From assembly GCA_035626395.1 (NCBI GenBank), contig DASPNR010000007.1:293012-357011 (forward strand): DNA of 64,000 bases, given 5' to 3'. Positions 1 through 64,000 of this stretch are shown here, in pieces. Below the pieces are notes generated by a model. That model searched no databases. It was not told where the DNA came from and saw nothing but the letters and a program-made list of their open reading frames with translations. Origin of the DNA: Candidatus Limnocylindrales bacterium. Its GTDB lineage: Bacteria; Desulfobacterota; Binatia; UBA1149; CAITLU01. Within the stretch, counting starts at the first letter, position 1; every line of letters starts with the position of its first letter. The position numbers were made by a program, and so were the translations under genes.

Positions 1-293
1 ACGCGGCGCTCGAGTATGCGGCCTTCGGGATACGCGTGAACGCCGTCTGCCCCGGCATCATTCGTACCCCCATGGCTGGGGATTTCTTCACGGGCGATGA
101 TGCGCAGAGCTCGCTGGAACGGCTGGCCGCGCGCGCTCATCCGCTCGGCCGCATCGGCGAGCCCTCCGACGTAGCCAAGCTGGTGACGTTCCTTGCCAGC
201 GACGACGCCTCGTTCATCACCGGCACGGCCATTCCCATCGACGGCGGCATGACGGCCGGTTTCCCGGTTCGGTCGCCCGAGGAGATGTTCTAA
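1..293 (+). CDS. Short-chain dehydrogenase/reductase (SDR), C-terminal part; the 5' end lies upstream of the window
   Basis: The ORF translation ...[12 protein letters not shown]...[11 protein letters not shown] is a typical SDR C-terminus. The reading frame is open from base 1. Confidence 0.8.
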
Positions 294-337
294 AAGGGAC
301 ACGGGCGCCCGTCAGCGCCGGGAGAAGGGGAACATTC

Positions 338-1087
338 GTGAGCGAGCGGGTTCAGGTGGTCGGCAGCTTCCTGTCGCCGTACGTGCGCAAGGTTCTGGTG
401 TGCCTGCACATCAAGGGGATTCCCTTCGAGATCGACCCTATCGTTCCCTTTCTTGGCGACGACCGCTTCTCGCAGCTCAGCCCGTTGCGGCGCATTCCGG
501 TCTTCATCGACGACTGGGTGACGCTGTGCGACTCCTCGGTGATCTGCCAGTATCTCGAAGACCGCTACCCGCGCCCGTCGCTGTACCCGCTCGACCTCGC
601 CGACCGCGCGCACGCGCGATGGCTCGAGGAGTTCGCCGATACGCGCATGGGCGAGGTTTTCATCTGGCGGCTGTTCAACCAGGTGGCAATCCGCCGTGCC
701 GTGTGGGGCGAGGACCCGGACATGAGCGTCCTGTCCAAGACGCTCAACGAGGAGATCCCGACCGTACTGGACTATCTCGAGTACGAGGTTCCGGACCAGG
801 GCTTTCTCTACGGCAACATCTGCGTGGGCGACATCGCCATCGCCAGCTTCTTCCGCAACGCCGCCTTCGCTCGATTCACCGTCGATGCATCGCGCTGGCC
901 GCGCACTGCGGCCTACGTCACGCGCGTCCTCTCCACCGACGGCTTCACGCGCCTGCAGCCTTACGAGGAGCGCTGCGCCAGGACGCCGATCGCGCAGCAT
1001 CGTGCCGCGCTGGCCGAGATGGGCGCGCCCTTGATGAAGGACACCTACGGCACCTCCACGCCGCGGCGCGGAATCATGACGATCTGA
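338..1087 (+). CDS. Glutathione S-transferase family protein
   Basis: The N-terminus has a thioredoxin-like GST fold (VGSFLSPYVRKVLVCLHIKGIPFE) and the C-terminal region is helical. The start codon is GTG. Confidence 0.7.
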   Translation: MSERVQVVGSFLSPYVRKVLVCLHIKGIPFEIDPIVPFLGDDRFSQLSPLRRIPVFIDDWVTLCDSSVICQYLEDRYPRPSLYPLDLADRAHARWLEEFADTRMGEVFIWRLFNQVAIRRAVWGEDPDMSVLSKTLNEEIPTVLDYLEYEVPDQGFLYGNICVGDIAIASFFRNAAFARFTVDASRWPRTAAYVTRVLSTDGFTRLQPYEERCARTPIAQHRAALAEMGAPLMKDTYGTSTPRRGIMTI

Positions 1088-1314
1088 CCGCGGCGTCTGC
1101 GTGCGGCGACGCCTTTCCCAGCAGTCGCCCTGCAACGCTACGCGCAGTGGCGCTGGCCCGGTCAAACGACGGCGCTGCGGCGACACGGGCATCGCCGGCG
1201 GCCGCGAAGATTTCGCGACTCGACTGAGGAGATCTTGAGAGGCACGAGGTGCGCGTGCGGCGTCCGCAGCCGCAGACACCGCACGCGCGAGGATCGAGTG
1301 GACGTCAGCCGCTG

Positions 1315-1704
1315 CTAGCGGCGGTTTCCCTGACGGCCGCCGCCGATGGTGCCTTCTTCCTCTTCGAGATCGGCTTCCTCTTCATCGAGGCGCTCTTCGA
1401 GCTCTTCGTCATCCAGCGACCCCTGCTGCGTGGACTGCTGAGTCTGCTGGCGGCCCATTCCGCCCTGGCCTTCCTGCTGGTTCTGCTGGCGGCCCTGTCC
1501 CTGCTGGCCTTGCTGACGCTGTCCCTGCTGTCCGCCTTGCTGCTGCTGCTGCTGTCCCTGCTGCCCCTGCTGGCGCTGCTGACCTTGCTGACCCTGCTGG
1601 TTCTGCTGACCTTGCTGACCCTGCTGGTTCTGCTGACGCTGCTGGCCCTGATGGGTCTGCTGTCCTTGATCGCCCTGCTGCTTGTTCCTGTCGGTCATGG
1701 TCAA
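1315..1704 (-). CDS. Glutamine-rich low-complexity protein (QGQQ repeats) with an acidic Glu/Asp-rich C-terminal tail
   Basis: A strong RBS (AGGAG, 7 nt upstream of the ATG) is present. The reading frame runs through the CAG/CTG-rich repeat tract and has a clean stop. It is convergent with the GST gene. Confidence 0.6.
   Translation of the reverse strand: MTMTDRNKQQGDQGQQTHQGQQRQQNQQGQQGQQNQQGQQGQQRQQGQQGQQQQQQGGQQGQRQQGQQGQGRQQNQQEGQGGMGRQQTQQSTQQGSLDDEELEERLDEEEADLEEEEGTIGGGRQGNRR
1425..1690. repeat. Imperfect CTG/CAG-rich tandem-repeat tract (about 9-18 nt units) encoding the QGQQ repeats
   Basis: Repeated ctgctggcc/ttgctgacg/ctgtccctg units are visible directly in the sequence. Confidence 0.7.
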
Positions 1705-1949
1705 ACTCCTAGGGTTGGGGAGGCGAAAAGCCTCGGGTTCTCGCGTGCAGTGGCGATGCTACCGCCGTTCGGCCGTCGCATCGCGGGCTGCAAAACAGAA
1801 AGTGCGCGGCAGGGTCGAAATCGAGCGTCGCTGCCCGCAACGGGGAGCAAAGCGCCACCCGCGTGCGGGCAACTGCCCGCGCAACGCGCAGCGGCCAGCG
1901 CAACGCCTGCGTGTTCCGCGAACGCGGCAGGCTGGGGGAAACCGCCGCG

Positions 1950-3167
1950 TCACGCTTTCGCGCGACGCGCAGTGCGGCGGGCGGCGCGGCCGTGCGTCTT
2001 CGAGGCACGAGAAGCGGGCGACGTGCGAGACGTGGCGGACGCTCGCGTCGGACGAGGCGTGCGGCCGCGGCAGCGGCGCAGAAACCGCAGCGTTTCGAGC
2101 TCGTCGGGTGCCATCCCCGTACGCGGCCGCTTGACCGGCGCGATTGCCGGCACCTCGCCGTCGCCTTTGCCGTTGCCGGAGGCGGAGAGCTCTCCCGAAG
2201 CGAAGCGCTCCAGAACCAACGGGTGAATGTAGCACTTGCGGCAGACAGCGACGGTGTTGCCGAGCTTTTCGGCGACCTGCTCCACCGCACGCAGGACCAG
2301 CTTCTTCGCCGCGCGCTCGGTGCTGGCGCTCGGGCACTTGCGCAGCAGCGACATTGCCAGGACGGTGCCGGCCCAGGTGCGAAAGTCGCGCGCGGTGAAC
2401 TCGCCGCCGCTGATCTCTCGCAGATACTCGTTGACGTCGCCCGAATGGACGTCGTGGATGTTGCCGTCCTCGTCGTAATAGCCGAACAGGTCCTGACCCG
2501 GAATGTCCTGGCATTTGCGCACCACACGGGCCACGCGCGGATCCTCCACGGCGATGTCGTGGCGCTTGCCGCTCTTGCCGCGAAATTGGAACCGGATAGT
2601 CGAGGCCTTCACGGACGCGTGGCGGTTCTTCATCGTCGTCAGGCCATAGGAGTTGTTGGTGCGGGCATACTCCTCGTTGCCGATGCGGATGAACGTCAGG
2701 TCCATCAGGCGTATGACCGTGGCCAGCACGCGTTCCCGCTCCATTCCTCTGCCCGCGAGGTCGCGCGTGACGCGGCGGCGGATGGCCGGTAGCGCCTTGG
2801 CGAAATCCAGCATGCGGTCGTATTTGGTCGCGTCGCGCACCTGGCGCCAGCGTGGATGGTAGCGGTGCTGCTTGCGGCCGCGCGCGTCGCGGCCGGTGGC
2901 CTGGACGTGCCCGTTCTCGTCAGGGCAGATCCAGACGTCGGTCCATGCAGGTGGAATGGCGAGCGAGCGAATGCGCGCAAGGGTGCGGCCGTCGCGGACG
3001 GGCTTGCCGCTGCCGTTGACGTAGCGGAAGGTTTTGCCTGCCTTGACGCGGCGGATCCCCGGCCCATCGTCGCTGACGTAGCGAAGGCCCACTGCGCGCG
3101 CCGACTCGGGGGGCGGGGGAACGGCTCCCATGGTGTTGCCGCCATTGCGCATGCGATTCCGGAGCAC
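1950..3167 (-). CDS. DNA topoisomerase IB (bacterial poxvirus-like type IB topoisomerase)
   Basis: Motifs LRYVSDDGPGIRR, AIPPAWTDVWICP and HRYHPRWR are characteristic of bacterial TopIB. The true start is probably internal, at ATG 3152 or 3131. The long basic C-terminal tail is unverified. Confidence 0.75.
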   Translation of the reverse strand: MLRNRMRNGGNTMGAVPPPPESARAVGLRYVSDDGPGIRRVKAGKTFRYVNGSGKPVRDGRTLARIRSLAIPPAWTDVWICPDENGHVQATGRDARGRKQHRYHPRWRQVRDATKYDRMLDFAKALPAIRRRVTRDLAGRGMERERVLATVIRLMDLTFIRIGNEEYARTNNSYGLTTMKNRHASVKASTIRFQFRGKSGKRHDIAVEDPRVARVVRKCQDIPGQDLFGYYDEDGNIHDVHSGDVNEYLREISGGEFTARDFRTWAGTVLAMSLLRKCPSASTERAAKKLVLRAVEQVAEKLGNTVAVCRKCYIHPLVLERFASGELSASGNGKGDGEVPAIAPVKRPRTGMAPDELETLRFLRRCRGRTPRPTRASATSRTSPASRASKTHGRAARRTARRAKA

Positions 3168-3211
3168 GGCGGCTCTGCCTGCCAGGCCGGGCCACTGTTA
3201 TAGGTTCTAAC

Positions 3212-3970
3212 ATGGAAGCGGCGAGGGTTGGGACCAGCGGATGGATCTACAAGAGCTGGGCGCAGACGTTCTACCCACCCGACGTCGGCAAGACCGGCCA
3301 CCTCGAGCACTACGCGCGCCGCTTCGACACCGTCGAGATCAATGCGAGCTTCTACCGCCTGCCGCCGGCCGAGACGGCGCGCGCGTGGTCGAAGAAGGTT
3401 CCGCGCGACTTCGTGTTCGCGCTCAAGGGCAGCCGCTTCATCACCCACATGAAGAAGCTGGCGGTGGATGGCAGGTCGATCGAGATCTTCTTCGAGCGTG
3501 CGCGAATGCTGGGCCGCAAGCTCGGGCCCATTCTGTGGCAGCTCCCGCCCCAGCTCGGTTACGACCCCGAGCGCCTCGAGCGGTTCCTGAAGACGGTCCC
3601 GCGACGCCATTCGCACGCCGTCGAGTTCCGCCATCCCTCCTGGTACGACCACGAGACGACGTTCGACATCCTGCGCGAGCGCCGCGCCGCTCACGTCTGC
3701 GTCAGCTCGCTCGGCATGGCGCGCAATCTTGCCGTGACGGCGGACTTCACCTACGTCCGCTTTCACGGGCTCGACGGCGGCGCAGCGCACGACTACACGC
3801 GTCGCGAGCTGCGGCCGTGGGCCGATCACTGCCGGCGCTGTCTGGAGACCGGCGTGGCCGTCTATGCGTACTTCAACAACGACGCCAACACGCGCGCGCC
3901 GAAGAATGCCGACACGTTCCGCGAAATGATCGGGGTCGTCACGCCGGCGGCGCGGGCAGCGTCACGGTGA
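3212..3970 (+). CDS. DUF72 family protein (YecE-like)
   Basis: WIYKSWAQTFYP...EINASFYRLP...LWQLPP is a canonical DUF72 signature. Confidence 0.8.
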   Translation: MEAARVGTSGWIYKSWAQTFYPPDVGKTGHLEHYARRFDTVEINASFYRLPPAETARAWSKKVPRDFVFALKGSRFITHMKKLAVDGRSIEIFFERARMLGRKLGPILWQLPPQLGYDPERLERFLKTVPRRHSHAVEFRHPSWYDHETTFDILRERRAAHVCVSSLGMARNLAVTADFTYVRFHGLDGGAAHDYTRRELRPWADHCRRCLETGVAVYAYFNNDANTRAPKNADTFREMIGVVTPAARAASR

Positions 3971-5636
3971 ACTCACTGCCCTGACCGATGCCGCCGCTGG
4001 CGGCCGCGACACTGCCGCCGTGCAGCTCCACCAGAGTCCGCACCAGCGTCAGCCCGATGCCGAGGCCGCCTTGCGATCGTTCCAGCGACCTGTCGCCCTG
4101 CGTGAAAAGGTCGAAGATCGTCGGCAGCAGCTCGGGGGCGATGCCGATGCCGGTGTCGCGAACGCGAATCCGGATCTGTCCAGCCTCCGCGGTGATGCCC
4201 AGGGTGATGATGCCGCCGTCATCGGTGTACTTGGCTGCGTTGTTGAGGAGGTTCGCCAGGACCTGCTCCAGGCGCGCGGCGTCGGCGTCGACGGGGAGGG
4301 GGCCTTCGGGCACCGTGACCTCGAGACGGTGGCGGCGCGAAGAGAGCAGCGGCGAGCAGGTTTCCACCGCCCGCGCCACGACCGTCTGGAGATCCACGCG
4401 CTGCTTTCGCAAGGCGATGGTGCCGCGCGTGATGCGGGCGACGTCGAGCAGATCGTCGACCAGGCGGGTCATGTGCTCGAGCTGCCGCACGACGATCGCG
4501 CTCGCGCGGCGGATATCCTCGTCCGCGTGGCCGGCGAGGGAGACGATCTCCATGGCGTTTCGCATCGGCGCCAGTGGATTGCGCAGCTCGTGCGCGAGCA
4601 TGGCCAGGAACTCGTCCTTGCGCCGATCGGCTTCGACCAGCGAGGCTTCGGCGCGCTTGCGCTGCAGGAACTGGCCGATCTGGCTGCCGATGGCCGAGAG
4701 CATGTTCAACACGTCGTCGTCGGTGGCGCGGACTTCGGGGCTGAAGAACTCGAGGGCGCCGCGTACGTCGGCGCCGAGCAGGATCGGAAACGCGAACGCG
4801 GCGTGCAGCCCGTCCGCGGTCGCGGCGGCGGCGCGCGGGAAGTTGTCGTCTCGCTGGATGTCCGCGGCCCATGCCGGTTGCCGAGAGGCCCACACGCGGC
4901 CGGGGAGACCTTTGCCGCGCGGCAGCACCAGCGCACGCGTCGCCGCCTCGAACTGCGGGATCTGCACGCCCGGCTGATGCCACACCTCCACGCAGCGCAT
5001 GACGGCGGCGCGATCGTCGACGATCCACAGGTCGCCGACACACCAATCCAGACAGTCGCACAGCGCCTCGATCACCCGCGGGGCGGCAGCCCTCAGCGTG
5101 TCGGCTTCGGCGAGGATGGCCGTCACCGCATGCTGCGCGGCGACGCGCCGCTCGGAGCGCTTGCGCTCGGTGACATCGCGCAGGATGGCCAGGTGCCGGT
5201 GCGGAAGGTAGTTGGCCGTGGCGCGAAACTCGATTTCGCACGTGCTTCCGTCCGGCCGCTGCAGGCGCAGCTCCCCGGCCAGCTCGCCGTCGCGCAGCAG
5301 GCCGCGCCACATGCGCGCAAATTGCTCGTCGCTGCCGAGCGCGCCCGACCCGGCACCGATGCGCTTGCCGAGGACGTCGGCAAGCGGGACGCCGTTCATC
5401 GCGCATGCGGCGGGGTTCGCGTCGACATAGCGGCCCTCGTCGTCGAGGATCACTACGCCGTCGAGCGCGCGGCGGAACAGCTCGGCGAAGTGACGATCGG
5501 TCGCTATTTCTCCAGCTCCTCGCGGATCGTGTACATGAGCTGGCGCGCGTCGATGATGAAGACGTCGAGGTTGCGCCGGTGGTTGGCGAAGATTCCCGAG
5601 GGGCCGCCGTTCATCACGACGAGCGGCTTGATCCAC
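3939..5636 (-). CDS. Sensor histidine kinase with PAS and GAF domains plus HisKA and HATPase_c
   Basis: HELRNPLAPM is the H-box, and DTGIGI...GGLGIGL are the G-boxes. PAS and GAF segments lie upstream of these. The ORF's first ATG overlaps the upstream gene by 133 nt, so the true start is probably an internal non-ATG codon. Confidence 0.8.
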   Translation of the reverse strand: MDQAARRDERRPLGNLRQPPAQPRRLHHRRAPAHVHDPRGAGEIATDRHFAELFRRALDGVVILDDEGRYVDANPAACAMNGVPLADVLGKRIGAGSGALGSDEQFARMWRGLLRDGELAGELRLQRPDGSTCEIEFRATANYLPHRHLAILRDVTERKRSERRVAAQHAVTAILAEADTLRAAAPRVIEALCDCLDWCVGDLWIVDDRAAVMRCVEVWHQPGVQIPQFEAATRALVLPRGKGLPGRVWASRQPAWAADIQRDDNFPRAAAATADGLHAAFAFPILLGADVRGALEFFSPEVRATDDDVLNMLSAIGSQIGQFLQRKRAEASLVEADRRKDEFLAMLAHELRNPLAPMRNAMEIVSLAGHADEDIRRASAIVVRQLEHMTRLVDDLLDVARITRGTIALRKQRVDLQTVVARAVETCSPLLSSRRHRLEVTVPEGPLPVDADAARLEQVLANLLNNAAKYTDDGGIITLGITAEAGQIRIRVRDTGIGIAPELLPTIFDLFTQGDRSLERSQGGLGIGLTLVRTLVELHGGSVAAASGGIGQGSEFTVTLPAPPA

Positions 5637-6463
5637 GCGGCTTCACGCAGCGAGTGCGCGACGTGATCGAACAGCTCGAGCACCGCCTCGCGTCCCGCCA
5701 GCGACGTCTCGTACTCGCGCCGCAGCGCCACCGTCAGGTGGAACATGACGTGCGCGACGCCCTGCGCATGGTAGAAGTGATCGTCGGTCTGCAGGAAGCC
5801 CACGTCCTCGCGCAGAAGATTGGCGTGCGCATCGCCGAGCATGTCGGTCCAGGTCTGGAAGAGGCGGATCAGCTCGACGTTGCGGCGATTGATCGGCTTG
5901 GACGTCGGCGCCGGCGTCGCGAGGCCCGCGACGTAGCGCCGCAGCGACTCGACGCCGTCGCGGAAGCGCGACTCCGCCGACGGGAACCAGAACTTGTGCT
6001 CGTCGTTGCGCAGCCGCGTCTCCGCATCGACCAGGTTCTGGTCGTATTCGCTCGCGGAGACCTTGGTCAGATGATCGCGAAAGACGCGCGTGCTCTCGCG
6101 AACCGCCTGGATGATGCCGAGCTGACGGTTGGCGTTGTTGTCCGCCATCAGCGCCGGTCCCCACAGGATGAAGTCGTTGGGCCGCCAGCCCGTGGTGCTG
6201 TCGAGCTCGTGCTGGACCAGAGCCGCTACCGTCGACGCGAATGCCTCGCCGCCCACCATCGGACGGTCGGCCGGGAACTCGTTGTGGACGTGGAACGGAA
6301 GACGGTTGTGGCTTATCTGCGTGAAGTGCAGGAACAGCGGGGTCACCAGGAAGAGGAGTATCAGGATCGCGCCGGCTGCGGACTGAAGCATGGTGGCGAA
6401 GCGTACTGTGTGGCCGCGGAGGGTCCAACCGCGGCGCTCAGGAGGCCGGAAAGTCGCGAGCAT
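5504..6463 (-). CDS. Conserved hypothetical protein with an N-terminal transmembrane anchor, possibly DUF2333-like
   Basis: Codon usage looks coding. It sits directly upstream of the PAS/GAF kinase and overlaps it. The start is either 6463 or 6391 (MLQSAAG...). The family assignment is from memory and uncertain. Confidence 0.55.
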   Translation of the reverse strand: MLATFRPPERRGWTLRGHTVRFATMLQSAAGAILILLFLVTPLFLHFTQISHNRLPFHVHNEFPADRPMVGGEAFASTVAALVQHELDSTTGWRPNDFILWGPALMADNNANRQLGIIQAVRESTRVFRDHLTKVSASEYDQNLVDAETRLRNDEHKFWFPSAESRFRDGVESLRRYVAGLATPAPTSKPINRRNVELIRLFQTWTDMLGDAHANLLREDVGFLQTDDHFYHAQGVAHVMFHLTVALRREYETSLAGREAVLELFDHVAHSLREAAWIKPLVVMNGGPSGIFANHRRNLDVFIIDARQLMYTIREELEK

Positions 6464-9400
6464 CCTGTCCCCGCGTCAGCCTCGCCAGCGTCGTCTCGAC
6501 CTGCGCCAGCTCGACCGGCTTCATCAGGTGGGCGTTGAACCCTGCGTCCGCGCTCTTTCGGCGGTCTTCCCCCTGGCCGTATCCGGTCACGGCAATGAGC
6601 GCGGTATCGGCGTGCTGGGGCTGCTTGCGCAGCCGTCGTGCGACCTCGTAGCCGTCCATGCCGGGAAGCCCGATATCGAGCAGGATCGCATCGGGATCGA
6701 AGCGTGCGGCGATGTGAAGGGCCGCCTCGCCGTCGTGTGCGGTGCGGACCTGATGGCCGGCCAGTCGAAGCAGGACCGCGAGGCTTTCGGCGGCATCGAC
6801 GTTGTCGTCGACGATCAGCACCCGCCGCGCGGCGGCCGCCCTTTCGGCCTCGGTGCGCGGCATGGGAGCCATCGCGCCGTCCTCGCGCCGGATGGGAAGG
6901 CGCAGCTCGAAGACGCTGCCACGTCCGATGCCTTCGCTGCCGGCCTGGATCTGGCCGCCGTGCAGCTCGACCAGCCGCCGCACCAGAGTCAGCCCGATTC
7001 CGAGGCCGCCGCCGGAGCCGGTGGAGCGGTGCACCTGCATGAAGGGCTCGAACACGCGCGAGAGCATCTCGGGAGCCAGTCCCGTTCCATCGTCCCTCAC
7101 GCGCACCACGGCTGCGGGAACGGCGGCGCCGTCAGCCTGCTCGCGCGACAGCGTTACCCAGATGTTGCCGCCCTCGTGCGTGAACTTCGAGGAGTTGCCC
7201 AGCAGATTGGCCAGGATCTGCTCGAGGCGCATGGGATCGCCGTCGACGAACGTCGCCTGCCCGTCCAACTCCAGATGCAGGTGCTGCTCGTGGCCTTCGA
7301 GTGCGGGACGCAGCGCCTCGCACGTCCGATGCACGACCTGCGCGAGGTCGAGCGGCTCCAGCCGCAGATGGATCCGGCCGCTGGTGATGCGAGAGACGTC
7401 CAGGAGATCGTCGATCATGCGCGCCATGTGCGCGATCTGGCGCTCCATCATGGCGCGCGTGCGGACTGTCGTATCCGGATCGTCGACCATTTGAAGCACT
7501 TGCGAGCCGCTGCTCATGGCGGCAAGGGGATTGCGAAGCTCGTGCGCGAGCATGGCCAGGAATTCGGTCTGACGGCGGTTGGCCTGCGCGAGCTGCTCGA
7601 CCCTGGTACGCAGCGACTCCTCCAGGGCCTTGCGGTGCGTGATGTCCTTCATCGAGAGGACGATGGAGAAGTCTCCGTCGTCTCGCGTCAGCCGCTGCGC
7701 GTTCAGGAGCAGGGTGCGGCGCACGCCGCCGTCGGCGGTGAACGAGTGCTCGAAGTCCTCCATGGGCGTGCCGGTGTAGCGAACCGCATCGAGGGCGCGT
7801 CGCAGGTCGGCCGTGTTCCACCGCCCGTCGCAGATGCGCGGTAGCGGGCTTTGCTCGACGTCGGCGGCCGACAGTCCCATCGCGTCATAGAACCTGTCAC
7901 TCGCCTTCTGCACGCGCAGGTCCGCATCCAGCACGAGCAGCGGCTCGGCGACCGCCGCCACGATCGCTTCGGCGTACCGCCGCGCGCGCGCTAGCGTGTC
8001 GATGTCCACGAGCAGCAGCACCACCCCGTCCAGACGGTTGTCGAGCGTGCGATACGGCCATATGCGCAGCGAGTGCCAACGGCCCTGCTTGTCCTGGACG
8101 TCCATCTCCTGAAACGTCATCGAATCGATGACCTCGGTCACCAGGGGTTCCAGGTCGTCGATGCTGAGGCCGAGCTTCAAATCGGAGATGGAGCGGCCGA
8201 CGTCGCTGCTGCGCACGTTCAGGACGCGCTCTGCTGCCGGCGTCACCCGGCGGATGCGCAGGTTGGCGCCCAGCATGATAATCGGCATGCGGACGCTGGC
8301 CAGGAGGTTGACGAGGTCGTTGTTGGTCTGGCTCAGCTCGTGATTCCGCCGGCTGAGCTCGTCGTTGAGCGTGGCCAGTTCCTCGTTGCTGGACTCGATT
8401 TCCTCCTTGGAAGTCTGCAGCTCCTCGTTGATGCTCTGCAGCTCTTCATTGGCCGACTGCACCTCCTCGTTCGCTGCCTGCAGTTCCTCGTTGGCCGCTT
8501 CCTGCTGCTCCACCACCGATTGCAGATACTCGCGAGTCGCCGCCAGCTCGCTGAGCAGCCGGCGTGTCTCGTCGTTGTCCTCCGGTGCCATCGTGGCCAT
8601 CGGCACGGCCGGCTGCGCGTCCTCCGTCGGGCTGGCGGAGAACGTCACGAGATAGTGATCGCCGCTGCCGGTGCTGCGGACAGGGATGACCTCGACGTGC
8701 GCTTCGAGCGGATCCTCATCGGTGCCGAGCGCGATGCCGGACGTCCGCACGGGTACGCCATCGCGCCGAGCGCGGTCGCACGCGTTGCGTACCGGCGCCA
8801 CGAGCGCCTCCGGCAGCATCTTCAGCAGGTTCAGCGATGCGGTGCCCGACGCTGGAGCGATGAACCGGCTGGTGTCGCCGCGGAACTGCAGTATCTCGAG
8901 GTCAGCGGTCACCAGCACGCCCGGCGGTGCGTAGCGCGCGAGCAGCAGGCGGTCCGCCTCTTTGTGCGGATCGCTGGACCTTGCCGCGGCCGGACGTTCG
9001 GAGCGTGCCGGCCAGTACGCCGCCAGGCCGCTACGGCGCGTTCCCGGCGCCGATATGGTGGGGGAGGAGCGCGCGCCGGCTTTCTTGCCGTAGAAGTTGA
9101 ACGTCTGGCTGGCGCTGTCGAACAAGTGCGCGGCCCCGACGATCGCTTCCGAAGGGCCCAGCCATAGGATGCCGCCGGGCTTGAGCGCGTAGTGCAGCGT
9201 CGGCATCAGCCTCTCCTGCAGGCTGCGTTCGAGGTAGATCATCATGTTGCGGCAGCTGACGAGGTCCATGCGCGAGAACGGCGGCTCTGCAAGCCCGTTG
9301 TGCGTCGCGAACACGCACATCTCCCGCGTGGCGCGGTTGACGCGGTAGCAGTCGCCCATGCGAACGAAGAACTGACGCAGCCGCTCTGGAGAAACGTCCT

Positions 9401-10535
9401 TCTCGATGCTCCTGGAGTAGACGCCGCTGCGAGCCTTCTCGATGCCTGCCGGATTGAGATCGGTGGCGAATATCTGCACCGGCAGGGGCCGTCCTCTCTG
9501 CTGTGCGAACTCCTGGCAGATGATCGCGATCGAATACGCCTCCTCTCCGGTCGAGCAACCCAGAACCCAGATCCGCAGCGGCTCCAGCCGGCTGCGCTCC
9601 GACACCAGTGCCGGAAGAATTTCGTCCCGCAGCGCTTCGAAAGCTTCGGGGTTACGGAAGAAGCTGGTGACGTTGATCAGGATGTCGTGGAAAAGGTTCT
9701 CCACTTCCTCCTGGCTGGAGCGGAGCAGCTCGAGATACTGGCCGAGGTCGTGCAGCTTGTGCAGCACCATGCGCCGGGTCACGCGGCGGAACAGGGTGCT
9801 GTGCTTGTAGTGCGAGAAGTCGGCTCCGAGGCTGTCGCTGATGACGTCGAGGATTTCGCGCAGCTCGTTCCCGTCGAGGCGCTCGCCGGCTTCGAATCTG
9901 TCCCGGTCGACGTACGGGTGGCGCGCCATGCGTCGCAGCTCGCCCGCGATCTGCTCGGGAGGCAGCACCAGATCGACACAGCCGGCCGCAATGGCCGAGC
10001 GCGGCATGCTTACCTGCTGCGCGGTTGAATCCTGCGCGAAGGCGAAGCCGCCGGCGCCCTTGATTTCCTCGAGACCGACGGTGCCGTCGTCGCCCAGGCC
10101 CGAGAGCAGGACGCCGATTGCGCGGCGCCCCTGCTCGGAGGCCAGAGCCAGCAAGAACGTGTCGATCGGCTGCGGCCGCCCGTGCGTGTCGTCGCGCGGC
10201 GTCAGACGGAGCCTGCCACCGGCAATGACCATGCTCGTGTTGGGAGGGATGACGTAGACGTGATCGGGAGCGACCTCCTGATCATCCTCGACCTTGACCA
10301 CCGGCATGTCGGTGAGGCGGGCGAAGACCTCGTCGAGCTGGCTCGGATAGTTGGGCGCAAGGTGCGTGACGAACACGAAGGCCATGCCGGTGTCGGGCGG
10401 CAGGGCCCGTAGCATGGCCGAAAACGCTTCGATTCCACCGGCCGAAGCGCCCACGCCCACCACCGGGAACGGCAGCGCTGGCTCGGGCAGATCGAAAGCT
10501 ATTTCTTCTTTTCGGGCCCCGGTGTCATCGGCCAT
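6438..10535 (-). CDS. Hybrid chemotaxis-type sensor kinase with domain order CheB methylesterase - CheR methyltransferase - PAS - coiled coil - HisKA - HATPase_c - REC
   Basis: GVGASAGG is the CheB motif. VLGCSTGEEAYS marks the CheR SAM-methyltransferase fold. A heptad coiled coil (EELQ...) follows, then HELRNPL, then a DD...D...K receiver domain. Confidence 0.9.
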   Translation of the reverse strand: MADDTGARKEEIAFDLPEPALPFPVVGVGASAGGIEAFSAMLRALPPDTGMAFVFVTHLAPNYPSQLDEVFARLTDMPVVKVEDDQEVAPDHVYVIPPNTSMVIAGGRLRLTPRDDTHGRPQPIDTFLLALASEQGRRAIGVLLSGLGDDGTVGLEEIKGAGGFAFAQDSTAQQVSMPRSAIAAGCVDLVLPPEQIAGELRRMARHPYVDRDRFEAGERLDGNELREILDVISDSLGADFSHYKHSTLFRRVTRRMVLHKLHDLGQYLELLRSSQEEVENLFHDILINVTSFFRNPEAFEALRDEILPALVSERSRLEPLRIWVLGCSTGEEAYSIAIICQEFAQQRGRPLPVQIFATDLNPAGIEKARSGVYSRSIEKDVSPERLRQFFVRMGDCYRVNRATREMCVFATHNGLAEPPFSRMDLVSCRNMMIYLERSLQERLMPTLHYALKPGGILWLGPSEAIVGAAHLFDSASQTFNFYGKKAGARSSPTISAPGTRRSGLAAYWPARSERPAAARSSDPHKEADRLLLARYAPPGVLVTADLEILQFRGDTSRFIAPASGTASLNLLKMLPEALVAPVRNACDRARRDGVPVRTSGIALGTDEDPLEAHVEVIPVRSTGSGDHYLVTFSASPTEDAQPAVPMATMAPEDNDETRRLLSELAATREYLQSVVEQQEAANEELQAANEEVQSANEELQSINEELQTSKEEIESSNEELATLNDELSRRNHELSQTNNDLVNLLASVRMPIIMLGANLRIRRVTPAAERVLNVRSSDVGRSISDLKLGLSIDDLEPLVTEVIDSMTFQEMDVQDKQGRWHSLRIWPYRTLDNRLDGVVLLLVDIDTLARARRYAEAIVAAVAEPLLVLDADLRVQKASDRFYDAMGLSAADVEQSPLPRICDGRWNTADLRRALDAVRYTGTPMEDFEHSFTADGGVRRTLLLNAQRLTRDDGDFSIVLSMKDITHRKALEESLRTRVEQLAQANRRQTEFLAMLAHELRNPLAAMSSGSQVLQMVDDPDTTVRTRAMMERQIAHMARMIDDLLDVSRITSGRIHLRLEPLDLAQVVHRTCEALRPALEGHEQHLHLELDGQATFVDGDPMRLEQILANLLGNSSKFTHEGGNIWVTLSREQADGAAVPAAVVRVRDDGTGLAPEMLSRVFEPFMQVHRSTGSGGGLGIGLTLVRRLVELHGGQIQAGSEGIGRGSVFELRLPIRREDGAMAPMPRTEAERAAAARRVLIVDDNVDAAESLAVLLRLAGHQVRTAHDGEAALHIAARFDPDAILLDIGLPGMDGYEVARRLRKQPQHADTALIAVTGYGQGEDRRKSADAGFNAHLMKPVELAQVETTLARLTRGQDARDFPAS

Positions 10536-10662
10536 GACGGACTCGGCGATCGCGCTGCGTGCGCGGCCGCACTGCGCGGCCGTGCCCCGAGCGGCGCGGC
10601 AGCCGTCGTACGTCCGCGGTCACGCAGCGTCAAGATAAAGTCGCCTGGCCGATGGCCGTAAG

Positions 10663-11052
10663 CTAACGATCGAACACCTTCTCTTCGGAAACGCCATGCG
10701 CGCCGGTCACGTCCTGGCGCGATTCGTGTGGGTCATCGTGCTGGCTGCGCCGGCTGGCCTTGGCGGACGGGTTGTCGTCATCCAGCTGCGCGTGCGCTTC
10801 CCGGTCGCGAGCGAAGCCGGCGTTCTCGCTGGAGCCGCCGACCTGCTGCGTGGAGCCGCCGGCGATCTCACCGGCCTGCTGAGCCGGGCTGTCGGTGGAG
10901 TGGCGTGCGTTCTGCTTGCTCGGATCGGCGCCGACCCCGCCGCCACCGAGACCGGTCTCCGGTGTCTCGCCGTACTCGTACTCCTGTCCCGAGCGGTGGC
11001 CGGTTTTTGAGGGATCGGGTCGGTCGGTGGGCGGCTGTCGTTGCTCGCTCAT
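10663..11052 (-). CDS. Hydrophilic, acidic, predicted disordered protein of 129 aa (possibly stress- or desiccation-related)
   Basis: An internal ATG is preceded by AAGGAGA 6 nt upstream. The sequence is MSEQRQPPTDRPDPSKTGH...EEKVFDR. The 5' part of the listed ORF upstream of this ATG is rejected. Confidence 0.55.
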   Translation of the reverse strand: MSEQRQPPTDRPDPSKTGHRSGQEYEYGETPETGLGGGGVGADPSKQNARHSTDSPAQQAGEIAGGSTQQVGGSSENAGFARDREAHAQLDDDNPSAKASRRSQHDDPHESRQDVTGAHGVSEEKVFDR

Positions 11053-11371
11053 GAGGTCTCCTTGCGCATTCGCGCCGAAGGGGCGCGTCGCGTCTGAAAC
11101 GGCGACTGCCTCCGGCGCCGGATTATTCGTAACGTCCCGTTTGCCGCGAACATTCGCGGGACGGGCTGCCTGACCCGTTCGAGGCGGGTTTCGCACGCAT
11201 CGAGTCTGGGGCGGCCTCTTTGGAGGGACGCCGCCGCATTGCGCGACCGCCTTCGGGTCAAACCGTCTTGCTGAGGTCGCCCTATGCGGCGTAGCCATGG
11301 AGAGAACAGTGATTCCTGACGACCTGCAGCGTTTCCGCGCTGCGCGTGCGCTGAACGAAGGAGAGACCCAG

Positions 11372-13936
11372 ATGCTGACGTTCCGAAGCGCCACGATGAG
11401 AGCCGCCGCGTTGGCGCTCGTCTGCCTGTTCCTTCCCCTGCCGGCCCAGGCACTGACCGACGCCGAGACCGAGTGCCGACTGGTCATCGCCAAGAGCATG
11501 GCCACATACACGCGGGCCGCGCTTCGCGTCACCAAGAAATGCCACCGCCGGCGCAGCGCCGGGCGTATCCCCCTCAGCATCGATTGCAGCGATCTGTCGC
11601 AGGCGGACACGCGCAACAAGCTGCCCGAGTACCGAACGCTCGTGCTCGACCGCATCGGCGGAGCAGGCAGCCCCTGCTCGCAGACGCCCGGGCTCCTGTC
11701 GCGCTACCCGAGTTGTCCCGCGCCTGCCCAGAGCGCCGATGACGGCGGCGCCTCGACGGGAATCGACTCCTTCACCGAGGTGGCGCAGTGCCTGATGGCG
11801 CTGACCGACGCCGAGGTCGGTGATTTGTCCGAGGAGACGGCCGGCGATCCGGCAAGCCCGCTCAGCGAAGCGGCGCTGCAGTGTCAGACGGCGATCTCCG
11901 AAGGCGTCAAGCGCATCGTCAAGCGCTACATGCACGAGCGGCGTCTTTGTCAGCGCAATCTCGACCAGGCGGGCGGCGGTCTCGACTACGGCTGCGAGGG
12001 CGCCGACCCGAACGGCCGCATCGCGCAGGCGCGCACCGCGGTCAGCAACTCCATCGCCACCCACTGTACGCTGTCGCAGGCCGAGCTGGCCACGCTCGAC
12101 TCGTGCGGCGATACCACGGCCGAGCTGCAGCAGTGCGTCGTCGCCGCCGCCGACGAAACCGGCGCCGATCTGATCGAGAACGCCTACGAGCTGCCCGGCG
12201 CAACGACGACGACCACGGAGGCGCCGCCGACCACGACGCTGGCGCCCACGACGACCACGACGATCTCCGGCCCGACGACCACGCTCGGCGCCACCACCAC
12301 GACGATCACCGGCCCCACCACCACCGTGGGACCGACGACGACGACGCTGACGGGCCCGACCACCACCGTCGGGCCGACCACGACGACCCTGACGGGCCCG
12401 ACCACCACGACGATGCCGGAGGCGCAATGCGCCGATACGTTCCCGCTGTGCAACGGCGCGTGCGGCGACGGCACGTTCTGCGGCGTCGACGGGACGGCGT
12501 GCGTCTGCGAGGCGGCCACCGGCGCCTGCGCGCCGGCAACGATCGAACGCGTCTTCCACGCGAAGTACGAGGGCAGCCAGACCAGCCTCAGCACCGGCTG
12601 GACCGGCACGGCGCACGACGTCGACATCCCCGGCGGCAGCCGCGACGTCGTCGACGTCGTCTGCGACCAGGAGTGCGAGAACTGCCAGGTCTCGCTCAAC
12701 GTGCAGGAAGGGCAGACCGTGTCGAACTGTCGCTGCGCTTCCTCGCCGCAGACCACCTGCACCGTCATCAACGGGCCCGATCCCGACAACTGCGGCGTCG
12801 TCGACTCCTCGTGCAACTGCTACTTCGGCTCCCCGCTGGCCATCTCCGCCGGCGGAACGCCGGTGTGCGTGACCAACGAGATCATCGAGGACTACAGCGG
12901 GACGATGAACCTGCGTACCGGCGAATGGTACGAGCGCACCAAGCTCGCCTCGGTGGTCCATCTCGGCGCCGACGTGTTCAATCCCTGCCCGCTGTGCGCA
13001 GGCGACGAAACGGCCAATGACGGCGTTCGCGGCGGCACCTGCGAGGGCGGCCTGCAGGACGGCATGAGCTGCGACGTCAACGGCGACCACCTCACGTTCG
13101 GACCGACCAGCTTCGACTGCCCGCCGCCGAGCCTCAGCAACATCAGCGGCAGCGGGCTGCTGCTCGACCTGAAGTTCTCGACGGGCCCGCAAGCGCTGGC
13201 GGCGAACCTCCCGTGCGATACGCCGGACGATGCGCTGTGCGCGTGCCGCGTCTGCTCGGGCAACAACAGGGTCGGCTGCGCCACCAACGCCGACTGCGAG
13301 GAATTCGACGCAGGAACCTGCACGGCCGGAGGTGGCGCGGGCGTCCAGCCCAACGAGTGCACGGATTTCGAATGCGGCGAGGACGATCGCTGCACGCAGG
13401 GCCCCATCGACAACTTCTGTGACGGCGTGACCCATCCCGACGGCCGCGGTTTCCTCAGCTGCGTGAGCGACCTGGACTGCCAGGCCCTGGGAGCGGGGCA
13501 GTGCACGGTCCAGGATCTGCGCCGCTGCTACAACTATCCGATCGAGACCACCGGCGACCCGGACATCGAGGAGCCGGTCAAGGCATCGATCTTCTGCATC
13601 CCGCCCACGACGAGCCCGGCCGTGAACTCCTCCGGCGGCCTGCCCGGCCCCGGTGTGTTCCGTCTGGACTTCGACGTGGACGTCCGATGCCAGAACGATC
13701 CGACCAAAGCCTACCAGTTCCCGAGCGGCGACAACTGCAACGAGTCCACGACCACGACGATCCAGGGCGGTACGACGCTGCCGCCGCTGACCACGACGCT
13801 GCCGGATGTGCCGACGACGCTGCCGGTGGCGGACTGCGCCCAGGCCACGCCGCCGCTGTGCGTGGGCGTCTGCGGGCCGGGAGAGGCGTGCGTGCAGGGC
13901 CTGTCGGGCTGTCAGTGCGGGGGGATCATGCCCTAA
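11372..13936 (+). CDS. Large secreted cysteine-rich protein with a poly-Thr linker; paralog A
   Basis: RBS GGAGAG precedes the ATG. The signal peptide is MLTFRSATMRAAALALVCLFLPLPAQA. A roughly 70-aa T/P/G linker is encoded by tandem repeats. More than 60 Cys residues follow, with motifs TGWTGTAHD, CNCYFG, NPCPLC, ANDGxRGG, FCIPPT and GLPGPG. Confidence 0.85.
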   Translation: MLTFRSATMRAAALALVCLFLPLPAQALTDAETECRLVIAKSMATYTRAALRVTKKCHRRRSAGRIPLSIDCSDLSQADTRNKLPEYRTLVLDRIGGAGSPCSQTPGLLSRYPSCPAPAQSADDGGASTGIDSFTEVAQCLMALTDAEVGDLSEETAGDPASPLSEAALQCQTAISEGVKRIVKRYMHERRLCQRNLDQAGGGLDYGCEGADPNGRIAQARTAVSNSIATHCTLSQAELATLDSCGDTTAELQQCVVAAADETGADLIENAYELPGATTTTTEAPPTTTLAPTTTTTISGPTTTLGATTTTITGPTTTVGPTTTTLTGPTTTVGPTTTTLTGPTTTTMPEAQCADTFPLCNGACGDGTFCGVDGTACVCEAATGACAPATIERVFHAKYEGSQTSLSTGWTGTAHDVDIPGGSRDVVDVVCDQECENCQVSLNVQEGQTVSNCRCASSPQTTCTVINGPDPDNCGVVDSSCNCYFGSPLAISAGGTPVCVTNEIIEDYSGTMNLRTGEWYERTKLASVVHLGADVFNPCPLCAGDETANDGVRGGTCEGGLQDGMSCDVNGDHLTFGPTSFDCPPPSLSNISGSGLLLDLKFSTGPQALAANLPCDTPDDALCACRVCSGNNRVGCATNADCEEFDAGTCTAGGGAGVQPNECTDFECGEDDRCTQGPIDNFCDGVTHPDGRGFLSCVSDLDCQALGAGQCTVQDLRRCYNYPIETTGDPDIEEPVKASIFCIPPTTSPAVNSSGGLPGPGVFRLDFDVDVRCQNDPTKAYQFPSGDNCNESTTTTIQGGTTLPPLTTTLPDVPTTLPVADCAQATPPLCVGVCGPGEACVQGLSGCQCGGIMP
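12205..12420. repeat. Tandem repeats of about 39 nt encoding the (GPTTTVGPTTTTLT)n linker of Cys-rich paralog A
   Basis: Repeating ggcccgaccaccaccgtgggaccgacgacgacgacgctgacg units are visible. Confidence 0.8.
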
Positions 13937-14008
13937 AGGCTGGCGGCCGCAGCCGAGCGCGGCGGCCGCGGGCGGGCGTGGATCCTGGGGCGCTCGCTCG
14001 TTACGAAG

Positions 14009-14794
14009 GTGGGCATGGATGAACCGTTCGTTCTTCGGGAGGATCGCGGCGGCGTCGTCCGGCTGACGCTGAACCGCGGCGACAAGCTCAATCCATTGTC
14101 GAGCGCGATGCTGGAGGCGTTGCAGACGGAGCTCGATTGTCTGCGCGAGGATGCGTCGGTGCGGGTGGTGGTGCTGGCGGCGGCGGGCAAGCATTTCTGC
14201 GCGGGACACGATCTGCGCGAGATGATCGCGCACCCCGACCAGGCCTGGCAGCAGGCCCTGTTCGCGCGCTGCAACGCGATGATGATGAGCCTGGTGCGAT
14301 TGCCGCAGCCGGTGATCGCTCGGGTGCAAGGCGTGGCGGTCGCCGCCGGCTGTCAGCTGGTGTCGATGTGCGACCTCGCCGTCGCATCGACGGAAGCCCG
14401 CTTCGCTCTGCCCGGGATCAAGAGTGGTCTGTTCTGCACGACGCCCGGCGTCGGCGTCAGCCGCAACGTGTCACGCAAGCATGCGATGGAACTGCTGCTG
14501 ACGGGCGATCCGATCGATGCGCCGACGGCCGAGCGCTGGGGGCTGATCAACCGGGCGGTGGCGCCGGAAAAGCTCGATGATGCGGTGGCGTCGCTGGCAG
14601 CGACCATCGCCAGCTACAGCGCCGCGGTGGTGCGGCTGGGAAAGGAGCGGTTCTATCGCCAGATCGAGTGCGGAATGGACGACGCTTACGCGCTGGCGGC
14701 GGACGCCATGGCCTGCAACATGATGATGGAGGATGCCGGAGAGGGCATCGATGCGTTTCTTGCCAAGCGGACACCGAACTGGCGGCAGCGCTGA
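14009..14794 (+). CDS. Enoyl-CoA hydratase/isomerase (crotonase family)
   Basis: The crotonase fold is recognisable (AAGKHFCAGHDL...). The start is GTG 14009 or ATG 14015. Confidence 0.8.
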   Translation: MGMDEPFVLREDRGGVVRLTLNRGDKLNPLSSAMLEALQTELDCLREDASVRVVVLAAAGKHFCAGHDLREMIAHPDQAWQQALFARCNAMMMSLVRLPQPVIARVQGVAVAAGCQLVSMCDLAVASTEARFALPGIKSGLFCTTPGVGVSRNVSRKHAMELLLTGDPIDAPTAERWGLINRAVAPEKLDDAVASLAATIASYSAAVVRLGKERFYRQIECGMDDAYALAADAMACNMMMEDAGEGIDAFLAKRTPNWRQR

Positions 14795-14835
14795 ACCAGC
14801 CGCTCTGCCCGCGGCAACGCGTGCGAACGCGCGAG

Positions 14836-14882
14836 AAAAAGAAAAGGCCGGGGCGATTACTCGCGCCGGCCTTTTCGTTCTT
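14836..14882. terminator. Bidirectional rho-independent terminator
   Basis: An A-tract is followed by a GC stem (ggccggggcg / cgcgccggcc, one mismatch) and then a T-tract. It lies between the crotonase gene on + and the small secreted-protein gene on -. Confidence 0.6.
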
Positions 14883-14896
14883 GAATCGGGACGGCC

Positions 14897-15187
14897 CTAC
14901 CGCCCTTTGGGAGCAGCGCCGCCGGAAGCGGGTGCGGTCACCGGCCGATTCTCCGGTGTGCCGGGCGCATGTCCGCCGGCCTGACCGCCGACGGCACCGC
15001 CCTGCTGCTGCTGGCACTTCTTCACCTCGTCGACGGAAACGGCCATTCGCTCCGCGATGTCCTCGACCTTGCGGCCCATGTCCAGGTCTTTCTTGATGAG
15101 GCCGCAGTTGACGGCTGCCACGCCGGGAGCGGCAGTCGCAGCGATCAGAGCCATTGCACCAACGACACCAAGAATTGGCTTCTTCAT
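14897..15187 (-). CDS. Small secreted protein (96 aa) with a signal peptide and 2 Cys
   Basis: AAGGAGA RBS is present. The sequence begins MKKPILGVVGAMALIAATAAPGVAA. It is the 3' tail of a long spurious ORF; only this RBS-supported part is kept. Confidence 0.55.
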   Translation of the reverse strand: MKKPILGVVGAMALIAATAAPGVAAVNCGLIKKDLDMGRKVEDIAERMAVSVDEVKKCQQQQGGAVGGQAGGHAPGTPENRPVTAPASGGAAPKGR

Positions 15188-15568
15188 ACTGCTTCTCCTT
15201 CGTCGTCCCGTTTCAGTTCGAGCCACGCTCGTCATCGCTCCCGATGGGATTGCACCCTCATGCGCCGCGCGCTGGTGAAGCATCGGGAAAGCCCGGAGCG
15301 CTGCTCGTGTCGCCGGCAAATATGGGCGTGCTCCGGCGCTGGCAGCAAGGCATTCACCCAGGCGCGGCCGCCGTTGCGGCGCGTATGCATGGTGATCGTG
15401 CGGTGGTGCCGCGGTTTCGCACGCAAAACGGGCGCAGCGCGCCGGCCGCCGGTGCGGTCGCGCCGGGGGTGGCGCAACAGAAGCACGGCGCCGGAGGTCG
15501 GAGTGTCGCGCCACGATCACCCATGGTAGGCAACGATCCACCATCGCATACCGGAGGTCTTCGCATTC

Positions 15569-16303
15569 ATGGAATGGCTGCAGAACCCAGAGGCCTGGAT
15601 CGCGCTCGTCACCCTGACCGTTCTCGAGATCGTTCTTGGCATCGACAACATCGTGTTCATCTCGATCTTGTCGGGAAAGCTGCGCGCCGAAGAGCGAGCG
15701 CGCGCCCGCACGACCGGGCTGGCGCTGGCCATGCTGATGCGAATCGTCCTGCTGATGGCGCTGAGCTGGGTGATCCGGCTGTCGGCGCCGCTGTTCACGG
15801 TCTTCGGCAACGAGATCTCCGGACGCGATCTGATCCTCATCGGCGGCGGCCTGTTCCTCCTGGCCAAGTCGACCTACGAGATCCATCACCGCATGGAAGA
15901 CGACCCGCACGCCGAAGGGGCCAAGCCCGTCCCGTCCTTCACTGCCGTCATCGTGCAGATCCTGATCCTGGACATCGTCTTCTCGCTGGATTCGGTGATC
16001 ACGGCTGTGGGCATGGCCGAGGACGTCGGCGTCATGATCACGGCGGTGGTGCTGGCCGTCGGCTTCATGATGTTCTTCGCGCGGCCGATCGGCGACTTCG
16101 TCGAAAAGCACCCGACCGTCAAGATGCTGGCGCTCAGCTTCCTGCTGCTGATCGGCATGGCGCTCGTCGCCGACGGCCTCGATCAACACATCCCCAAGGG
16201 TTACATCTATTTCGCGATGGGCTTCAGCGTCTTCGTCGAGGCGATGAACCTGCGCGCGGGAACGCGCAGGAGCGGGATCATAGCGACCGGCAAGCCTCAC
16301 TGA
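15569..16303 (+). CDS. TerC family integral membrane protein
   Basis: The LGIDNIVFISIL motif is present and the protein has multiple TM helices. Confidence 0.85.
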   Translation: MEWLQNPEAWIALVTLTVLEIVLGIDNIVFISILSGKLRAEERARARTTGLALAMLMRIVLLMALSWVIRLSAPLFTVFGNEISGRDLILIGGGLFLLAKSTYEIHHRMEDDPHAEGAKPVPSFTAVIVQILILDIVFSLDSVITAVGMAEDVGVMITAVVLAVGFMMFFARPIGDFVEKHPTVKMLALSFLLLIGMALVADGLDQHIPKGYIYFAMGFSVFVEAMNLRAGTRRSGIIATGKPH

Positions 16304-16462
16304 CGCGCGGGCGACGGTGGCGCCCGATCTGCGGCGTTGCGCAGCGAGCGCTCGCTCCGGCGGGCCGCCGGCCGGCCAACGCTGTGCGCCCGCTGCGCGC
16401 CTTGCATCTCGGACAGTCTCGTCGCCGGCGCTCGGCTCGGCGCGCGCGCACTTGCGCCTTGC

Positions 16463-16490
16463 GAAGCGACGTCGTGTGACGTCGCTTCGC
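16463..16490. terminator. Perfect 12-bp-stem hairpin (cgaagcgacgtc-gtgt-gacgtcgcttcg) between the convergent terC-family and clpB genes
   Basis: The inverted repeat is visible directly in the sequence. There is no U-tract, so it may act as a factor-dependent terminator or stability element. Confidence 0.4.
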
Positions 16491-16500
16491 CGTGCCCGCG

Positions 16501-19107
16501 CTAGGCCGCCTCGGCCAGCGTCGTGCGGAAGCTGAGCTTCCTGCCGCCGTCGCCTCGGTCGACTTCGACTTCCATGCCGTCGCGGATCTCGCCGGCCACG
16601 ATCCGGCGGGCGAGCTCGTTCTCGATCTCGCGCTGGATCGTGCGCTTCAGCGGACGCGCGCCGAAGGTCGGGTCGTAGCCGACCTCCGCGATGTAGTCGC
16701 GTGCGGCGTCGGTCAGCCGCAGGTGGATGTTGCGCGATTCCAGGCGCGCCTGCAGGCGTGCCACCTGCAGGTCGACGATCCTGCGCAGCTCCTCGCGCGT
16801 CAGCCCGTGGAAGACCACGATCTCGTCGAGGCGGTTGAGGAACTCGGGCCGGAACTCGTGCTGCAACAGCGCCAGCACCTCGGCCTTCATGCGCTCGTAC
16901 ACCTCCGGATCGCCTGCGCCGCGGTAGGCGAGGATCTCCTGGCTGCCGATGTTCGAGGTCATCAGGATCACGGTGTTCGTGAACACCACGGTGCGGCCCT
17001 GGCCGTCGGTCAGGCGCCCGTCGTCGAGCACCTGCAGCAGCGTGTTGAAGACGTCGCGGTGCGCCTTCTCGATCTCGTCGAGCAGGACCACCGTGTAAGG
17101 ACGCCTCCGCACGGCCTCGGTGAGCTGACCGCCCTCTTCGTATCCGACGTATCCCGGCGGCGCGCCGATCAGGCGCGAGACCGAGTGCTTCTCCATGTAC
17201 TCGGACATGTCGATGCGCACCATCGCGTGCTCGTCGTCGAACAGCTCGGCGGCCAGCGCCCGCGCGAGCTCGGTCTTGCCGACGCCGGTGGGGCCGAGGA
17301 ACAGGAACGAGCCGAGCGGACGGTTGGGGTCCGACAGGCCCGAGCGTGCGCGCACCACCGCGTCGGCGACCGCCTGGACCGCCTCGTCCTGACCGATCAC
17401 CCGTTCGTGCAGCCGCTCGGCCAGGTGGATGAGCCGCTCCGCCTCGCCTTCCATCAGCTTGGACACCGGAATGCGCGTCCAGCGCGAGACGACCTCGGCG
17501 ATGTCGTCCTCCGTGACTTCCTCGCGCACCATGCGCCGGCCCTCGCCGGACAGGCGCGACTCGGCCTCCGCCAGCTGCTTCTCCAGCTCGACCAGGCGCC
17601 CGTACTTGAGCTCGGCTGCCTTGTTCAGGTCGTAGGCCCGCTCGGCCTGCGTGATCTGATTGCGGACCTCCTCGATCTGGCTCTTGAGCTCGCCGAGCTT
17701 CTGGCTCTGCTGGCGCTCCACGTCCCACTCGGCCTTGAGCTCGTCGTGCCTGGAGCGGATCTCCGCGATCTCCTTTTCGAGCTTCTCCAGGCGCTGCTTG
17801 GACGCAGTATCCGTCTCCCGCCGCAGCGCCTCGCGCTCGATCTCCAGCTGCATCACGCGACGAGAAACCTCGTCCAGCTCCACCGGCAGGGAGTCCATCT
17901 CCGTGCGCAGCCGCGCAGCAGCCTCGTCCATGAGGTCGATCGCCTTGTCGGGAAGGAAGCGGTCGGTGATGTACCGGTCCGACAGCACCGCAGCCGTCAC
18001 CAGCGCAGAGTCCTTGATGCGCACGCCGTGATGGATCTCGTACCGCTCCTTGAGGCCGCGCAGGATCGAGATCGTGTCCGCCACCGATGGCGGCGCCACG
18101 ATCACGGGCTGGAAGCGGCGCTCGAGCGCAGCGTCCTTCTCCACGTACTTGCGATACTCGGACAGCGTGGTGGCGCCGATGCAGTGCAGCTCGCCACGCG
18201 CCAGCATCGGCTTGAGCAGGTTGCTGGCATCCATCGAGCCCTCGGAGGCGCCAGCGCCGACGACAGTGTGCAGCTCGTCGATGAAAAGCACGATCTGCCC
18301 CTCGGCCTCCACCACCGCCTTGAGCACGGCCTTGAGGCGCTCCTCGAATTCGCCGCGGAACTTGGCGCCGGCGATCAGCGCGCCCATGTCGAGCGCGACC
18401 ACCTTGCGATTCTTCAGCCCCTCGGGAACGTCGCCGGCGACGATCCGGCGCGCCAGCCCTTCGACGATCGCCGTCTTGCCGACGCCGGGCTCGCCGATCA
18501 GTACAGGGTTGTTCTTGGTGCGGCGCGACAGCACCTCGATCGTGCGTCGGATCTCTTCGTCGCGGCCGATGACGGGGTCGAGCTTGCCCGCCGATGCCAT
18601 GGCGGTAAGGTCGCGGCCGTACTTCTCGAGCGCATCCATCGTCGCTTCGGGATTCTCCGACTGCACGCTGGAGCCCTGGCGCAGGTCGCGCACGATCTTC
18701 TCGACCTCGACGGAGTTGATGCCCGACTCCTGCAGGATTTTGCCTGCATCGCCTTTGTCCGCGATGAGCGCGAGCAGCAGATGCTCGACGCTGACGTAGG
18801 CGTCGCCGAAGCCTTCCATGACGCGTCCCGCTTCGCGCAGGACCTTGGCGAAGCGCGCGCTGGCGTGCAGGTCGGACGCTGCGCCCGAGGACGTGGGCAG
18901 CCGCGTCAGCGCCTGCTCGACGCGTGCCTTGATCGCCGACGGCTCACGGCCGAGCCGTCGAATGATGGTGGGGACGAGGCCATCGCTCTGCGTGACCAAA
19001 GCCAGCAGCAGGTGCTCCGGCTCCAGCGTGGTGTTGTTCCGATCGAGCGCCAGCCCCTGGGCCTCCGAAAGGGCCGCGCGTGTCTTCTCGGTGTAGTTCT
19101 TTTCCAT
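16501..19107 (-). CDS. clpB: ATP-dependent chaperone ClpB
   Basis: The 868-aa protein has two AAA+ modules and a middle coiled coil. The N-terminus reads [16 protein letters not shown]. Confidence 0.95.
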
Positions 19108-19279
19108 GTCGATACCGTCCGGTCTTCTTCTTCATCCCGGCGCGAGCCGTGAGTGCGCGCCATGCTAGGCGCACTGGCCACTTGCCGGTGCTCGTTCTCG
19201 GCCGCGCCAGCGCGCCATCCATCCGCGCCGCGACCTGCCGCGAAGCTAAGCATGATGGCCCTCGGAGCAACCGTGGGGC

Positions 19280-19645
19280 GTGACCGCTGGCCCTGAACAT
19301 ACGCTCTTTCTAAGATGCTGGCTTCGTTCCCGGCCTTCTGGAGACCCATACTTGAAACGAACCGTCGTGCGCGCGGCCCGTCTGGGCATCGGGTCTCTTC
19401 TCGTCCTCGTCGGCGTGATCTCGGGATTCGTTCCAATCCTGCAGGGCTGGATCTTCATCCTGGCCGGGCTTTCCATCATGGCCCCGGAGAGCGAGCGGGC
19501 CCGCAGGGTGCTCGATTGGGCGAAGAAGAAGTTCAAGCGAGGGGATGCCGAGAAGACCGGCGATGAGCAGCCGCCGTCGTCGCGCACGGGCGATGGTGCT
19601 CCGCGCTCATCTGCGCAGGATGCAGAGCAACGGCGCGACGTATAG
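19280..19645 (+). CDS. Small membrane protein, PGPGW-family-like
   Basis: GFVPILQGWIFILAGLSIMAPE resembles the PGPGW motif and is followed by a basic C-terminus. The start may be an upstream TTG. Confidence 0.55.
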   Translation: MTAGPEHTLFLRCWLRSRPSGDPYLKRTVVRAARLGIGSLLVLVGVISGFVPILQGWIFILAGLSIMAPESERARRVLDWAKKKFKRGDAEKTGDEQPPSSRTGDGAPRSSAQDAEQRRDV

Positions 19646-19685
19646 AGGAGAGGCGGCCCCCGGCGGGCGAGGATAAGGAAGTACC

Positions 19686-20009
19686 ATGGACGAGAAGGAT
19701 CGTTTCGGGGACAAGCTGCGCGACAAGCAGAAGGCAGAAGAAGACCGCTTCATCGCCGAGCAGGAGAGGGAAAAGATTGCCCGGTTGCGCGAGCGCCTCG
19801 CCAAGGAGAACGCCCCGCGCGGCCTGTGTCCGCGCGACGCCACTGCGCTGGTGCTGCGCGAGCAGGACGGCGTCACCCTGGACGAATGCCCGACCTGCCG
19901 GGGCCTGTGGATGGATCATGGCGAGCTCGATCAGCTGCTGTCCAAGCGCAAGGACGAGGCGTGGATGACGCGCTGGATCCGTTCGGTGCTGGAGTCGCAG
20001 AAGGGCTGA
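19686..20009 (+). CDS. zf-TFIIB-type zinc-ribbon domain protein
   Basis: The sequence LCPRDATALV...LDECPTCRGLWMDHGELDQL carries the ribbon motif. RBS AGGAAG is present. Confidence 0.6.
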   Translation: MDEKDRFGDKLRDKQKAEEDRFIAEQEREKIARLRERLAKENAPRGLCPRDATALVLREQDGVTLDECPTCRGLWMDHGELDQLLSKRKDEAWMTRWIRSVLESQKG

Positions 20010-20013
20010 GCCC

Positions 20014-20622
20014 GTGTTCACGGGCATCATCGAGGACCTGGGCCGCCTGGCTGCTCGCCAGCCACTGGCGGCCGGCCAGAGGCTGCGCATCGCCACGCAC
20101 CTTTCCACATCCGATTTCCAGCTCGGCGAGAGCATCGCGCTGAGCGGCGCGTGCATGACGGTCGTGGAATGGTCGGCGGGCGAGTTCGCCGTCGACGTCT
20201 CGGCCGAGTCGCTGCGCCGCACCACGCTCGGCGCGCTGGCAGAAGGCGAACCCATCAACATCGAACGGTCGATGAAGCTCGGTGACCGTCTCGGCGGTCA
20301 CATCGTCTCCGGTCACGTCGACGGCACCGGAACGGTCGTGGCGATCCGAGAAGAAGGCGAGTCGGCGATCTTCACGTTCGCCATCGACGAAGGGCTCATG
20401 CCGATGCTCGTCGAGAAGGGGTCGGTCGCCGTCGACGGAATAAGCCTGACCTGCTTCCATTGCGGCACGGACCGTTTCGACGTGGCTGTCATTCCTCACA
20501 CGCGCCAGGTCACCACGCTCGGCGCGCGCCGCGTCGGCGACCGCGTGAACATCGAGACCGACGTTCTCGGCAAGTACGTGGCGCGTCTGGTCGAGGCGTC
20601 GGTGCGGGCGCACACGCGTTGA
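20014..20622 (+). CDS. ribE: Riboflavin synthase alpha subunit
   Basis: MFTGIIE... shows the duplicated lumazine-binding fold. The start codon is GTG. Confidence 0.9.
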   Translation: MFTGIIEDLGRLAARQPLAAGQRLRIATHLSTSDFQLGESIALSGACMTVVEWSAGEFAVDVSAESLRRTTLGALAEGEPINIERSMKLGDRLGGHIVSGHVDGTGTVVAIREEGESAIFTFAIDEGLMPMLVEKGSVAVDGISLTCFHCGTDRFDVAVIPHTRQVTTLGARRVGDRVNIETDVLGKYVARLVEASVRAHTR

Positions 20623-20757
20623 CCCGCCATCGGGCCCTCCCGCCTGCGTGATTTTCTCGCGCCGTCGAATGGCGCGAGAAAAGCCCGCGTCGTCTCTCGT
20701 AGCGCAAGGCGACCTGCTCGTGCAGGGAACCCCCGCTTTGTGCCGGAGGATGCGCCG

Positions 20758-21381
20758 ATGAGAGTGACGCATTGGTTGGGCGCCGTTGCCGGCGCTTTCG
20801 CGATGTCGACCGCAGCCGAGGCCCACGTGCCGGCTGCCCATGCTTCCTGCGCCGGCGCCGGCGGCGACGCGGCGCAGATGCTCGCCCAGACCGCTTCCCC
20901 GCAACCTTCCACGATCGCACCAGGCCAGCTCGGCACTTCGCCGCACGTCCCCGGCCATTTCCCGGGCGCGGGCGGCAGTCCGGGCCGAGCCACCGGCGGC
21001 CCCGGCACCGGCGCCACCGGCGACGGCGGCGTCGCCGGCACCGCGGCATCCGGTGAGCGCGGAGCAACGGGCACTGGCGCAGCAACGAACACGGACGCCG
21101 GCGTCGGTACCGACGCCGGCCCGGGCATGGAGACCGGCGCAGGCGCGGCGCCCGCGTCGGAGGTCGAGGAAGGAAGCCGTCTCGATACCGAGGCCTTCCG
21201 CCCTCGCATCGGCAGCGATGCCGAGCGCGCCGGCACCGGCGGCGCGGGCGGCGCGGGCGTCGAGGCGGATGTGAACAGGCGCGTGTTCGCGCCGAGCGGC
21301 ACCGGCGTCAGCGGCGAGGCTGGAACCGCCGCGCCCGGCGGCGCGGGAACCGCAGCGGGCGGCGCCGCCGCCGGCCGCTGA
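20758..21381 (+). CDS. Secreted Gly/Ala/Thr-rich low-complexity protein
   Basis: GGAGGA RBS precedes the ATG. The signal peptide is MRVTHWLGAVAGAFAMSTAAEA. GC3 is high. Confidence 0.6.
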   Translation: MRVTHWLGAVAGAFAMSTAAEAHVPAAHASCAGAGGDAAQMLAQTASPQPSTIAPGQLGTSPHVPGHFPGAGGSPGRATGGPGTGATGDGGVAGTAASGERGATGTGAATNTDAGVGTDAGPGMETGAGAAPASEVEEGSRLDTEAFRPRIGSDAERAGTGGAGGAGVEADVNRRVFAPSGTGVSGEAGTAAPGGAGTAAGGAAAGR

Positions 21382-21429
21382 TGATCGACTCACGGCGAGG
21401 GAACTCGCCACAACCAGGAGGTAGCAGTC

Positions 21430-21894
21430 ATGAGCAGGATCTCTTTTCGCACGGTCGCCGTCACCGCAGGTCTGATCGTTGCAGCGGGCACCGTGTACGC
21501 CGACGCTCCCAGGCTCGACGATGGCGCGACCGGAGCGCAGCTGGCGCAGACCGGCAGCGGGTCAGGCAAGGCCGGCTCGGCGGCCGGAAGGATGGGAGCG
21601 GGTACGAACACCGACTCGGGAACCAACACCGACAGTGGGACCAACGCCGACGCCGCGCCGGGCGCCGCGGGCAGCGCGCCCGGCCGCTTGGGAACCACGC
21701 CAGGTCAGGCGGGCACGGCGCCTGGAATGGGCGGCACGGCTCCCGGCACGGCCGGCACCGTTCCGCCGGCCGGATCGGGCGCGGGCAGCACTGGCAGCGG
21801 TACCGGCACTGGTACCGGCACGGGCACCGGTACCGGTAGCGGCACTGGCAGCGGCACTGGCAGCGGCACCGGCACTGGCAGCGGCGGTCGCTGA
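21430..21894 (+). CDS. Secreted Gly/Thr/Ser-rich low-complexity protein ending in a (GTGS)n repeat
   Basis: AGGAGG RBS precedes the ATG. The signal peptide is MSRISFRTVAVTAGLIVAAGTVYA. The 3' end is encoded by tandem GGCACYGGY repeats. Confidence 0.65.
   Translation: MSRISFRTVAVTAGLIVAAGTVYADAPRLDDGATGAQLAQTGSGSGKAGSAAGRMGAGTNTDSGTNTDSGTNADAAPGAAGSAPGRLGTTPGQAGTAPGMGGTAPGTAGTVPPAGSGAGSTGSGTGTGTGTGTGTGSGTGSGTGSGTGTGSGGR
21789..21888. repeat. (GGCACYGGY)n microsatellite-like repeat encoding (GTGS)n
   Basis: The unit ggcactggcagcggcactggcagc... is visible directly. Confidence 0.8.
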
Positions 21895-21992
21895 GGATCA
21901 ACGGCCTCGCGTCGACCGCGGCGGCCCTGACGCACGCTGGCGCGTCGCGACGGCCGCATGAAAGCCGGCGCGAACGACGCGCCAAACGACGA

Positions 21993-22028
21993 GGGCGGCG
22001 GCAGTTCATGCCGCCGCCCTTGTCTATC
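21993..22028. terminator. Rho-independent terminator with an 11-bp GC stem (gggcggcggca-gttca-tgccgccgccc) followed by a T-rich run
   Basis: It lies downstream of the G/T-rich gene on + and directly after the ABC1-kinase stop on -. Confidence 0.6.
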
Positions 22029-23367
22029 TGGTCGGCCTCAGCGGCGAGAACGACATGCCGAGGAACGGCATCATCGCCGCCAGCGGATCGACCTTGGAGT
22101 CGAGCGTCTTTCCGATTCCCGACAGCAGCCCCATCACGCGCAGCACGAGCAGAAGATCGGAGGAGGCGCGCACGATCGGATTGGCGCGCAGCGCGCGCAT
22201 CAGCTCGTCGTTGATGCGCTCGACCATCGCCAGGTCGGCGTAGGCCCGTCCCGCACGCAGCGCCTGCCCCAGGAACAGCTCACCGATGGTGACGAAGGTG
22301 TCGTCGCTGCCCGTGCGCGTGCGAAAGCCGAGTTGCCGGAACGCTTCGCCGACGGCGGCTGCATCCTGCGCGATGATCGCGGTGGTCAGGCGGATCAGCC
22401 CGTCGCGCAGCGCCGGCGTGAATTCCTTGGCGAGCCCCAGATCCAGGATCACCAGCACCGGGCCCGCCGTGCCTCGCTGCACCAGCAGATTGCCGGGATG
22501 CGGATCGCCGTGGAAGAAGCCGTGCACGAGGATCTGCCGGATGTACGTGCGCGCCAGCAGCTCGGCGACATGGTGCTTGTCGACGCCGATTCGTTCGAGA
22601 CCGGCAAGGTCGGTGATCTTGACGCCCTCGATATAGTTCATCGTCAGCACCGTGCGCGTGCACAGGGCGGCCACGGGCGTGGGAAACACGACCTGGGGGT
22701 CGTCCGCGAAGTCGGCGCCGAAGCGGCGGGCGTTGGCCGCCTCGTTGACGAAATCGAGCTCGAGCGGAATGTACTTGTAGAGCTCGTCCAGCAGGATGCG
22801 AAAGTCGAACGTCCTTTCGATCCGGGCCAGCAGCCGGATGAAGAACGCGAAGTTGGCGAGATCGGTGGCAATGACGCGCTCGATCCGCGGATACTGGATC
22901 TTGATCGCGACGTCGCTGCCGTCGTGCAGCTTTCCGCGATGCACCTGCGCCAGGGATGCCGATGCCAGCGGCGTCGGCTCGATGTGCGCGTAGCACTGCT
23001 CCAGCGGCCGCCCGAGCTGGGCCTCCAGCCAGGGTCGGATCTCCTCGAACGGCCGCGGCGGCACCCTGTCCTGCAGCTGCGCCAGGATGTCGATGAACTG
23101 GGGCGGAAGAATGTCGGCGCGGCTGCCGGCGAACTGGCACGCCTTGATCAGCAGGCCTTCGAGCCCAAGCGCCGTATCGCGCGCCATCTCCGCCGAGCGC
23201 GTATGCCAGGCATCATAGTAGTCGGGGCGGCTGGATGCGCCGGTGATGGCGCCCCAGGCCTGACGGGCCTTGTATCCGACATAGATGGTTACGACCATGC
23301 GCGCGACGGCGGTGAAGCGCCGCACGCGCGTCGGGAACGGAAGGGAAGGGGAGTCGGTGGGCGACAT
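22024..23367 (-). CDS. ABC1/UbiB-family atypical kinase (AarF domain)
   Basis: Diagnostic UbiB/ABC1 motifs are present (AIKIQYP, HGDPHPGN, DLG). Confidence 0.85.
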   Translation of the reverse strand: MSPTDSPSLPFPTRVRRFTAVARMVVTIYVGYKARQAWGAITGASSRPDYYDAWHTRSAEMARDTALGLEGLLIKACQFAGSRADILPPQFIDILAQLQDRVPPRPFEEIRPWLEAQLGRPLEQCYAHIEPTPLASASLAQVHRGKLHDGSDVAIKIQYPRIERVIATDLANFAFFIRLLARIERTFDFRILLDELYKYIPLELDFVNEAANARRFGADFADDPQVVFPTPVAALCTRTVLTMNYIEGVKITDLAGLERIGVDKHHVAELLARTYIRQILVHGFFHGDPHPGNLLVQRGTAGPVLVILDLGLAKEFTPALRDGLIRLTTAIIAQDAAAVGEAFRQLGFRTRTGSDDTFVTIGELFLGQALRAGRAYADLAMVERINDELMRALRANPIVRASSDLLLVLRVMGLLSGIGKTLDSKVDPLAAMMPFLGMSFSPLRPTR

Positions 23368-23400
23368 GGAACAGGACGAGCTCGCGAGGCGAGCGCCATC

Positions 23401-23565
23401 TCAGCGCGGTGCGGACCTGTTCTCGCGCTCCAGCTCCTCGACGCGTTCGCTCAGTCGCCGCGTAGCCGAGGTCAGCCGCCACGCATAGAGGAAGATGAGG
23501 ACGAAGAAGGCGGCATAGGCTGCACCCACGTAGGGCAGGGCACCGGAGCCGGTAATGGTGTTCAC
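23401..23565 (-). CDS. ccmD: Heme exporter protein D
   Basis: The 54-aa product has a single TM helix and a basic tail. Its GTG start overlaps the ccmC stop in a GTGA arrangement. Confidence 0.6.
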   Translation of the reverse strand: MNTITGSGALPYVGAAYAAFFVLIFLYAWRLTSATRRLSERVEELERENRSAPR

Positions 23566-24266
23566 GACGGGACGCTCCTGCGGTAGGACTCCTCGCTCAG
23601 CAGATTCACGCGCTCGCCCAGCCGCAGCGTGGACACGCACAGCGCCCACAGCCACAGCATCAGCGCGATCTCGGCGGCCATGCTCAGCATCAGCGTCGTG
23701 ACCATGCGCGGATCGGAGATGCCGCCCTGAGGGTTGTTGATGACCTGCGGGTGGATCGTGCGGAACAGGCGCGTTGCCAGCATCACCAGCGGCACGTTGA
23801 GCGCGCCCACGATGCACAGCACGGCTGCGTAGCGCGGGCCCATCTCGTTGTCGCGGGTCAGCGTGCGCAGCAGCAGATAGGAGGCGTAGACGAGCCACAG
23901 CAGAAGGAACGTGGTCAGACGCGAGTCCCACGTCCACCAGGTTCCCCACGCCGTTCGTGCCCAGATCGCGCCGGTGACCAGGACGATGGTGGCGAACAGC
24001 ATTCCGACCGAAACGAACGCGTGCGCGGCGTGGTCCCACACCGGCCTGCGCGTGTACAGATACAGGGCGCTGCCGATGCCGCCGCCGGCAAAGGCGATGA
24101 AGCACGAGGTGGCCGCGGGCACGTGGTAGTAGAAGATGCGCTGGCTCAGGCCCAGGCCCGCGTCGGTCGGAACCCAGAAGAAGATTGCGATCAGCGACAG
24201 CAGGACCAGCGCCAGCACCGGAATCGGCGCGAGCCGAAGCAGCCATCTCTGTATCGCGTCCACCAT
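23562..24266 (-). CDS. ccmC: Heme exporter protein C
   Basis: The WWD motif is present (WGTWWTWDSRLT). The chosen start is the internal ATG (MVDAIQRW), which has a GAGGAA RBS. The upstream ORF extension has low GC3. Confidence 0.85.
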   Translation of the reverse strand: MVDAIQRWLLRLAPIPVLALVLLSLIAIFFWVPTDAGLGLSQRIFYYHVPAATSCFIAFAGGGIGSALYLYTRRPVWDHAAHAFVSVGMLFATIVLVTGAIWARTAWGTWWTWDSRLTTFLLLWLVYASYLLLRTLTRDNEMGPRYAAVLCIVGALNVPLVMLATRLFRTIHPQVINNPQGGISDPRMVTTLMLSMAAEIALMLWLWALCVSTLRLGERVNLLSEESYRRSVPS

Positions 24267-24524
24267 CGTAGTTCCTCTGCGCGCGGCACGGCGCGCGTCC
24301 ACAGTTTTGATTGGGCACGACGAGTAGTCTAGCCGGCTGCCGCTCCGTCTCTTGCGCGTGGCCGGCCTGCTCCTGAGGCGGGCTGTGGCGTCACACTCGA
24401 TGGAGCGACCGCGCAGGTACGTTTCGTCATCTGCGTCGAGCACCGCCGCGGCTGCGCGATCGCCGGCGGCCGCGCGGTCGCGGCGGCGAACGCAGGAAGA
24501 CGCCGGAGGACGCGACGAGTGTAT

Positions 24525-25184
24525 CTAATCGAGCAGGACGAACTCGAAGAGCAGCCAGCCCGAGGTCACGAACAGGATGTCGAAGGCGGCGAGAAGCGTG
24601 GCGCGTGCGCCCAGCGTCAGGATGCCAGCGCCGCCGAGCACCATCTCGGTGGCCTGCACCGCAGCGATCAGCAGCGGCACCTGAAGCGGCAGCACCAGCA
24701 GCGGCAGCACCATTTCGCGTGCCCGCGTGCCGAGCGCGGCAAGCGCGAACAGCGTTCCGGTTGCGGCCAGGCCGACGGTGCCGGCCACCAGCACCAGAAT
24801 CAGGCCCGGCAGGTTGGCGAGCAGGTTGACGCCGAACAGCAGCGCGAACATCGGCAAGAGCAGCGCCTCGAACGCCAGCAGAAGGATGACGTTGACCGCC
24901 AGCTTGCCGAGGAAGATTGAGCCGCGGTCCATCGGCGAGGTCAGGAGGCCTTCGATGCATGCGCCGTCGCGCTCGATCATGAAGCTGCGGCCCAGCGCCA
25001 GCACGGAGGCGAAGACGATGCCGATCCACAGGATGCCGGCAGCCATGCGCTCGATGTCCTGCGGCCGCAGCGCCAGCGAAAAATAGAATACGACCAGGAT
25101 CAGCACGCCCAGCACGAGCAGCGTCGGCAGCGTCTCGCGTGTCCGCGCCTCCAGCACGATGTCCTTCCAGATCAGCGCCAGCAT
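24525..25184 (-). CDS. ccmB: Heme exporter protein B
   Basis: The protein is a polytopic membrane protein of the CcmB family. Confidence 0.8.
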   Translation of the reverse strand: MLALIWKDIVLEARTRETLPTLLVLGVLILVVFYFSLALRPQDIERMAAGILWIGIVFASVLALGRSFMIERDGACIEGLLTSPMDRGSIFLGKLAVNVILLLAFEALLLPMFALLFGVNLLANLPGLILVLVAGTVGLAATGTLFALAALGTRAREMVLPLLVLPLQVPLLIAAVQATEMVLGGAGILTLGARATLLAAFDILFVTSGWLLFEFVLLD

Positions 25185-25191
25185 CGCTCCC

Positions 25192-25911
25192 TCACGTCCC
25201 GGCCATTGCCTGCGAATACCGTAGCGCCATCGTGGCGACGTCGGGAAGCGCGGGTCCGCTGTCCCATGCGATGCGGCCGCGGCTGACGATGACGGCGCGC
25301 GTGGCGGAAGCCAGCGCGCGCTCCAGGTCGTGCGTGGCCATCAGCACCGTGGCGCCGCGGCTGCGCTGCTCGGCCAGGAGCTGCGCGAGCAGTTCCCCGC
25401 CGCTCGGGTCGAGGCCGGTCAGCGGCTCGTCCAGCAGCAGAAGGTCGGGCTCGTGCAGCAGAGCGCGCGCCAGGCCGAGCCGCTGCAGCATTCCGCGCGA
25501 GAACGTCGCGACGCGGCGGTCTGCGAAGCGCTCCAGCCCGACACGCGCCAGCATCGCCTGCGGCCGGTCCGGATCCTCGATGCCGTAGAGCCGGGCGTAG
25601 TAGCGAAGGTTCTCGTGTGGGCTCAGGTCGCGGTACAGCGAGCTTTCGTGGCCGAGATAACCGAGCCGGCGGCGCAGCCGCGCGCCGCCCGGCAGCGCGG
25701 TGCCGAAGACGCGCGCCTCGCCTTCGTTCGCGCGCAGCAGCCCTGCCAGCGTGCGCAGAAGCGTCGTCTTGCCCGCGCCATTGGGGCCGAACAGCGCCAG
25801 CGTCTCGCCGGCGGCAACCGTCAGGTCGAGGCCCCGCAGGATCGGCGTGGCGCCGAAACGGCGCGTCAAGCCGCGAAGCTGCACCGCGGGTGAAGTGGCG
25901 GACGCCGTCAC
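25192..25911 (-). CDS. ccmA: Heme exporter ATP-binding protein
   Basis: Walker A (GPNGAGKTT), the ABC signature and Walker B (LLLLDEP) are present. The start codon is GTG. Confidence 0.85.
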   Translation of the reverse strand: MTASATSPAVQLRGLTRRFGATPILRGLDLTVAAGETLALFGPNGAGKTTLLRTLAGLLRANEGEARVFGTALPGGARLRRRLGYLGHESSLYRDLSPHENLRYYARLYGIEDPDRPQAMLARVGLERFADRRVATFSRGMLQRLGLARALLHEPDLLLLDEPLTGLDPSGGELLAQLLAEQRSRGATVLMATHDLERALASATRAVIVSRGRIAWDSGPALPDVATMALRYSQAMAGT

Positions 25912-27120
25912 TCAGGCCGGCTTGTCGCGCAGCACCGCTCGCGCGGCGGCTCGCTGCCGTGCCAGCAGCCACAGCAGATAAAAGAGATGGCTGGCCACCG
26001 CCGCGCCCCACAGCAGCAGGTCGAGACGGCCGATGAGCGCCGCGAACAGCAGGGCGTACGCGATGCCGTCGCGCTGGGTGAAGCGCGAGACGAACTCGTC
26101 GCTGGACGGCTCGTAGCTGCCGGCGCGCTCGCGCGCGGTCCACAGGTCGTGCAGCACGTAGATGTAGGCCAGCGCGGTGCTGATCATCAGGCCGATCGTG
26201 GCGATGGCGGCTAGCGCGAGCGCGCCGCCGCCGCCGGCCGGCCCGCCCGCGACGCTCCAGAGCATCGCGATGTGGACGACCGTGTCGCCGGCCAGCTCGA
26301 GCTTCTCGCGCAATCCGCTGTCGGCGAAGCCGGCGCGCGCCATCACGGCGGCGGCCGCGCCGAGCACGCGCGAACCCAGGAAGAGCAGGGCGCCGGCGAT
26401 GCCGGCCTCGTAGCTGGTGCCGCCGAGGATCCAGGCGGCGGTCAGGCCGGCGAACAGCTTGAGCGTGGCCAGGCGCGCCGGTCGCAGCGGCGTGGCACTG
26501 AGCACGCGCGCCAGCCCGGCAGCCAGCCTGCGCTTGACGCGCACGGCGCCGAGCCCGCGCGGCGCGCCGAACAGCGTTTCGACGAGCTTGGACTCGGCGT
26601 GCGCGGCCGAGACGTTGTCGCTCAGTCGCTGCTCGTCGCGCGGATTCAGGTCCAGCACCGCTCCGTCGTGCTCGAGCAGCTCGGCCAGCGCCGTCGAGGC
26701 CGACACGGACGCCAGGCGCGCGGCCACGGCGCGCGCCTCGGCGAGAGAAATCCGTCCCAGTGGCACGGCGATCGCTCCGCGCTCGCAGACGCGAGCCAGC
26801 ACTCGCCGCTCGCGTCGCGCTCGCACGCCGAGCAGCGCCCCCAGCGACAGGTACCACTCGGCGCTGACGACCATCGCCAGGCGCGACTCGTCGCCCGGCT
26901 GCAGACCTTCCGCAAAGCGCGGTGCGGAGATGCACTGGGCGCGGGTGCCGATCAGTCCCGCGATCTCGGCGAGCAGCGCCTGGAGGGAAGCGGGGACGAC
27001 GACCACGGGGGTCATGCGCAAGCGATGAGCCGCCGCCACGTGACGGACCACAGAGGGCACGCCGGCAAGCCGGGTCAGCGCGCCACGGCCGCTGACGAGC
27101 ACCACGAACGGCTCTGCCAT
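25912..27120 (-). CDS. Two-domain hypothetical protein with an N-terminal nucleotidyltransferase-like cytoplasmic domain and a C-terminal polytopic membrane domain
   Basis: Its stop TGA directly abuts the ccmA GTG start (TGAGTG), and it is co-directional with the ccm operon. Its composition looks coding, unlike the His/Arg-rich antisense ORF on the other strand. Confidence 0.5.
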   Translation of the reverse strand: MAEPFVVLVSGRGALTRLAGVPSVVRHVAAAHRLRMTPVVVVPASLQALLAEIAGLIGTRAQCISAPRFAEGLQPGDESRLAMVVSAEWYLSLGALLGVRARRERRVLARVCERGAIAVPLGRISLAEARAVAARLASVSASTALAELLEHDGAVLDLNPRDEQRLSDNVSAAHAESKLVETLFGAPRGLGAVRVKRRLAAGLARVLSATPLRPARLATLKLFAGLTAAWILGGTSYEAGIAGALLFLGSRVLGAAAAVMARAGFADSGLREKLELAGDTVVHIAMLWSVAGGPAGGGGALALAAIATIGLMISTALAYIYVLHDLWTARERAGSYEPSSDEFVSRFTQRDGIAYALLFAALIGRLDLLLWGAAVASHLFYLLWLLARQRAAARAVLRDKPA

Positions 27121-27192
27121 GAGCCTCGTCTATAACGGTCCGGCCGCGGGTAATCGAACGGGAATCGGCGGCGCGCCGGCGCTTGCACGGAA

Positions 27193-28233
27193 GTGCTTCG
27201 TCTGGGAATCTCGCCGCCCATGAGCGCCAGATCCTCCGTGCTTTCCAGTTGGGGTGAGATCCTCCGTACGCAGAACCTCAAGGATCAGAGCCGGCTCGAT
27301 TTCGTCTCGCGATGGCTCCTGATCACGCGTGCCAGCGTTTTCACGATGACCATCACCTCCGGGCTGATCGGCGGCCTGCTGGCCGCGCACTCGCCCGATG
27401 CCAACTGGTGGTTCTTCTTCCTGTCCGTCGTCGGCCTCGTCATCGCGCACGCGGCCAACAACATGATCAACGACTACTTCGACCTGTCGGGCGGGGTCGA
27501 TACCGAAGGCTACACGCGCACGCTCTACGCGCCCCATCCCATCCTTTCGGGCCTGGTCTCCAAGAATGGGCTGATCGCGGCGATCGCTCTCTTCAACCTC
27601 ATCGACCTGCTGATCCTGGCCTATCTGACCGCCGCGCGCGGCCCGCTGGTCGTGTTCTTCGCGCTGGCGGGCCTGTTCATCAGCGTCTTCTACGTGGCGC
27701 CGCCCGTGCGCCTGAAGCACCACGGGCTGGGCGAGCCGGGCGTGGCCATCGTCTGGGGGCCGCTGATGATCGGCGGCACCTACTTCGTCACCACCGGCGA
27801 GATTCCGATGTGGGTGCTGGTGGCCAGCGTGCCATACGCGCTGCTGGTGACGACGGTGCTGTTCGGCAAGCACGTCGACAAGCTCGATTCGGACGGCGCC
27901 AAGGGCATCCGAACCCTGCCCGTGCTGATGGGACGCGAGAGCGCGCTGCGGGCCACGCGCCAGATGATGGTGGCATTCTTCGTGGTGGTCCCGCTGCTGG
28001 TGCTCACCGGCGCGCTCGGCCTCTGGTGCCTGCTGACGCTGCTGGCGCTGCCGCGCCTGCGCGAGACGCTCGAGACGTTTCGCGAGCCGCCGCCGCGCAA
28101 CCCACCGCCGCGATATCCGATCTGGCCGCTCTGGTACGTGGCGTGGGCATTCCGGCTCAATCGCCTCGCCGGCGGCCTGTTCGTGCTCGGACTGCTGCTG
28201 GACGCCGTCATTCCCCTGCACATCGGAACCTGA
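27193..28233 (+). CDS. UbiA-family prenyltransferase, MenA-like
   Basis: The NDYFD...D motif is present and there are about 8 TM helices. The start is 27193 or 27220. Confidence 0.7.
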   Translation: MLRLGISPPMSARSSVLSSWGEILRTQNLKDQSRLDFVSRWLLITRASVFTMTITSGLIGGLLAAHSPDANWWFFFLSVVGLVIAHAANNMINDYFDLSGGVDTEGYTRTLYAPHPILSGLVSKNGLIAAIALFNLIDLLILAYLTAARGPLVVFFALAGLFISVFYVAPPVRLKHHGLGEPGVAIVWGPLMIGGTYFVTTGEIPMWVLVASVPYALLVTTVLFGKHVDKLDSDGAKGIRTLPVLMGRESALRATRQMMVAFFVVVPLLVLTGALGLWCLLTLLALPRLRETLETFREPPPRNPPPRYPIWPLWYVAWAFRLNRLAGGLFVLGLLLDAVIPLHIGT

Positions 28234-28434
28234 CCCCGCGGCCGTCGACGCGAGCACGCAGCGCACGGCCGGCGCCTGGCACGCCGGCACGGCGGCGCGG
28301 ACGGGCGCACGCGCTCGCGCGCCAGCGCCGTCTGGCGGCGTTTCGACGCGCCGGCAAATTCGCGTAGTCTCCGCCCGCCGGTGAAGGGACAGGCGTCTCT
28401 GACCGAGCCTCTCGAGTTCGAAGGAGTTCCGTTC

Positions 28435-29613
<1,179 letters not shown>

Positions 29614-29620
29614 CCTGCGG

Positions 29621-29661
29621 GCGCCGGCTCCGTCTCGCTTCGGCGAAAGCGGAGCCGGCGC
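29621..29661. terminator. 12-bp-stem GC hairpin downstream of the thiolase gene
   Basis: gcgccggctccg...cggagccggcgc forms the stem. There is no U-tract. Confidence 0.35.
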
Positions 29662-29680
29662 CTCCATCGCCGCACACGCC

Positions 29681-30157
29681 GTGTCGGCAACACGAAAAAT
29701 CGTCCTGGTCGCGGGCGCGGTCAGCCCCGACCGCACCATCGCCCTGGAGCGCCTGCTTCGGCGTGAAGCCGACAACACCGGCTGGAGCGATCGTCTGGAG
29801 ATCCGTCTGGGCGGCATCGGTGCGGGCGCGGGCCACGTCAGCGATGCGGGCGAGGCCGCCCTTCGCGCGCACGGCATCGACGCCGCCGGCGCCGCCTGTC
29901 CGGACCTGGAGCGGCGGCGCGACCTGTTCGACGGCGCCACGATGATCGTCACCGACAGCGGCCAGGCCGCCGACACGCTGGTGGACTGGGATGAAACGGC
30001 CGATGCCGACTTCGTCAGCCTCGATGAGCTCGGCGGTGGCGGCGGCGAGGACGCCGAGACCGCTCCCGGTCAGGCGCCCATTGCCCAGGACGTCGACGAG
30101 ATCGCCCGGCTGGTGACCGAGGTCCTGCGCCGGGTCGTGGCTACGCCCGCGCTCTAG
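29681..30157 (+). CDS. Low-molecular-weight protein tyrosine phosphatase (LMW-PTP) fold-like protein lacking the CX5R catalytic loop (a putative pseudo-phosphatase)
   Basis: GC3 is high. KIVLVAGAVSPDRTIALE aligns to the LMW-PTP P-loop IxFVCTGNxCRSPMAE with Cys replaced by Ala and Arg by Asp. Confidence 0.4.
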   Translation: MSATRKIVLVAGAVSPDRTIALERLLRREADNTGWSDRLEIRLGGIGAGAGHVSDAGEAALRAHGIDAAGAACPDLERRRDLFDGATMIVTDSGQAADTLVDWDETADADFVSLDELGGGGGEDAETAPGQAPIAQDVDEIARLVTEVLRRVVATPAL

Positions 30158-30195
30158 GCTCGCTCAGCCGTGACCGGCGCCTCGTGTCTTTCGCG

Positions 30196-31326
30196 CTACT
30201 GGATCGTACGTGGCTTGGCCACGGCCATGCCGTAGTACGTGGTGTTCTCGCTGCTGCCGAAGTCGATGATGTCGCACTCGACGTTGGCGTCGATCTGCTG
30301 CTTGGTGACGCTGTAGATGCGAGCCCGCGCGAACCCGATGATCTTGGTGAAGCCGCTCGGGTTGCCGCAGCCGTCGCTGTCGTAGACCGGTACGAGCACG
30401 CGCCAGTTGTTGGCCGCGTCCCTTTTCGCCTTGTACAGGTCCTCGAACTCGTCATAGGCCGAGGAGACCGTTCCGCCGGTGAAGTTGAAATACGTGGAGC
30501 CGGCAACCACCGCCGGCGCCGTGTAGGTGCCATCCTCCAGCCCCTCGATGATCTTGCGCAGGGTGCTGGCGCTGTGGCTGGGATCGTTGAAGGTGTGCCA
30601 GCCGGCGCAACCGATGGTGCTGTTGGTGGGGTGGAAGCGGATCGCCGAGTCGGTTCCGCAGGGGGAGTCCTTGGCGGTAAACCAGGCCTTGGAGATTCCT
30701 ACCGGAATGTCGGCCTTGCCCGCCGGGATGGACGATACGGATGCAACGCCCGCCGCCGCCGCCGAGGCGGACACCTTGAACGTGTCGACTCCCACCACGC
30801 TGGCCAGCAGCGTCGAGACGGCGCCGTTGACGGTTTCGTCGCGGCGCGCACGGATCTGTACGGCGTCGGCGCCGGTGTCGGTCGCGGTGACGGCGCCGGT
30901 CTGCTTGTTCCACGTGCCGATGACGACGTCGGCGGCGGCGATGTCGACGCTCTTGCCGGCGGCGTAGTTCTGCTGGGAGAATTCGTTGATGTTGGCCAGA
31001 ATGCGGGCCTTGTCGGCGGCGGTCAGGGTGTACTTGCGGTAGTCCTTGTTCCCCATTTCGTCGTAGACGCGGCCGAGCTCGCGACCGCCGGAGGCCGCGC
31101 CGGCGTCGGCGATGCTCTGCAACTGCGTTCTGGTCAGGACGATGTAGCCGACGTCCATGACGAGCGCCGCCATTGCCAGCAGCGCGATGCCGCCTCCGAG
31201 CGCCAGCATCGTCACGATGCCACGCTCGCCGCGGCGCTCGGCGAACACCGGATCGACGGTTCCTCCCGTGCCTGGAAGCGCCGGCCCTGACGGGGAGCCC
31301 TCTTTGCGGTCTGTGGTCAGGCTCAT
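30196..31326 (-). CDS. TadE/TadG-like (Flp pilus assembly) domain protein
   Basis: The N-terminus has a TM helix followed by a TadE-like segment (RGERGIVTMLALGGGIALLAMAALVMDVGY). The start is the internal ATG with GGGGGA upstream. Confidence 0.6.
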   Translation of the reverse strand: MSLTTDRKEGSPSGPALPGTGGTVDPVFAERRGERGIVTMLALGGGIALLAMAALVMDVGYIVLTRTQLQSIADAGAASGGRELGRVYDEMGNKDYRKYTLTAADKARILANINEFSQQNYAAGKSVDIAAADVVIGTWNKQTGAVTATDTGADAVQIRARRDETVNGAVSTLLASVVGVDTFKVSASAAAAGVASVSSIPAGKADIPVGISKAWFTAKDSPCGTDSAIRFHPTNSTIGCAGWHTFNDPSHSASTLRKIIEGLEDGTYTAPAVVAGSTYFNFTGGTVSSAYDEFEDLYKAKRDAANNWRVLVPVYDSDGCGNPSGFTKIIGFARARIYSVTKQQIDANVECDIIDFGSSENTTYYGMAVAKPRTIQ

Positions 31327-31654
31327 CACGTGTTCCCCCTTCGACACTGGCCGGAAATCCTTCCCGGCAAGGACAGCCAACGGACAAGCAAAGGCCGTGC
31401 CCAATGCGGGAGTGTCGCAAGCGATAGCCAGTGCCGCGAAAAATCAGCCTGTAACGGTCTTCGCCGGCTGAGACAGAGAGACACGTGCGGGAACAGGCCC
31501 GCAGGCCGCTGCGGGTCTCGCGCCGCAGAACCGCCTCGTCTGCGTTGCAATGTTGCACGATCATCACGGGCCGTGGCTTTTGGCCGCCGGTCCGCAGCGT
31601 GCCGTTGGTAGTCGGCTGCGGTCATCCCGAGGGAACAGAGGGCGCGGTCGCGGC

Positions 31655-33484
<1,830 letters not shown>

Positions 33485-33485
33485 C

Positions 33486-34910
33486 CTACTTCTTCTCCTT
33501 GGCCTTCTGACGCGCGCGAAACGCTTCGACCCAGCCATCTCGCCCGCGCTGCGGCTTGTCGTTGAACGCGAGCGAGCCGGGCGCGACATCCTTGGTGATG
33601 GTGGAGCCGGCGGCGATGTAGCTGTCGGCGCCGACGGTGACCGGAGCGACCAGCTGGGTGTCGCTTCCGATCTGCACGCGGTCGCCGATGACGGTGCGGT
33701 GCTTGCGGAAGCCGTCGTAGTTGCAGGTGATGGTGCCGGCGCCGATGTTGGCGTCCTCGCCTACGCTGGCGTCGCCGATGTAGGCGAGGTGGTTGGCCTT
33801 GCTGCGCGCGCCGATGCTCGCCTTCTTGACCTCGACGAAGTTGCCGATGTGCACCTGCTCGCCGAGGTCGGCCTCCGGCCGCAGATGCGCATAGGGCCCG
33901 ACCTTGGCGCCCGCGCCGATGGTCGCGCGGTCGGCGACCACTCCCCACCGCACCAGCGCGCCGTCGCCTACCCGCGTATCGCGCAAAAACGTCGAGCCTT
34001 CCAGAACGCATCGCTCGCCGATCACGGTTGCGCCCGAAAGGCGTACGGTCGGACCGACGACCGTGTCGGCCCCGATGCGGACGTCCACCGACAGCATCGT
34101 CGACGGCGGATCGAGGAACGTCACGCCCTGGTCCATCCAATCCAGGATCAGGCGCTCCTGCAGCAGGCTCTCGACGCGGGCGAGATCGGCGCGGCTGTTG
34201 ACGCCGAGGCCTTCCTCCCCTTCCTCCAGCGTCGCGCATGCCGCGGCGCCTTGATTGGAAGCGATCTCCACCAGATCGGTCAGATAGTACTCGCCCTGTG
34301 CGTTGTCGCGCCCGAGCCGGTCCAGCTCGCGCAGGAGGAACTGGGCGTCGAAGCAGTAGGTGCCGGTGTTGATCTCGTCGATCATCGTCTCTTCTTCGGC
34401 CGCGTCGGCGTCCTCGACGATGCGAAGCTCGCCCTGACCTTTGCCGCGAACGATGCGCCCGTAGCCGGTCGGATCCTCCACCTTCGCGCTGAGCACCGTC
34501 ACCTTGGCGCCGGCCGCGCGATGCTCGAGCACCAGCTCCTGCATCGTCTCGCTGCGCAGCAGCGGAACGTCGCCGCACAGCACCAGCACGTCGCCGTCGA
34601 AGCCTTCGAGAGCCGGCCTCGCCTGCATGACGGCATGTCCGGTGCCGAGCTGCTCGCTCTGAAGGACGGTCGTCACGCCCTCGCCGACGACCGCGCGTAC
34701 CGCATCGCCTTGATGACCGACGACGACGATGATGGGCGAAGGCGACAGCGCGGCTGCCGACTGCAGCACGTGCAGGATGAGCGGCCGCCCCGCCACTTCG
34801 TGCAGCACCTTGGCAAGAGAGGACCGCATGCGCTTGCCTTGGCCGGCCGCCAGAACGACGGCTGCCAGTGGACGTGAGCGCTTGGGAGAAGGCTTCGATT
34901 GTCTGGTCAT
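33486..34910 (-). CDS. glmU: Bifunctional N-acetylglucosamine-1-phosphate uridyltransferase / glucosamine-1-phosphate acetyltransferase
   Basis: LAAGQGKRM is the uridyltransferase motif, and a left-handed beta-helix hexapeptide-repeat C-terminus follows. Confidence 0.95.
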   Translation of the reverse strand: MTRQSKPSPKRSRPLAAVVLAAGQGKRMRSSLAKVLHEVAGRPLILHVLQSAAALSPSPIIVVVGHQGDAVRAVVGEGVTTVLQSEQLGTGHAVMQARPALEGFDGDVLVLCGDVPLLRSETMQELVLEHRAAGAKVTVLSAKVEDPTGYGRIVRGKGQGELRIVEDADAAEEETMIDEINTGTYCFDAQFLLRELDRLGRDNAQGEYYLTDLVEIASNQGAAACATLEEGEEGLGVNSRADLARVESLLQERLILDWMDQGVTFLDPPSTMLSVDVRIGADTVVGPTVRLSGATVIGERCVLEGSTFLRDTRVGDGALVRWGVVADRATIGAGAKVGPYAHLRPEADLGEQVHIGNFVEVKKASIGARSKANHLAYIGDASVGEDANIGAGTITCNYDGFRKHRTVIGDRVQIGSDTQLVAPVTVGADSYIAAGSTITKDVAPGSLAFNDKPQRGRDGWVEAFRARQKAKEKK

Positions 34911-34972
34911 GGCTGGAGGCGCGACAGACTAGAACAGAAAATCTCGCGTCTCCACGTCCTGAAGGCGAAACT

Positions 34973-35836
34973 CTACTGTGCCGATGGCGCCGCCGGCTGG
35001 GCCGTCTCGCCGGCGAATGGGTCAGTCGGGGGCGCCCACAGCAGCAGCCCGCCGGTGTCCTGCGCGATCACGAAGCGGCCATCGGGCAGCGGCGTCAGGC
35101 CCTCCGGCATCAGCCCCGGCACACGCGCCGCGCGCAGATTACGGCCCTGGGCATCGACGACGTAGACCTTCTTCCACAGCGCCGACACCACCAGGAAGGC
35201 CTTCATGGCGGGCTGCCAGATAACGTCCGAGAGCGGCGGCGCCTCCACCGCCCTGGAGCTGACGATGCGGGCGTTCTCGAACTTGTCCTTCGTGGAACGG
35301 ATGGGAATGGCCAGCTCGATCAGGACGGGCGGATCGTACTGGTTGGCGGCGTAGAAGCGCCCGCCCTCCTTGGCCGACTCGTCGGGAACGAACGTGATGC
35401 CCTCGATGCCGTCGCCGCCGCGCGCCAGAAAGTTGGGGTTGCCCTCGAAGGTCCGGTCTATGGTGTAGCGGCGGGTGATGCGAAAGTCGTCGGCGGTGAC
35501 TTCGAAGACGATCTCGTGCCCTTCGCGCGCCACGTACAGGAGCCCGGTGGCCGGATCGACGGTGACGCCTTCGAGATCGCCGCCGAGATGACTCTTGCGA
35601 AGGAGCTTGCCCTCCAGCGACACCTCGCCGATGTCGCCCTCATCGCCGACGATGAAAAGGGACTTGCGTAGCGGGTGGTAGACCACCGAGGATGGCTCGG
35701 AGAATTCCGGGAGCGGCCACTCCGTGACGGTGGGGTCGGGAGTGCCCAGGCGGAAGGCGGCGATGGCCGGCAGCAGGAGGGCGAGGAGCGCCGCGCGCGC
35801 CAGCAGCGTGCGGCGACCGGCATGGCCAGCGTGCAT
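34973..35836 (-). CDS. SdiA-regulated/YjiK-family beta-propeller protein, secreted
   Basis: The start is the internal ATG (MHAGHAGRRTLLARAALLALLLPAIAAF, a signal peptide). The mature region has propeller-like repeats (VTVDPATGLLYVA...). Confidence 0.6.
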   Translation of the reverse strand: MHAGHAGRRTLLARAALLALLLPAIAAFRLGTPDPTVTEWPLPEFSEPSSVVYHPLRKSLFIVGDEGDIGEVSLEGKLLRKSHLGGDLEGVTVDPATGLLYVAREGHEIVFEVTADDFRITRRYTIDRTFEGNPNFLARGGDGIEGITFVPDESAKEGGRFYAANQYDPPVLIELAIPIRSTKDKFENARIVSSRAVEAPPLSDVIWQPAMKAFLVVSALWKKVYVVDAQGRNLRAARVPGLMPEGLTPLPDGRFVIAQDTGGLLLWAPPTDPFAGETAQPAAPSAQ

Positions 35837-35915
35837 CAGCGATGGACCGCCGTTCGCGTCGTTGCCACCGGCCGTGCGTTGTTCGAGAATGCCCTCAAGC
35901 GCCGGTTTATACGCC

Positions 35916-36593
35916 ATGGCTCGCCACGAAATCCAAATGCGACTGCTTCGCGCGACGTTGCGCCGATGCATCGCGCCGGCGATGCTCGTGATCGCGCTCT
36001 CGATTCCAGCCGTCGCCACCGCCGAACAGAAGATGCTCGTGTCGCCGGCTTCGGCGCTTGCGCACTTCCTGTCGCTGTTCCGCAAGGAGCCCGCTCCCGA
36101 TCCGCGCCGCATTCCCGATACGCTCGTGGACAAGGAGACGCCGTGGGGACCGCTCCAGGTCGTGGTCTTCAAGGGCCGCCGCATGCTCGCCGTCTACCGC
36201 CACGGCATCCTCGAGCGCGAGTACCCGATCGTGCTCGGGATCAAGCCCGACGGACGCAAACGCTTCGCCTTCGATGCGCGCACTCCCGAGGGCAAGTACC
36301 GCATCACCGACAAGCGCCCGCACGAGCGATGGCAGTACTTCCTCGCCATCGACTACCCGAACGATTCCGACAAGGCGGTCTACGCTCAGGAGCTCGCGCG
36401 CGGCATCATTCCCGACGTCGGCGGTAAGCCCTTGGACATCGGCAGCGGCCTCGGAATTCACGGCAACGACCGGCCGCAGGAGCAGGCGGCCGGCATCGAC
36501 TGGACCAAGGGCTGCGTGGCGATGAGCCGCGACGATATCGCCGCGCTCTACGCCATCGTCGAGGTCGGTACGCCGGTCTGGCTGGTGGAGTAG
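35916..36593 (+). CDS. L,D-transpeptidase (YkuD domain)
   Basis: HGN...TKGCVAMS is the catalytic His/Cys motif. A signal peptide is present. An alternative start is at 35937. Confidence 0.75.
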   Translation: MARHEIQMRLLRATLRRCIAPAMLVIALSIPAVATAEQKMLVSPASALAHFLSLFRKEPAPDPRRIPDTLVDKETPWGPLQVVVFKGRRMLAVYRHGILEREYPIVLGIKPDGRKRFAFDARTPEGKYRITDKRPHERWQYFLAIDYPNDSDKAVYAQELARGIIPDVGGKPLDIGSGLGIHGNDRPQEQAAGIDWTKGCVAMSRDDIAALYAIVEVGTPVWLVE

Positions 36594-36638
36594 CGGGCCG
36601 TTTTGCACGGCGCCGCGAGGGGTGTATTCGCCGACCCG

Positions 36639-37778
36639 ATGTTCTCGAACGCGCCCAGGCTCGACCGCGAAGGCGGCTCGCCGATTTCTCCGGTGCCGGA
36701 GGTCGTCGACGAGATCCGTGCGGGCCGCATGATCGTCCTCATGGATGACGAGGACCGCGAGAACGAAGGCGACATCGTGGTGGCGGCCGAGAAGGTCACG
36801 GTCGAGCAGGTCAACTTCATGATCCGCCAGGCTCGCGGCCTGATCTGCATGCCGATCACCGAAGAGCGCATCGCGCGCCTCGGCCTGCGCATGATGGTCA
36901 CCGAGAACACGGCGCCGCTGGGCACCGGCTTCACCGTCTCGATCGACGCGCGCGGCTGCACCAGCGGCGGCGTCACCGCGCGCGACCGCTGGTGCACCAT
37001 CCGCAAGGCGGCCGAGGACGGCGCCGACGCGTCCGATTTCGTCATTCCCGGACACATCTTCCCGCTGCGTGCGCGGGAGGGCGGCGTTCTGGTGCGCACC
37101 GGCCAGACCGAAGGCTCGATCGACCTGTGCCGCCTGGCGGGTCTGCGACCGGCAGCGGTGATCTGCGAGATCCTCAACGAGGACGGCACGATGGCGCGCC
37201 TGCCGGATCTCGTGCGTTTTGCGCGCGACCATTCGCTGAAGATCTCCACGGTCGCCGATCTCATTCAGTACCGCCTGCAGAACGAGTCGCTGGTGGAGCG
37301 TGTCGCCACCGCGCGGCTTCCCACGCGTTACGGCGGCGAGTTCACGGCGCACGTCTATCGCTCGAGCGTCGAGGAGGGCGAGCACCTGGTGCTGGTCAAG
37401 GGCAGCATCGATCCGGACCGGCCCGTGCTGGTGCGCGCGCACGCCGAATATCTGCCGGGCGACGTCTTCGGCTACACGGTTCGCAACACGGCGGCGGTGC
37501 TGCAACGGGCGATGGAGAAGATCGCTTCGGAAGGAGCGGGCGTCGTCCTGTACGTTCGCCGCCGCGGGCGCGGCGCCGAGATCCTGGCCGAAGACGGCGA
37601 CGGTCCGGTCACCACCAATCCATCGGCGCGCCTGGCCAACTTCAAGGACTACGGCATCGGGGCGCAGATCCTTCGCGACCTCGGCGTGCGCAAGATCCGC
37701 CTGCTCACGAACTCGCCGTTCCGTCTTCCCAACCTTTCCGGCTACGGGCTCGAGGTCGTCGAGGTCGTTCCGGTCTGA
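36639..37778 (+). CDS. ribBA: 3,4-dihydroxy-2-butanone-4-phosphate synthase (RibB) fused to a GTP cyclohydrolase II-like domain that lacks the zinc-ligand cysteines
   Basis: RAGRMIVLMDDEDRENEGD is the RibB motif. The C-terminal domain aligns to RibA, but the Cys residues of VHSEC...RCDCG are replaced (AHAEY...VRNTA). Confidence 0.8.
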   Translation: MFSNAPRLDREGGSPISPVPEVVDEIRAGRMIVLMDDEDRENEGDIVVAAEKVTVEQVNFMIRQARGLICMPITEERIARLGLRMMVTENTAPLGTGFTVSIDARGCTSGGVTARDRWCTIRKAAEDGADASDFVIPGHIFPLRAREGGVLVRTGQTEGSIDLCRLAGLRPAAVICEILNEDGTMARLPDLVRFARDHSLKISTVADLIQYRLQNESLVERVATARLPTRYGGEFTAHVYRSSVEEGEHLVLVKGSIDPDRPVLVRAHAEYLPGDVFGYTVRNTAAVLQRAMEKIASEGAGVVLYVRRRGRGAEILAEDGDGPVTTNPSARLANFKDYGIGAQILRDLGVRKIRLLTNSPFRLPNLSGYGLEVVEVVPV

Positions 37779-37854
37779 AGGCCGATCCGCGCATCGTGCG
37801 GCTCATCGACGCGCCTTGGCCGCGGCCGATCGCCGTCGGATGACCGCTGCGGGC

Positions 37855-38448
37855 CTACAGGTCCACCGCCACCACCAGGAAGTGCGCGTTGAGCCCGTCG
37901 TTGTGGTCGCTCCACAGCCCGAGATTGGAGATGTGGCGGAACCGGTAGCCGATCGTCCATTGCACCGAGGATTCCGGGCCGAACGCGATGCCGATCCCGG
38001 CGTTGTCGCTGAAGTTGACGGGCGAGCCCAGGCCGTAGCCGGACAGGGTCGTGTAGACCAGGCCGATGCCGCCTTCGAAGTAGGGCGAGATGCGGTCCCA
38101 CCCGGCGACGCGAAGCTGGAAGTACGGGACGACCGAAGCCTCGAACGCCTCCTGGTCCTCGACGATCAGCACCATGGCCAGCGGCTCGACTGCGGCCGAG
38201 AAATCGATGTGCGCGCGCTCGAACAGCCGGTCGATCGCGTCGTAGCCGTCGAAGCGCCAGCGCCAGCCGAGACCGGTGGCGACCAGGTCCATCTGCTCCT
38301 CGATGGCGTCTTCATCCGGAGAGTATCCGACCGGAATGAACGGCCCGCTCTCGATCGCGCCGGCCAGAGCGACGGACGCTGCACCCGTCGCCACGCTCGC
38401 CGAAATCCATACCGCAAGAAAGTGCAGGAAAGGTCGTCTCATCAGCAT
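37855..38448 (-). CDS. PagL-like lipid A 3-O-deacylase / outer-membrane acyloxyacyl hydrolase
   Basis: A signal peptide is present. The C-terminal HxSN motif (RFRHISNLG) is typical of the PagL family, and the mature protein looks like an 8-stranded barrel. Confidence 0.6.
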   Translation of the reverse strand: MLMRRPFLHFLAVWISASVATGAASVALAGAIESGPFIPVGYSPDEDAIEEQMDLVATGLGWRWRFDGYDAIDRLFERAHIDFSAAVEPLAMVLIVEDQEAFEASVVPYFQLRVAGWDRISPYFEGGIGLVYTTLSGYGLGSPVNFSDNAGIGIAFGPESSVQWTIGYRFRHISNLGLWSDHNDGLNAHFLVVAVDL

Positions 38449-38560
38449 GTCCTCGATGAAGATTCGGCTGCTCGACCGGCGGGTCCCCGACTCGCAAATC
38501 CCCGAATGCTCGGCTACGGTGTGCCGGTTCGTGGCCTACTGCCAACCCACCCCGTCGGTC

Positions 38561-39043
38561 GTGTCCCGTCTCCGCACACGACGCTCGCGGCTCGCGGCAA
38601 AATGCGTCGCTCGCGCCATTGCGCTGGCCGCCGTGTGCGTCCTTGCCGGCGGCGCATCGGCGATGGCGGCGGGCGGCGGCGCGCTGCCATGGGTGCCGTT
38701 CACGTCGGAGGCCTACACCAAGGCCGAGCATAGCGGCCAGCCGTTCGTGGTCACGTTCGGCGCCGAATGGTGCGCGCCGTGCAAGGAGATGGAGCAGCGG
38801 ACCTATACGGATCCGGCGGTGGTGGAGGCGGCCAAAGGCATCCACTTCCTGCAGGTGGACATGACCGGCAACGACTCCTACGCCGAAGTGGTGCGCAAGA
38901 GCTTCAAGGTCTTCGGCGCACCCACCACGGTCTTCTTCGGTCCCGACCGAAAGGAGCGCACGCGCCGCATCGGCTTCATCGGCCCGGAAGACTACGTCAA
39001 GCTTCTTCGCGAAACGCGTGCGCCGGCATCGGCGAGCAACTGA
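38561..39043 (+). CDS. Thioredoxin-fold thiol:disulfide oxidoreductase (TlpA/DsbE-like, WCAPC active site), exported
   Basis: The WCAPC motif is present. The chosen GTG start gives an Arg-rich n-region plus a hydrophobic signal peptide. The alternative ATG at 38447 would overlap the pagL start. Confidence 0.6.
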   Translation: MSRLRTRRSRLAAKCVARAIALAAVCVLAGGASAMAAGGGALPWVPFTSEAYTKAEHSGQPFVVTFGAEWCAPCKEMEQRTYTDPAVVEAAKGIHFLQVDMTGNDSYAEVVRKSFKVFGAPTTVFFGPDRKERTRRIGFIGPEDYVKLLRETRAPASASN

Positions 39044-39047
39044 GGAC

Positions 39048-40541
39048 ATGACCTCCGGCCCTACCAGCGCCTCCACCTCGCGGCTTGCCTTTGCGGAGCT
39101 CGATCTTCCCGAAAGCCTGCGACGCGGGATCGACGAAGCCGGCTTCGTCCACTGCACGCCGATCCAGGCCGAAACGCTTCCCTTCGCACTGGCCGGCCGC
39201 GACATCGCGGGCCAGGCGCAGACCGGCACCGGAAAGACGGCTGCGTTCCTCATCGCCACGTTCCACCACCTGCTTCGCCGGCCGCGCCGGCATGAAGGCG
39301 CCGGATCGTGCCCGCGTGCGCTGATCATCGCGCCCACGCGCGAGCTCGCCATGCAGATCCGCGACGAGGCCGAGCTGCTCGGCAAGCACACCGGGCTCAG
39401 CATCCACGCCGTCTACGGCGGCGTCGACTACAACAAGCAGCTCGATCGTCTCAAACGCGGCGTGGATGTGCTGATCGGTACGCCCGGCCGCCTCATCGAC
39501 TACTACAAGCAGAAGGTGTTCACGCTGCGCGACACCGAGGTGCTCGTGGTCGACGAGGCCGATCGCATGTTCGACATGGGCTTCATCGACGATCTGCGCT
39601 TCCTGGTGAAGCGAATGCCGCCGCCGACCGAGCGCGTCTCCTCGCTCTACTCCGCCACGCTTTCCTATCGCGTGCTGGAGCTCGCCTACGAGTACATGAA
39701 CGACGTCCACCGCGTCGCCATCGACGAGGATCAGGTGACCGTCGACCGCGTCGAGCAGGTGGTCTACCACGTCGGTGTCGATCAGAAGATGACGGTGCTG
39801 CTCAGCCTGATGGCGCGCGAGAAGCCGCCGCGCAGCCTGGTCTTCGTCAATACCCGCAGCGCCGCCCGCCAGATAGCCTCGCGGCTGGAGCGGCACGGCT
39901 ATCGCTGCGGCGTTCTGATGGGAGACCTTGACCAGAACAAACGCATCGCGATGCTGCGCGCGTTCAAGAGCAACGACCTGGACATGCTCGTGGCCACCGA
40001 TGTCGCCTCGCGCGGCCTCCACATCGACGCGGTCACGCACGTGTTCAACTACGATCTTCCGCAGGACCCCGAAGACTACGTGCACCGCATCGGGCGCACC
40101 GCGCGCGCCGGCGCCTCCGGCAAGGCGCTGTCGCTGGCATGCGAGCACTACGTGTACTCGCTCGAGGCCATCGAGGAATACATCGGCCTTTCGATCCCGC
40201 ACAAGTTTCCCGAGCCCGAGCTGCTCATCCTGCCGCCGGCCACCGAGCGCGCCGAGGGCGGCCCGATGCTGAACCTGCACGAGTCGCCGATTCCCGAAAA
40301 AGGCGGACGCGGCCGCTCCAGGCGCGGCCGCGCGTCCGGACGCGAGGGCGCGCGCGATGGCGGGGCGCGCAAGGGCCCGCCGCCCGAGCGCGCTGCGAGC
40401 AAGCCTGCGGCCAAGAGCGCCGAGGCTCCGGCTGCAGCTCCGAGCGACGGCAACGAGCCGAAGAAGCGGCGACGGCGGCGGCGGCGGCGCAAGGGCGGGG
40501 CGGGCGATGGCGCCGCAACGGCATCCAACGAGCCGTCCTGA
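39048..40541 (+). CDS. rhlB: DEAD-box ATP-dependent RNA helicase, RhlB-like
   Basis: The Q-motif is followed by [12 protein letters not shown] ([13 protein letters not shown]), SAT and HRIGRTAR. The C-terminus has an Arg/Gly-rich basic tail. Confidence 0.85.
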
Positions 40542-40545
40542 TCGC

Positions 40546-41397
40546 ATGGCGGCTGCCCGCCTCGATTCGCCGCTCACGGCGGCGGGTAACGGCGCCGCAT
40601 CCCTGGTACCGCGCCGCCGCGCCGGTCACGGCGCCTTCGAGATCGACCACGAGCTGCGCGAGCGGCTTCGGCCGGCGGTGCGCTTCTTCTTCGAACGCTA
40701 CTGGCGCGTCCGAACCCGCGGTCTCGCCAACGTGCCCAGGCACGGCGGCGCCATCCTCGTCGGCAATCATTCGGGCGCGCTGCCCGTCGATGCGGCGATG
40801 GTCGCGTACGCCGTCGACGATCCCGGCAATCCCGACTCGCCCAGACGCGTGGCGCGAGTTCTCTACGACCGCTTCGTGGACGGCATGCCGTGGCTGGCCG
40901 ACATCTATCGCCGCGCCGGCGGCGTGCCCGCGCGCTACAGCGTGGCCGAGGAGCTGGCACGGCGCGGCGAGCTGGTCGTGATCTTTCCGGAGGGCATCGA
41001 CGGCGTCGCCAAGCTGTTCGACCAGCGCTACCGGCTGCAGCGCTTCGCGACCTCGGCCGCACGCCTGTCGTGCAGGTATCGCCTGCCCGTCATTCCCTTC
41101 GCCGTCGTCGGCGCCGAGGAGGCGTATCCGGTCATCGGGCGCAGCGCCGAGGCCGGCCGTCTGGTGGGCGCGCCGTATCTGCCGATCACGCCGTTCTTTC
41201 CCTTGCTCGGCCCGCTGGGCATGCTGCCGCTGCCGAGCAGGTGGACGCTGGTGTTCGGCCCGCGTATCTACCTGTTCCGCGAACGGCGCTTCCGCGACGG
41301 TCGCGATTTCGATGCCATGACCGAGCGCCTGCAACGCAGCGTGCGGCTGCTGCTGGAGCGGGCCGTGCGCGAGCGACAATCGGTTCTGCTGGGGTGA
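40546..41397 (+). CDS. Phospholipid/glycerol acyltransferase (LPLAT family)
   Basis: The NHSGALPVD and FPEG acyltransferase motifs are present. Confidence 0.7.
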   Translation: MAAARLDSPLTAAGNGAASLVPRRRAGHGAFEIDHELRERLRPAVRFFFERYWRVRTRGLANVPRHGGAILVGNHSGALPVDAAMVAYAVDDPGNPDSPRRVARVLYDRFVDGMPWLADIYRRAGGVPARYSVAEELARRGELVVIFPEGIDGVAKLFDQRYRLQRFATSAARLSCRYRLPVIPFAVVGAEEAYPVIGRSAEAGRLVGAPYLPITPFFPLLGPLGMLPLPSRWTLVFGPRIYLFRERRFRDGRDFDAMTERLQRSVRLLLERAVRERQSVLLG

Positions 41398-41400
41398 GGG

Positions 41401-41598
41401 ATGGAGGAAACGATCAAGATCGGGGATCAGGTGGTGCATCAGAGCCACCCCGGGCGCTTCGAGGTCGTCAAGATCGAGCCGACGCCCGGCATGAACGTCT
41501 ACAGCAGCATCCTGACCATCCGCAGCAAGGACGGGCTCGAGATGCGCGTGCTCGAGACGACCGTGCGGCCGGTCGAAGGCGACGGCCTGCGCATCTGA
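41401..41598 (+). CDS. Small hypothetical protein (65 aa), predicted all-beta
   Basis: GC3 is high. The start lies 4 nt after the upstream stop, which suggests translational coupling. Confidence 0.45.
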   Translation: MEETIKIGDQVVHQSHPGRFEVVKIEPTPGMNVYSSILTIRSKDGLEMRVLETTVRPVEGDGLRI

Positions 41599-41629
41599 CG
41601 GACCATTGGCCGCAAGACGTGGTCGCGAC

Positions 41630-41848
41630 ATGGCGGTTACGCTCTACACCCAAGACGGCTGCCGTTTCTGCGATGCGCTCCGCAACGGCCTGCGCGAGCG
41701 CGGCGAGCGCTTCACCGAGGTCAACCTGACGAGCAATCCGCAGGCCGTTCCCGAGCTGCTCAAGCTCACGCGAGGCCGCCGCATCGTGCCGGTCGTGGTC
41801 GACGGCGCCAGCATGCGGATCGCGCCCGATGGTGGAAGCGAATTCTAG
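41630..41848 (+). CDS. Glutaredoxin/NrdH-like small redox protein
   Basis: VTLYTQDGCRFC carries the CxxC motif. Confidence 0.6.
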   Translation: MAVTLYTQDGCRFCDALRNGLRERGERFTEVNLTSNPQAVPELLKLTRGRRIVPVVVDGASMRIAPDGGSEF

Positions 41849-41865
41849 CCGCGCCACCGGGCCCG

Positions 41866-42216
41866 GTGCGCAAAGAAAGACTGGTCAGGAGAAAACGAGC
41901 CGTGTATGTTTGCGGCGTCGTGAACGAGAAGCGACTGTTCCTGCACCTCGGTGACCGTGTCTACAACGCGTACCACGAAGAGTGGGGCGTCGGCTCGGTG
42001 GTCGAGGAGATGACGTCGACCGTCGTCGGCGGAACCTGTCTGGTGCGCATCCTGTTCGAGGACGGCCAGCAGCGGACGTTCCACAACGATCTGGATCACG
42101 ACATGTGCTGCTACTTCCTCGGCATGCGCCGCGAGCTGTCCTTCGACTGGGACCGCATGCAGCGGACCACGCAGCGAGCGGCGTCCGCGCGTCCGCGCCG
42201 GCGCATTTCCGGCTGA
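41866..42216 (+). CDS. DUF3553-like small protein
   Basis: GDRVYNAYHEEWGVGSVVE...VRILFEDGQQRTF matches the DUF3553 pattern. Confidence 0.45.
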   Translation: MRKERLVRRKRAVYVCGVVNEKRLFLHLGDRVYNAYHEEWGVGSVVEEMTSTVVGGTCLVRILFEDGQQRTFHNDLDHDMCCYFLGMRRELSFDWDRMQRTTQRAASARPRRRISG

Positions 42217-42282
42217 TTCCGGCCCGCTTCCCGTCGATTCGATCGTGTCGCGCCTGCCGGTGCGGAGGCGCGCGAGTGGATT

Positions 42283-42516
42283 TCAGCGCTTCAGCGTCGG
42301 GTTCTGCGACAGCGGCCGCCCCTTGGCGTCGGTGCGCGGAATGTTGCGCTTGCGCAGCGTGGCCAGCGTGTCGCTGTTGACCCACGGCACGCCCATCGCG
42401 CACGGACGCGGCTGGCCGTCCTCGGAGACGACGGTGGGGCCGGGCCGCCGGAAATTGACCTGCAGACGTTTGGCCATGTCACGCGCCATGTAGCGCGGAT
42501 ACGTTGCCGGTTCCAT
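42283..42516 (-). CDS. Small basic hypothetical protein (77 aa)
   Basis: GC3 is about 88%. It is divergent from ileS. Only the portion from the internal ATG (MEPATYPRY...) is kept, and no RBS was found. Confidence 0.4.
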   Translation of the reverse strand: MEPATYPRYMARDMAKRLQVNFRRPGPTVVSEDGQPRPCAMGVPWVNSDTLATLRKRNIPRTDAKGRPLSQNPTLKR

Positions 42517-42640
42517 CGCGCCGGCGAGAGCCGGCGCGTCCGTGCGCTCATCGGGGCATGACGCGGCCCGCCCCCGAAGTTGCCACCCCGTCACACCGTT
42601 GGTATGCCCCGAGCCTTCGCGACCACCTGGCCGGCCCGCC

Positions 42641-45406
42641 ATGGACTACAAGCACACACTCCAGCTTCCGAGCACGGACTTTCCGATGCGTGCGAACCTG
42701 CCGCAGCGCGAGCCGGCCATGCTGGAGACGTGGCGCCAGGAGCGCATCTACGAGCGCATGCTCGAGGTGCGTCAGGACCGGCCGCTGTTCCTCCTGCACG
42801 ACGGACCGCCCTACGCGAATGGCCACATCCACATCGGCCATTCGATGAACAAGATCCTCAAGGACATCAACGTCAAGTACAAGGCGCTGGCCGGGTTTCG
42901 CGCGCCGTATCGTCCGGGCTGGGACTGCCACGGCCTGCCGATCGAGCTGGAGGTCGAGAAGCAGATCGGCCGCAAGGCCAAGTCCGAGATGAGCCTGGTC
43001 GAGGTGCGCCGCCTCTGCCGCGACTACGCCGACCGCTACGTCGACATCCAGCGTCGCGATTTCCAGCGCCTGGGAGTGTTCGGCGAGTGGGAGCGGCCCT
43101 ACCTGACCAAGGACTTCGACTACGAAGCGCGCGAGGTGCGCGAGCTGGCCGACATCCTGGCCACCGGCGCCATGTTCCGCGGCCGCAAGCCGGTGCACTG
43201 GTGCGCGTCGTGCCGGACGGCGTTGGCCGAGGCCGAAGTCGACTACGACGAAAAGACGTCGACGTCGGTCTTCGTCGCGTTCGCGCTGCCGGCGCAGGGG
43301 CCGCTGGCGGCGTTCGCGGACCGATCCCTGGCCATCGCGATCTGGACGACGACTCCCTGGACGCTGCCGGCCAACCTGGCCGTAGCGGTCGGTCCCGATT
43401 TCTCCTACTCGCTCGTCGAGGCCGGCGAGCGCGCGCTGGTCGTCGCGACCGACCTGGTGGAGCCGCTGCGCGCACGTCTTCAGCTCGGCCAGACGCTGGC
43501 GACGTTCCGGGGCATAGAGCTCGAAGGCATCGAAGCGCGCCATCCGTGGATCGACCGTGCCTCGCGGATCGTGGTCGGCGAGCACGTCGGGCTCGATACG
43601 GGCACCGGCGCCGTCCACACCGCTCCCGGCCACGGCCATGACGACTACGTCGTCGGCCAGCGCTACGGCCTGGAGGCCTATGCGCCCGTCAACGCCGCCG
43701 GTTGCTTCACCGAGGAAGTGCCCGACTTCGCCGGCCGCTTCGTGTTCGAAGCCGACGCGGACATCGTCGTGCTGCTGCGCGAGCGCGGCGCGCTGCTCGG
43801 CGAGGAGCCGATCCGGCACAGCTACCCGCACTGCTGGCGGTGCAAGAAGGCCATCATCTTCCGCGCCACCGAGCAGTGGTTCCTTTCGATGGAGCACAGC
43901 GGGCTCCGCGCCCGGGCGCTTGCCGCCATCGATGAGGTGCGATGGGTGCCGTCGTGGGGACGCGAGCGCATCCACGGCATGATCGCCAACCGTCCCGACT
44001 GGTGCCTGTCGCGCCAGCGGGCCTGGGGAGTGCCGATCGTGGCGCTGCGCTGCGCCGGCTGCGGAGAGGTTGCAGCCACGCCCGAGCTGATGCGCCATGC
44101 CGCCGACATCTTCGAGCACGAAGGCTCGGACGCATGGTTCGCCCGCCCCGTCGCCGACTTCGTTCCCGACGGATTCTCTTGCGCCGGCTGCGGCAACGCG
44201 CAGTTCGAGCGCGAGACGGACATCCTGGACGTGTGGTTCGACTCGGGCGCCAGCTTCGCCGCCGTCGTCGAGCAGGACCTCGGCTCGCAGACGATCGCCG
44301 ATCTGTACCTGGAAGGCAGCGATCAGCACCGCGGATGGTTTCATTCGACGCTGCTGGTGTCCGTGGCCACGCGCGGCCGCGCGCCCTACCGCAGCGTGCT
44401 CACGCATGGCTTCGTGCTCGACGGCGAGGGGCGCAAGCAGAGCAAGTCGCTGGGCAACGTCGTGGCGCCGCAGGACATCCTCAAGACCTACGGCGCCGAC
44501 ATCCTGCGCCTGTGGGTGGCCGCCGAAGACTACAGCGACGACGTGCGCATCTCCGACGAGATCATGAAGCGGCTGGCCGATTCGTATCGGCGCATCCGCA
44601 ACACGTGCCGCAATCTGCTGGCCAACCTCGCCGACTACGATCCCTCGGCGCACGCGGTCGCCGCCGCCGACATGAGCGAGCTCGATCTTTGGGTGCTGTC
44701 GCGCCTGGACGAGTTCGTCACGCGCTGCCGGCGTGCCTACGACGAGTACCAGTTCCACATCGTCTTCCACGCGCTCAACAACTTCTGCAGCGTCGACCTG
44801 TCGGCGCTGTACTTCGACATCGTCAAGGACCGTCTCTACTGCTCGGGCAAGGACTCGGTGGAGAGGCGCAGCTCGCAGACGGCCATGCACGCGATCCTGC
44901 TGGCGCTGGTGCGGGTGATCGCGCCGGTCCTCTGCTTCACCGCCGACGAGGTCTGGCGCGCCATTGCGCCCGCGCAGAAGCCGTCCGGCGGCGACCCGAC
45001 CAGCGTCTTCCTGTCCGACTTTCCCTCGGTCGACCCTGCCTGGCACGACGAGGCACGCGCGTCGCGCTGGGCGCGCATCTGGGAAATCCGCGCCGTGGTC
45101 ACCAAGGCGCTGGAGGAGCAGCGCCGCGCCGGCATCCTCGGGCAGTCGCTCGAGGCGCGCGTACAGCTGGCCAGCTCGGGCCGCGATGCGGAGCTGCTGA
45201 CCGAGCTCGGCGAGAAGGCGCTTTGCGAGCTGTTGATCGTCTCGCAGGTCGAGCTCGTGCACGGCGTCGGAGACATCGAGGTCGCGGTCGAGCGCGCACG
45301 CGGCGGCAAGTGCGGCCGCTGCTGGAAGTTCAGCGAGAGTGTGGGAACCCACGGCGATCATCCCGAGCTCTGCGACCGCTGCCACGGCGTCGTGGCGAGC
45401 CTCTGA
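42641..45406 (+). CDS. ileS: Isoleucine--tRNA ligase
   Basis: HIGH (PYANGHIHIGH) and KMSKS (KQSKSLGN) are present. A C-terminal zinc finger (CGRCWKF...CDRCH) follows. Confidence 0.95.
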   Translation: MDYKHTLQLPSTDFPMRANLPQREPAMLETWRQERIYERMLEVRQDRPLFLLHDGPPYANGHIHIGHSMNKILKDINVKYKALAGFRAPYRPGWDCHGLPIELEVEKQIGRKAKSEMSLVEVRRLCRDYADRYVDIQRRDFQRLGVFGEWERPYLTKDFDYEAREVRELADILATGAMFRGRKPVHWCASCRTALAEAEVDYDEKTSTSVFVAFALPAQGPLAAFADRSLAIAIWTTTPWTLPANLAVAVGPDFSYSLVEAGERALVVATDLVEPLRARLQLGQTLATFRGIELEGIEARHPWIDRASRIVVGEHVGLDTGTGAVHTAPGHGHDDYVVGQRYGLEAYAPVNAAGCFTEEVPDFAGRFVFEADADIVVLLRERGALLGEEPIRHSYPHCWRCKKAIIFRATEQWFLSMEHSGLRARALAAIDEVRWVPSWGRERIHGMIANRPDWCLSRQRAWGVPIVALRCAGCGEVAATPELMRHAADIFEHEGSDAWFARPVADFVPDGFSCAGCGNAQFERETDILDVWFDSGASFAAVVEQDLGSQTIADLYLEGSDQHRGWFHSTLLVSVATRGRAPYRSVLTHGFVLDGEGRKQSKSLGNVVAPQDILKTYGADILRLWVAAEDYSDDVRISDEIMKRLADSYRRIRNTCRNLLANLADYDPSAHAVAAADMSELDLWVLSRLDEFVTRCRRAYDEYQFHIVFHALNNFCSVDLSALYFDIVKDRLYCSGKDSVERRSSQTAMHAILLALVRVIAPVLCFTADEVWRAIAPAQKPSGGDPTSVFLSDFPSVDPAWHDEARASRWARIWEIRAVVTKALEEQRRAGILGQSLEARVQLASSGRDAELLTELGEKALCELLIVSQVELVHGVGDIEVAVERARGGKCGRCWKFSESVGTHGDHPELCDRCHGVVASL

Positions 45407-45428
45407 TCGCTTCCAGGAGAACGAGAAC

Positions 45429-45908
45429 TTGAGCGGCAAGCTGGCGGCCCTCCTGGCCACCCTGATCTTCGTCGTCGACCAGTGGGCCAAGAGCCGCATC
45501 GTCAGCGAATTCCAGCTCGGCGAGTCGCGCCCCGTCATCCCGGACTTTTTTTCGCTCACCCACGTGCGAAACCGCGGCGGCGCCTTCGGCCTGCTCGCCG
45601 ACCTGCCGCCGATCTACGGTCAGCTCCTGTTCGTGGTGTTCGCCATGGTGACGGTGGCGCTGCTGGCGTGGATGCTGCGCCGCACGCCGCGCCAGGATTT
45701 CTCGCAGCGCCTGGCGCTGACATCGGTCATCGGCGGTGCCATCGGCAATCTCTACGACCGCATCCGTTTCGGCGAAGTCGTCGACTTCCTCGACGTGTAC
45801 GTGGGCGCGTGGCACTGGCCCGCCTTCAACGTCGCCGACAGCTTCATCACCATCGGCGTCGTCCTGCTGTTCTGGGGCGCGGTGCGGCCCGAGCCCCAGC
45901 GCCGCTAG
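45429..45908 (+). CDS. lspA: Lipoprotein signal peptidase II
   Basis: FNVADSFI is the signature motif. The gene follows the conserved ileS-lspA synteny. The TTG start is preceded by CAGGAGAACGAG. Confidence 0.8.
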   Translation: MSGKLAALLATLIFVVDQWAKSRIVSEFQLGESRPVIPDFFSLTHVRNRGGAFGLLADLPPIYGQLLFVVFAMVTVALLAWMLRRTPRQDFSQRLALTSVIGGAIGNLYDRIRFGEVVDFLDVYVGAWHWPAFNVADSFITIGVVLLFWGAVRPEPQRR

Positions 45909-46001
45909 CGCGCGCACTCGCACGCCTCGCGAAGTGGCGATGCGCGCTGCGGATGAAATAGAATCGCGGTTGCTCTAGTCGAAAGAGCCGGAGGAGGAGA
46001 C

Positions 46002-46457
46002 ATGAGCAGTCGTGGAAGTCTGGTGGTGTTCGCGACGACGATGGCTCTCGGAATCGCCGTCGCCGGTTGCGCGTCGGGGCCGATGACGCGGCGTGAGGAA
46101 GGGCTGGCGGCAGGCGCCATCGTCGGCGCCGGCTCCGGAGCGGTGATCGGGGCCGCCGCGGGCGATCCGGCGGCGGGCGCCATCATCGGCGGCGCTCTGG
46201 GCGCGATCACGGGCGCTGCCATTGGCGACGCGCAGCAGGCACGGGAGCAGGAAGCGTACTATCTCGAGCAGCGCGCTCGGGAGCAGGAATACGAGCTGGC
46301 CCGGCAGCGCGCGGAGATCGAGCGTCTGCGTCGCGAGCGCGGAGAGCCCGGGTATCGCGACCCCTACGAGCCTCCCTACAGCCAGCCGCACGGCTACTAC
46401 TCGGAGCGCTACTACGAGAGCCGTCACAACGACGACGGCGACTATTACGAGTACTGA
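46002..46457 (+). CDS. Lipoprotein with a glycine-zipper segment, a coiled coil and a Tyr-rich tail
   Basis: GGAGGAGGAG RBS precedes the ATG. The lipobox is AVAGC. The Gly-zipper is AGAIVGAGSGAVIGAAAGD... Confidence 0.7.
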   Translation: MSSRGSLVVFATTMALGIAVAGCASGPMTRREEGLAAGAIVGAGSGAVIGAAAGDPAAGAIIGGALGAITGAAIGDAQQAREQEAYYLEQRAREQEYELARQRAEIERLRRERGEPGYRDPYEPPYSQPHGYYSERYYESRHNDDGDYYEY

Positions 46458-46467
46458 GGAACGTTCG

Positions 46468-47298
46468 ATGAAAGAGCACGATGCGCGGCGCGACGCAGCG
46501 CGTGCCGACGGCGCCGCTGACGGCCGGCGCAGGTCCGCCTCCGCCGTCCGGCATGGCGACGGCGCCTGGCGGGCTGCATGGGGCGCAGGGTGGGCAGCCG
46601 TCGTGGTCCTCGTCATCGCGGGGTGCGCTTCGGGTCCTCCCACGGCACGCGAGCACGGCATGGCCACGGGCGCGATCCTCGGTGCCACGAGCGGCGCCAT
46701 CATCGGCCAGGCTGCCGGCGGCACGGCCGAAGGAGCGTTGATCGGTGGGGCGGTCGGCGCCATCGCCGGCGGCGCCATCGGCGATCAGCACGACGCCTAC
46801 CACCGGCGCAACGCCCCGCTGCACGAGGACGTTGCGCGCCGCGACGCCGAGATCGCCCGCAACCGCGCGCTCATCGCCGAGCTGAGGGGCCGCAGCGTCG
46901 CCGTCTCGTCCGATGCTCGCGGCGTGGTCGTCACGCTCCCCGACGTCTTCTTCGCATTCGACAGCGACCGCCTGACGCCCGACGCGGTCGTGGCCATCGC
47001 GGACATCGGCGAGGTTCTGCGCGGACCGCATGCATCGGGGCGCCGCATTGCCGTCGAAGGCCACACCGATGCCGTCGGCACGCGCCAATACAACCAGTGG
47101 CTGTCGGAGCGCCGTGCATGGGCGGTGGCGGATGAGCTGGCGGCGCGCGGCGTCGACCGCCGGCGGCTGGCCGTACGCGGGTTCGGCGAAGCGTTCCCGG
47201 TGGAGCCGAACGTGCTTCCCGACGGCTTCGACAACCCCCGCGGACGTGCACGAAACCGGCGTGTGGAAGTGATCGTTCTCAACCCGCCGCTGGGCTGA
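46468..47298 (+). CDS. OmpA-family lipoprotein (glycine-zipper module plus C-terminal OmpA-like peptidoglycan-binding domain)
   Basis: The lipobox is IAGC. The OmpA-like motifs are EGHTD..G...N..LS..RA and RRVEV. Confidence 0.75.
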   Translation: MKEHDARRDAARADGAADGRRRSASAVRHGDGAWRAAWGAGWAAVVVLVIAGCASGPPTAREHGMATGAILGATSGAIIGQAAGGTAEGALIGGAVGAIAGGAIGDQHDAYHRRNAPLHEDVARRDAEIARNRALIAELRGRSVAVSSDARGVVVTLPDVFFAFDSDRLTPDAVVAIADIGEVLRGPHASGRRIAVEGHTDAVGTRQYNQWLSERRAWAVADELAARGVDRRRLAVRGFGEAFPVEPNVLPDGFDNPRGRARNRRVEVIVLNPPLG

Positions 47299-47561
47299 CC
47301 GCCCGCCGTGTGGCTGCGCCAGGGCGGCAGCCGCGCGCGGGCGCCGGGCCCAGCCGCGCCTTGCCCCCACCTGGCCAAGGGGCCGCCGGGCCGCCGGCTC
47401 CTACCTTCGACCGACGGTTCGGAAGCAGGATCCGCCCCGGACGGCAGGCTTCTGGCCCTCAATTCGACCGCTGCAAAGCTTCTGAGGCCAAGGCTATAGT
47501 CAGCCGCGCCGACTCGGGGCTACAAAAGAAGGGAACCGCGCATCTCAAAGGAGGACCGTGC

Positions 47562-49655
47562 ATGTCTTGGAAGTTGGCCTCACGCCTGTCGCTGTCCTTT
47601 GCTGCATCCCTGTTCGCGCTGGTGCTGTCGCTGCCGGCGGCGTCCGAAGCCGCTCAGGGCGACTGCAGCCAGCCCGTCACGTCCGGTCAGAACCCCACCG
47701 CCAGTGACTGCCTGTACATCCTCAAGAGCGCAGTCGGCACCGAAGAGTGCGAGATCTGCGTGTGCGACACGACGGGCAACGAGGAGATCCAGGCCACCGA
47801 CTCTCTGCTTTGCCTCAAGTACGCGGTCGGACAGCCGGTCGAGCTGAATTGCCCCGAGTGCGATACCACGACCACCAGCACGTCGAGCACGAGCACGTCG
47901 AGCACCAGCACGTCGACCACCACCACGACGCTGGGAGGTCCGACCACCACGATCGACACACCCACGACGACGATCGATACGCCCACGACCACCATCGACA
48001 CGCCGACGACGACGCTGAGCAACACGACCACCACGGTCGATACGCCCACGACGACGATCGATACGCCGACGACGACGCTGGTTGCCGCGGGGGCCTGCCC
48101 CGGCTTCGGCGAGCTGACGCTGTACTCGGGCTTCGGCGAGCTGTGCAGCAACAACGCCGATTGTCCGGTCGGCACCTGCAACAACGAGCGCGGCCGCTGC
48201 CAGACGGTGACCGAGCTCGACAGCGGATGGACGGGCCTGGCGCACGACTCCGACATCAACAACGAGACGCTCAGCCGCGGCTTCCTGGACTGTCCGGGAA
48301 CCGGCGGCGCCTGCGGTGTCTGCTCGGTCGAAGGCCTGGATCCCTCCATCGGCAACTGCCGGTGCGCCAACAACAACCAGGCGGTGTGCGACGAGAAATT
48401 CGCGGCCGATGCGGACGACTGCGGCGGCCAGGTCTGCAACTGCTACTTCGGCGCGCCCTTCCCGCTCTCCTCGGGCGGCACGCCGGCCTGCATCGTCAAC
48501 CGCTTCTTCGAGGACATCTCGGGAACGGCCAATCCCGATACGGGCTCCGGCGCGATTTCGGCGAACCTGCGTACGCAGGTCTTCCTCGGCATCACCACGA
48601 GCAATCCGTGTCCGGTCTGCGGCGGCGTCTGCTCCAACGACGACACGCAGACGTGCATCTTCGATGCCGACTGCGGCGACGGCAACACCTGTCAGGATGA
48701 CCCGACCGCCAACGACGGCAACCGCGGCGGCGTCTGCGTGGACGGCCGCAACATCGGAACGGCCTGCGACGTGAACGCCTACAACACCTCGTTCCCGGCC
48801 ATTCCCAACGCGCCGGGCGGCGCCGGCTACAGCATCGACTGCTTCCCCGATACCGGCAAGAACGTGTCGGGCGCGGGCCTGGTCATCCAGCTGACGCAGA
48901 CGACCGGGACCCAGCAGCTCGACTTCGACGTGCCGTGCGGCAACGGCGACCTGCTCTGCGCCTGCCGGCAGTGCACGACCGATGCAACGGTGCCGTGCGA
49001 CGATGATGCGGACTGCGCGTCGCAGTCGGGCGCGTGCAGCGTCTCCAACAAGTTCCTGTGCACGTCGAACAACGACTGCTCGAGCGTCAATGCCGGCACG
49101 TGCCTGACGATCAAGCGCTGCAGCCAGGCGACGTCTCTGACCTGCAACACCAACACCGACTGCCTCAATCGCAACGTGGGCCAGTGCAATCCGTCCACCT
49201 GCAGCGCGAACGGCACCGGCGGCTTCCCGTCGCCGAACCAGTGCCAGGGCGGGCTGTGCGAGGACGCCGGCGACGAGGAAGGCTTGTGCACCGAGGGCCC
49301 GGACGAGAGCAGCTGCGATGCGGTGGTGAAGGCCAACGGCGACGGCATCCTGTCGTGCTCGGTCAACGCCGATTGCGAGCCAGCATCGGTCGGTGTCGAC
49401 GCCGGCAACTGCACGCTGGTCAAGCGCCGCGAATGCTTCCTCGACCCGATCGTGGCCACCGGACAGGCCAGCCCGACCATGCCGGTGGGAGCGTCCGTGT
49501 TCTGCATCCCGCCCACGAGCAACCAGCCCATCAACACGGTGGCGGGTCTGCCGGGGCCGGGACGCGTGACCAATCAGGCGATCTCGCGGACGTTCTGCGA
49601 GAACGCGCCGGAGACGCAGTACACGCCGGGCGTGGGCGGCTGCCCCGCAGAATAG
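47562..49655 (+). CDS. Large secreted cysteine-rich protein with a poly-Thr linker; paralog B
   Basis: AAGGAGGA RBS precedes the ATG. A signal peptide is present. The N-terminus carries a duplicated dockerin-like segment (DCLYILKSAVG / DSLLCLKYAVG), followed by (TPTTTID)n and a Cys-rich body sharing motifs with paralog A. Confidence 0.85.
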   Translation: MSWKLASRLSLSFAASLFALVLSLPAASEAAQGDCSQPVTSGQNPTASDCLYILKSAVGTEECEICVCDTTGNEEIQATDSLLCLKYAVGQPVELNCPECDTTTTSTSSTSTSSTSTSTTTTTLGGPTTTIDTPTTTIDTPTTTIDTPTTTLSNTTTTVDTPTTTIDTPTTTLVAAGACPGFGELTLYSGFGELCSNNADCPVGTCNNERGRCQTVTELDSGWTGLAHDSDINNETLSRGFLDCPGTGGACGVCSVEGLDPSIGNCRCANNNQAVCDEKFAADADDCGGQVCNCYFGAPFPLSSGGTPACIVNRFFEDISGTANPDTGSGAISANLRTQVFLGITTSNPCPVCGGVCSNDDTQTCIFDADCGDGNTCQDDPTANDGNRGGVCVDGRNIGTACDVNAYNTSFPAIPNAPGGAGYSIDCFPDTGKNVSGAGLVIQLTQTTGTQQLDFDVPCGNGDLLCACRQCTTDATVPCDDDADCASQSGACSVSNKFLCTSNNDCSSVNAGTCLTIKRCSQATSLTCNTNTDCLNRNVGQCNPSTCSANGTGGFPSPNQCQGGLCEDAGDEEGLCTEGPDESSCDAVVKANGDGILSCSVNADCEPASVGVDAGNCTLVKRRECFLDPIVATGQASPTMPVGASVFCIPPTSNQPINTVAGLPGPGRVTNQAISRTFCENAPETQYTPGVGGCPAE
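47867..48080. repeat. 24-nt tandem repeats encoding the (TPTTTIDT)n linker of Cys-rich paralog B, preceded by a (ST)n tract
   Basis: gatacgcccacgacgacgatc units are repeated. Confidence 0.8.
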
Positions 49656-49813
49656 GCGAGAGGGTACGATACGGTGAAGCGCGAACGGCCCGCTGCGAAA
49701 GCAGCGGGCCGTTCTGCATTCGGCCTGCCTGCCGCGAATGAATGCGGGGCCGGCCCGGTCCAAGCTGTATCCCAGAACGAAGGTGCGGCGCCGGCTGCAC
49801 CGCAGGAGAAGCC

Positions 49814-50146
49814 ATGAAGACAGCAGCTCAATACGCAGTGTGTGCGAGTCTGGCCGCTGGATTGATCTTGCCGCTCGCGGCGGCCGCCGATGAGACGACC
49901 GTCATCCGGGAGACTCCGGACGGCTACGTCGAAACCTACAAGGGCCCCGACGGCAGCTACACGCACAAGCAGAGCGGGCCCAAGAGCAAGACCGCATACG
50001 AAGGCAATGGCGTCCAGTTCAAGGAAAGCTCCAATGGAGTGGTGACCAAGCGGGTCTACCAGGACGCCAACTGCCAGCAGAAGACGGTCTCGAACGCGAA
50101 GACCGGCGAGACCACCGTCGTTTCCGAAGGCAACTGTCCCCGCTGA
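49814..50146 (+). CDS. Small secreted protein (110 aa)
   Basis: CAGGAGAAG RBS precedes the ATG. The signal peptide is MKTAAQYAVCASLAAGLILPLAAAA. Confidence 0.55.
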   Translation: MKTAAQYAVCASLAAGLILPLAAAADETTVIRETPDGYVETYKGPDGSYTHKQSGPKSKTAYEGNGVQFKESSNGVVTKRVYQDANCQQKTVSNAKTGETTVVSEGNCPR

Positions 50147-50243
50147 CGATCCTCAGCAGATGCGCGAGAGCGCGTGCGTTGCGGCCCCGGCGGCTACCGT
50201 TGCCGGGGCCCCTTTGCATCCGGACGGGTGCCGGCGCGTGTAC

Positions 50244-50657
50244 CTAGCGCGGGGAAAGCAGCACCACCGGAATGTCGCGCGTGGTGTTGGCCTGGTAGTT
50301 GTCGTAGTCGGGCCACATTCGCACCATCTGCGGCCAAACTCGCTTCTTGTCTTCGGCGCTGCCGGTGCGGGCGGTCACCGGGATGACCCGGTCGAAGACC
50401 TGGATCTCCACGTCGGGATGCGCCAGCAGGTTCTTGTACCAGCCAGGATGATCGGGATAGCCGCCCTTGGAAGCCACGACGACGTAATCGTTGCCGTCGC
50501 GGCCATAGCAGAGCGGGAACTTGCGGACCTCGCCGCTCTTGCGGCCCTTGGTGCGAAGGATCAGGCAGCTGGTGCCGTTCCAGTCATGGCCGACCTTGCC
50601 GTCCGTCGCCTCGTACTGTCGAACATGCTCATCGCCGAAAAGACTGAAGTCTGGCAT
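50244..50657 (-). CDS. Deazaflavin(F420)-dependent nitroreductase-family protein (PNPOx-like split barrel)
   Basis: GTSCLILRTKGRKSGEVR...YVVVASKGG is the family pattern. Confidence 0.65.
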   Translation of the reverse strand: MPDFSLFGDEHVRQYEATDGKVGHDWNGTSCLILRTKGRKSGEVRKFPLCYGRDGNDYVVVASKGGYPDHPGWYKNLLAHPDVEIQVFDRVIPVTARTGSAEDKKRVWPQMVRMWPDYDNYQANTTRDIPVVLLSPR

Positions 50658-50764
50658 GCGCGGAGCCTGCCACGCTCGCGATGAGAAACAAGCTCACCGG
50701 CAAGCGGCACACGAAGGCCCGACGTCGCCTCTTCGACGTCGCGCTCGCGCGTCCTGACGACGGC

Positions 50765-51154
50765 TCAGAGCAGGAAGTTTCCGACGCCCGTGGCCACCGG
50801 CCTGGCGGGATCGTCCTGCCAGGCCACGACGCGGACGTTGGCGATGCGCCGGCCGTGCTTGACGATCTCCGCGCGGCCGCGCGTGTCTCTGGGCCCGGCC
50901 GAGCGCAGGTAGTCGATGCTGAAGTTGATGGGCCGTGCCACCCGTTCCTCCCCTGCCAGCTCGACCAGGTGGAGCAGCGCCGTGAGCTCGAGAAACGCAC
51001 CGACGACACCACCGTGGATGGCGGGAAGGACGACGTTGCCGACGATGTCGGCGCAGAACGGCATCACGCAGATCAGTCCCTCGCCGGACGTCTCGAGGCG
51101 AATGTCGAGATAGCGGGCGTAAGGGATGGCAGCGACCGCATCGGCAGCTTTCAC
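50765..51154 (-). CDS. PaaI-family hotdog-fold thioesterase
   Basis: HGGVVGAFLE is the hotdog motif. Confidence 0.7.
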   Translation of the reverse strand: MKAADAVAAIPYARYLDIRLETSGEGLICVMPFCADIVGNVVLPAIHGGVVGAFLELTALLHLVELAGEERVARPINFSIDYLRSAGPRDTRGRAEIVKHGRRIANVRVVAWQDDPARPVATGVGNFLL

Positions 51155-51666
51155 GATCGCCCGGCCTCCAGCGCTTCCTTGCCGCGGACGATGGCCTTCT
51201 GCCAGGCGTCCGGGTGCAGCGGCCCGACCAGCATAAACGTCGCCAGCATGCTGGCGAACGGGTCTTTCTCATCGGCGTCCCACGCCGTGCCGCGGACGAA
51301 CGCGACGTTGCTCGTCAGCTTGTAGCACTCGGCGCGCGCCGTCAGCTCGGCTCCGGGCTGGGCCGCGCGCAGATAGTCGATGCGAAGGTCCAGGGTGGCG
51401 ATGGTCTTGAACTCCGGAAGCGAGCACTGCACCGCGATGCCGCTGGCCTGGTCCAGCATCGTCGTGATGACGCCGCCGAAGACGACGCGGCGCACGGGAT
51501 CGCCCACTAGCTCCTCGCGCCACGGCAGACGAAGGATCGCGAAGCAGGGACCGATCTCGTGCACGCGCATGCCGAGCCGGACGGCCTGCGGAACGTGAGC
51601 CACGAGCTCGTCCCGCCCCTGCCCGAACAGAGCCTGCATCGCGAAGATTCGGCCGGAATCGGACAC
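51151..51666 (-). CDS. PaaI-family hotdog-fold thioesterase (second, tandem copy)
   Basis: The hotdog motif is present. It overlaps the downstream copy by 4 nt. Confidence 0.65.
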   Translation of the reverse strand: MSDSGRIFAMQALFGQGRDELVAHVPQAVRLGMRVHEIGPCFAILRLPWREELVGDPVRRVVFGGVITTMLDQASGIAVQCSLPEFKTIATLDLRIDYLRAAQPGAELTARAECYKLTSNVAFVRGTAWDADEKDPFASMLATFMLVGPLHPDAWQKAIVRGKEALEAGRS

Positions 51667-51759
51667 GCGTGCTGGCGCTATCGTGATCGTCGCCGCGCCG
51701 CAAGCCGTGCGGCAGCGGCTGCTGCATCGGGAACGGAAAGGTGACGGCCATGCGGCAGG

Positions 51760-53112
51760 TCACGCATTCCGGTGAGCCAATGACGTCACGTGCCCCGGGC
51801 CAGCTGGCGTTGGTGGGCTGGCGCCGCTTCGCGTGGTGATGCGGATCAGCTCGAGCAGCGCTCGTCCTTCATGCGACGCGTCCTTCCAGGCCGTGCCTTT
51901 GGACGATTGGCCGCGCGGCAGCGACGGCGCCCGTGCCGGCCACCACCACGGCAGCAGATCGAGGCCGTGCGAATAGATCCCGCCGTGCCGCGCGTCCACG
52001 AACGCGCGCACGATGTAGCTCCAGAGCGCGACGTACTCCTCGTGCAGCTCCGCGCGCGGTCGCTGCCGATGCTGATCCATGATCGTCCGCAGCGCTTCGA
52101 ACTGCACCCACCAGACCTTTCCGCCCGCGGCAACCGCGTGCTCCACCCACGCGTAGGCGCAAGCGGCGGCGGACTGCGCGGCCGCAGGTCGCACCTCGCC
52201 CGCCAGGAAATAGCCGCCGGCGCGGTCGCGCGCGTGCTCGCGAAGGTAGCGCAGGATGCGACGGCTGGCATCGTCGGCCGGGAACGGCAGCGCCGCCTGC
52301 GCGCGGGCCGCGCTCAGCCTCCACGCCGTCTGCAGGGTGGTCCCCACGCGCACGCGGTGCGGGACCGGCGTCCAATCGCGAAGGCAGAAGAAGTGCAGCG
52401 CTCCGTCGTGCGCCAGCAGGCGCTGCTCGAAAAGCGTGACCAGCTCGACCAGGCGCGTGCGCACCGTGACGTCGGGCCACACCGAGTGCAGCGATGTCAG
52501 CGCCTCCAGAAGATCGGAGTGCGTGTTCGAATCCTTCAGGCCGACGGGAGTTCCGATCGGATCCAGGCGATCGCGCCAAAGCGATTCGCTGGCGCTATCG
52601 ATGCACCGGCCGTCGCGTGTGAAGAACTGGAGATAGCCGCCGTGCTCGCGGTCGAAGGCGGTGTTCTCGAGCCATTCGAATGCCTGCTGCGCCAGGCGCA
52701 GAGGCGCAGCCTCGCAGGTCAATCGGTGCACCGCCACGCAGGCCGCGATGGCGTAGGCCATTCCGTGCACGTGCTTGGTGTGATTCTCGAGTACGCGCCC
52801 GGCGCGGTCGCAGCGGTGGAACCAGCCGCCTTCGGTCGCGTCCCACATCGTGCCGGCCAGGCAGGCGAAGCCGTGACGCGCCGCCGCCGCCACGGCGGCA
52901 TCGCACGGATCGGCCAGAGCGGCTTCGGCAGCGAACAGCGTCTGACGCGCCTGGAACTCGAGCAGCTTCTCGTGCGTGCCACAGGAGCGCCACTTCCGGT
53001 CGAAATCGCACCGGAAGCCGCCGTGCTCGTGGTCGAGCGAGCGCGGGAACCAGACGTCGAGGACGTGGCGGCGCAGAAGGGCCTGCAGTTCCTGCGTCGA
53101 GGGCGCGGACAT
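51760..53112 (-). CDS. N-acylglucosamine 2-epimerase (AGE) superfamily epimerase/isomerase
   Basis: An (alpha/alpha)6 barrel is indicated by the motifs EHGGF, KDSNTHSDLLEA and WWVQFEALR. Confidence 0.75.
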   Translation of the reverse strand: MSAPSTQELQALLRRHVLDVWFPRSLDHEHGGFRCDFDRKWRSCGTHEKLLEFQARQTLFAAEAALADPCDAAVAAAARHGFACLAGTMWDATEGGWFHRCDRAGRVLENHTKHVHGMAYAIAACVAVHRLTCEAAPLRLAQQAFEWLENTAFDREHGGYLQFFTRDGRCIDSASESLWRDRLDPIGTPVGLKDSNTHSDLLEALTSLHSVWPDVTVRTRLVELVTLFEQRLLAHDGALHFFCLRDWTPVPHRVRVGTTLQTAWRLSAARAQAALPFPADDASRRILRYLREHARDRAGGYFLAGEVRPAAAQSAAACAYAWVEHAVAAGGKVWWVQFEALRTIMDQHRQRPRAELHEEYVALWSYIVRAFVDARHGGIYSHGLDLLPWWWPARAPSLPRGQSSKGTAWKDASHEGRALLELIRITTRSGASPPTPAGPGHVTSLAHRNA

Positions 53113-53247
53113 CTGCGCGATCTATACCGGATCGATGGACGCTCCCACTTGCCTGGCGGTGGAATAGGGGGCGCGCGCACGCAAAAAAATCCCGCCACCG
53201 TCTCCGGTGGCGGGATCTTGCAAGGCCGATCTTCGAGAGACGAGGAC

Positions 53248-54660
<1,413 letters not shown>

Positions 54661-54723
54661 TGGACGAGGTCCTCCCTGCTGCGAGTACTGCGAGTACGAA
54701 ATGAACGGAGCGGCGCCTCTCGC

Positions 54724-55164
<441 letters not shown>

Positions 55165-55194
55165 TCACTTATGGCAGTGCCCGCTTCTGCTTTT

Positions 55195-55210
55195 TGCAAT
55201 TGCGGTGCCA
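55195..55210 (-). promoter_or_regulatory. Sigma-54 (-24/-12) promoter upstream of glnB-glnA
   Basis: The minus strand reads TGGCACCGCAATTGCA with exact GG-N10-GC spacing. It lies about 135 nt upstream of the glnB ATG. Confidence 0.65.
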
Positions 55211-55344
55211 CCTGCGCCGCAACGAATTCAGCGAGTTAGCCTGCGCCAGTTCGCCGGTTTCTGCCCGGAAATCCGGCAGTGCACGCCGCATGAGCAAGCA
55301 TGAGCAAGCAGTCGCGGCGCGGCGCCCGCCGAACGCGGTCAGCC

Positions 55345-56172
55345 TCAGGGAACGAGGCCGGCATTCTTCAGCGTGTCGTAGGCCGCGTTGATCGCCCGCA
55401 TTCGTGTCTCGGCCACGCGCCGGAACTCCTCGCCGAGATGCGTGACGCGGTCGGGATGGTTCTCCTTGGAGAGCCGTCGCCAGGCCTGCTTGATGTCGTC
55501 GGCGCTGGCGCCGCGGTCCAGGCCCAGGGTGGCCAGGGCCTGGTTGATCGATACGGAGCCCTGCTGCCGCGGCCCCCGGCTCTGCTGCTGCTGGTGCTGG
55601 TCGCTGCCGGCGCGCGCCCAACCGAAGCTGTTGACGAACGGGCCCAGGCCCAGGCGATTGGCGACTTCGTCGAGAAAGCGGCCTTCGGCCGGCCCCATCT
55701 TGCCGTCGGCCACGGCGACGCGCGTCAGGACATCGAGCACGATCATGCGGGCCTGCAGGTCGTAGTTGGTCAGCAGCCGCTCGCACAGCGCGGCCACGGT
55801 CAGCGTCGATCGCCGCGATTCCTTGACGAGATCGCGCACCCACAGCAGGCGCTCGGCGCGGTAGCCGAGATCGTGCTGGAAGAAGTGGCGGATGGCGGTG
55901 ACCTCGCGGCGATCGAGCGGGCCGTCGACCTCCGCGAGCTTGACCAGCAGCTCCACCAGCGTCTCGACGAACAGGCGCTGGCCCGGCGCCTGCCGGGCGT
56001 ACATGCCGAGCGCACGGCGGCGCAGCCACCAGGTGCCGATCGTGCCCGCCGCGACCAGAAACAGGGTGAAGAAGACGGCGACGCGCGCCAGGCCCACCAG
56101 AAGCGGCGTGCCGCCGACGAGCGCCAGCAGCAGGAGCATGAGCAGGCAGCCGAGATTGGGGCTGAAGATCAA
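55345..56172 (-). CDS. djlA: Co-chaperone DjlA (membrane anchor, TerB-like domain, C-terminal J domain)
   Basis: There is an N-terminal TM helix. The J domain has HPD (SKENHPDRV) at the C-terminus. Confidence 0.8.
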   Translation of the reverse strand: MIFSPNLGCLLMLLLLALVGGTPLLVGLARVAVFFTLFLVAAGTIGTWWLRRRALGMYARQAPGQRLFVETLVELLVKLAEVDGPLDRREVTAIRHFFQHDLGYRAERLLWVRDLVKESRRSTLTVAALCERLLTNYDLQARMIVLDVLTRVAVADGKMGPAEGRFLDEVANRLGLGPFVNSFGWARAGSDQHQQQQSRGPRQQGSVSINQALATLGLDRGASADDIKQAWRRLSKENHPDRVTHLGEEFRRVAETRMRAINAAYDTLKNAGLVP

Positions 56173-56195
56173 GCAGCAACGCTCGCCGAGAGGAA

Positions 56196-56272
56196 TGGTC
56201 GGGGTGAGAGGATTTGAACCTCCGGCTCCTGCGTCCCGAACGCAGTGCTCTACCAGGCTGAGCTACACCCCG
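56196..56272 (-). tRNA. tRNA-Pro (anticodon CGG)
   Basis: A cloverleaf was traced by hand. It has a 7-bp acceptor stem (CGGGGTG/CACCCCG), anticodon loop TTCGGGA, T-loop GGTTCAAATCC and an encoded CCA. Confidence 0.85.
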
Positions 56273-56357
56273 AGGAGAAAGTTCCCGAAAAGCCCCGGTG
56301 AAATAACAACGGCGGGGCCCCAAAGCGAATTCGCGGGCGGCAGCGGCGGGCCCGCCT

Positions 56358-57017
56358 TCAGGCAGGATTTCGCAGCGCCGCGATGGTCCTGGCGTAGTCC
56401 CCGCTCTTGAACACGGCCGACCCCGCCACGACCACGTCGGCGCCCGCCTCCAGCACCAGATGCACGTTGTCGGTCTTGATGCCGCCGTCGACCTCGAGCA
56501 GGCAATCGCAGCTGCGCCGCTCCTTGAGCTCGCGCAGCGTACGCAGCTTGGGCAGCGCCACATCCATGAACTTCTGCGCGCCGAACCCGGGATTGACGCT
56601 CATCACCAGGATCATCGCGCACCGCTCGAGCAGCCCCTCGACGCCGTCGATGGGCGTGGCCGGATTGATCGCCACGGCCGGGCGCGCGCCCGCCTTCTCG
56701 ATCTGCGTGAACAGGGCGTGGATGTCGTCGACCACTTCGCGGTGGACGCTGATGTAATCGGCTCCGGCGCCGGCGAAAGCTTCGACGTACTTGTGCGGCT
56801 CGGTGATCATCAGGTGCACGTCGAGCGGCAGCTCGGTCGCGCGGTCGATGGCGGCGACGATATCGGGGCCGAGCGTGAGGTTGGGCACGAAGTGCCCGTC
56901 CATCACGTCGACGTGGATCCAGTCGGCGCCGGCCATGGTAACGGCCTGCACCTCGTCGGCCAGATGCCCGAAGTCGGCGGAGAGAATCGACGGTGCGATC
57001 AGCGGCACGCGCGGCAT
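56358..57017 (-). CDS. rpe: Ribulose-phosphate 3-epimerase
   Basis: The start is the internal ATG (MPRVPLIAPSILSADF). The listed ORF's 5' extension overlaps rsmB and is rejected. Confidence 0.9.
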   Translation of the reverse strand: MPRVPLIAPSILSADFGHLADEVQAVTMAGADWIHVDVMDGHFVPNLTLGPDIVAAIDRATELPLDVHLMITEPHKYVEAFAGAGADYISVHREVVDDIHALFTQIEKAGARPAVAINPATPIDGVEGLLERCAMILVMSVNPGFGAQKFMDVALPKLRTLRELKERRSCDCLLEVDGGIKTDNVHLVLEAGADVVVAGSAVFKSGDYARTIAALRNPA

Positions 57018-57103
57018 GGCGGCGTTATACGGACCGGCCGGGAGGCGGGCAACCGCGCCGTCTCCCGCCTGCGCCCGCGGCTCAGGCGCGGTCGGCGCAC
57101 CGT

Positions 57104-58426
57104 CTACGCATTCCGCTGCAGTGCCACAGCATAGAAGCCGTCGATGCCGTGCCGGTGCGGGAACGTGCGCAGCGCGCCGTGCGCGTCGCAGAGCGCCGCC
57201 ACGTGCGCAGGCAGCGCCTGGGGCGGCTGCAGCGTGAAATCGCCGTGCGAACGCAGGAATGCCTCGATGACGGCGTCGTTCTCGCGCCGCGAGATCGTGC
57301 AGGTGGAGTACACCATGCGACCGCCCGGGCGCAGCAGGCTGGCGGCGCTCTGCAGGATGCGGTGCTGTCGCATCGCCAGGTCGGCGACGTCGGTGGCGGT
57401 TCGCCGCCATCGGATCTCCGGGTGCTGGCGCAGCGTGCCAAGCCCCGAGCACGGCGCGTCCACGAGCACGGCATCGAAGGGCTGTCCGCGATGGTCGTCG
57501 GCGAATTCCTCCACCGACTGCGGAACGATCGTGACCGGCGCCGCCGGCGGGGCCTTGGCCAGCGTGGCCTCGATGCGCGCCTTCATGCTCGGCGACTCAT
57601 CGACGGCGGTCACCGATCCGTGTTCACCGACGCACGAGGCGATGTAGGCGGTCTTGCCGCCGGGGGCGGCGCACGCATCCAGCACTCGCTCTCCCGGCTG
57701 CGGCGCCAGCATCTCGACGACCAACTGAGAGGCTTCGCCTTGCGGGATTAGCATGCCCGCAACCGGCCGCGCCTCGCCGGCCACGATGATCGCGCGCGCG
57801 CCGAAGCGACCGGGCTCGGCGGTCACATGCGACTCGGCCAGCAGCGCCAGCACCTCGCCGCGCTCTCTCAGCGCACGGTACGCCGTCGGCGCCGGCTCCA
57901 GGCTGATCGCCAGGAGCTGCTCGGTCTCGGCCAGGCCGAGCTCGTCCGCCCACATCGTCACGAGCCAGTCCGGCGCCGAGCACTGCACGCCGAGGCGTGC
58001 TGCAACCGGGCCCTCCGGCGCCGGCGCCATGCCATCGCGCAGCACGCTGCGCAGCACGGCATTGACCAGGCCCGAGGCGCTGCGCGCGTGGCGGCGCACC
58101 AGATCGACGCTGGTGGAGACGGCCGCATAGGGAGGCACGCGGTCGAGAAAAGCGATCTGGAACAGGCCGAGCCGAAGCGCCGCGAGCACCGGCGCGTCGA
58201 GCTTCTCGACGGGGCGCCCGGCACGTGCGGCGATGGTGTGGTCGAGCGTGCGCTGGCGCGAGATCGTGCCGTACACCAATCGCGTGGCCAGCGCGCGATC
58301 GGCGCCCTGCACGGTGCTGCCGTCGAGCGCGCGCGAAAGCACCTCGTCGGAGCGGGCGCCGCGTCCGACCTCGAGCAGCACTTCCAGTGCCAGAACGCGC
58401 GGGTCGCTTGGCGCTGACGCTCTCAC
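57104..58426 (-). CDS. rsmB: 16S rRNA (cytosine967-C5)-methyltransferase RsmB/Sun
   Basis: The protein has a NusB-like N-terminal domain and a SAM-MTase with PCS/TCT Cys motifs. Its GTG start overlaps the fmt stop in a GTGA arrangement. Confidence 0.85.
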   Translation of the reverse strand: MRASAPSDPRVLALEVLLEVGRGARSDEVLSRALDGSTVQGADRALATRLVYGTISRQRTLDHTIAARAGRPVEKLDAPVLAALRLGLFQIAFLDRVPPYAAVSTSVDLVRRHARSASGLVNAVLRSVLRDGMAPAPEGPVAARLGVQCSAPDWLVTMWADELGLAETEQLLAISLEPAPTAYRALRERGEVLALLAESHVTAEPGRFGARAIIVAGEARPVAGMLIPQGEASQLVVEMLAPQPGERVLDACAAPGGKTAYIASCVGEHGSVTAVDESPSMKARIEATLAKAPPAAPVTIVPQSVEEFADDHRGQPFDAVLVDAPCSGLGTLRQHPEIRWRRTATDVADLAMRQHRILQSAASLLRPGGRMVYSTCTISRRENDAVIEAFLRSHGDFTLQPPQALPAHVAALCDAHGALRTFPHRHGIDGFYAVALQRNA

Positions 58427-59520
58427 GACGGCTCGAGCACCGTCGCGCTGCGGGTCTCGCTGGCGGCGACGCCGGGGAGCAGCACGCGGCCGCCGTGCAC
58501 GGTGCGATGGCCCCGCTCGTAGTCGAGCGCGCTCATCGCGCGCTTTCCCTCGGGCTGCACCGTGCGCAGCTCGAGCACGCCGCGCCCGCACGCCACCAGC
58601 ACGCCGCCGTCGCTGTGGCCCAGGACGGTCCCTGGCGCGCCAGACGGTGCAGCACCGCCGGAGCCGGAGGTTCCCAAGCCACTGCCGCCGGAGCCCGCGC
58701 CAGCGAGCCCAGTGCCGCCGCCACCGGCCGTACCCGAGTTGGCAGGAGACGTGGAGTCGACGGCGCGCGCGTCCAGCACTTTCAGCCGCGTCTTGCCGTC
58801 GAAGGCGAAGGCGCCGGGTCGGGGCGCGAACGCGCGCACCTGACGCGCGACGAAAGCCGCGTCGGCAGCCCAGTCGATGGCCGCTTCCTCCTTGCGAAGC
58901 GGCGGTGCGAAGGTCGCGCGCGAGTGGTCCTGCGGCGTGTGCGGCACCGCGCCCGCGGCGTAGCGATCCACGGTCTCCGCCAGCATGTCGGCCGAGAGCT
59001 CCGCCATCCGATCGCGCAGCTCGCCCGCGTTCATGTCGGGCGGGATGTCGATCGAGCGCGCGGCGAGGATGTCGCCTTCATCGAGCCCTTCGCTCATCTC
59101 CATGATGGTGACGCCGGTGCGCGTCAGGCCTTCGAGAATGGCGCGCTCGATGGGAGCAGCCCCGCGCAGCGCCGGCAGCAGCGACCCGTGCGCGTTGATG
59201 CAGCCGAGACGGGGAATGGCCAGCACCTGCGGCGGGAGAATGCGACCGTAGGCGACGGTCACGCCGAGATCCGGCGCCAGCGCGCGAAGCCGGTCGATGA
59301 ACTGCGGCGAACGCGGCGAGGCCGGGTCGAGCACTTCGACGCCGGCCCGCAGCGCCACTTCCTTGACCGGCGAGGGCACCATCCGCTGGCCGCGGCCGCG
59401 CGCCTTGTCGGCGCGCGTGACCACGGCAACGACCTCGTGCGGGCCCTCGAGCAGACGGCGCAGCGAGACCGCCGCGTAATGCGGCGTGCCCATGAAGAGG
59501 AGGCGCAGAGGTTTCGTGGC
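58423..59520 (-). CDS. fmt: Methionyl-tRNA formyltransferase with a Gly/Ser-rich insertion in the C-terminal domain
   Basis: LRLLFMGTP...NAHGSLLP are canonical fmt motifs. No canonical ATG/GTG start lies upstream of the FMGTP motif. The candidates are CTG at 59520 or ATG at 59493, and the reading frame overlaps the def stop. Confidence 0.8.
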   Translation of the reverse strand, partial: ATKPLRLLFMGTPHYAAVSLRRLLEGPHEVVAVVTRADKARGRGQRMVPSPVKEVALRAGVEVLDPASPRSPQFIDRLRALAPDLGVTVAYGRILPPQVLAIPRLGCINAHGSLLPALRGAAPIERAILEGLTRTGVTIMEMSEGLDEGDILAARSIDIPPDMNAGELRDRMAELSADMLAETVDRYAAGAVPHTPQDHSRATFAPPLRKEEAAIDWAADAAFVARQVRAFAPRPGAFAFDGKTRLKVLDARAVDSTSPANSGTAGGGGTGLAGAGSGGSGLGTSGSGGAAPSGAPGTVLGHSDGGVLVACGRGVLELRTVQPEGKRAMSALDYERGHRTVHGGRVLLPGVAASETRSATVLEPS

Positions 59521-59528
59521 CAGGGCCT

Positions 59529-60083
59529 TTAGCGGCGGAAGGCGTTGGCGGCGGCGGCCATCAGCTGCTCGTCCTCCTCGACGGAAGGCAGCAGGCGACG
59601 CGCGCGCTTGCGGTACAGCTCGCGCTTGAGGCGCGAAATGTGATCGATGAACAGGGTGCCGTCGAGGTGGTCGATCTCGTGCTGGAGGCAGACCGCGTCG
59701 AGGTCGCTCGCCTCGATCTCGATCTCCTTGTGATCGATGGTCCAGCCCTTGACCAGGATGTGGCGGGCGCGGCGGACCTCGGCGGTGTAGTTGACGACGC
59801 TGAGGCAGCCCTCTTCCCAGGTGACCGAGCCGCTGGAGGCGGCGATGACCGGGTTGAGGATCTTCAGCAGCTTCTTGCCGCGATTGTCGGAGTCGGTGTC
59901 GACGACGATGGCGCGCTGGAGCACTCCCACCTGCGGAGCGGCCAGCCCGATACCGTTGTTCACGTACATGGTGTCCACCATGTCGTTGAGCAGCTTGGCC
60001 GTGCGGGCGTTGATCTGCCGCACGTCCTGGGACTTCTGCGTCAGGATCCTGCTCGGATAGCGGTGGACTTCCAGAACGGCCAT
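59529..60083 (-). CDS. def: Peptide deformylase
   Basis: GLAAPQVG, EGCLS and QHEIDHLDG are present. The start is the internal ATG (MAVLEV). Confidence 0.9.
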   Translation of the reverse strand: MAVLEVHRYPSRILTQKSQDVRQINARTAKLLNDMVDTMYVNNGIGLAAPQVGVLQRAIVVDTDSDNRGKKLLKILNPVIAASSGSVTWEEGCLSVVNYTAEVRRARHILVKGWTIDHKEIEIEASDLDAVCLQHEIDHLDGTLFIDHISRLKRELYRKRARRLLPSVEEDEQLMAAAANAFRR

Positions 60084-60263
60084 CGCCGGACAGGTAAAGG
60101 CAAAACGTGCCGAATCGCAAGAGACAAAACCGCCGGCCCGCGCACGCGGCGGCGCGCGCATGAGCGATTTCCCGCCAAATCGTCGCACCGGCCGCGCATT
60201 CTTAAAATTCCTTCAGAGTCGGCGGCGGACGCCCCGCCAGCCGCGCCGCAACGGTGTCTCGTT

Positions 60264-62690
60264 CTAGAACATGTCGACCGGATCGACGTCCACCAGCACC
60301 CGGACCCGCTTCACCCGCGCCTCCGATGCCACGGCCACGCGAGCCCGCGCCAGCGCCTGGCGCACCACCGAGGAGCGGCCGGCGCGTGCGTGGACGTGAT
60401 AGCGGAAGCGGTCCTTGATGCGTTCGAGCACCGCCGGCGCCGGCCCGCGCAGGACGAAAGAGGGGTCGCCGGCTCCCGCCTCGGCCATCGCGCGCGCAGC
60501 CTGCTCCGAAAGCCGCTCGACCACGGGCCGCTCGGGCCCTTCCAGGCGCAGCATTCCCATGCGGCGCACCGGCGGAAAGCCGAGCTCGGCGCGCTCGGCC
60601 AGCTCGGCCTGCGCGAACGCGTCGAAATCGCCGGCCAGGGCCAGCGAGATCACCGGCTGATCGGGCCGGTACGTTTGCACGAGCACGCGGCCCTGCTCGC
60701 TGCCGCGGCCGGCGCGCCCCGCCACCTGCGCGAGCAGCTGGAACGTGCGCTCGGCGCCGCGGAAATCCGGAACCGACAGCGACAGGTCGGCCTGCACCAC
60801 ACCGACCAGCGTCACGCCAGGGACGTCGTGCCCCTTGGCGATCATCTGTGTGCCGATGAGCACGTCCACTTCGGCGCGCTTCCACGCCAGCAGCGTGGCC
60901 GCCAGCAGTCCGCGCTCCTCGGTGGTGTCGCGGTCCAGCCGCGCCACGCGCGCCTTCGGCAGAATCGAGCGCACGGCCGCCTCGAGCTTTTGCGTGCCCA
61001 GCCCCTGCGAGAACAGCGAGTCGCGCCCGCAGCCGGTGCAGACCGACGGGATGGCCCGGCGTGCGTCGCAGTGATGGCAGCGCAGCGAGCGGTCGTGCTG
61101 GTGCAGCGTCAGCGCCACGCTGCACGCATCGCACTGCAGCGTCTCGCCGCACTCCCAGCACTGGATCGAGCTGGCGTAGCCGCGCCGGTTCAGGAACAGC
61201 AGCGTCTGTCCCTTCGCCAGGAAGTTGGCTTTCATCGCCTCGATGAGCTGCTCGGAGAGGCCGCCGCTGGCGGCGATGTCGCGCCCGCGCAGGTCGATCG
61301 CTTCCATGCGCGGCGGCGGGCTGGCCGTCACGCGCGTCGGCAGCACGAGGTGGCGGTAGCGGCCCTCGCGCGCGTGGCGCCAGCTCTCCAGCGACGGCGT
61401 GGCCGACCCGAGCACGACCGGGCATCCCTCGATGCGTGCACGCATCACCGCGGTATCGCGCGCGTGATAGCGGACGCCGTCGTCCTGCTTGTAGGCGGCG
61501 TCGTGCTCCTCGTCGACGACGATCACGCCGAGCGAAGGCAGCGGCGCGAGCACCGCCGAGCGCGCGCCGACGGCGATGCGAGCCTGCCCGCGCGCGATGC
61601 GCCGCCACTCGTCCCATCGCTCGCCCGGCGTCAGGTCGCTGTGCAGCACCGCCACCAGATCGCCGAAGCGGCCGCGCAGGCGCGCGACCACCTGATGCGT
61701 CAGCGAAATCTCCGGCACCAGCACCAGGGCGCCGCTGCCGCGCTGGAGCACCGACTCGATCGTGCGCAGGTAGATCTCGGTCTTGCCGCTGGCAGTCACG
61801 CCCTGCAGCAGGAACGTCGAGAAGGATCCGAGCCCGGCCTCGATGGCTTCGACCGCGTGCGCCTGCGCCTGCGTCAGCTCGGGCGCTTCGTAGTGCTCGC
61901 TGATCGCGGCAGGCGCTCGGAACATCTCGCTCCTGGACAGGCGCACCAGGCCCGCCTCCGCCAGCGCCGGCAGCGACGCGCCGGCGGACGGAAACAGCTC
62001 GGCCAGCTCGCTGACGGTCGCGCTTCGATGCGGCAGCGTCAGCAGATGCTCGAACAGCGCGCGGCGCTTGGGCGCACGCGTGAACAGTGCCGCTTCGGTG
62101 GCTTCGTCGGCCATGCGCTCGACGGTCACCAGCGTCTCGTAGCGCGTCTTCGCCCGCGGCGAGCCCAGCACGTCCTCGATGCCGACGACGCCGCGCTCGG
62201 CCAGCGTCGCCAGCAGGCGGTCGATGGTGCGGCGGCCCAGGCCGTGCGCCAGATGCGCAGGCTCCAGCGGCTTTCCCGCACGCTCCAGGATCTGCACGAC
62301 GCGCCGCTCGATGTCGCTTTGTGCGGCGGAGCCGTCGCGCAGCGCCACGACCTTCTTGGAGGTCGCGGTCAGGCTGCGGCCGACGGCGAGCGAGAGCGTG
62401 TCGCCGAGCGAGGCCAGGTAGTAGTCGGCCATCCACTCGAGCAGCTGCAGGAGCTTTTCCGTGACGATGGGGCAATCGTCGAGGAGCGACAGGATGCTGC
62501 GGCACGAAACGCCTTCGGGCGCCTGCTCGCCGGTGCCGATGACGAGCGCAGTCACGCGGCGCGGGCCCAGCGGCACCATCACGCGCACGCCGGGCCGCAC
62601 CGCGTCCGACAGTCCCTCGGGCACTGCGTAGGTCAGGCGGGCCAGCGCGGCGACGGCCGGAAGCGGCGTGACGTGAACGAAAGCGGGCAC
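60264..62690 (-). CDS. priA: Primosomal protein N' (PriA helicase)
   Basis: Walker A (GVTASGKTE) and DEEH are present, with the Cys-rich zinc-binding insertion (CWECG...CDAC...CHHC...CTGCG). Confidence 0.95.
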   Translation of the reverse strand: MPAFVHVTPLPAVAALARLTYAVPEGLSDAVRPGVRVMVPLGPRRVTALVIGTGEQAPEGVSCRSILSLLDDCPIVTEKLLQLLEWMADYYLASLGDTLSLAVGRSLTATSKKVVALRDGSAAQSDIERRVVQILERAGKPLEPAHLAHGLGRRTIDRLLATLAERGVVGIEDVLGSPRAKTRYETLVTVERMADEATEAALFTRAPKRRALFEHLLTLPHRSATVSELAELFPSAGASLPALAEAGLVRLSRSEMFRAPAAISEHYEAPELTQAQAHAVEAIEAGLGSFSTFLLQGVTASGKTEIYLRTIESVLQRGSGALVLVPEISLTHQVVARLRGRFGDLVAVLHSDLTPGERWDEWRRIARGQARIAVGARSAVLAPLPSLGVIVVDEEHDAAYKQDDGVRYHARDTAVMRARIEGCPVVLGSATPSLESWRHAREGRYRHLVLPTRVTASPPPRMEAIDLRGRDIAASGGLSEQLIEAMKANFLAKGQTLLFLNRRGYASSIQCWECGETLQCDACSVALTLHQHDRSLRCHHCDARRAIPSVCTGCGRDSLFSQGLGTQKLEAAVRSILPKARVARLDRDTTEERGLLAATLLAWKRAEVDVLIGTQMIAKGHDVPGVTLVGVVQADLSLSVPDFRGAERTFQLLAQVAGRAGRGSEQGRVLVQTYRPDQPVISLALAGDFDAFAQAELAERAELGFPPVRRMGMLRLEGPERPVVERLSEQAARAMAEAGAGDPSFVLRGPAPAVLERIKDRFRYHVHARAGRSSVVRQALARARVAVASEARVKRVRVLVDVDPVDMF

Positions 62691-62753
62691 GATGGCCGAT
62701 CCATTACATCACCGTCGTTGCCGGGAAAGCCGCGCGCGCTGCACTGTGCCGAC

Positions 62754-63404
62754 ATGCTTTTGGCACACCGTCCTCATCGCGCGACCTTCTGGTATCTCGC
62801 ACCCGATCGCCTCGTCGCCGCCGTGCTGGCGCGAACGAGCGAGGAGCCGCTGCTGGAGGCGTGCGCGGCATCGTACGCGCATGGCAATGGGCAGTGTCTG
62901 TTCGCGCCGGGTGTCGTCGAGCTGTCGTGGGTGCTGGGCGCCGAGCGCATCCCGCACGTGGCCGCGCTGTCGGCATCGTTGTGCAGCTTGCGCGAGGACG
63001 ACGCGCCGGCCGAGGCGGAGACCGCCTCGGTACGCGTGTCGGGCGACGGCGAGCTGCGCGTGCACGCACGCGCACAAGCCGTGCACCAGGCGCAGGCGTT
63101 GTTCCGTCGCGCGCGTCTGCATCTGATGGCTCTGGATTGCGAGCCGTGCGCCCTGCGCACGCTCGCCGACGTGCTCGGCACCGGCGACGACAGGAACGAT
63201 GGTGGGCGGCGGGTGCTGGCGGGTGCCGCGGCGACCGCCGCGCCGGCGATCACGGGCGTCGCGGCGGCAGCGCGGCGTCATCAGCCGCTTGCCGCAGTCA
63301 GCATTCGCCCCGACGCCGAAAAAGCCGCGCATGCGCTGGGCGAGGATCTTGCGGTGCCCGTCGGACTGGCGCTGGCGTGGTTCGGAGCCGACCGTGCGCT
63401 CTGA
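62754..63404 (+). CDS. Hypothetical protein (216 aa), possibly a PilM/GspL-like actin-fold assembly-protein fragment
   Basis: GC3 is high. It is the 3' tail of a long antisense-to-priA ORF, and only the part after the priA start is kept. The function is a weak guess. Confidence 0.4.
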   Translation: MLLAHRPHRATFWYLAPDRLVAAVLARTSEEPLLEACAASYAHGNGQCLFAPGVVELSWVLGAERIPHVAALSASLCSLREDDAPAEAETASVRVSGDGELRVHARAQAVHQAQALFRRARLHLMALDCEPCALRTLADVLGTGDDRNDGGRRVLAGAAATAAPAITGVAAAARRHQPLAAVSIRPDAEKAAHALGEDLAVPVGLALAWFGADRAL

Positions 63405-64000
63405 CCTGCTGGCGCCGGCGCGCACTCATGCTCGCCGCCGGCGCGCTTCGGCGGCAGCCGTCGCGCTCGCGCTGGTCGCGGCGGCCGCCGCTGCCGCCTG
63501 GCGCATCGACCTGCCGCGTCAGCACGCCGAGCGGCTCTACGACGATCCGGCGCCCGCAGCCCCTGCCTTGCTCGCCGACAAGAGGCCGCCCGCAGCGCCG
63601 GTGATCGTCGACGCCGTCGCGGCGCCGCCGCGCCCGGCAGCGTCCGTGCAGACGCGCCCGCTGTCGGCGTGGCTGGGCGACATCGCGCGCGATGCCAAGC
63701 GCGAGCTCGTGATCAGCCCCGCGATCCAAGGCGACCTGACGGCCAGCGCAGGCGCGGAACGGCTCGACTGGCGCGAACGCATCGACGCGTACTCGCGCGT
63801 TTTCGGCTTCGAGTTCGCCGTCGGGGATGGGCTCATCGAGGTGCGGCCGCCGCCCTCTCGCCCATCGGGTGCGTCGCGAGACGTGCCCAAAGCATCCGCC
63901 GCGGACGACCGGCAGCGCGAAGCGGCCATCGGCGCTGCGAACGCAGGGCCGCGAGCGCATGAGGCTGACGATGCGGGCACCGGCGCCGGAGCGGTCGATG
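63394..64000 (+). CDS. Membrane-anchored hypothetical protein with an STN/secretin-N-like segment, 3' partial (continues past the window end)
   Basis: GTG with GGAG 7 nt upstream precedes an Arg-rich n-region plus a hydrophobic anchor (RRRRASAAAVALALVAAAAAAAW). GC3 is about 82%. It is not in the ORF track because it has no ATG and no stop within the window. Confidence 0.4.
   Translation, partial: MRSDLLAPARTHARRRRASAAAVALALVAAAAAAAWRIDLPRQHAERLYDDPAPAAPALLADKRPPAAPVIVDAVAAPPRPAASVQTRPLSAWLGDIARDAKRELVISPAIQGDLTASAGAERLDWRERIDAYSRVFGFEFAVGDGLIEVRPPPSRPSGASRDVPKASAADDRQREAAIGAANAGPRAHEADDAGTGAGAVD

Follow-up and report, generated by a model that had tools for sequence, protein, structure and literature searches.

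A small glutamine/glycine-rich, most likely disordered protein encoded beside the topoisomerase IB gene in uncultured bacteria labelled Binatia

Small, hydrophilic and disordered proteins are a known broad kind in bacteria, and the glutamine-dominated protein described here (the Q protein, encoded by the Q gene) most likely belongs to it. SspE, the gamma-type small acid-soluble spore protein of Bacillus, is one of the closest described systems, being a small, Gln/Gly-rich, repeat-built and unstructured protein that serves as a reserve of amino acids and nitrogen. Another is the C-terminal tail of SSB, where a disordered linker rich in Gly, Gln and Pro leads to an acidic docking tip ending in Pro-Phe. 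[quoted passage not shown] Finally, candidate prion-like (Q/N-rich) domains have been reported in bacteria, for example in Rho of Clostridium botulinum and in some SSBs (PMC6400439).

The Q gene lies in the window, by which is meant the whole 64,000-nt stretch of DNA analysed (G+C, 68.5%), and its ORF at 1315..1704 on the minus strand was confirmed from the ORF list and the translation of the window. The nearest relative of the adjoining topoisomerase IB (TopIB), at 76% identity, comes from a MAG that bears the label Candidatus Binatia (GCA_035626675.1), at the locus L163, and its contig also carries an ortholog of the Q gene, whose product (MTDRNKQQGDQGQQSQQ...DDDELEERLDEEEADLEEEEGSGGGRQGNRR) is likewise 127 aa long and lacks a Pfam domain. 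The TTG codon at 1704 is TCG in the ortholog, whereas the ATG at 1698 is conserved, so the latter is the likely start; the gene call on public contigs gives the identical 127-aa product. A sequence-only reading of this DNA had pointed to a strong ribosome-binding site, and this was borne out by the AGGAG listed in Table 1. The block CCCTAGGAGTT(T/C)GACCATG, which runs into the start codon, is conserved in L163 and similar in a third instance of the gene (locus L171).

Table 1. Features of the Q gene and its surroundings, in window coordinates
Feature	Position	Strand	Description	Basis
Bacterial DNA topoisomerase IB gene	1950..3152	-	PF01028 (Topoisom_I) 5.6e-41; PF21338 (Top1B_N_bact) 8.2e-26	Gene call, clade analysis
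CDS, 127-aa Gln/Gly-rich protein	1315..1698	-	ATG 1698-1696; TAG stop 1317-1315	ORF list, translation, ortholog dN/dS 0.13
Shine-Dalgarno AGGAG	1706..1710	-	Spacer to ATG, 7 nt	Read from sequence
(X-Gln-Gln)n array	1423..1683	-	Residues 6-92; DNA periodicity 9/18/27 nt, imperfect	TRF, repeat finding, triplet register, charge by segment
Acidic motif DDEELEERLDEEEADLEEEE	1354..1413	-	Residues 96-115	Ortholog alignment, segment charge, AF2 helix 97-109
Gly/Arg C-terminal tip GTIGGGRQGNRR	1318..1353	-	Residues 116-127	Ortholog comparison
Perfect 2 x 27-nt duplication	1576..1629	-	NQQGQQGQQ x2; not present as such in L163	Repeat finding
GC-rich hairpin, 17 bp	1251..1288	-	~30 nt after the stop	Fold z -2.36 (window), -2.86 (L163)
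Small 5'-UTR hairpin	1720..1734	-	GAGGC-UUUUC-GCCUC; just upstream of the SD	Fold z-scores not significant
Conserved intergenic block GTAGCATCG	1754..1762	-	~57 nt upstream of ATG	Alignment with L163
T-rich block CUUUCUGUUUU	1792..1802	-	~100 nt upstream of ATG; hairpins before the block	z-scores not significant

The protein is composed of 40.9% Gln, 19.7% Gly, 9.4% Glu and 7.9% Arg, with only eight hydrophobic residues and a net charge of -7. The Gln/Gly content had been put at about 70%; the whole protein is indeed rich in the two residues, but they make up 61% of it, rising to 80% over residues 6-90 (Q 58%, G 22%). The enrichment is also exceptional among TopIB loci, as the Gln fraction reaches 0.70 over a 30-40-residue stretch here, while six-frame scans of ~170 loci among the matches listed found no other ORF above 0.33. 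Three segments can be told apart. The first holds an array of which 15 triplets share one register, X being G, R, N, K, T or Q, and residues 1-95, which contain it, are weakly basic (+7/-3). The longest pure Q run is six residues, and the description of the product as a poly-Gln protein therefore does not hold; it is an (X-Q-Q)n array. The second segment is strongly acidic, with 15 of the 22 residues of DDEELEERLDEEEADLEEEE, G116 and T117 being acidic. An acidic C-terminal tail had been described, and the acidic block is present, but the protein continues beyond it with a third segment, a 12-residue Gly/Arg tip (GTIGGGRQGNRR) that is basic. With the ORF, the array, the acidic block and the adjacency to TopIB all confirmed, the sequence-only reading was essentially correct in its description of the feature, apart from its figure for Gln/Gly, its poly-Gln label and the missing tip.

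In DNA of 68% GC, ORF length is uninformative, and the antisense frame is open too; the decisive evidence of coding comes from the comparison with L163, these two being the full-length sequences compared (n = 2). Differences at codon positions 1, 2 and 3 number 19, 18 and 51. Read in the Gln frame, the codon differences comprise 34 synonymous and 25 non-synonymous changes, as against 12 and 47 in the antisense frame, and in the C-terminal 40 codons, where the alignment is unambiguous, the counts are 12 versus 5 in the sense frame and 0 versus 17 in the antisense frame. For the Q gene, the Nei-Gojobori dN/dS comes to 0.13 across its whole length and falls to 0.06 at the termini, compared with 0.22 for TopIB in the same genome pair, and dN is nearly the same for the two genes (0.16 and 0.17, respectively). 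The sequence-only reading had placed the gene in the Gln frame while leaving room for the poly-Leu antisense frame to be the expressed one; the antisense dN/dS of ~1.0-1.6, set against 0.13 in the sense frame, upholds the gene call and speaks against that alternative. The comparison thus shows that the Q gene is genuine, that it codes for protein in the Gln frame, and that the purifying selection acting on it is at least as strong as for TopIB. Constraint is most evident in three linear motifs, MTDRNKQQGDQGQQ, ELEERLDEEEADLEEEEG and GGGRQGNRR, which are identical between the two orthologs and differ in their codons by synonymous changes only. For ELEERLDEEEADLEEEEG, in the acidic segment, there are eight synonymous and no non-synonymous changes, and the GGGRQGNRR of the basic tip has kept its sequence through three synonymous changes, all at a terminal dS of ~1.1-1.3.

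The protein is small, cytoplasmic and very hydrophilic, and most likely intrinsically disordered. On a Uversky charge-hydropathy plot, its mean scaled hydropathy of 0.23 falls on the disordered side of the boundary at 0.43. AF2, run without an alignment, modelled residues 3-75 as one long helix (pLDDT up to 95) and residues 97-109 as another, at a pTM of 0.35; its models of such low-complexity sequence are unreliable, however, and for Q-rich repeats it often returns a long single helix. The predicted helix at 3-75 would conflict with plain disorder, but the same unreliability applies to it, and a stable monomeric helix with Gly at every third position is doubtful. The acidic segment carries a narrow Leu stripe.

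A hydrophilin-like role had been suggested for the Q protein. Both operational criteria fit, since Gly makes up 19.7% of the window protein and 22.8% of the L163 ortholog, and GRAVY is -2.40 and -2.28, respectively (PMC4190154). The suggestion fares less well on the three-criterion version, which adds a hydrophilicity above 1: on the Hopp-Woods scale, which is assumed here to be the one intended, the means are 0.66 and 0.69, the low values reflecting the score of only 0.2 that Gln receives on that scale. The genes nearby are of a stress-related type. For example, an MscS-cNMP channel gene lies nearby in the window, a BON-domain gene adjoins TopIB in L171, and TopIB loci of the sister clade carry GT4, MGH1-like glycosidase, BON-MscS and DUF4142 genes together with a further small, hydrophilic protein. 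In Sphingomonas melonis, the general stress regulon under EcfG includes TopIB along with a glycosyltransferase and a glycosidase (PMC6599016). This link of the Q gene to stress is circumstantial, and some of it is borrowed from sister-clade loci and from an organism in an unrelated phylum.

Taken together, the composition criteria and the stress-type neighbours favour the reading of the Q protein as a hydrophilin-like, possibly self-associating stress protein, a tentative reading but the one to which the greatest probability was assigned. On this reading, the protein would be made together with TopIB in stress or stationary phase and act as a hydrophilin-like protectant or as a self-associating polar scaffold. 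The X-Gln-Gln tract of ~90 residues tolerates in-frame gain and loss of units while holding composition and overall length. Its Gln residues would supply hydration in bulk as well as hydrogen bonds, and self-association or contacts with partners would fall to the acidic motif and the basic tip. The strict conservation of such short motifs points to a specific partner rather than to a bulk protectant.

One candidate for such a partner, TopIB, is encoded next door. The enzyme has both the Topoisom_I catalytic core and the bacterial Top1B N-terminal domain, and the Q gene follows 251 nt downstream on the same strand, as the sequence-only reading had stated. This adjacency recurs in three lineages. 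L163 has the same gene order as the window (CheB/CheR kinase, DUF2333, PAS-GAF kinase, DUF72, TopIB and then the 127-aa gene), and in L171 (run SRR29498860), whose TopIB is 68% identical, the Q gene begins 210 nt after TopIB on the same strand, with a similar ribosome-binding site (ACAGGAGTCAGACCAATG) before MAEQTRQQGQQRQQGQPGQQDKQEKQGQPEKQRQ...; this copy is partial, ending at the contig edge. In all three instances, TopIB is followed at a distance of 210-260 nt by a Q gene on its own strand, and neighbour-joining places the three TopIBs in a single clade. The other flanks differ: upstream of TopIB there is DUF72 in the window and L163 and a BON/DksA-type zinc-finger gene in L171, while the downstream flank is GST in the window and a 1142-aa HZS_alpha-like gene in L163. 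The pair of TopIB and Q gene is therefore the conserved unit.

Such a unit raises the possibility of a dedicated TopIB accessory factor, in which the acidic helix (as a DNA mimic or docking element) and the basic tip would bind TopIB, or the DNA on which it acts, to regulate, recruit or sequester the topoisomerase, with the Gln tract as a flexible spacer or a condensate-forming nucleoid tether. To our knowledge, bacterial TopIB works without partners, which weighs against the idea. In its favour are the persistence of the pair while both flanks change, the monophyly of the three TopIBs, the matching dN of the two genes, and an acidic motif whose codons have changed only synonymously, as is typical of a binding interface; moreover, prokaryotic proteins that bind or process DNA have more than their share of low-complexity regions enriched in Gln and Gly (PMC6821194). 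Pair persistence and the invariant acidic motif thus lend the accessory role its appeal, but it is weakened by the absence of the gene at nearly all TopIB loci, that is, at ~170 others among the matches listed, including those of the sister clade (64-74% identity). In addition, the three instances come from related genomes, so that adjacency may simply have been inherited by descent. The accessory role is accordingly judged unlikely, although it is the main rival to the hydrophilin-like reading. A bolder and more doubtful version would make the Q protein the first dedicated partner of a bacterial TopIB: a block-polyampholyte whose acidic helix mimics DNA or docks on the enzyme, and whose X-Q-Q tract condenses on the nucleoid, thereby controlling where and when DNA is relaxed in stress or dormancy.

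The spacer between the two genes also bears on their relationship, its T-rich hairpin region and its length suggesting separate transcription, contrary to what a dedicated partner might lead one to expect. A T-run corresponding in position to the T-rich block (Table 1) occurs in L163 and also in L171, and the block may be the terminator of TopIB. Closer to the Q gene, the conserved block GTAGCATCG might be a -10-like element. No sigma-70 consensus promoter was found by a scan of the Q-gene locus, no sigma-54 promoter was convincing by eye, and the EcfG-type pattern GGAAC-N15-18-CGTT gave a single match, at 5983, which is irrelevant to the locus. The small hairpin ahead of the Shine-Dalgarno sequence has a positional counterpart in L163 as well as in L171, where the stem sequence differs; a consensus fold of the three 5' UTRs gave an uninformative -2.45 kcal/mol from an alignment that misplaced the hairpins. 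None of these spacer elements attains statistical significance. Downstream, the GC-rich hairpin is terminator-like but has no U tract, and a comparable hairpin follows the L163 ortholog. Rfam searches of the locus returned only spurious sub-threshold matches, of which the miRNA matches reflect this same hairpin.

So far, the Q gene appears to be restricted to one small clade of uncultured bacteria from soil that carry the label Binatia. It is absent from the sister-clade TopIB loci (L164-L170, L172 and L173), and no Q-rich neighbour was seen at the 160 more distant TopIB loci listed from genomes and metagenomes, all at 64% identity or less. Neither ortholog matched a Pfam family at E <= 10 or an NCBIfam family at E <= 1, and there was no PDB sequence match. 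A full-length phmmer-type search of a 5.8-billion-protein collection gave nothing significant, its 8000 candidates being swamped by Q-rich words, and an alignment query built from the conserved termini gave 98 candidates, none at E <= 10. An exhaustive HMMER search of 1.84 billion representatives returned no match, not even to the query itself. The protein collection does not contain the exact sequences; run locally at the same database size, phmmer recovers the protein itself at 4e-51 and its ortholog at 1e-22. With the query and its ortholog missing from at least one of these libraries and the word index swamped by Q-rich sequences, this absence of homologs is weak evidence.

Such a narrow distribution would suit a young, lineage-specific gene that arose from a CAG/CTG-rich tract, with a bulk role (as nitrogen-rich storage, in the manner of a gamma-type spore protein) or a marginal function, and with a merely accidental position beside TopIB. 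Along with restriction to one small clade and the lack of a family match, this explanation draws on atypical codon usage (GC3 of 0.74 against 0.84-0.89 in neighbouring genes, and GAA used more than GAG) and on a content of 1.71 N atoms per residue. Against it stand the equal lengths of the orthologs and, above all, a dN/dS of 0.06-0.13 with termini that have remained identical at high dS, which implies sustained, position-specific constraint beyond what storage or a marginal function would need. A young gene of this kind is consequently rated as improbable, behind the accessory role.

Slippage is the source of change that the sequence-only reading had in mind. The imperfect tandem array that it described was recovered by TRF, with periods of 9, 18, 27 and 39 and 61-80% matches, and there are 18 overlapping copies spaced 9 nt apart. 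All the indels that separate the window from L163 are in-frame (3, 3, 9 and 3 nt), and together with the 27-nt duplication, a fresh one in the window lineage, they indicate that units have been gained and lost over evolutionary time. To this extent the predicted expansion and contraction did occur, as turnover across orthologs. The units are degenerate, though, with 73-80% matches at periods of 9, 18 and 27, synonymous codons are mixed throughout (CAA among CAG, and all of GGT, GGA, GGC and GGG), which breaks up the DNA repeats, and both orthologs have ended at 127 aa. A hypervariable contingency locus, in which repeat number shifts rapidly between cells or strains and so varies the protein, could appeal to the tandem periodicity, the one perfect duplication and the in-frame indels. 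Contingency loci, however, rely on near-perfect, slippage-prone repeats, and apart from that duplication the array has no long perfect runs; a period that is a multiple of three also makes on/off frameshifting impossible. The exact protein occurs on four contigs, and the two loci for which DNA was compared have no mismatches to the window over 9.7-16 kb; these contigs look like repeated deposits of a single assembly and, as identical copies, are uninformative on repeat polymorphism. On account of the degenerate repeats, the codon mixing and the in-frame-only indels, the array looks like a spacer constrained in composition and length, not a contingency locus, and rapid repeat variation is considered very improbable. 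Least credible of all is that the antisense poly-Leu ORF (1249-2226, plus strand) is the one expressed, or that the region is non-coding: this frame is open in both the window and L163 and its product resembles membrane helices, but openness follows automatically from CAG/CTG complementarity, its dN/dS is ~1.0-1.6, and the minus strand is the one with a conserved ribosome-binding site and ATG.

The hydrophilin-like, possibly self-associating stress protein accordingly heads the ranking, with the accessory factor as its main rival and the young gene, the contingency locus and the wrong frame as lesser ones. If it is the true reading, the Q protein would be an unusual bacterial hydrophilic disordered protein, dominated by Gln rather than by charge, in a phylum that has no cultured members. 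It would also provide a clean low-complexity case, in which a repeat tract turns over by units while length, composition and terminal motifs are kept under strong purifying selection. The repeated pairing bears on TopIB, an enzyme whose part in bacterial physiology is not yet clear. The Q gene itself has a very narrow distribution and opens no long-standing question.

How far the Q protein resembles the systems introduced above can be judged case by case. With bacterial hydrophilins, such as those of the YciG type in E. coli and DtpA/DtpB of Acinetobacter baumannii, it has in common a small size, a cytoplasmic location, richness in Gly, hydrophilicity, repeats, and the lack of a predicted fold or signal peptide. 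It differs from them in sequence, since profile searches with both orthologs (Pfam at E <= 10, NCBIfam at E <= 1) detected no homology to characterised hydrophilins or to the LEA, dehydrin, KGG (YciG, GsiB) or CsbD families, and in chemistry, as known hydrophilins are charge-rich, whereas the Q protein is dominated by uncharged Gln, hence its modest Hopp-Woods mean. It also adds a discrete, conserved acidic motif. SspE is likewise small, Gln/Gly-rich and repeat-built, but the Q protein has no Pfam SASP_gamma match, it offers no germination-protease site for comparison, and its acidic block is absent from SspE; the host clade is not known to form spores.

Two further readings of the sequence were considered and rejected. 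A bacterial collagen-like protein, a (G-X-Y)n chain with Gly as every third residue, does not fit, as G occupies triplet position 1 in only about half of the triplets, with R, N, K, T or Q in the rest, and there is no match to a Collagen profile. An encapsulin cargo tag was rejected from the sequence.

Prion-like domains offer a closer parallel in composition. The Q protein has a Q/N content (Q 58%, N 4% over 85 residues) suggestive of such a domain, and it shares with the bacterial candidates a long Q-rich low-complexity tract and a sporadic, lineage-restricted distribution; those domains, however, are appended to folded proteins of known function, while the Q tract is nearly the whole protein (PMC6400439). 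Judged from the sequence, amyloid would be disfavoured by the recurrence of Gly or Arg at each third residue and by the lack of aromatic residues. Eukaryotic polyQ proteins similarly have CAG-rich coding DNA and a Gln-dominated tract, but they are defined by uninterrupted Gln runs of about 10 or more, whereas here the array is interrupted, its DNA is degenerate and no run exceeds six. The SSB tail, finally, resembles the Q protein in its layout, with a polar and disordered linker leading to a conserved acidic motif, and in a link to DNA metabolism. The Q protein nevertheless has no OB fold or SSB Pfam match, its acidic block is 20 residues long, modelled as helical and not at the extreme C-terminus, and the chain ends in GGGRQGNRR instead of the hydrophobic Pro-Phe. 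The Q protein thus lacks the homology or the defining features of the hydrophilin families, the spore proteins and the SSB tails, and it combines an unusual, Gln-dominated chemistry with a curious linkage to TopIB.

The Q gene, which encodes a 127-aa Gln/Gly-rich protein downstream of a TopIB gene, is overlapped on the plus strand by an ORF of 325 aa. The poly-Leu part of this ORF lies antisense to the Q gene, and the sequence-only reading had named expression of that frame as something that would refute it. The plus-strand ORF is likewise open in the ortholog, carried by the syntenic locus L163 on a Candidatus Binatia MAG contig (GCA_035626675.1). With a dN/dS of ~1-1.6, it was rejected as a gene: the open frame is an artefact that arises in G+C-rich DNA because CAG and CTG are complementary.

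The codon usage of the Q gene itself is deviant. Its GC3 is 0.74, whereas that of its neighbours is 0.84-0.89, and its GAA:GAG and GAT:GAC ratios are 8:4 and 4:2, respectively, as opposed to 14:63 and 15:75 in the neighbours. Selection against perfect DNA repeats could possibly have generated this deviation, as could a foreign or recent origin of the gene.

On the other side of TopIB, both the window and L163 have a DUF72 gene in divergent orientation to it, an arrangement not found in L171, the third locus with a (partial) Q gene behind TopIB. An HZS_alpha (hydrazine synthase alpha-like) domain is encoded by a further gene of L163, 1142 aa in length, which lies between the Q gene and a GST gene of that locus and is missing from the window. 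In the sister TopIB clade, the slot after TopIB holds two small convergent genes. The first encodes a very hydrophilic protein of 76 aa (GRAVY -1.49, Gly 14.5%) with no Pfam match, and the second a Cys-rich protein of 77 aa that is zinc-ribbon/metallothionein-like (zf-FCS 7e-05). Around the pair lie GT4, GDE/MGH1-like glycosidase, BON-MscS, DUF2254 and DUF4142 genes, and this neighbourhood resembles a stress island of the osmotic or desiccation type.

Other unusual ORFs occur elsewhere in the window. Two long ones with extended poly-Thr/Ser tracts had no Pfam match; their products may contain Thr-rich linkers and be secreted or located at the surface. A third, running into a (Gly-Thr)n peptide repeat, likewise had no Pfam match, and its coding frame is uncertain because the opposite strand is open too.

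Features at the TopIB loci and elsewhere in the window
Feature	Location	Strand	Support
Q gene	window 1315-1698	-	
Antisense poly-Leu ORF	window 1249-2226	+	ORF list
DUF72 gene	window 3212-3970	+	Pfam 5.6e-71
HZS_alpha-like gene	L163 7873-11301	+	
Sister-clade gene pair	L164 7094-7683; L166 7093-7553; L169 2967-3427; L170 5003-5466		
Thr/Ser-tract ORF, ~920 aa (stop to stop)	window 11174-13933	+	
Thr/Ser-tract ORF, ~840 aa (stop to stop)	window 47136-49652	+	
Gly/Thr/Ala/Pro-rich, (Gly-Thr)n ORF	window 21385-21891	+	
Glycine-zipper protein	window 45957-46454	+	PF13488 4e-07, PF13441 3e-06

Two public contigs, L001 (JGI 3300021061) and L002 (ENA ERZ27252495), are identical to window 1-9698, with 0 mismatches, and these seemingly independent occurrences appear to be one assembly deposited several times. 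A public record with an identical TopIB is labelled Candidatus Limnocylindrales, the syntenic nearest relative (L163) is labelled Candidatus Binatia, and one of the two labels is probably wrong. A methylamine dehydrogenase light-chain gene was observed near the locus, consistent with the methylotrophy described for Binatota.

What the first reader, a model, noticed from the sequence alone, without database searches (positions are those of the whole stretch)
3939..10535. Signalling block of a PAS/GAF histidine kinase, a DUF2333-like membrane protein and a 1365-aa CheB-CheR-PAS-HK-REC hybrid
Three co-directional genes on the minus strand overlap or abut one another (6438-6463 and 5504-5636). The largest gene fuses chemoreceptor-modifying enzymes (methylesterase plus methyltransferase) to a PAS sensor, a leucine-zipper coiled coil, a histidine kinase and a receiver. 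This arrangement signals without a separate MCP or CheA. The long 133-nt overlap between the DUF2333-like ORF and the first ATG of the PAS/GAF kinase suggests an unannotated non-ATG start, or a programmed overlap.
Basis: partly seen in the sequence, partly recalled or inferred. Interest (0 to 1): 0.5.

Follow-up and report, generated by a model that had tools for sequence, protein, structure and literature searches.

The report
CheB/CheR-fusion sensor kinase gene cluster
The region encodes an ordinary member of a large, already catalogued but never characterised family of sensor kinases fused to the chemotaxis methylation enzymes CheB and CheR, followed by an unrelated membrane protein and a second kinase; the reported gene overlaps come from picking the longest reading frames.

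Summary
The three minus-strand ORFs are real, and the domain reading of the 1365-aa protein is correct. Its order is CheB, CheR, a PAS-fold domain that Pfam misses, a coiled coil, PAS_10, PAS_4, HisKA, HATPase and REC. The CheB Ser-His-Asp triad and the CheR SAM and catalytic residues are present and conserved.

This is a known kind. The exact protein is already in NCBI, JGI names its homologues "CheB/CheR fusion protein", and there are thousands of homologues. I found no functional study.

Both overlaps are artefacts. DUF2333 starts at ATG 6391 (295 aa, the same length as its homologues). The 133-nt upstream extension of the kinase ORF is non-coding in the kinase frame (GC3 0.33). Codon 5636 is GTG, not ATG. 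A sister genome shows that an ~85-nt deletion removed the ancestral ATG. NCBI already starts this kinase at ATA 5507, which overlaps the DUF2333 stop codon.

The three-gene block recurs only in that one sister lineage. About 30 other DUF2333 loci lack CheB/CheR or kinase neighbours.

The most interesting point is that the "leucine zipper" is the best conserved part of the protein. It consists of N-E-E-L-Q-S-A heptads whose near-invariant Glu-Glu pairs match the core of the chemoreceptor methylation-site motif. The coiled coil may therefore be the enzymes' built-in substrate. This is inferred, not shown.

The parts
6438..10535 (-). Gene for the 1365-aa CheB/CheR-fusion hybrid histidine kinase (ATG 10535, stop 6438-6440).
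   Evidence: ORF and translation. Pfam domains. The identical protein is in NCBI, JGI and ENA.
9936..10460 (-). CheB methylesterase domain (residues 26-200). It has no N-terminal receiver. The catalytic triad is Ser31, His58 and Asp150.
   Evidence: Pfam PF01339, E 2.3e-49. The alignment to Salmonella CheB 1a2o places S164/H190/D286 on S31/H58/D150. These residues are conserved in 159-164 of 167 family members.
9102..9866 (-). CheR methyltransferase (CheR_N 224-274 and the SAM-binding domain 288-478). Key features are Arg294, the motif GCSTGEE at 326-332, Asp359 and Tyr434.
   Evidence: Pfam PF03705 and PF01739. Alignments to 1af7, 1bc5 and 5ftw. Conservation across the family.
8628..8972 (-). 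PAS-fold domain that Pfam does not annotate (residues ~522-636). It is flanked by poorly conserved linkers at 480-520 and 637-659.
   Evidence: No Pfam hit even at E 10. AlphaFold2 model with pLDDT 84. All top Foldseek PDB matches are PAS domains.
8301..8558 (-). Coiled coil (residues 660-745) made of N-E-E-L-Q-S-A heptads. Near-invariant Glu-Glu pairs lie at 683/684, 690/691, 697/698, 704/705, 711/712 and 718/719, with Asp-Glu at 725/726. This is the candidate built-in methyl-accepting segment.
   Evidence: Column composition in 120 homologues. It is the most conserved block of the protein (0.89). The motif is enriched about 120-fold over the rest of the protein. The shuffle test gives P about 5e-5.
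7629..8312 (-). PAS_10 (residues 742-846) and PAS_4 (862-969) sensor domains.
   Evidence: Pfam, E 3.4e-22 and 6.4e-14.
6888..7571 (-). Histidine kinase core: HisKA (989-1053, H-box His998) and HATPase_c (1099-1216).
   Evidence: Pfam. Motif positions.
6492..6821 (-). C-terminal receiver domain (1239-1348). It has the acidic pair at 1243-1244, the phospho-acceptor Asp1287, and conserved Thr and Lys. No HPt domain is present.
   Evidence: Pfam PF00072. Motif positions.
5504..6391 (-). Gene for the 295-aa DUF2333 family protein. It has one N-terminal transmembrane helix and an all-alpha domain. The most likely start is ATG 6391, not 6463.
3939..5507 (-). Gene for the PAS-GAF histidine kinase (522 aa if started at ATA 5507). 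The ATA overlaps the DUF2333 TAG stop by 2 nt. The alternative start is GTG 5453 (504 aa).
   Evidence: Pfam. NCBI HYB98420.1 begins MATDRHF. Comparison with the sister genome. Codon-position GC. Candidate start codons.
5508..5636 (-). Upstream extension of the longest kinase ORF, lying inside the DUF2333 gene. It is not coding in the kinase frame.
   Evidence: GC3 is 0.33 in the kinase frame and 0.95 in the DUF2333 frame. It would translate to an Arg/Pro-rich peptide with no homologue. The 565-aa product is not in any public collection.
10663..11052 (-). Upstream co-directional gene for a 129-aa hydrophilic, low-complexity protein. It is conserved (72% identity) at the same position in the sister genome and may be co-transcribed.
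   Evidence: Gene calls. tblastn. Sequence. No Pfam hit.

Best explanation
The region holds a lineage-specific row of genes, not a dedicated three-part machine.

The large gene:
- It encodes a soluble, orphan hybrid histidine kinase of the widespread CheB/CheR-fusion family.
- Shown: its methylesterase and methyltransferase look catalytically competent. They are joined by poorly conserved linkers to a PAS-fold domain and to an 86-residue coiled coil. The coiled coil leads into two PAS domains, the kinase core and a receiver.
- Inferred mechanism: the fused CheR methylates, and the fused CheB demethylates, the near-invariant Glu-Glu pairs on the protein's own coiled coil, or on that of its dimer partner. 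Neutralising these roughly 14 negative charges per helix would change coiled-coil packing. That would set the gain of the PAS-to-kinase signal, as methylation does in chemoreceptors. No MCP, CheW or CheA would be needed.
- The C-terminal receiver may feed kinase activity back onto the receiver-less CheB domain. This is speculative.

The downstream genes:
- The DUF2333 membrane protein is a neighbour of unknown function, with no evidence of a functional link to the kinases.
- The second gene downstream encodes a paralogous PAS-GAF kinase. It lost its ancestral ATG and intergenic spacer through an ~85-nt deletion. It is now most likely translated from ATA 5507, coupled to termination of DUF2333.
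For: Identity of the large protein:
- Pfam domains are all above gathering scores.
- The identical protein is in NCBI as "chemotaxis protein CheB", and homologues of ~50% identity are named "two-component system CheB/CheR fusion protein" by JGI. 7989 hits had E<=1e-20.
- The coiled-coil plus PAS_10 module is found in 17158 representative clusters.

Catalytic competence:
- S31/H58/D150 align to the CheB triad.
- The CheR Arg98 equivalent and the SAM motif are present. All are conserved in 154-166 of 167 relatives, except position 331 of the motif (E in 133, Q in 31).

The coiled coil as substrate:
- The Glu-Glu pairs are invariant in 117-120 of 120 homologues, as are the surface positions e and f.
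- This block is the best conserved in the protein: 0.89 against 0.72-0.74 for the enzyme domains.
- The core motif [EQ][EQ]xx[ASTG][ASTG] occurs 5 times in heptad register, against 0.47 in shuffles (P about 5e-5). Nine of the ten positions of the published chemoreceptor consensus are matched 5 times. The consensus is quoted in PMC6829392.
- With Asn at position a and Leu at d, the second Glu falls at heptad position c, as in chemoreceptors.

Independence from chemotaxis:
- No che or MCP genes lie within 10 kb here or at three homologue loci.
- The chimeric CheB-CheR gene of Phaeobacter inhibens is not co-regulated with the che regulon.

Gene starts:
-.

Synteny:
-.
Against: - No experiment on any member of the family was found, so methylation of the coiled coil is pure inference.
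- The full 10-residue chemoreceptor consensus is never matched, because position 1 is Gln/Glu rather than a small residue.
- Gln almost never replaces Glu at the candidate sites. Gln at some methylation sites is common in chemoreceptors.
- The segment is a single long helix, presumably a two-stranded coiled coil. It is not the four-helix bundle on which CheR and CheB are known to act.
- Glu-rich heptads with small residues also occur in coiled coils that have nothing to do with methylation.
- The rest of the genome could encode MCPs.
- ATA is a very weak initiation codon in the bacteria where this has been measured, so the kinase may start at GTG 5453 or may be decaying.
Confidence: 0.55

Rival explanations
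1. The fused CheB/CheR pair acts in trans on separate methyl-accepting chemotaxis proteins encoded elsewhere in the genome. The PAS/kinase/receiver part only regulates, or is regulated by, this accessory adaptation activity. The coiled coil is then just a conserved signalling helix.
For: - The enzyme domains are close enough to canonical CheB and CheR to align over their full lengths.
- Genomes such as Geobacter, R. centenum and P. inhibens carry both fusions and full chemotaxis systems.
- The full 10-residue methylation consensus is not matched in the coiled coil.
Against: - No MCP, CheA or CheW gene or motif was found within the window or near three homologues.
- The P. inhibens fusion gene is not co-regulated with the che genes.
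- This reading does not explain why the surface positions of the coiled coil are more conserved than the enzymes.
Confidence: 0.25
2. The three genes form a dedicated signalling operon. The membrane-anchored DUF2333 protein would act as sensor or anchor for the two soluble kinases.
For: - The genes are co-directional and tightly spaced.
- The kinase start touches the DUF2333 stop codon.
- The same order is found in a sister genome.
- The two kinase cores are 48% identical.
Against: - Of 33 DUF2333 loci fetched from elsewhere (15 genomic including the sister, 16 metagenomic, and L007 and L008), only the sister lineage has CheB/CheR or kinase neighbours.
- Three CheB/CheR-fusion homologues have no DUF2333 neighbour.
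- The sister genome also shares the flanking DUF72 and topoisomerase IB genes. The shared order therefore reflects close relatedness rather than selection for a module.
Confidence: 0.1
3. The PAS-GAF kinase starts at GTG 5453, as JGI and ENA gene callers assume. It would then lack the N-terminal cap helix of its PAS domain. Alternatively it is a gene on its way to decay after the deletion of its start.
For: - GTG 5453 is the first canonical start codon after the DUF2333 stop.
- Two independent gene calls use it.
- ATA is a poor initiator (general knowledge).
- The kinase is much more diverged from its sister copy (47-53% identity) than the hybrid (48-71% by domain, 64% overall) or DUF2333 (85%).
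Against: - Residues between ATA and GTG 5453 (ATDRHFAELFRRALDG) are homologous to the sister protein, with synonymous changes and an in-frame 6-nt indel.
- GC3 there is 0.78, which is coding-like.
- The Pfam PAS models start upstream of codon 62.
- A GAGGAG sequence lies 8 nt upstream of ATA.
- The ORF and all kinase motifs are intact.
Confidence: 0.2
4. The 133-nt overlap is real. Either the kinase initiates at GTG 5636 inside DUF2333, or a programmed frameshift fuses DUF2333 to the kinase.
For: - GTG 5636 is the only canonical in-frame start upstream of the whole PAS domain.
- The kinase frame is -1 relative to DUF2333.
Against: - GC3 is 0.33 in the kinase frame across the overlap.
- The 44 extra residues are Arg/Pro-rich with no homologue.
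- The 565-aa product is absent from all collections.
- The sister genome has separate genes with a 46-nt spacer.
- There is no X XXY YYZ slippery heptamer at GAG AAA TAG.
Confidence: 0.03

Closest known systems
CheB/CheR fusion proteins (JGI product name [quoted passage not shown]). From memory this corresponds to KEGG orthologue K13924, cheBR.
   Same: It has the same domain order (CheB, CheR_N, CheR, coiled coil, PAS_10, further PAS domains, then an output). It is ~50% identical over 97-98% of its length to more than 100 listed homologues from Thermoanaerobaculia, Burkholderiales, Vicinamibacteria, Prosthecobacter and others.
   Different: Nothing architectural differs. This copy is simply one with a HisKA-HATPase-REC output. 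Another member (L028) ends in GGDEF. The family has a name but no characterised mechanism in the literature I could search.
Canonical chemoreceptor adaptation system (MCP with CheR and CheB, and CheA-to-CheB feedback)
   Same: - The two enzymes are the same and have intact active sites.
- The candidate substrate helix carries Glu-Glu pairs every 7 residues, followed by small residues, with the second Glu at heptad position c.
- A kinase and a receiver are present that could close a feedback loop.
- Flexible tethers are present, in place of the chemoreceptor's C-terminal pentapeptide tether.
   Different: - Everything is on one polypeptide.
- There is no MCPsignal domain, CheW or CheA.
- The kinase is a class I HisKA kinase.
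- The CheB domain lacks its own N-terminal receiver.
- The helix is probably a two-stranded coiled coil rather than a four-helix bundle.
- Asn occupies every a position.
- The full 10-residue consensus is matched at only 9 of 10 positions.
CheR-TPR fusion proteins of alternative-function chemosensory pathways (PMC3447774)
   Same: A CheR fused to an extra module and used outside flagellar chemotaxis.
   Different: Those proteins sit in che gene clusters with MCP and CheA and lack CheB, PAS and kinase domains. This gene is an orphan.
Hybrid sensor kinases such as TorS, LuxQ, BarA and ArcB
   Same: The HisKA-HATPase-REC core gives sub-threshold NCBIfam matches (E 1e-50 to 1e-60).
   Different: All scores are far below the curated equivalog cut-offs (for example 204 against 676 bits for TorS). 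There is no HPt domain and no transmembrane or periplasmic sensor.
DUF2333 (Pfam PF10095)
   Same: The middle protein scores 89.7 bits against a cut-off of 22 and is named "DUF2333 family protein" by NCBI.
   Different: Only profile positions 48-186 of 330 are covered by the best stretch. The subfamily (mostly Binatia and relatives, 50-85% identity) is unusually well conserved, with about 90 invariant residues in 32 sequences. Its function is unknown.

Membership tests
CheB methylesterase (PF01339) | Sequence match to the catalytic domain above the curated threshold | tested here: met
   167.9 bits against a cut-off of 24, covering the full profile 1-174. PDB CheB chains match at E 2e-25 to 3e-15.
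CheB methylesterase (PF01339) | Ser-His-Asp catalytic triad (Salmonella S164/H190/D286) | tested here: met
   S31, H58 and D150 align to the triad of 1a2o. They are conserved in 159, 161 and 164 of 167 relatives.
CheB methylesterase (PF01339) | N-terminal receiver domain controlling the esterase, as in canonical CheB | tested here: not met
   The domain starts at residue 26. The only receiver is at 1239-1348, at the far C-terminus.
CheR methyltransferase (PF03705 + PF01739) | Both CheR domains above threshold, with the SAM-binding motif and catalytic Arg/Tyr | tested here: met
   47.1 and 168.6 bits. GCSTGEE, Arg294 (= R98), Asp359 and Tyr434 align to 1af7.
CheR methyltransferase (PF03705 + PF01739) | Glutamate O-methyltransferase activity on a receptor substrate | not testable with these tools
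   Needs a biochemical assay.
CheB/CheR fusion protein family | CheB, CheR, coiled coil and PAS_10 on one chain, with full-length homology to named members | tested here: met
   ~50% identity over 97-98% of the length to proteins named "CheB/CheR fusion protein". 47 of the 148 top representatives of the coiled-coil plus PAS_10 module carry both enzymes. One apparent exception that I checked proved to be a fragment.
Methyl-accepting chemotaxis protein | MCPsignal domain with the conserved hairpin | tested here: not met
   No MCPsignal hit in Pfam for any of the three proteins. No hairpin motif in the six-frame translation of the window.
Methyl-accepting chemotaxis protein | Methylation-site consensus [ASTG][ASTG]xx[EQ][EQ]xx[ASTG][ASTG] with the second Glx at heptad position c (PMC6829392) | tested here: inconclusive
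   The full consensus matches 0 times. Nine of ten positions match 5 times, and the 6-residue core matches 5 times in register. The register fits if Asn is at a and Leu at d.
Hybrid histidine kinase | H-box His, ATPase domain and a receiver with phospho-acceptor Asp | tested here: met
   HisKA, HATPase_c and Response_reg are above threshold. His998 and Asp1287 are present.
Hybrid histidine kinase | HPt domain or a partner response regulator nearby | tested here: not met
   No HPt or Response_reg gene within 10 kb on either side.
DUF2333 (PF10095) | Match above the gathering score | tested here: met
   89.7 bits against a cut-off of 22, with partial profile coverage. 1827 homologues.
Programmed overlap / frameshift site | Coding signal in both frames across the overlap, and a slippery sequence | tested here: not met
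   GC3 is 0.33 in the kinase frame and 0.95 in the DUF2333 frame. No slippery heptamer at the junction.

The most novel reading that the evidence does not exclude
The near-invariant N-E-E-L-Q-S-A heptad coiled coil is a built-in methyl-accepting segment. CheB/CheR-fusion proteins would then be self-adapting one-polypeptide sensors that bring chemoreceptor-style methylation memory to ordinary two-component (and, in other members, c-di-GMP) signalling, with no MCP, CheW or CheA. The family has at least 17000 representative clusters.
Probability: 0.4. Interest if true: 0.7.

Novelty: new member of a known kind. Interest (0 to 1): 0.33.

Why it matters
As a locus it matters little. The proteins are already deposited and auto-annotated, the overlaps are artefacts, and the gene order is not conserved.

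The family is worth attention. It is very large, spans many phyla and has no published mechanism that I could find. The sequence evidence gathered here turns "what do the fused CheB and CheR act on?" into a direct experiment. One would look for methyl esters on six or seven defined Glu-Glu pairs of the protein's own coiled coil.

If confirmed, methylation-based sensory adaptation would not be restricted to chemoreceptor arrays.

Tried and rejected
Literature:
- Nine full-text searches found only passing mentions of CheB-CheR chimeras and no functional study. One search was wasted on a prefix match.
- Alexander and Zhulin 2007 is not held. I took the consensus from PMC6829392 instead.

Structure and homology of the coiled-coil module:
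- A PDB sequence search with the coiled coil plus PAS_10 found nothing significant.
- I tested whether the module ever occurs without CheB/CheR. 81 of 148 representatives lack the enzymes, but the one I could inspect is a frameshifted fragment at a contig edge. The test is inconclusive.

DUF2333 function:

Other checks:
- Promoter and terminator scans gave nothing above shuffle expectation.
- Rfam and tRNA scans found nothing near the locus.
- Two exact-protein look-ups to annotate 20-42 kb failed. That part of the window was checked only by motif scan.

Rejected readings:
- Dual coding in the 133-nt overlap.
- A frameshift fusion of DUF2333 to the kinase.
- DUF2333 as a conserved partner of the kinases.

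Full report
**Observation**

The window is GC-rich (about 0.64-0.71 in 1-kb windows across the first 16 kb). The start of the third ORF is GTG, not ATG.

Pfam confirms the domain reading, with every domain above its gathering score.
- The large protein has CheB_methylest 26-200, CheR_N 224-274, CheR 288-478, PAS_10 742-846, PAS_4 862-969, HisKA 989-1053, HATPase_c 1099-1216 and Response_reg 1239-1348.
- The middle protein has DUF2333.
- The third protein has PAS, GAF, HisKA and HATPase_c.

NCBIfam gives only sub-threshold matches to generic hybrid kinases, CheB and CheR.

**Provenance and family**

The exact 1365-aa protein is already public. It lies on 0.55-0.69 Mb metagenomic contigs (JGI 3300021061, ENA) and is in NCBI as [quoted passage not shown].

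Of the 8000 candidates that were scored, 7989 had E<=1e-20. The best 120 are ~50% identical over 97-98% of the length and share the architecture. JGI names them [quoted passage not shown]. The coiled-coil plus PAS_10 module alone hits 17158 representative clusters at E<=1e-3.

The architecture is therefore a known, catalogued kind. In the literature I could search it appears only in passing:
- R. centenum RC1_3878;
- cheBR fusions counted in Geobacter;
- a chimeric CheB-CheR gene of Phaeobacter inhibens that, unlike all che and most MCP genes, does not respond to CtrA-phosphorelay knockouts.

I found no functional study.

The alignment to Salmonella CheB (1a2o) places Ser164, His190 and Asp286 on Ser31, His58 and Asp150. 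The alignment to CheR (1af7, 1bc5, 5ftw) places the catalytic Arg98 on Arg294. It also conserves the SAM-binding GxSTGEE motif, the FA(S/T)D Asp and the NxMIY Tyr.

In 167 full-length relatives these residues are kept in 154-166 sequences, apart from the first Glu of the motif (E 133, Q 31). The enzymes look active. The CheB domain lacks the N-terminal receiver of canonical CheB.

**Anatomy beyond Pfam**

Residues ~522-636 have no Pfam match even at E 10. They fold as a PAS domain in an AlphaFold2 model (pLDDT 84), and all top Foldseek PDB matches are PAS domains. This domain is flanked by poorly conserved linkers at 480-520 and 637-659 (0.50-0.53 majority frequency).

There are at least nine heptads with Leu/Val/Ile at one core position and Asn at the other. 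The consensus is N-E-E-L-Q-S-A.

This is the best conserved stretch of the whole protein. Its mean majority frequency is 0.89, against 0.74 for CheB and 0.72 for CheR. Solvent-exposed positions are also conserved. The Glu-Glu pairs at 683/4, 690/1, 697/8, 704/5, 711/2 and 718/9 are E in 117-120 of 120 homologues. The Gln/Glu and Ser/Thr that follow are almost as constant. An ordinary linker coiled coil conserves only its core positions, so this surface is probably recognised by something.

**Link to methylation**

The published chemoreceptor methylation-site consensus is [ASTG]-[ASTG]-x-x-[EQ]-[EQ]-x-x-[ASTG]-[ASTG]. The modified residue is the second Glx, at heptad position c (PMC6829392).

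- The core [EQ][EQ]xx[ASTG][ASTG] occurs 5 times in heptad register in this coiled coil. Composition-preserving shuffles of the segment give a mean of 0.47 (P about 5e-5).
- Across 120 homologues the core motif is about 120 times denser in the coiled coil than elsewhere in the proteins.
- Nine of the ten consensus positions are matched 5 times. The full consensus is never matched, because position 1 is Gln/Glu.
- With Asn at a and Leu at d, the second Glu falls at c, as in chemoreceptors.
- Neither DUF2333 nor the second kinase carries the motif.

**Most likely mechanism (inferred, not shown)**

The tethered CheR and CheB add and remove methyl groups on the protein's own coiled coil, or on that of its dimer partner. 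This would neutralise up to about 14 carboxylates per helix and so tune how the PAS domains drive the kinase.

The poorly conserved linkers would play the part of the chemoreceptor's flexible C-terminal tether. The C-terminal receiver could feed kinase activity back onto the receiver-less CheB. This feedback cannot be general, because another family member ends in GGDEF.

Evidence against this mechanism:
- the imperfect consensus match;
- the near absence of Gln at the candidate sites;
- a probable two-stranded rather than four-helix geometry;
- the complete lack of experimental data.

The main rival is action in trans on MCPs encoded elsewhere. A 64-kb window cannot exclude this. No che or MCP gene lies within 10 kb here or at three homologue loci, and no MCP or CheA motif is in the window.

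**The overlaps**

*DUF2333.* 120 listed homologues are almost all 293-298 aa. All gene callers start at ATG 6391. The sister genome starts at the equivalent ATG. The 26-nt overlap with the hybrid gene therefore disappears and a 46-nt gap remains.

*Kinase.*
- The stretch 5508-5636 has GC3 0.33 in the kinase frame and 0.95 in the DUF2333 frame, against 0.85-0.90 for the real genes. It would encode an Arg/Pro-rich peptide.
- The 565-aa product is in no collection. There is no dual coding.
- In the sister genome (GCA_035626675.1, L005) the kinase has its own ATG 46 nt after the DUF2333 stop and begins MAGSHDPQQSRNSATDFAALFDRASDGVVILDD.
- In the window the homologous residues ATD(RH)FAELFRRALDGVVILDD run right up to the DUF2333 TAG. 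An ~85-nt deletion has therefore removed the spacer, the ATG and about 12 codons.
- The segment 5454-5507 still looks coding. GC3 is 0.78, the changes relative to the sister are mostly synonymous, and there is an in-frame 6-nt indel.
- The candidate starts are ATA 5507, CTG 5480 and GTG 5453. ATA 5507 overlaps the TAG by 2 nt and has GAGGAG 8 nt upstream.
- NCBI's record HYB98420.1 (522 aa, MATDRHF...) already uses the ATA. JGI and ENA use GTG 5453, which clips the PAS N-terminal cap.

I favour ATA with translational coupling (about 0.6-0.7).

**Is it a signalling block?**

The order is 129-aa protein, hybrid kinase, DUF2333, PAS-GAF kinase, then convergent DUF72 and topoisomerase IB. It recurs only in the one sister lineage (L005, L010, L029). 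Identity there ranges from about 47% (the PAS-GAF kinase) to 85% (DUF2333), and the flanking housekeeping genes are shared too.

Fourteen other genomic loci, sixteen metagenomic loci and two further DUF2333 loci (50-71% identity) have no CheB, CheR or kinase gene within 6-8 kb. Three hybrid-kinase homologues have no DUF2333 neighbour. One of them has a PAS-GAF-HK-REC gene three genes downstream.

The block is therefore a lineage-specific juxtaposition. The two kinase cores are 48% identical with near-identical H-boxes, so cross-talk is conceivable but untested.

DUF2333 itself is a highly conserved protein with one transmembrane helix and an all-alpha domain. Its fold matches are only generic, and its function stays unknown.

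**Verdict**

The genes and domains are right. The overlaps and the "ATG" are not.
- The locus is an ordinary new member of a known but uncharacterised family.
- The one feature that deserves follow-up is the ultra-conserved Glu-Glu heptad coiled coil as a candidate built-in methyl-accepting segment.

Noticed in passing
whole window; L005/L010: Taxonomic labels conflict. The window's proteins are filed in NCBI under "Candidatus Limnocylindrales" (Chloroflexota). The syntenic sister genome (47-85% protein identity across the shared genes, same gene order over >15 kb) is labelled "Candidatus Binatia", and most DUF2333 relatives come from Binataceae. One label, or the binning of one contig, is probably wrong.
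   Followed up: partly
window 10663-11052 (-): A 129-aa hydrophilic, Gly/Ser/Asp/Gln-rich, probably disordered protein lies directly upstream of the hybrid kinase. It is 72% identical at the same position in the sister genome, has no Pfam hit, and is annotated as hypothetical (HYB98423.1).
   Followed up: partly
window 11297-13936 (+): A large ORF (854-879 aa) is divergent from the kinase cluster and has no Pfam family at all, even at E 10.
   Followed up: partly
window 3939-3970: The 3' end of the PAS-GAF kinase gene and the convergent DUF72 gene (3212-3970, +) overlap by 32 nt. The same convergent overlap is seen in the sister genome.
   Followed up: no
window 1950-3152 (-): A bacterial type IB topoisomerase gene (Top1B_N_bact + Topoisom_I) lies downstream of the cluster. 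This enzyme is uncommon in bacteria.
   Followed up: no
window 6392-6437 versus L005 6619-6658: The spacer between the hybrid-kinase stop and the DUF2333 start is similar at the nucleotide level in the two genomes (ggctggaccc...cacagtac). This could be a regulatory element or just recent common ancestry.
   Followed up: no
L005 11959-15387: The sister genome carries an extra 1142-aa gene with an HZS_alpha (hydrazine synthase alpha-like) domain, inserted after the topoisomerase region. It is absent from the window.
   Followed up: no
L028 1-2472: A family member has the coiled coil and PAS_10 followed by PAS and GGDEF instead of a kinase. Its reading frame breaks inside the PAS-like domain at the contig edge, which may be an assembly frameshift. 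This shows that the CheB/CheR input module is combined with different outputs.
   Followed up: partly
A2 (alignment of DUF2333 relatives of window 5504-6391): About 90 invariant residues in 32 sequences of 64-85% identity from several phyla, many of them His, Asp, Glu, Arg, Asn and Trp. This suggests an enzyme or a specific ligand site in a family with no known function.
   Followed up: partly

Follow-up and report, generated by a model that had tools for sequence, protein, structure and literature searches.

Between ribE and ubiB in a Binatia genome lie two tandem open reading frames of such biased composition that the first question is whether they are genes at all and, if so, what kind of protein they encode. 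The most probable reading, at a probability of about 0.6, is that ORF1 and ORF2 are real, lineage-restricted genes for disordered, exported Gly/Ala/Thr/Ser/Pro chains, with ORF2 a likely young paralog of ORF1. The window (the whole stretch of 64,000 nucleotides that was analyzed) contains the following features at this locus.

20646..20688, plus strand: hairpin just past the ribE stop codon (inverted repeat I5), UUUUCUCGCGCC-GUCGAAU-GGCGCGAGAAAA
20745..20750, plus strand: Shine–Dalgarno sequence GGAGGA of ORF1, read from the sequence, 7 nt 5' of the ATG
20758..21381, plus strand: ORF1, 207 aa, ATG at 20758 and stop codon at 21379-21381
20893..20973, plus strand: ORF1 island 1, a candidate short linear motif at residues 46-72, ASPQPSTIAPGQLGTSPHVPGHFPGAG
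21157..21216, plus strand: ORF1 island 2, a candidate short linear motif at residues 134-153, SEVEEGSRLDTEAFRPRIGS
21416..21421, plus strand: Shine–Dalgarno sequence AGGAGG of ORF2, read from the sequence, 8 nt 5' of the ATG
21430..21894, plus strand: ORF2, 154 aa, ATG at 21430 and stop codon at 21892-21894
21599..21651, plus strand: 18-nt repeat in 2.9 copies found by TRF (repeat family D7), inside ORF2 and encoding (GTNTDS)n
21785..21885, plus strand: ORF2 tail repeat, a degenerate 12-nt repeat with a 6-nt sub-period that encodes the C-terminal (GT/GS)n
21988..22024, plus strand: intrinsic-terminator hairpin with a 16-bp stem (inverted repeat I9), between the convergent ORF2 and ubiB

A preliminary description had read the locus as two tandem plus-strand genes for exported low-complexity proteins, and the exact coordinates, the Shine–Dalgarno sequences and the signal peptides all bear this out. 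Signal peptides were called by a rule-based scan that required a basic n-region, then ~10-15 uncharged hydrophobic residues as the h-region, and cleavage at a small-x-small motif. The signal peptide of ORF1 covers residues 1-22 (20758-20823; MRVTHWLGAVAGAFAMSTAAEA, followed by HV), with R2, the h-region WLGAVAGAFAMSTAA and cleavage between AEA and H. That of ORF2 covers residues 1-24 (21430-21501; MSRISFRTVAVTAGLIVAAGTVYA, followed by DA), with R3 and R7, the h-region TVAVTAGLIVAAGTV and cleavage between VYA and D. Start codons with at least 100 codons downstream number 1852 in the window, and only nine of them combine a Shine–Dalgarno 5-mer or longer with a signal-peptide-like N-terminus, the ORF1 site counting as a 5-mer and the ORF2 site as a 6-mer. 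The remaining seven of the nine all show the codon-position GC pattern typical of real genes; the pairing is thus not a chance product of GC-rich sequence.

A relative whose flanking genes are 80-86% identical (L086) carries one ortholog of ORF1, at 1602-2288(-), in the same frame and at the same ribE–ubiB site. Its signal peptide, with K2/R4 and the h-region IAVMAAALAMAGAAAAGA, also has the rule-based features of a Sec and signal peptidase I substrate, as do those of ORF1 and ORF2, and GGAGG stands 6 nt before its ATG. The two proteins align with z = 12 against composition-preserving shuffles, and the differences between the genes fall on the three codon positions as 65/66/104. With a dN/dS of 0.42-0.44, the ORF1 frame is the lowest of the six, four others lying at 1.2-1.5, and compared with ribE (0.25) and ubiB (0.17) the value of 0.44 indicates relaxed constraint. 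Synonymous sites have diverged to saturation (dS ~1.1), and over this distance ORF1 has kept its start codon and RBS, its signal peptide and reading frame, both motifs and the terminal GR. Judged by these comparisons, ORF1 is a real gene. Its synonymous-codon score of 0.47 was also counted in favor of a real gene, since it exceeds the minimum of 0.34 among confident genes (0.65 +/- 0.11).

At 76% GC several frames usually hold long ORFs, and at this locus they include a Pro/Ala-rich ORF at 20496..21302 and a Cys/Arg-rich one at 21461..22009 on the minus strand, together with 20786..21274 on the plus strand. That one of these is the real gene and the Gly/Ala/Thr proteins its shadows is very improbable. 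In its favor, the third codon positions of the minus ORF at 20496..21302 fall on those of ORF1; with wobble positions in common, third-position statistics allow for it, and because its dN/dS is 0.56, selection by itself hardly distinguishes this shadow frame from ORF1. Other evidence does: the frame is broken in L086 by two stop codons (positions 1996 and 2143), has neither a Shine–Dalgarno sequence nor a signal peptide, overlaps 127 nt of ribE at its 3' end as well as the intergenic hairpin, and has a codon score of 0.22-0.30 compared with 0.47 for ORF1. The remaining frames have dN/dS above 1.2, and the alternative products are Arg-, Cys- or Pro-rich, as in off-frame translation. The preliminary description had named expression of this minus frame as the observation that would speak against its two genes, and the frame instead has the marks of a shadow.

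ORF2 presents a more difficult case. Its synonymous-codon score of 0.26 is lower than in any confident gene, with some overlapping frames scoring at least as well, the rare codons GGT and ACT are abundant in it, notably in the tail repeat, and no ortholog is found in L086. A less favored explanation, unlikely on balance, is that the ORFs, and ORF2 especially, are young translatable products of GC-rich simple-repeat expansion in a variable spacer, with little or no selected function. The atypical codons of ORF2 and its presence in this genome alone fit such an origin, as do the short tandem duplications that make up both ORFs, the relaxed dN/dS of ORF1 and a ribE–ubiB spacer of 17 bp to 3.3 kb, depending on the relative. 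Disorder-prone products are also what high-GC orphan ORFs should give; eukaryotic orphan and de novo proteins of high-GC genes are short, taxonomically restricted and predicted to be disordered (PMC5389847), and ORF1 and ORF2 resemble them in each respect and in having a composition near the GC-rich expectation. What speaks against such an origin is the set of features that ORF1 has kept at dS ~1.1, and the strong Shine–Dalgarno sequence and canonical signal peptide on both ORFs, which are rare by chance. That study concerns eukaryotic orphans; here ORF1 is under purifying selection and both ORFs carry full export signals, and in this they exceed random ORFs.

The distribution of these genes is narrow. 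Three more distant Binatia (L006, L091 and L094) have no such gene, with ribE–ubiB gaps of 17-150 bp, and a filter for a signal peptide, at least 60% G/A/T/S and low Arg over ~1 Mb of related loci was passed by ORF1, ORF2 and the L086 relative only. Protein homology searches with ORF1, ORF2 and a two-sequence alignment of the islands gave no matches, among them an exhaustive phmmer search with ORF1 against 1.84 billion representatives (0 matches). Pfam, NCBIfam, plasmids (tblastn) and viral contigs yielded nothing for either ORF, and the PDB nothing for ORF1; the PDB matches of ORF2 are weak and only to engineered flexible linkers, through the tail. An exact look-up found ORF1, ORF2 and the L086 protein themselves missing from the collection of 1.84 billion representatives, where no self-match was possible, and for proteins missing from large collections negative homology searches are weak evidence.

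The products are as unusual in composition as first described, with a Gly/Ala/Thr/Ser content put at about 60% and the absence of a hydrophobic core both holding up. Mature ORF1 (~16.6 kDa, acidic with a pI of 4.9, and G/A/T/P-rich) is 25% Gly, 22% Ala, 10% Thr and 6% Ser, a sum of 63%, with hydrophobic residues and Cys at 11%. Mature ORF2 (~11 kDa) is 32% Gly, 18.5% Thr, 15% Ala and 10% Ser, a sum of 76%, with 5% hydrophobic residues and no aromatics. AlphaFold2 predicts the signal-peptide helix alone in both proteins (pLDDT 46), and GRAVY is -0.25 to -0.5. Both mature chains are predicted to be intrinsically disordered and exported. Lipoproteins, whose h-region ends in a lipobox [LVI][ASTVI][GAS]C, were considered and rejected: the HASC of ORF1 lies nine residues past AEA, has His at -3 and is not kept in L086, and the mature ORF2 chain has no Cys.

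High Gly content and predicted export also raise the prospect of a known class, be it collagen-like triple helices, proteins associated with the S-layer, protectants of the hydrophilin/LEA type or class II microcins rich in Gly, and the Ser/Gly-rich tail is superficially like that of class IIb microcins. Membership in any of them is highly doubtful. The collagen-like and S-layer homologs that the preliminary description had looked toward did not emerge: there is no Pfam match to collagen (PF01391), G-X-Y periodicity is absent, with (Gxx)n runs of at most three triplets in ORF1 and two in ORF2, where Gly has a period of 2, and S-layer or SLH domains are missing from the Pfam and NCBIfam results, with no folded domain predicted. 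Hydrophilins have more than 6% Gly and a mean hydrophilicity index above 1; the Gly content of 25-32% passes, and the GRAVY values fall short on hydrophilicity. Class II microcins and other bacteriocins of this kind are contradicted by Sec-type signal peptides in place of a double-glycine leader and by the lack of an ABC exporter/peptidase or immunity gene nearby. The sequence VPGxFPGAG prompted a comparison with elastin-like VPGXG proteins, which was also rejected, 2P+G being 0.40-0.45 when the threshold for elastomeric proteins is roughly 0.6.

Within ORF1, the comparison with L086 separates conserved islands from gapped, variable filler. Both islands align gap-free, with identity at 18/27 residues in island 1 and 12/20 in island 2. 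Counting residues other than Gly, Ala, Thr and Ser, identity is 50% in both islands and 13% in the remaining mature protein (Fisher p = 0.001, for islands defined post hoc after inspection of the alignment). The Logan assembly is interrupted at 21153-21182, within ORF1. The two sequences, which are the only members, would make up a provisional new family, recognizable by a signal peptide, LAQ[TA]-SPQPS...VPG[HK]FPGAG, a variable G/A/T filler, SEVExGSxLDxxAF, a G-rich tail, a terminal GR and a gene position between ribE and ubiB, all found in ORF1 and in L086 1602-2288(-). Plus-strand peptides predicted for the locus include LDTEAFRPR and MGAGTNTDSGTNTDSGTNADAAPGAAGSAPGR.

The layout of ORF2 mirrors that of ORF1, with a signal peptide, xLAQT, NTD(S/A)G repeats, PGxLGTxP, a Gly-rich tail and a terminal GR. 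By alignment the similarity is marginal, at z = 2.8, a score that 11/1000 shuffles also reach, and the L086 protein compared with ORF2 gives z = 1.4. ORF2 probably arose as a recent tandem copy of ORF1 that has since diverged. Of the family features it keeps only LAQT, PGxLGTxP, the terminal GR and the repeats NTD(S/A)G, and its place in the family is tentative. The TNTDAG and GTDAG motifs of ORF1 resemble the (GTNTDS)n repeat of ORF2, and both ORFs are pieced together from short tandem duplications, five tandem-repeat arrays lying within 1.1 kb of the locus. A single split gene was rejected as an explanation for the pair: ORF1 matches the L086 protein end to end, terminal GR included, and ORF2 comes with an RBS and a signal peptide of its own.

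The tail of ORF2 had been described as a (GTGS)n tail and as a plausible contingency locus. A repeat-encoded tail is indeed present (TRF, 21788-21885, period 6 x 16.3 copies, 71% matches), and in register it consists of ~8 degenerate 12-nt units (family D1, 12-nt spacing, 72-83% identity) that encode STGSGTGTGTGTGTGTGSGTGSGTGSGTGTGSGGR. Strict GTGS occurs in three consecutive units only, so (GT/GS)n is the better description. The longest perfect tract is 32 nt, or 2.7 x 12 nt, and 13 nt at period 6; this tract and the rare codons shared among units suggest, as far as sequence can tell, recent unit duplication.

It is improbable that the repeat marks a hypervariable surface or contingency locus, in which fast mutation of (GT/GS)n would supply adaptive length variants, for example in antigenic or phage-receptor variation. 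The repeat-encoded tail and the signs of recent duplication favor this, and in Drosophila the degenerate ACN-GGN Thr-Gly cassettes of per are length-polymorphic and fast-mutating (PMC4109182). Phase-variable loci of this type have long perfect tracts of a short unit, positioned so that a change in copy number alters the reading frame or the promoter spacing. The tract is degenerate, however, with perfect copies numbering only 2.7, and it lies in frame at the 3' end of the gene, in the last 35 codons. With a unit that is a multiple of three in this position, frameshift switching is impossible, and slippage only lengthens or shortens the tail and never switches the gene. The repeat is thus at most a means of adjusting tail length and not an on/off switch. 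No length variants appear among the seven contigs with the locus, all of which carry an identical 154-aa ORF2 with the flanking ubiB, in assemblies that are 100% identical over > 10 kb and hence not independent. The protein also has no anchor and no folded surface domain.

Several known systems offer partial parallels to exported disordered genes of the kind favored here. In the ClfA/Sdr proteins, Gram-positive surface proteins with a Ser-Asp repeat stalk, the hydroxyl residues are glycosylated (PMC3794999). Stalk and ORF2 tail are alike as long dipeptide repeats in which every other residue is small or bears a hydroxyl group, with degenerate codons and an unstructured exported segment. Sdr proteins differ in their folded ligand-binding domains, LPXTG wall anchor and repeats of hundreds of residues, while ORF2 has no folded domain or anchor, a diderm host and a repeat of ~32 residues built of Gly-Thr/Gly-Ser in place of Ser-Asp. 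Drosophila PERIOD, whose Thr-Gly repeat has documented length polymorphism (PMC4109182), shares with the ORF2 tail an ACN-GGN cassette repeat encoding (Thr-Gly)n, degeneracy at the DNA level and multi-codon cassette slippage, but it is a eukaryotic intracellular clock protein with the repeat internal to a large folded protein. Engineered (Gly-Ser)/(Gly-Thr) linkers are close in composition and expected random-coil behavior; they join domains artificially, whereas the "linker" of ORF2 ends freely at the C-terminus, in a protein predicted to be disordered throughout.

The architecture proposed for ORF1 is also that of the translocation domains of colicins, which are unstructured, with short conserved binding motifs set in Gly-rich filler. 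Colicins have folded receptor-binding and cytotoxic domains in addition and are not Sec substrates. Asr of E. coli, a disordered periplasmic protein, is basic, with abundant Lys, His and Ala. Like ORF1 as predicted here, both are disordered chains of the bacterial envelope, the colicins having the motif-in-filler arrangement as well; no sequence similarity was found.

The flanks add two RNA structures. The hairpin at 20646..20688, whose core GCGxCGTCGAATGG and GCGTCGTCTCT are kept in L086, may be a 3' structure of ribE or a leader element of ORF1. The terminator that the preliminary description placed after the genes was located at 21988-22024 (dG -40.5 kcal/mol, z = -7.75), followed by UUGUCUAUCU, a T-rich tail on the plus strand; the hairpin core and TTT tail are kept 3' of the single ORF of L086. 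A simple terminator scan did not pick up this hairpin. A promoter scan, uninformative for Binatia, found no sigma-70-like promoter, and Rfam gave only a sub-threshold chance match over 20550-22100 (ar35, 18.9 bits against a gathering score of 45). Insertion of a mobile element was rejected, flanking direct or inverted repeats not exceeding chance. The neighbors (ribE, ubiB, ccmABCD, clpB, a PGPGW protein and a Zn-ribbon protein) give no functional hint for ORF1 and ORF2.

A history consistent with these findings can be proposed. The two genes would be read rightward out of the ribE–ubiB spacer and end at their common hairpin terminator, and each precursor would be processed through Sec and signal peptidase I. 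The exported chains (~16.6 and 11 kDa, pI ~4.8) would be mildly acidic, fold-free Gly/Ala/Thr/Ser/Pro polymers. ORF1 would be the older gene, retained in a related species, with filler that changes fast by in-frame indels and short tandem duplications while the motifs ASPQPS...VPG[HK]FPGAG and SEVExGSxLDxxAF...GS are preserved, presumably as docking sites for an envelope partner. ORF2, the likely young tandem copy, would have extended its (GT/GS)n tail by slippage of the 12-nt unit. As the preliminary description reasonably suggested in naming flexible linker or matrix proteins, the mature chains may serve in the periplasm or at the cell surface as spacers or matrix material, flexible and hydrated and perhaps O-glycosylated at Thr/Ser; any location past the inner membrane, binding to a partner and a role in physiology all belong to this inference. 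A bolder version, speculative and rather unlikely, is the birth and growth of genes in an intergenic hot spot where simple repeats expand. ORF1 would have arisen in one Binatia sub-lineage and been duplicated, ORF2 would still be undergoing remodelling by 12-18-nt slippage, and the two would found a new family of envelope polymers that leave by Sec, resemble mucins or hydrogels, contain docking motifs and may be O-glycosylated.

The importance of the finding is modest, and the contingency-locus reading, which went unsupported, would have been more interesting. ORF1 is a worked example of how a true low-complexity gene can be told apart from high-GC shadow frames, and the pair indicates that gene callers are probably right to retain such odd ORFs in an uncultured phylum. 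The locus documents a taxonomically restricted, fast-evolving pair of predicted exported disordered proteins that look like ordinary fast-evolving orphans in a very narrow lineage. If they prove abundant in the Binatia envelope or matrix, they would represent a new kind of bacterial extracellular polymer.

The ribE–ubiB interval carries two tandem open reading frames encoding Gly/Ala/Thr-rich proteins with signal peptides. The genes lie in the order clpB (-), PGPGW protein, Zn-ribbon protein, ribE, ORF1, and ORF2 (all +), then ubiB/ABC1 kinase and ccmDCBA (all -), and the features of the preliminary description were all found where it had placed them.

20014–20622, ribE, riboflavin synthase, flanking ORF1
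20758–21381 (+), ORF1, 207 aa; Shine–Dalgarno GGAGGA 7 nt upstream; signal-peptide cleavage between AEA and H; mature product 63% G/A/T/S, 11% hydrophobic/Cys residues, pI 4.9
21430–21894 (+), ORF2, 154 aa; Shine–Dalgarno AGGAGG 8 nt upstream; cleavage between VYA and D; mature product 76% G/A/T/S, 5% hydrophobic/Cys residues, pI 4.8
21788–21885, (GT/GS)n repeat in the ORF2 tail (TRF period 6, 16 copies, 71% matches)
21988–22024, hairpin 3' of ORF2, 16-bp stem with a U-rich tail

The last hairpin bears out the terminator claimed to follow the genes; it is highly stable (dG -40.5 kcal/mol, z = -7.75) and is kept in L086, a related metagenome contig (Ga0196978_1004068). The claimed tail repeat is likewise real and makes most sense as roughly eight degenerate units of 12 nt encoding (GT/GS)n. 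Five tandem-repeat arrays fall inside the 1.1 kb of ORF1 and ORF2, which points to growth by slippage.

The window has a GC content of 68.5%, and the identical sequence occurs in a 553-kb metagenome contig (JGI 3300021061, Ga0196973_1000002) and in ENA and Logan assemblies. The best matches of ribE in a genome collection are MAGs labelled Candidatus Binatia, the closest just 64% identical, so the host, judged by this gene, is an uncultured Binatia-like bacterium without a close reference genome. In the Logan assembly of SRR7003766, ORF1 is split at 21153–21182 between two contigs (the ends of L003 and L005) that overlap by 30 nt; the sequence there is nonrepetitive and encodes the conserved SEVEEGSRL motif, and the break may reflect strain-level polymorphism or a coverage drop.

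The region is 76% GC with most frames open, and therefore the reality of the genes and their frame needed a real test. Among 1852 window start codons with at least 100 codons downstream, nine combine a Shine–Dalgarno match of at least 5 nt at the right spacing with a signal-peptide-like N terminus; apart from ORF1 and ORF2, the remaining seven show the GC1/GC2/GC3 signature of genuine genes. L086 has the same gene order as the window (ubiB 86%, ribE 80%, and Zn-ribbon protein 87% identical), and its ribE–ubiB interval holds one ORF of 228 aa, which has a GGAGG and a signal peptide of its own. The alignment of this ORF with ORF1 runs from the start through the terminal Gly-Arg with 49% identity and scores 12 SD above composition-preserving shuffles. 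Differences by codon position 1/2/3 number 65/66/104, and dN/dS is 0.42–0.44 in the ORF1 frame and 1.2–1.5 in four other frames.

Expression of a Pro/Ala-rich minus-strand ORF (20496..21302) had been named as what would refute plus-strand coding. That frame has its wobble positions in common with ORF1 and gives a dN/dS of 0.56, and the selection statistics by themselves would barely separate the two. The minus-strand alternative fails on other evidence: it has two stop codons in L086, in the window extends across the intergenic hairpin and 127 nt of ribE, and is without a Shine–Dalgarno sequence or signal peptide. The synonymous-codon score of ORF1 (0.47) falls within the range of 32 confident genes (0.65 ± 0.11, minimum 0.34) and is higher than that of all overlapping frames. 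The Shine–Dalgarno sequence and signal peptide, the same-frame L086 ortholog, the substitution pattern, and codon usage argue with high confidence that ORF1 is a real gene.

ORF2 is less secure as a gene. Its Shine–Dalgarno sequence is the better of the two and its signal peptide is textbook; no ortholog was found, L086 having one gene only at the site, and it has a codon score of 0.26, the rare codons GGT and ACT being numerous. It resembles ORF1 only marginally (tblastn within the window, E = 0.001; shuffle test z = 2.8, with 11 of 1000 shuffles scoring as high). The two have short features in the same order (signal peptide, xLAQT, NTD(S/A)G repeats, PGxLGTxP, Gly-rich tail, terminal GR), which suggests that ORF2 is a diverged tandem duplicate of ORF1.

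The proposal that the ORF2 tail is a contingency locus is not supported. The repeat is degenerate, its longest perfect tract being 32 nt (2.7 copies of 12 nt), and because the unit length is divisible by three and the tract makes up the last 35 codons, slippage would only add or remove GT/GS pairs and could not cause phase variation. An identical 154-aa ORF2 occurs in seven of seven contigs with this ubiB, which reveals little of population variation because the assemblies are 100% identical over >10 kb. Drosophila per has degenerate ACN-GGN cassettes for Thr-Gly that show length polymorphism (PMC4109182), so by analogy the tail may vary in length.

Three more distant Binatia-like contigs (L006, L091, and L094) have ribE and ubiB directly convergent, with a gap of 17–150 bp. 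Two other related loci carry unrelated inserts in this spacer: in L092 a 66-aa ORF, tautomerase-like by inspection of sequence, and in L093 an insert of 3.3 kb that contains a duplicate of the ubiB 3' end. The junction thus appears to be a variable spot in Binatia-like genomes and the ORF1 family restricted, by this comparison, to a narrow sub-lineage. A mobile-element origin of ORF1 and ORF2 was rejected for want of evidence; no flanking repeats beyond chance point to one.

Directly 3' of the ribE stop lies another hairpin (20646–20688) with a 12-bp perfect stem (UUUUCUCGCGCC/GGCGCGAGAAAA) and a counterpart at about 2380–2420 in L086, where its core GCGxCGTCGAATGG and the following GCGTCGTCTCT are kept. 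No Rfam match was found for it; it may serve ribE as a terminator or ORF1 as a leader element. The L086 ortholog is preceded (L086 2290–2360) by two tandem copies of a roughly 35-nt motif (GTGCGCACGGCGATGGCC[T/C]GCCAC...) that is missing from the window.

Neither ORF1 nor ORF2 matches anything in Pfam, NCBIfam, plasmids, or viral contigs; ORF1 has no PDB match, and those of ORF2 are engineered GS/GT linkers of fusion constructs only (E ≥ 0.03). Large protein collections also returned nothing, a weak negative because exact look-up found ORF1, ORF2, and the L086 protein themselves absent there. The contig index has all three as called genes, yet they are missing from the 15-billion-protein collection; it may systematically lack such low-complexity proteins, which would make "no homolog" results unreliable for them. 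Membership among hydrophilins and microcins was tested and failed, as it did for collagen-like and S-layer proteins. The earlier interpretation holds for secreted low-complexity proteins and finds no support for the contingency locus or for the collagen and S-layer links, which the domain searches also leave without a match.

AlphaFold2, weak evidence when run on a single sequence, predicts the signal-peptide helix alone in both proteins (mean pLDDT 46). The main rival explanation, a young proto-gene with little function, ORF2 in particular, would agree with the disordered look expected of high-GC orphans (PMC5389847). Most likely, the products would be flexible, hydrated chains exported by Sec to the periplasm or cell surface. 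Between ORF1 and its L086 ortholog, 60 gapped columns, all in frame, fall in G/A/T filler and leave two ungapped islands, residues 46–72 (ASPQPS..GQ[LI]G.S..VPG[HK]FPGAG) and 134–153 (SEVExGSxLDxxAF...GS). Identity at non-G/A/T/S residues is 50% in the islands, which were defined post hoc, versus 13% elsewhere (p = 0.001). These may be two short docking motifs inside variable filler, an architecture known in disordered envelope proteins such as colicin translocation domains.

Exported low-complexity Thr/Ser-rich segments are often O-glycosylated. Staphylococcal SD repeats are a reported example (PMC3794999), and by analogy O-glycosylation of the ORF1 and ORF2 products is a lead. Elsewhere in the window, two large secreted Cys-rich paralogs (11297–13936 (+), 879 aa; 47562–49655 (+), 697 aa; BLASTP E = 4e-59, 34% identity), with no Pfam domain, both carry a mucin-like Thr/Pro tandem repeat (TTTITGPTTTVGP at 12220–12412; TTTIDTPTTT at 47869–48077). 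Other repeats are a CTGCTG-type 9/18/27-nt array at 1435–1680, which would encode a Leu-rich (LLTLL)n stretch in a putative ORF (1249..2226 (+)), and a 63-nt tandem duplication (46106–46228) within a small lipoprotein-like ORF (46002–46457 (+)) with a lipobox-like VAGC and glycine-zipper domains (PF13488, E = 4e-7). The Cys-rich pair may be of greater interest than ORF1 and ORF2, and hints that the organism makes Thr-rich, possibly O-glycosylated, exported proteins. The ORF1 and ORF2 products themselves, previously unclassified and lineage-restricted, belong to a familiar type, that of exported repeat proteins with intrinsic disorder.
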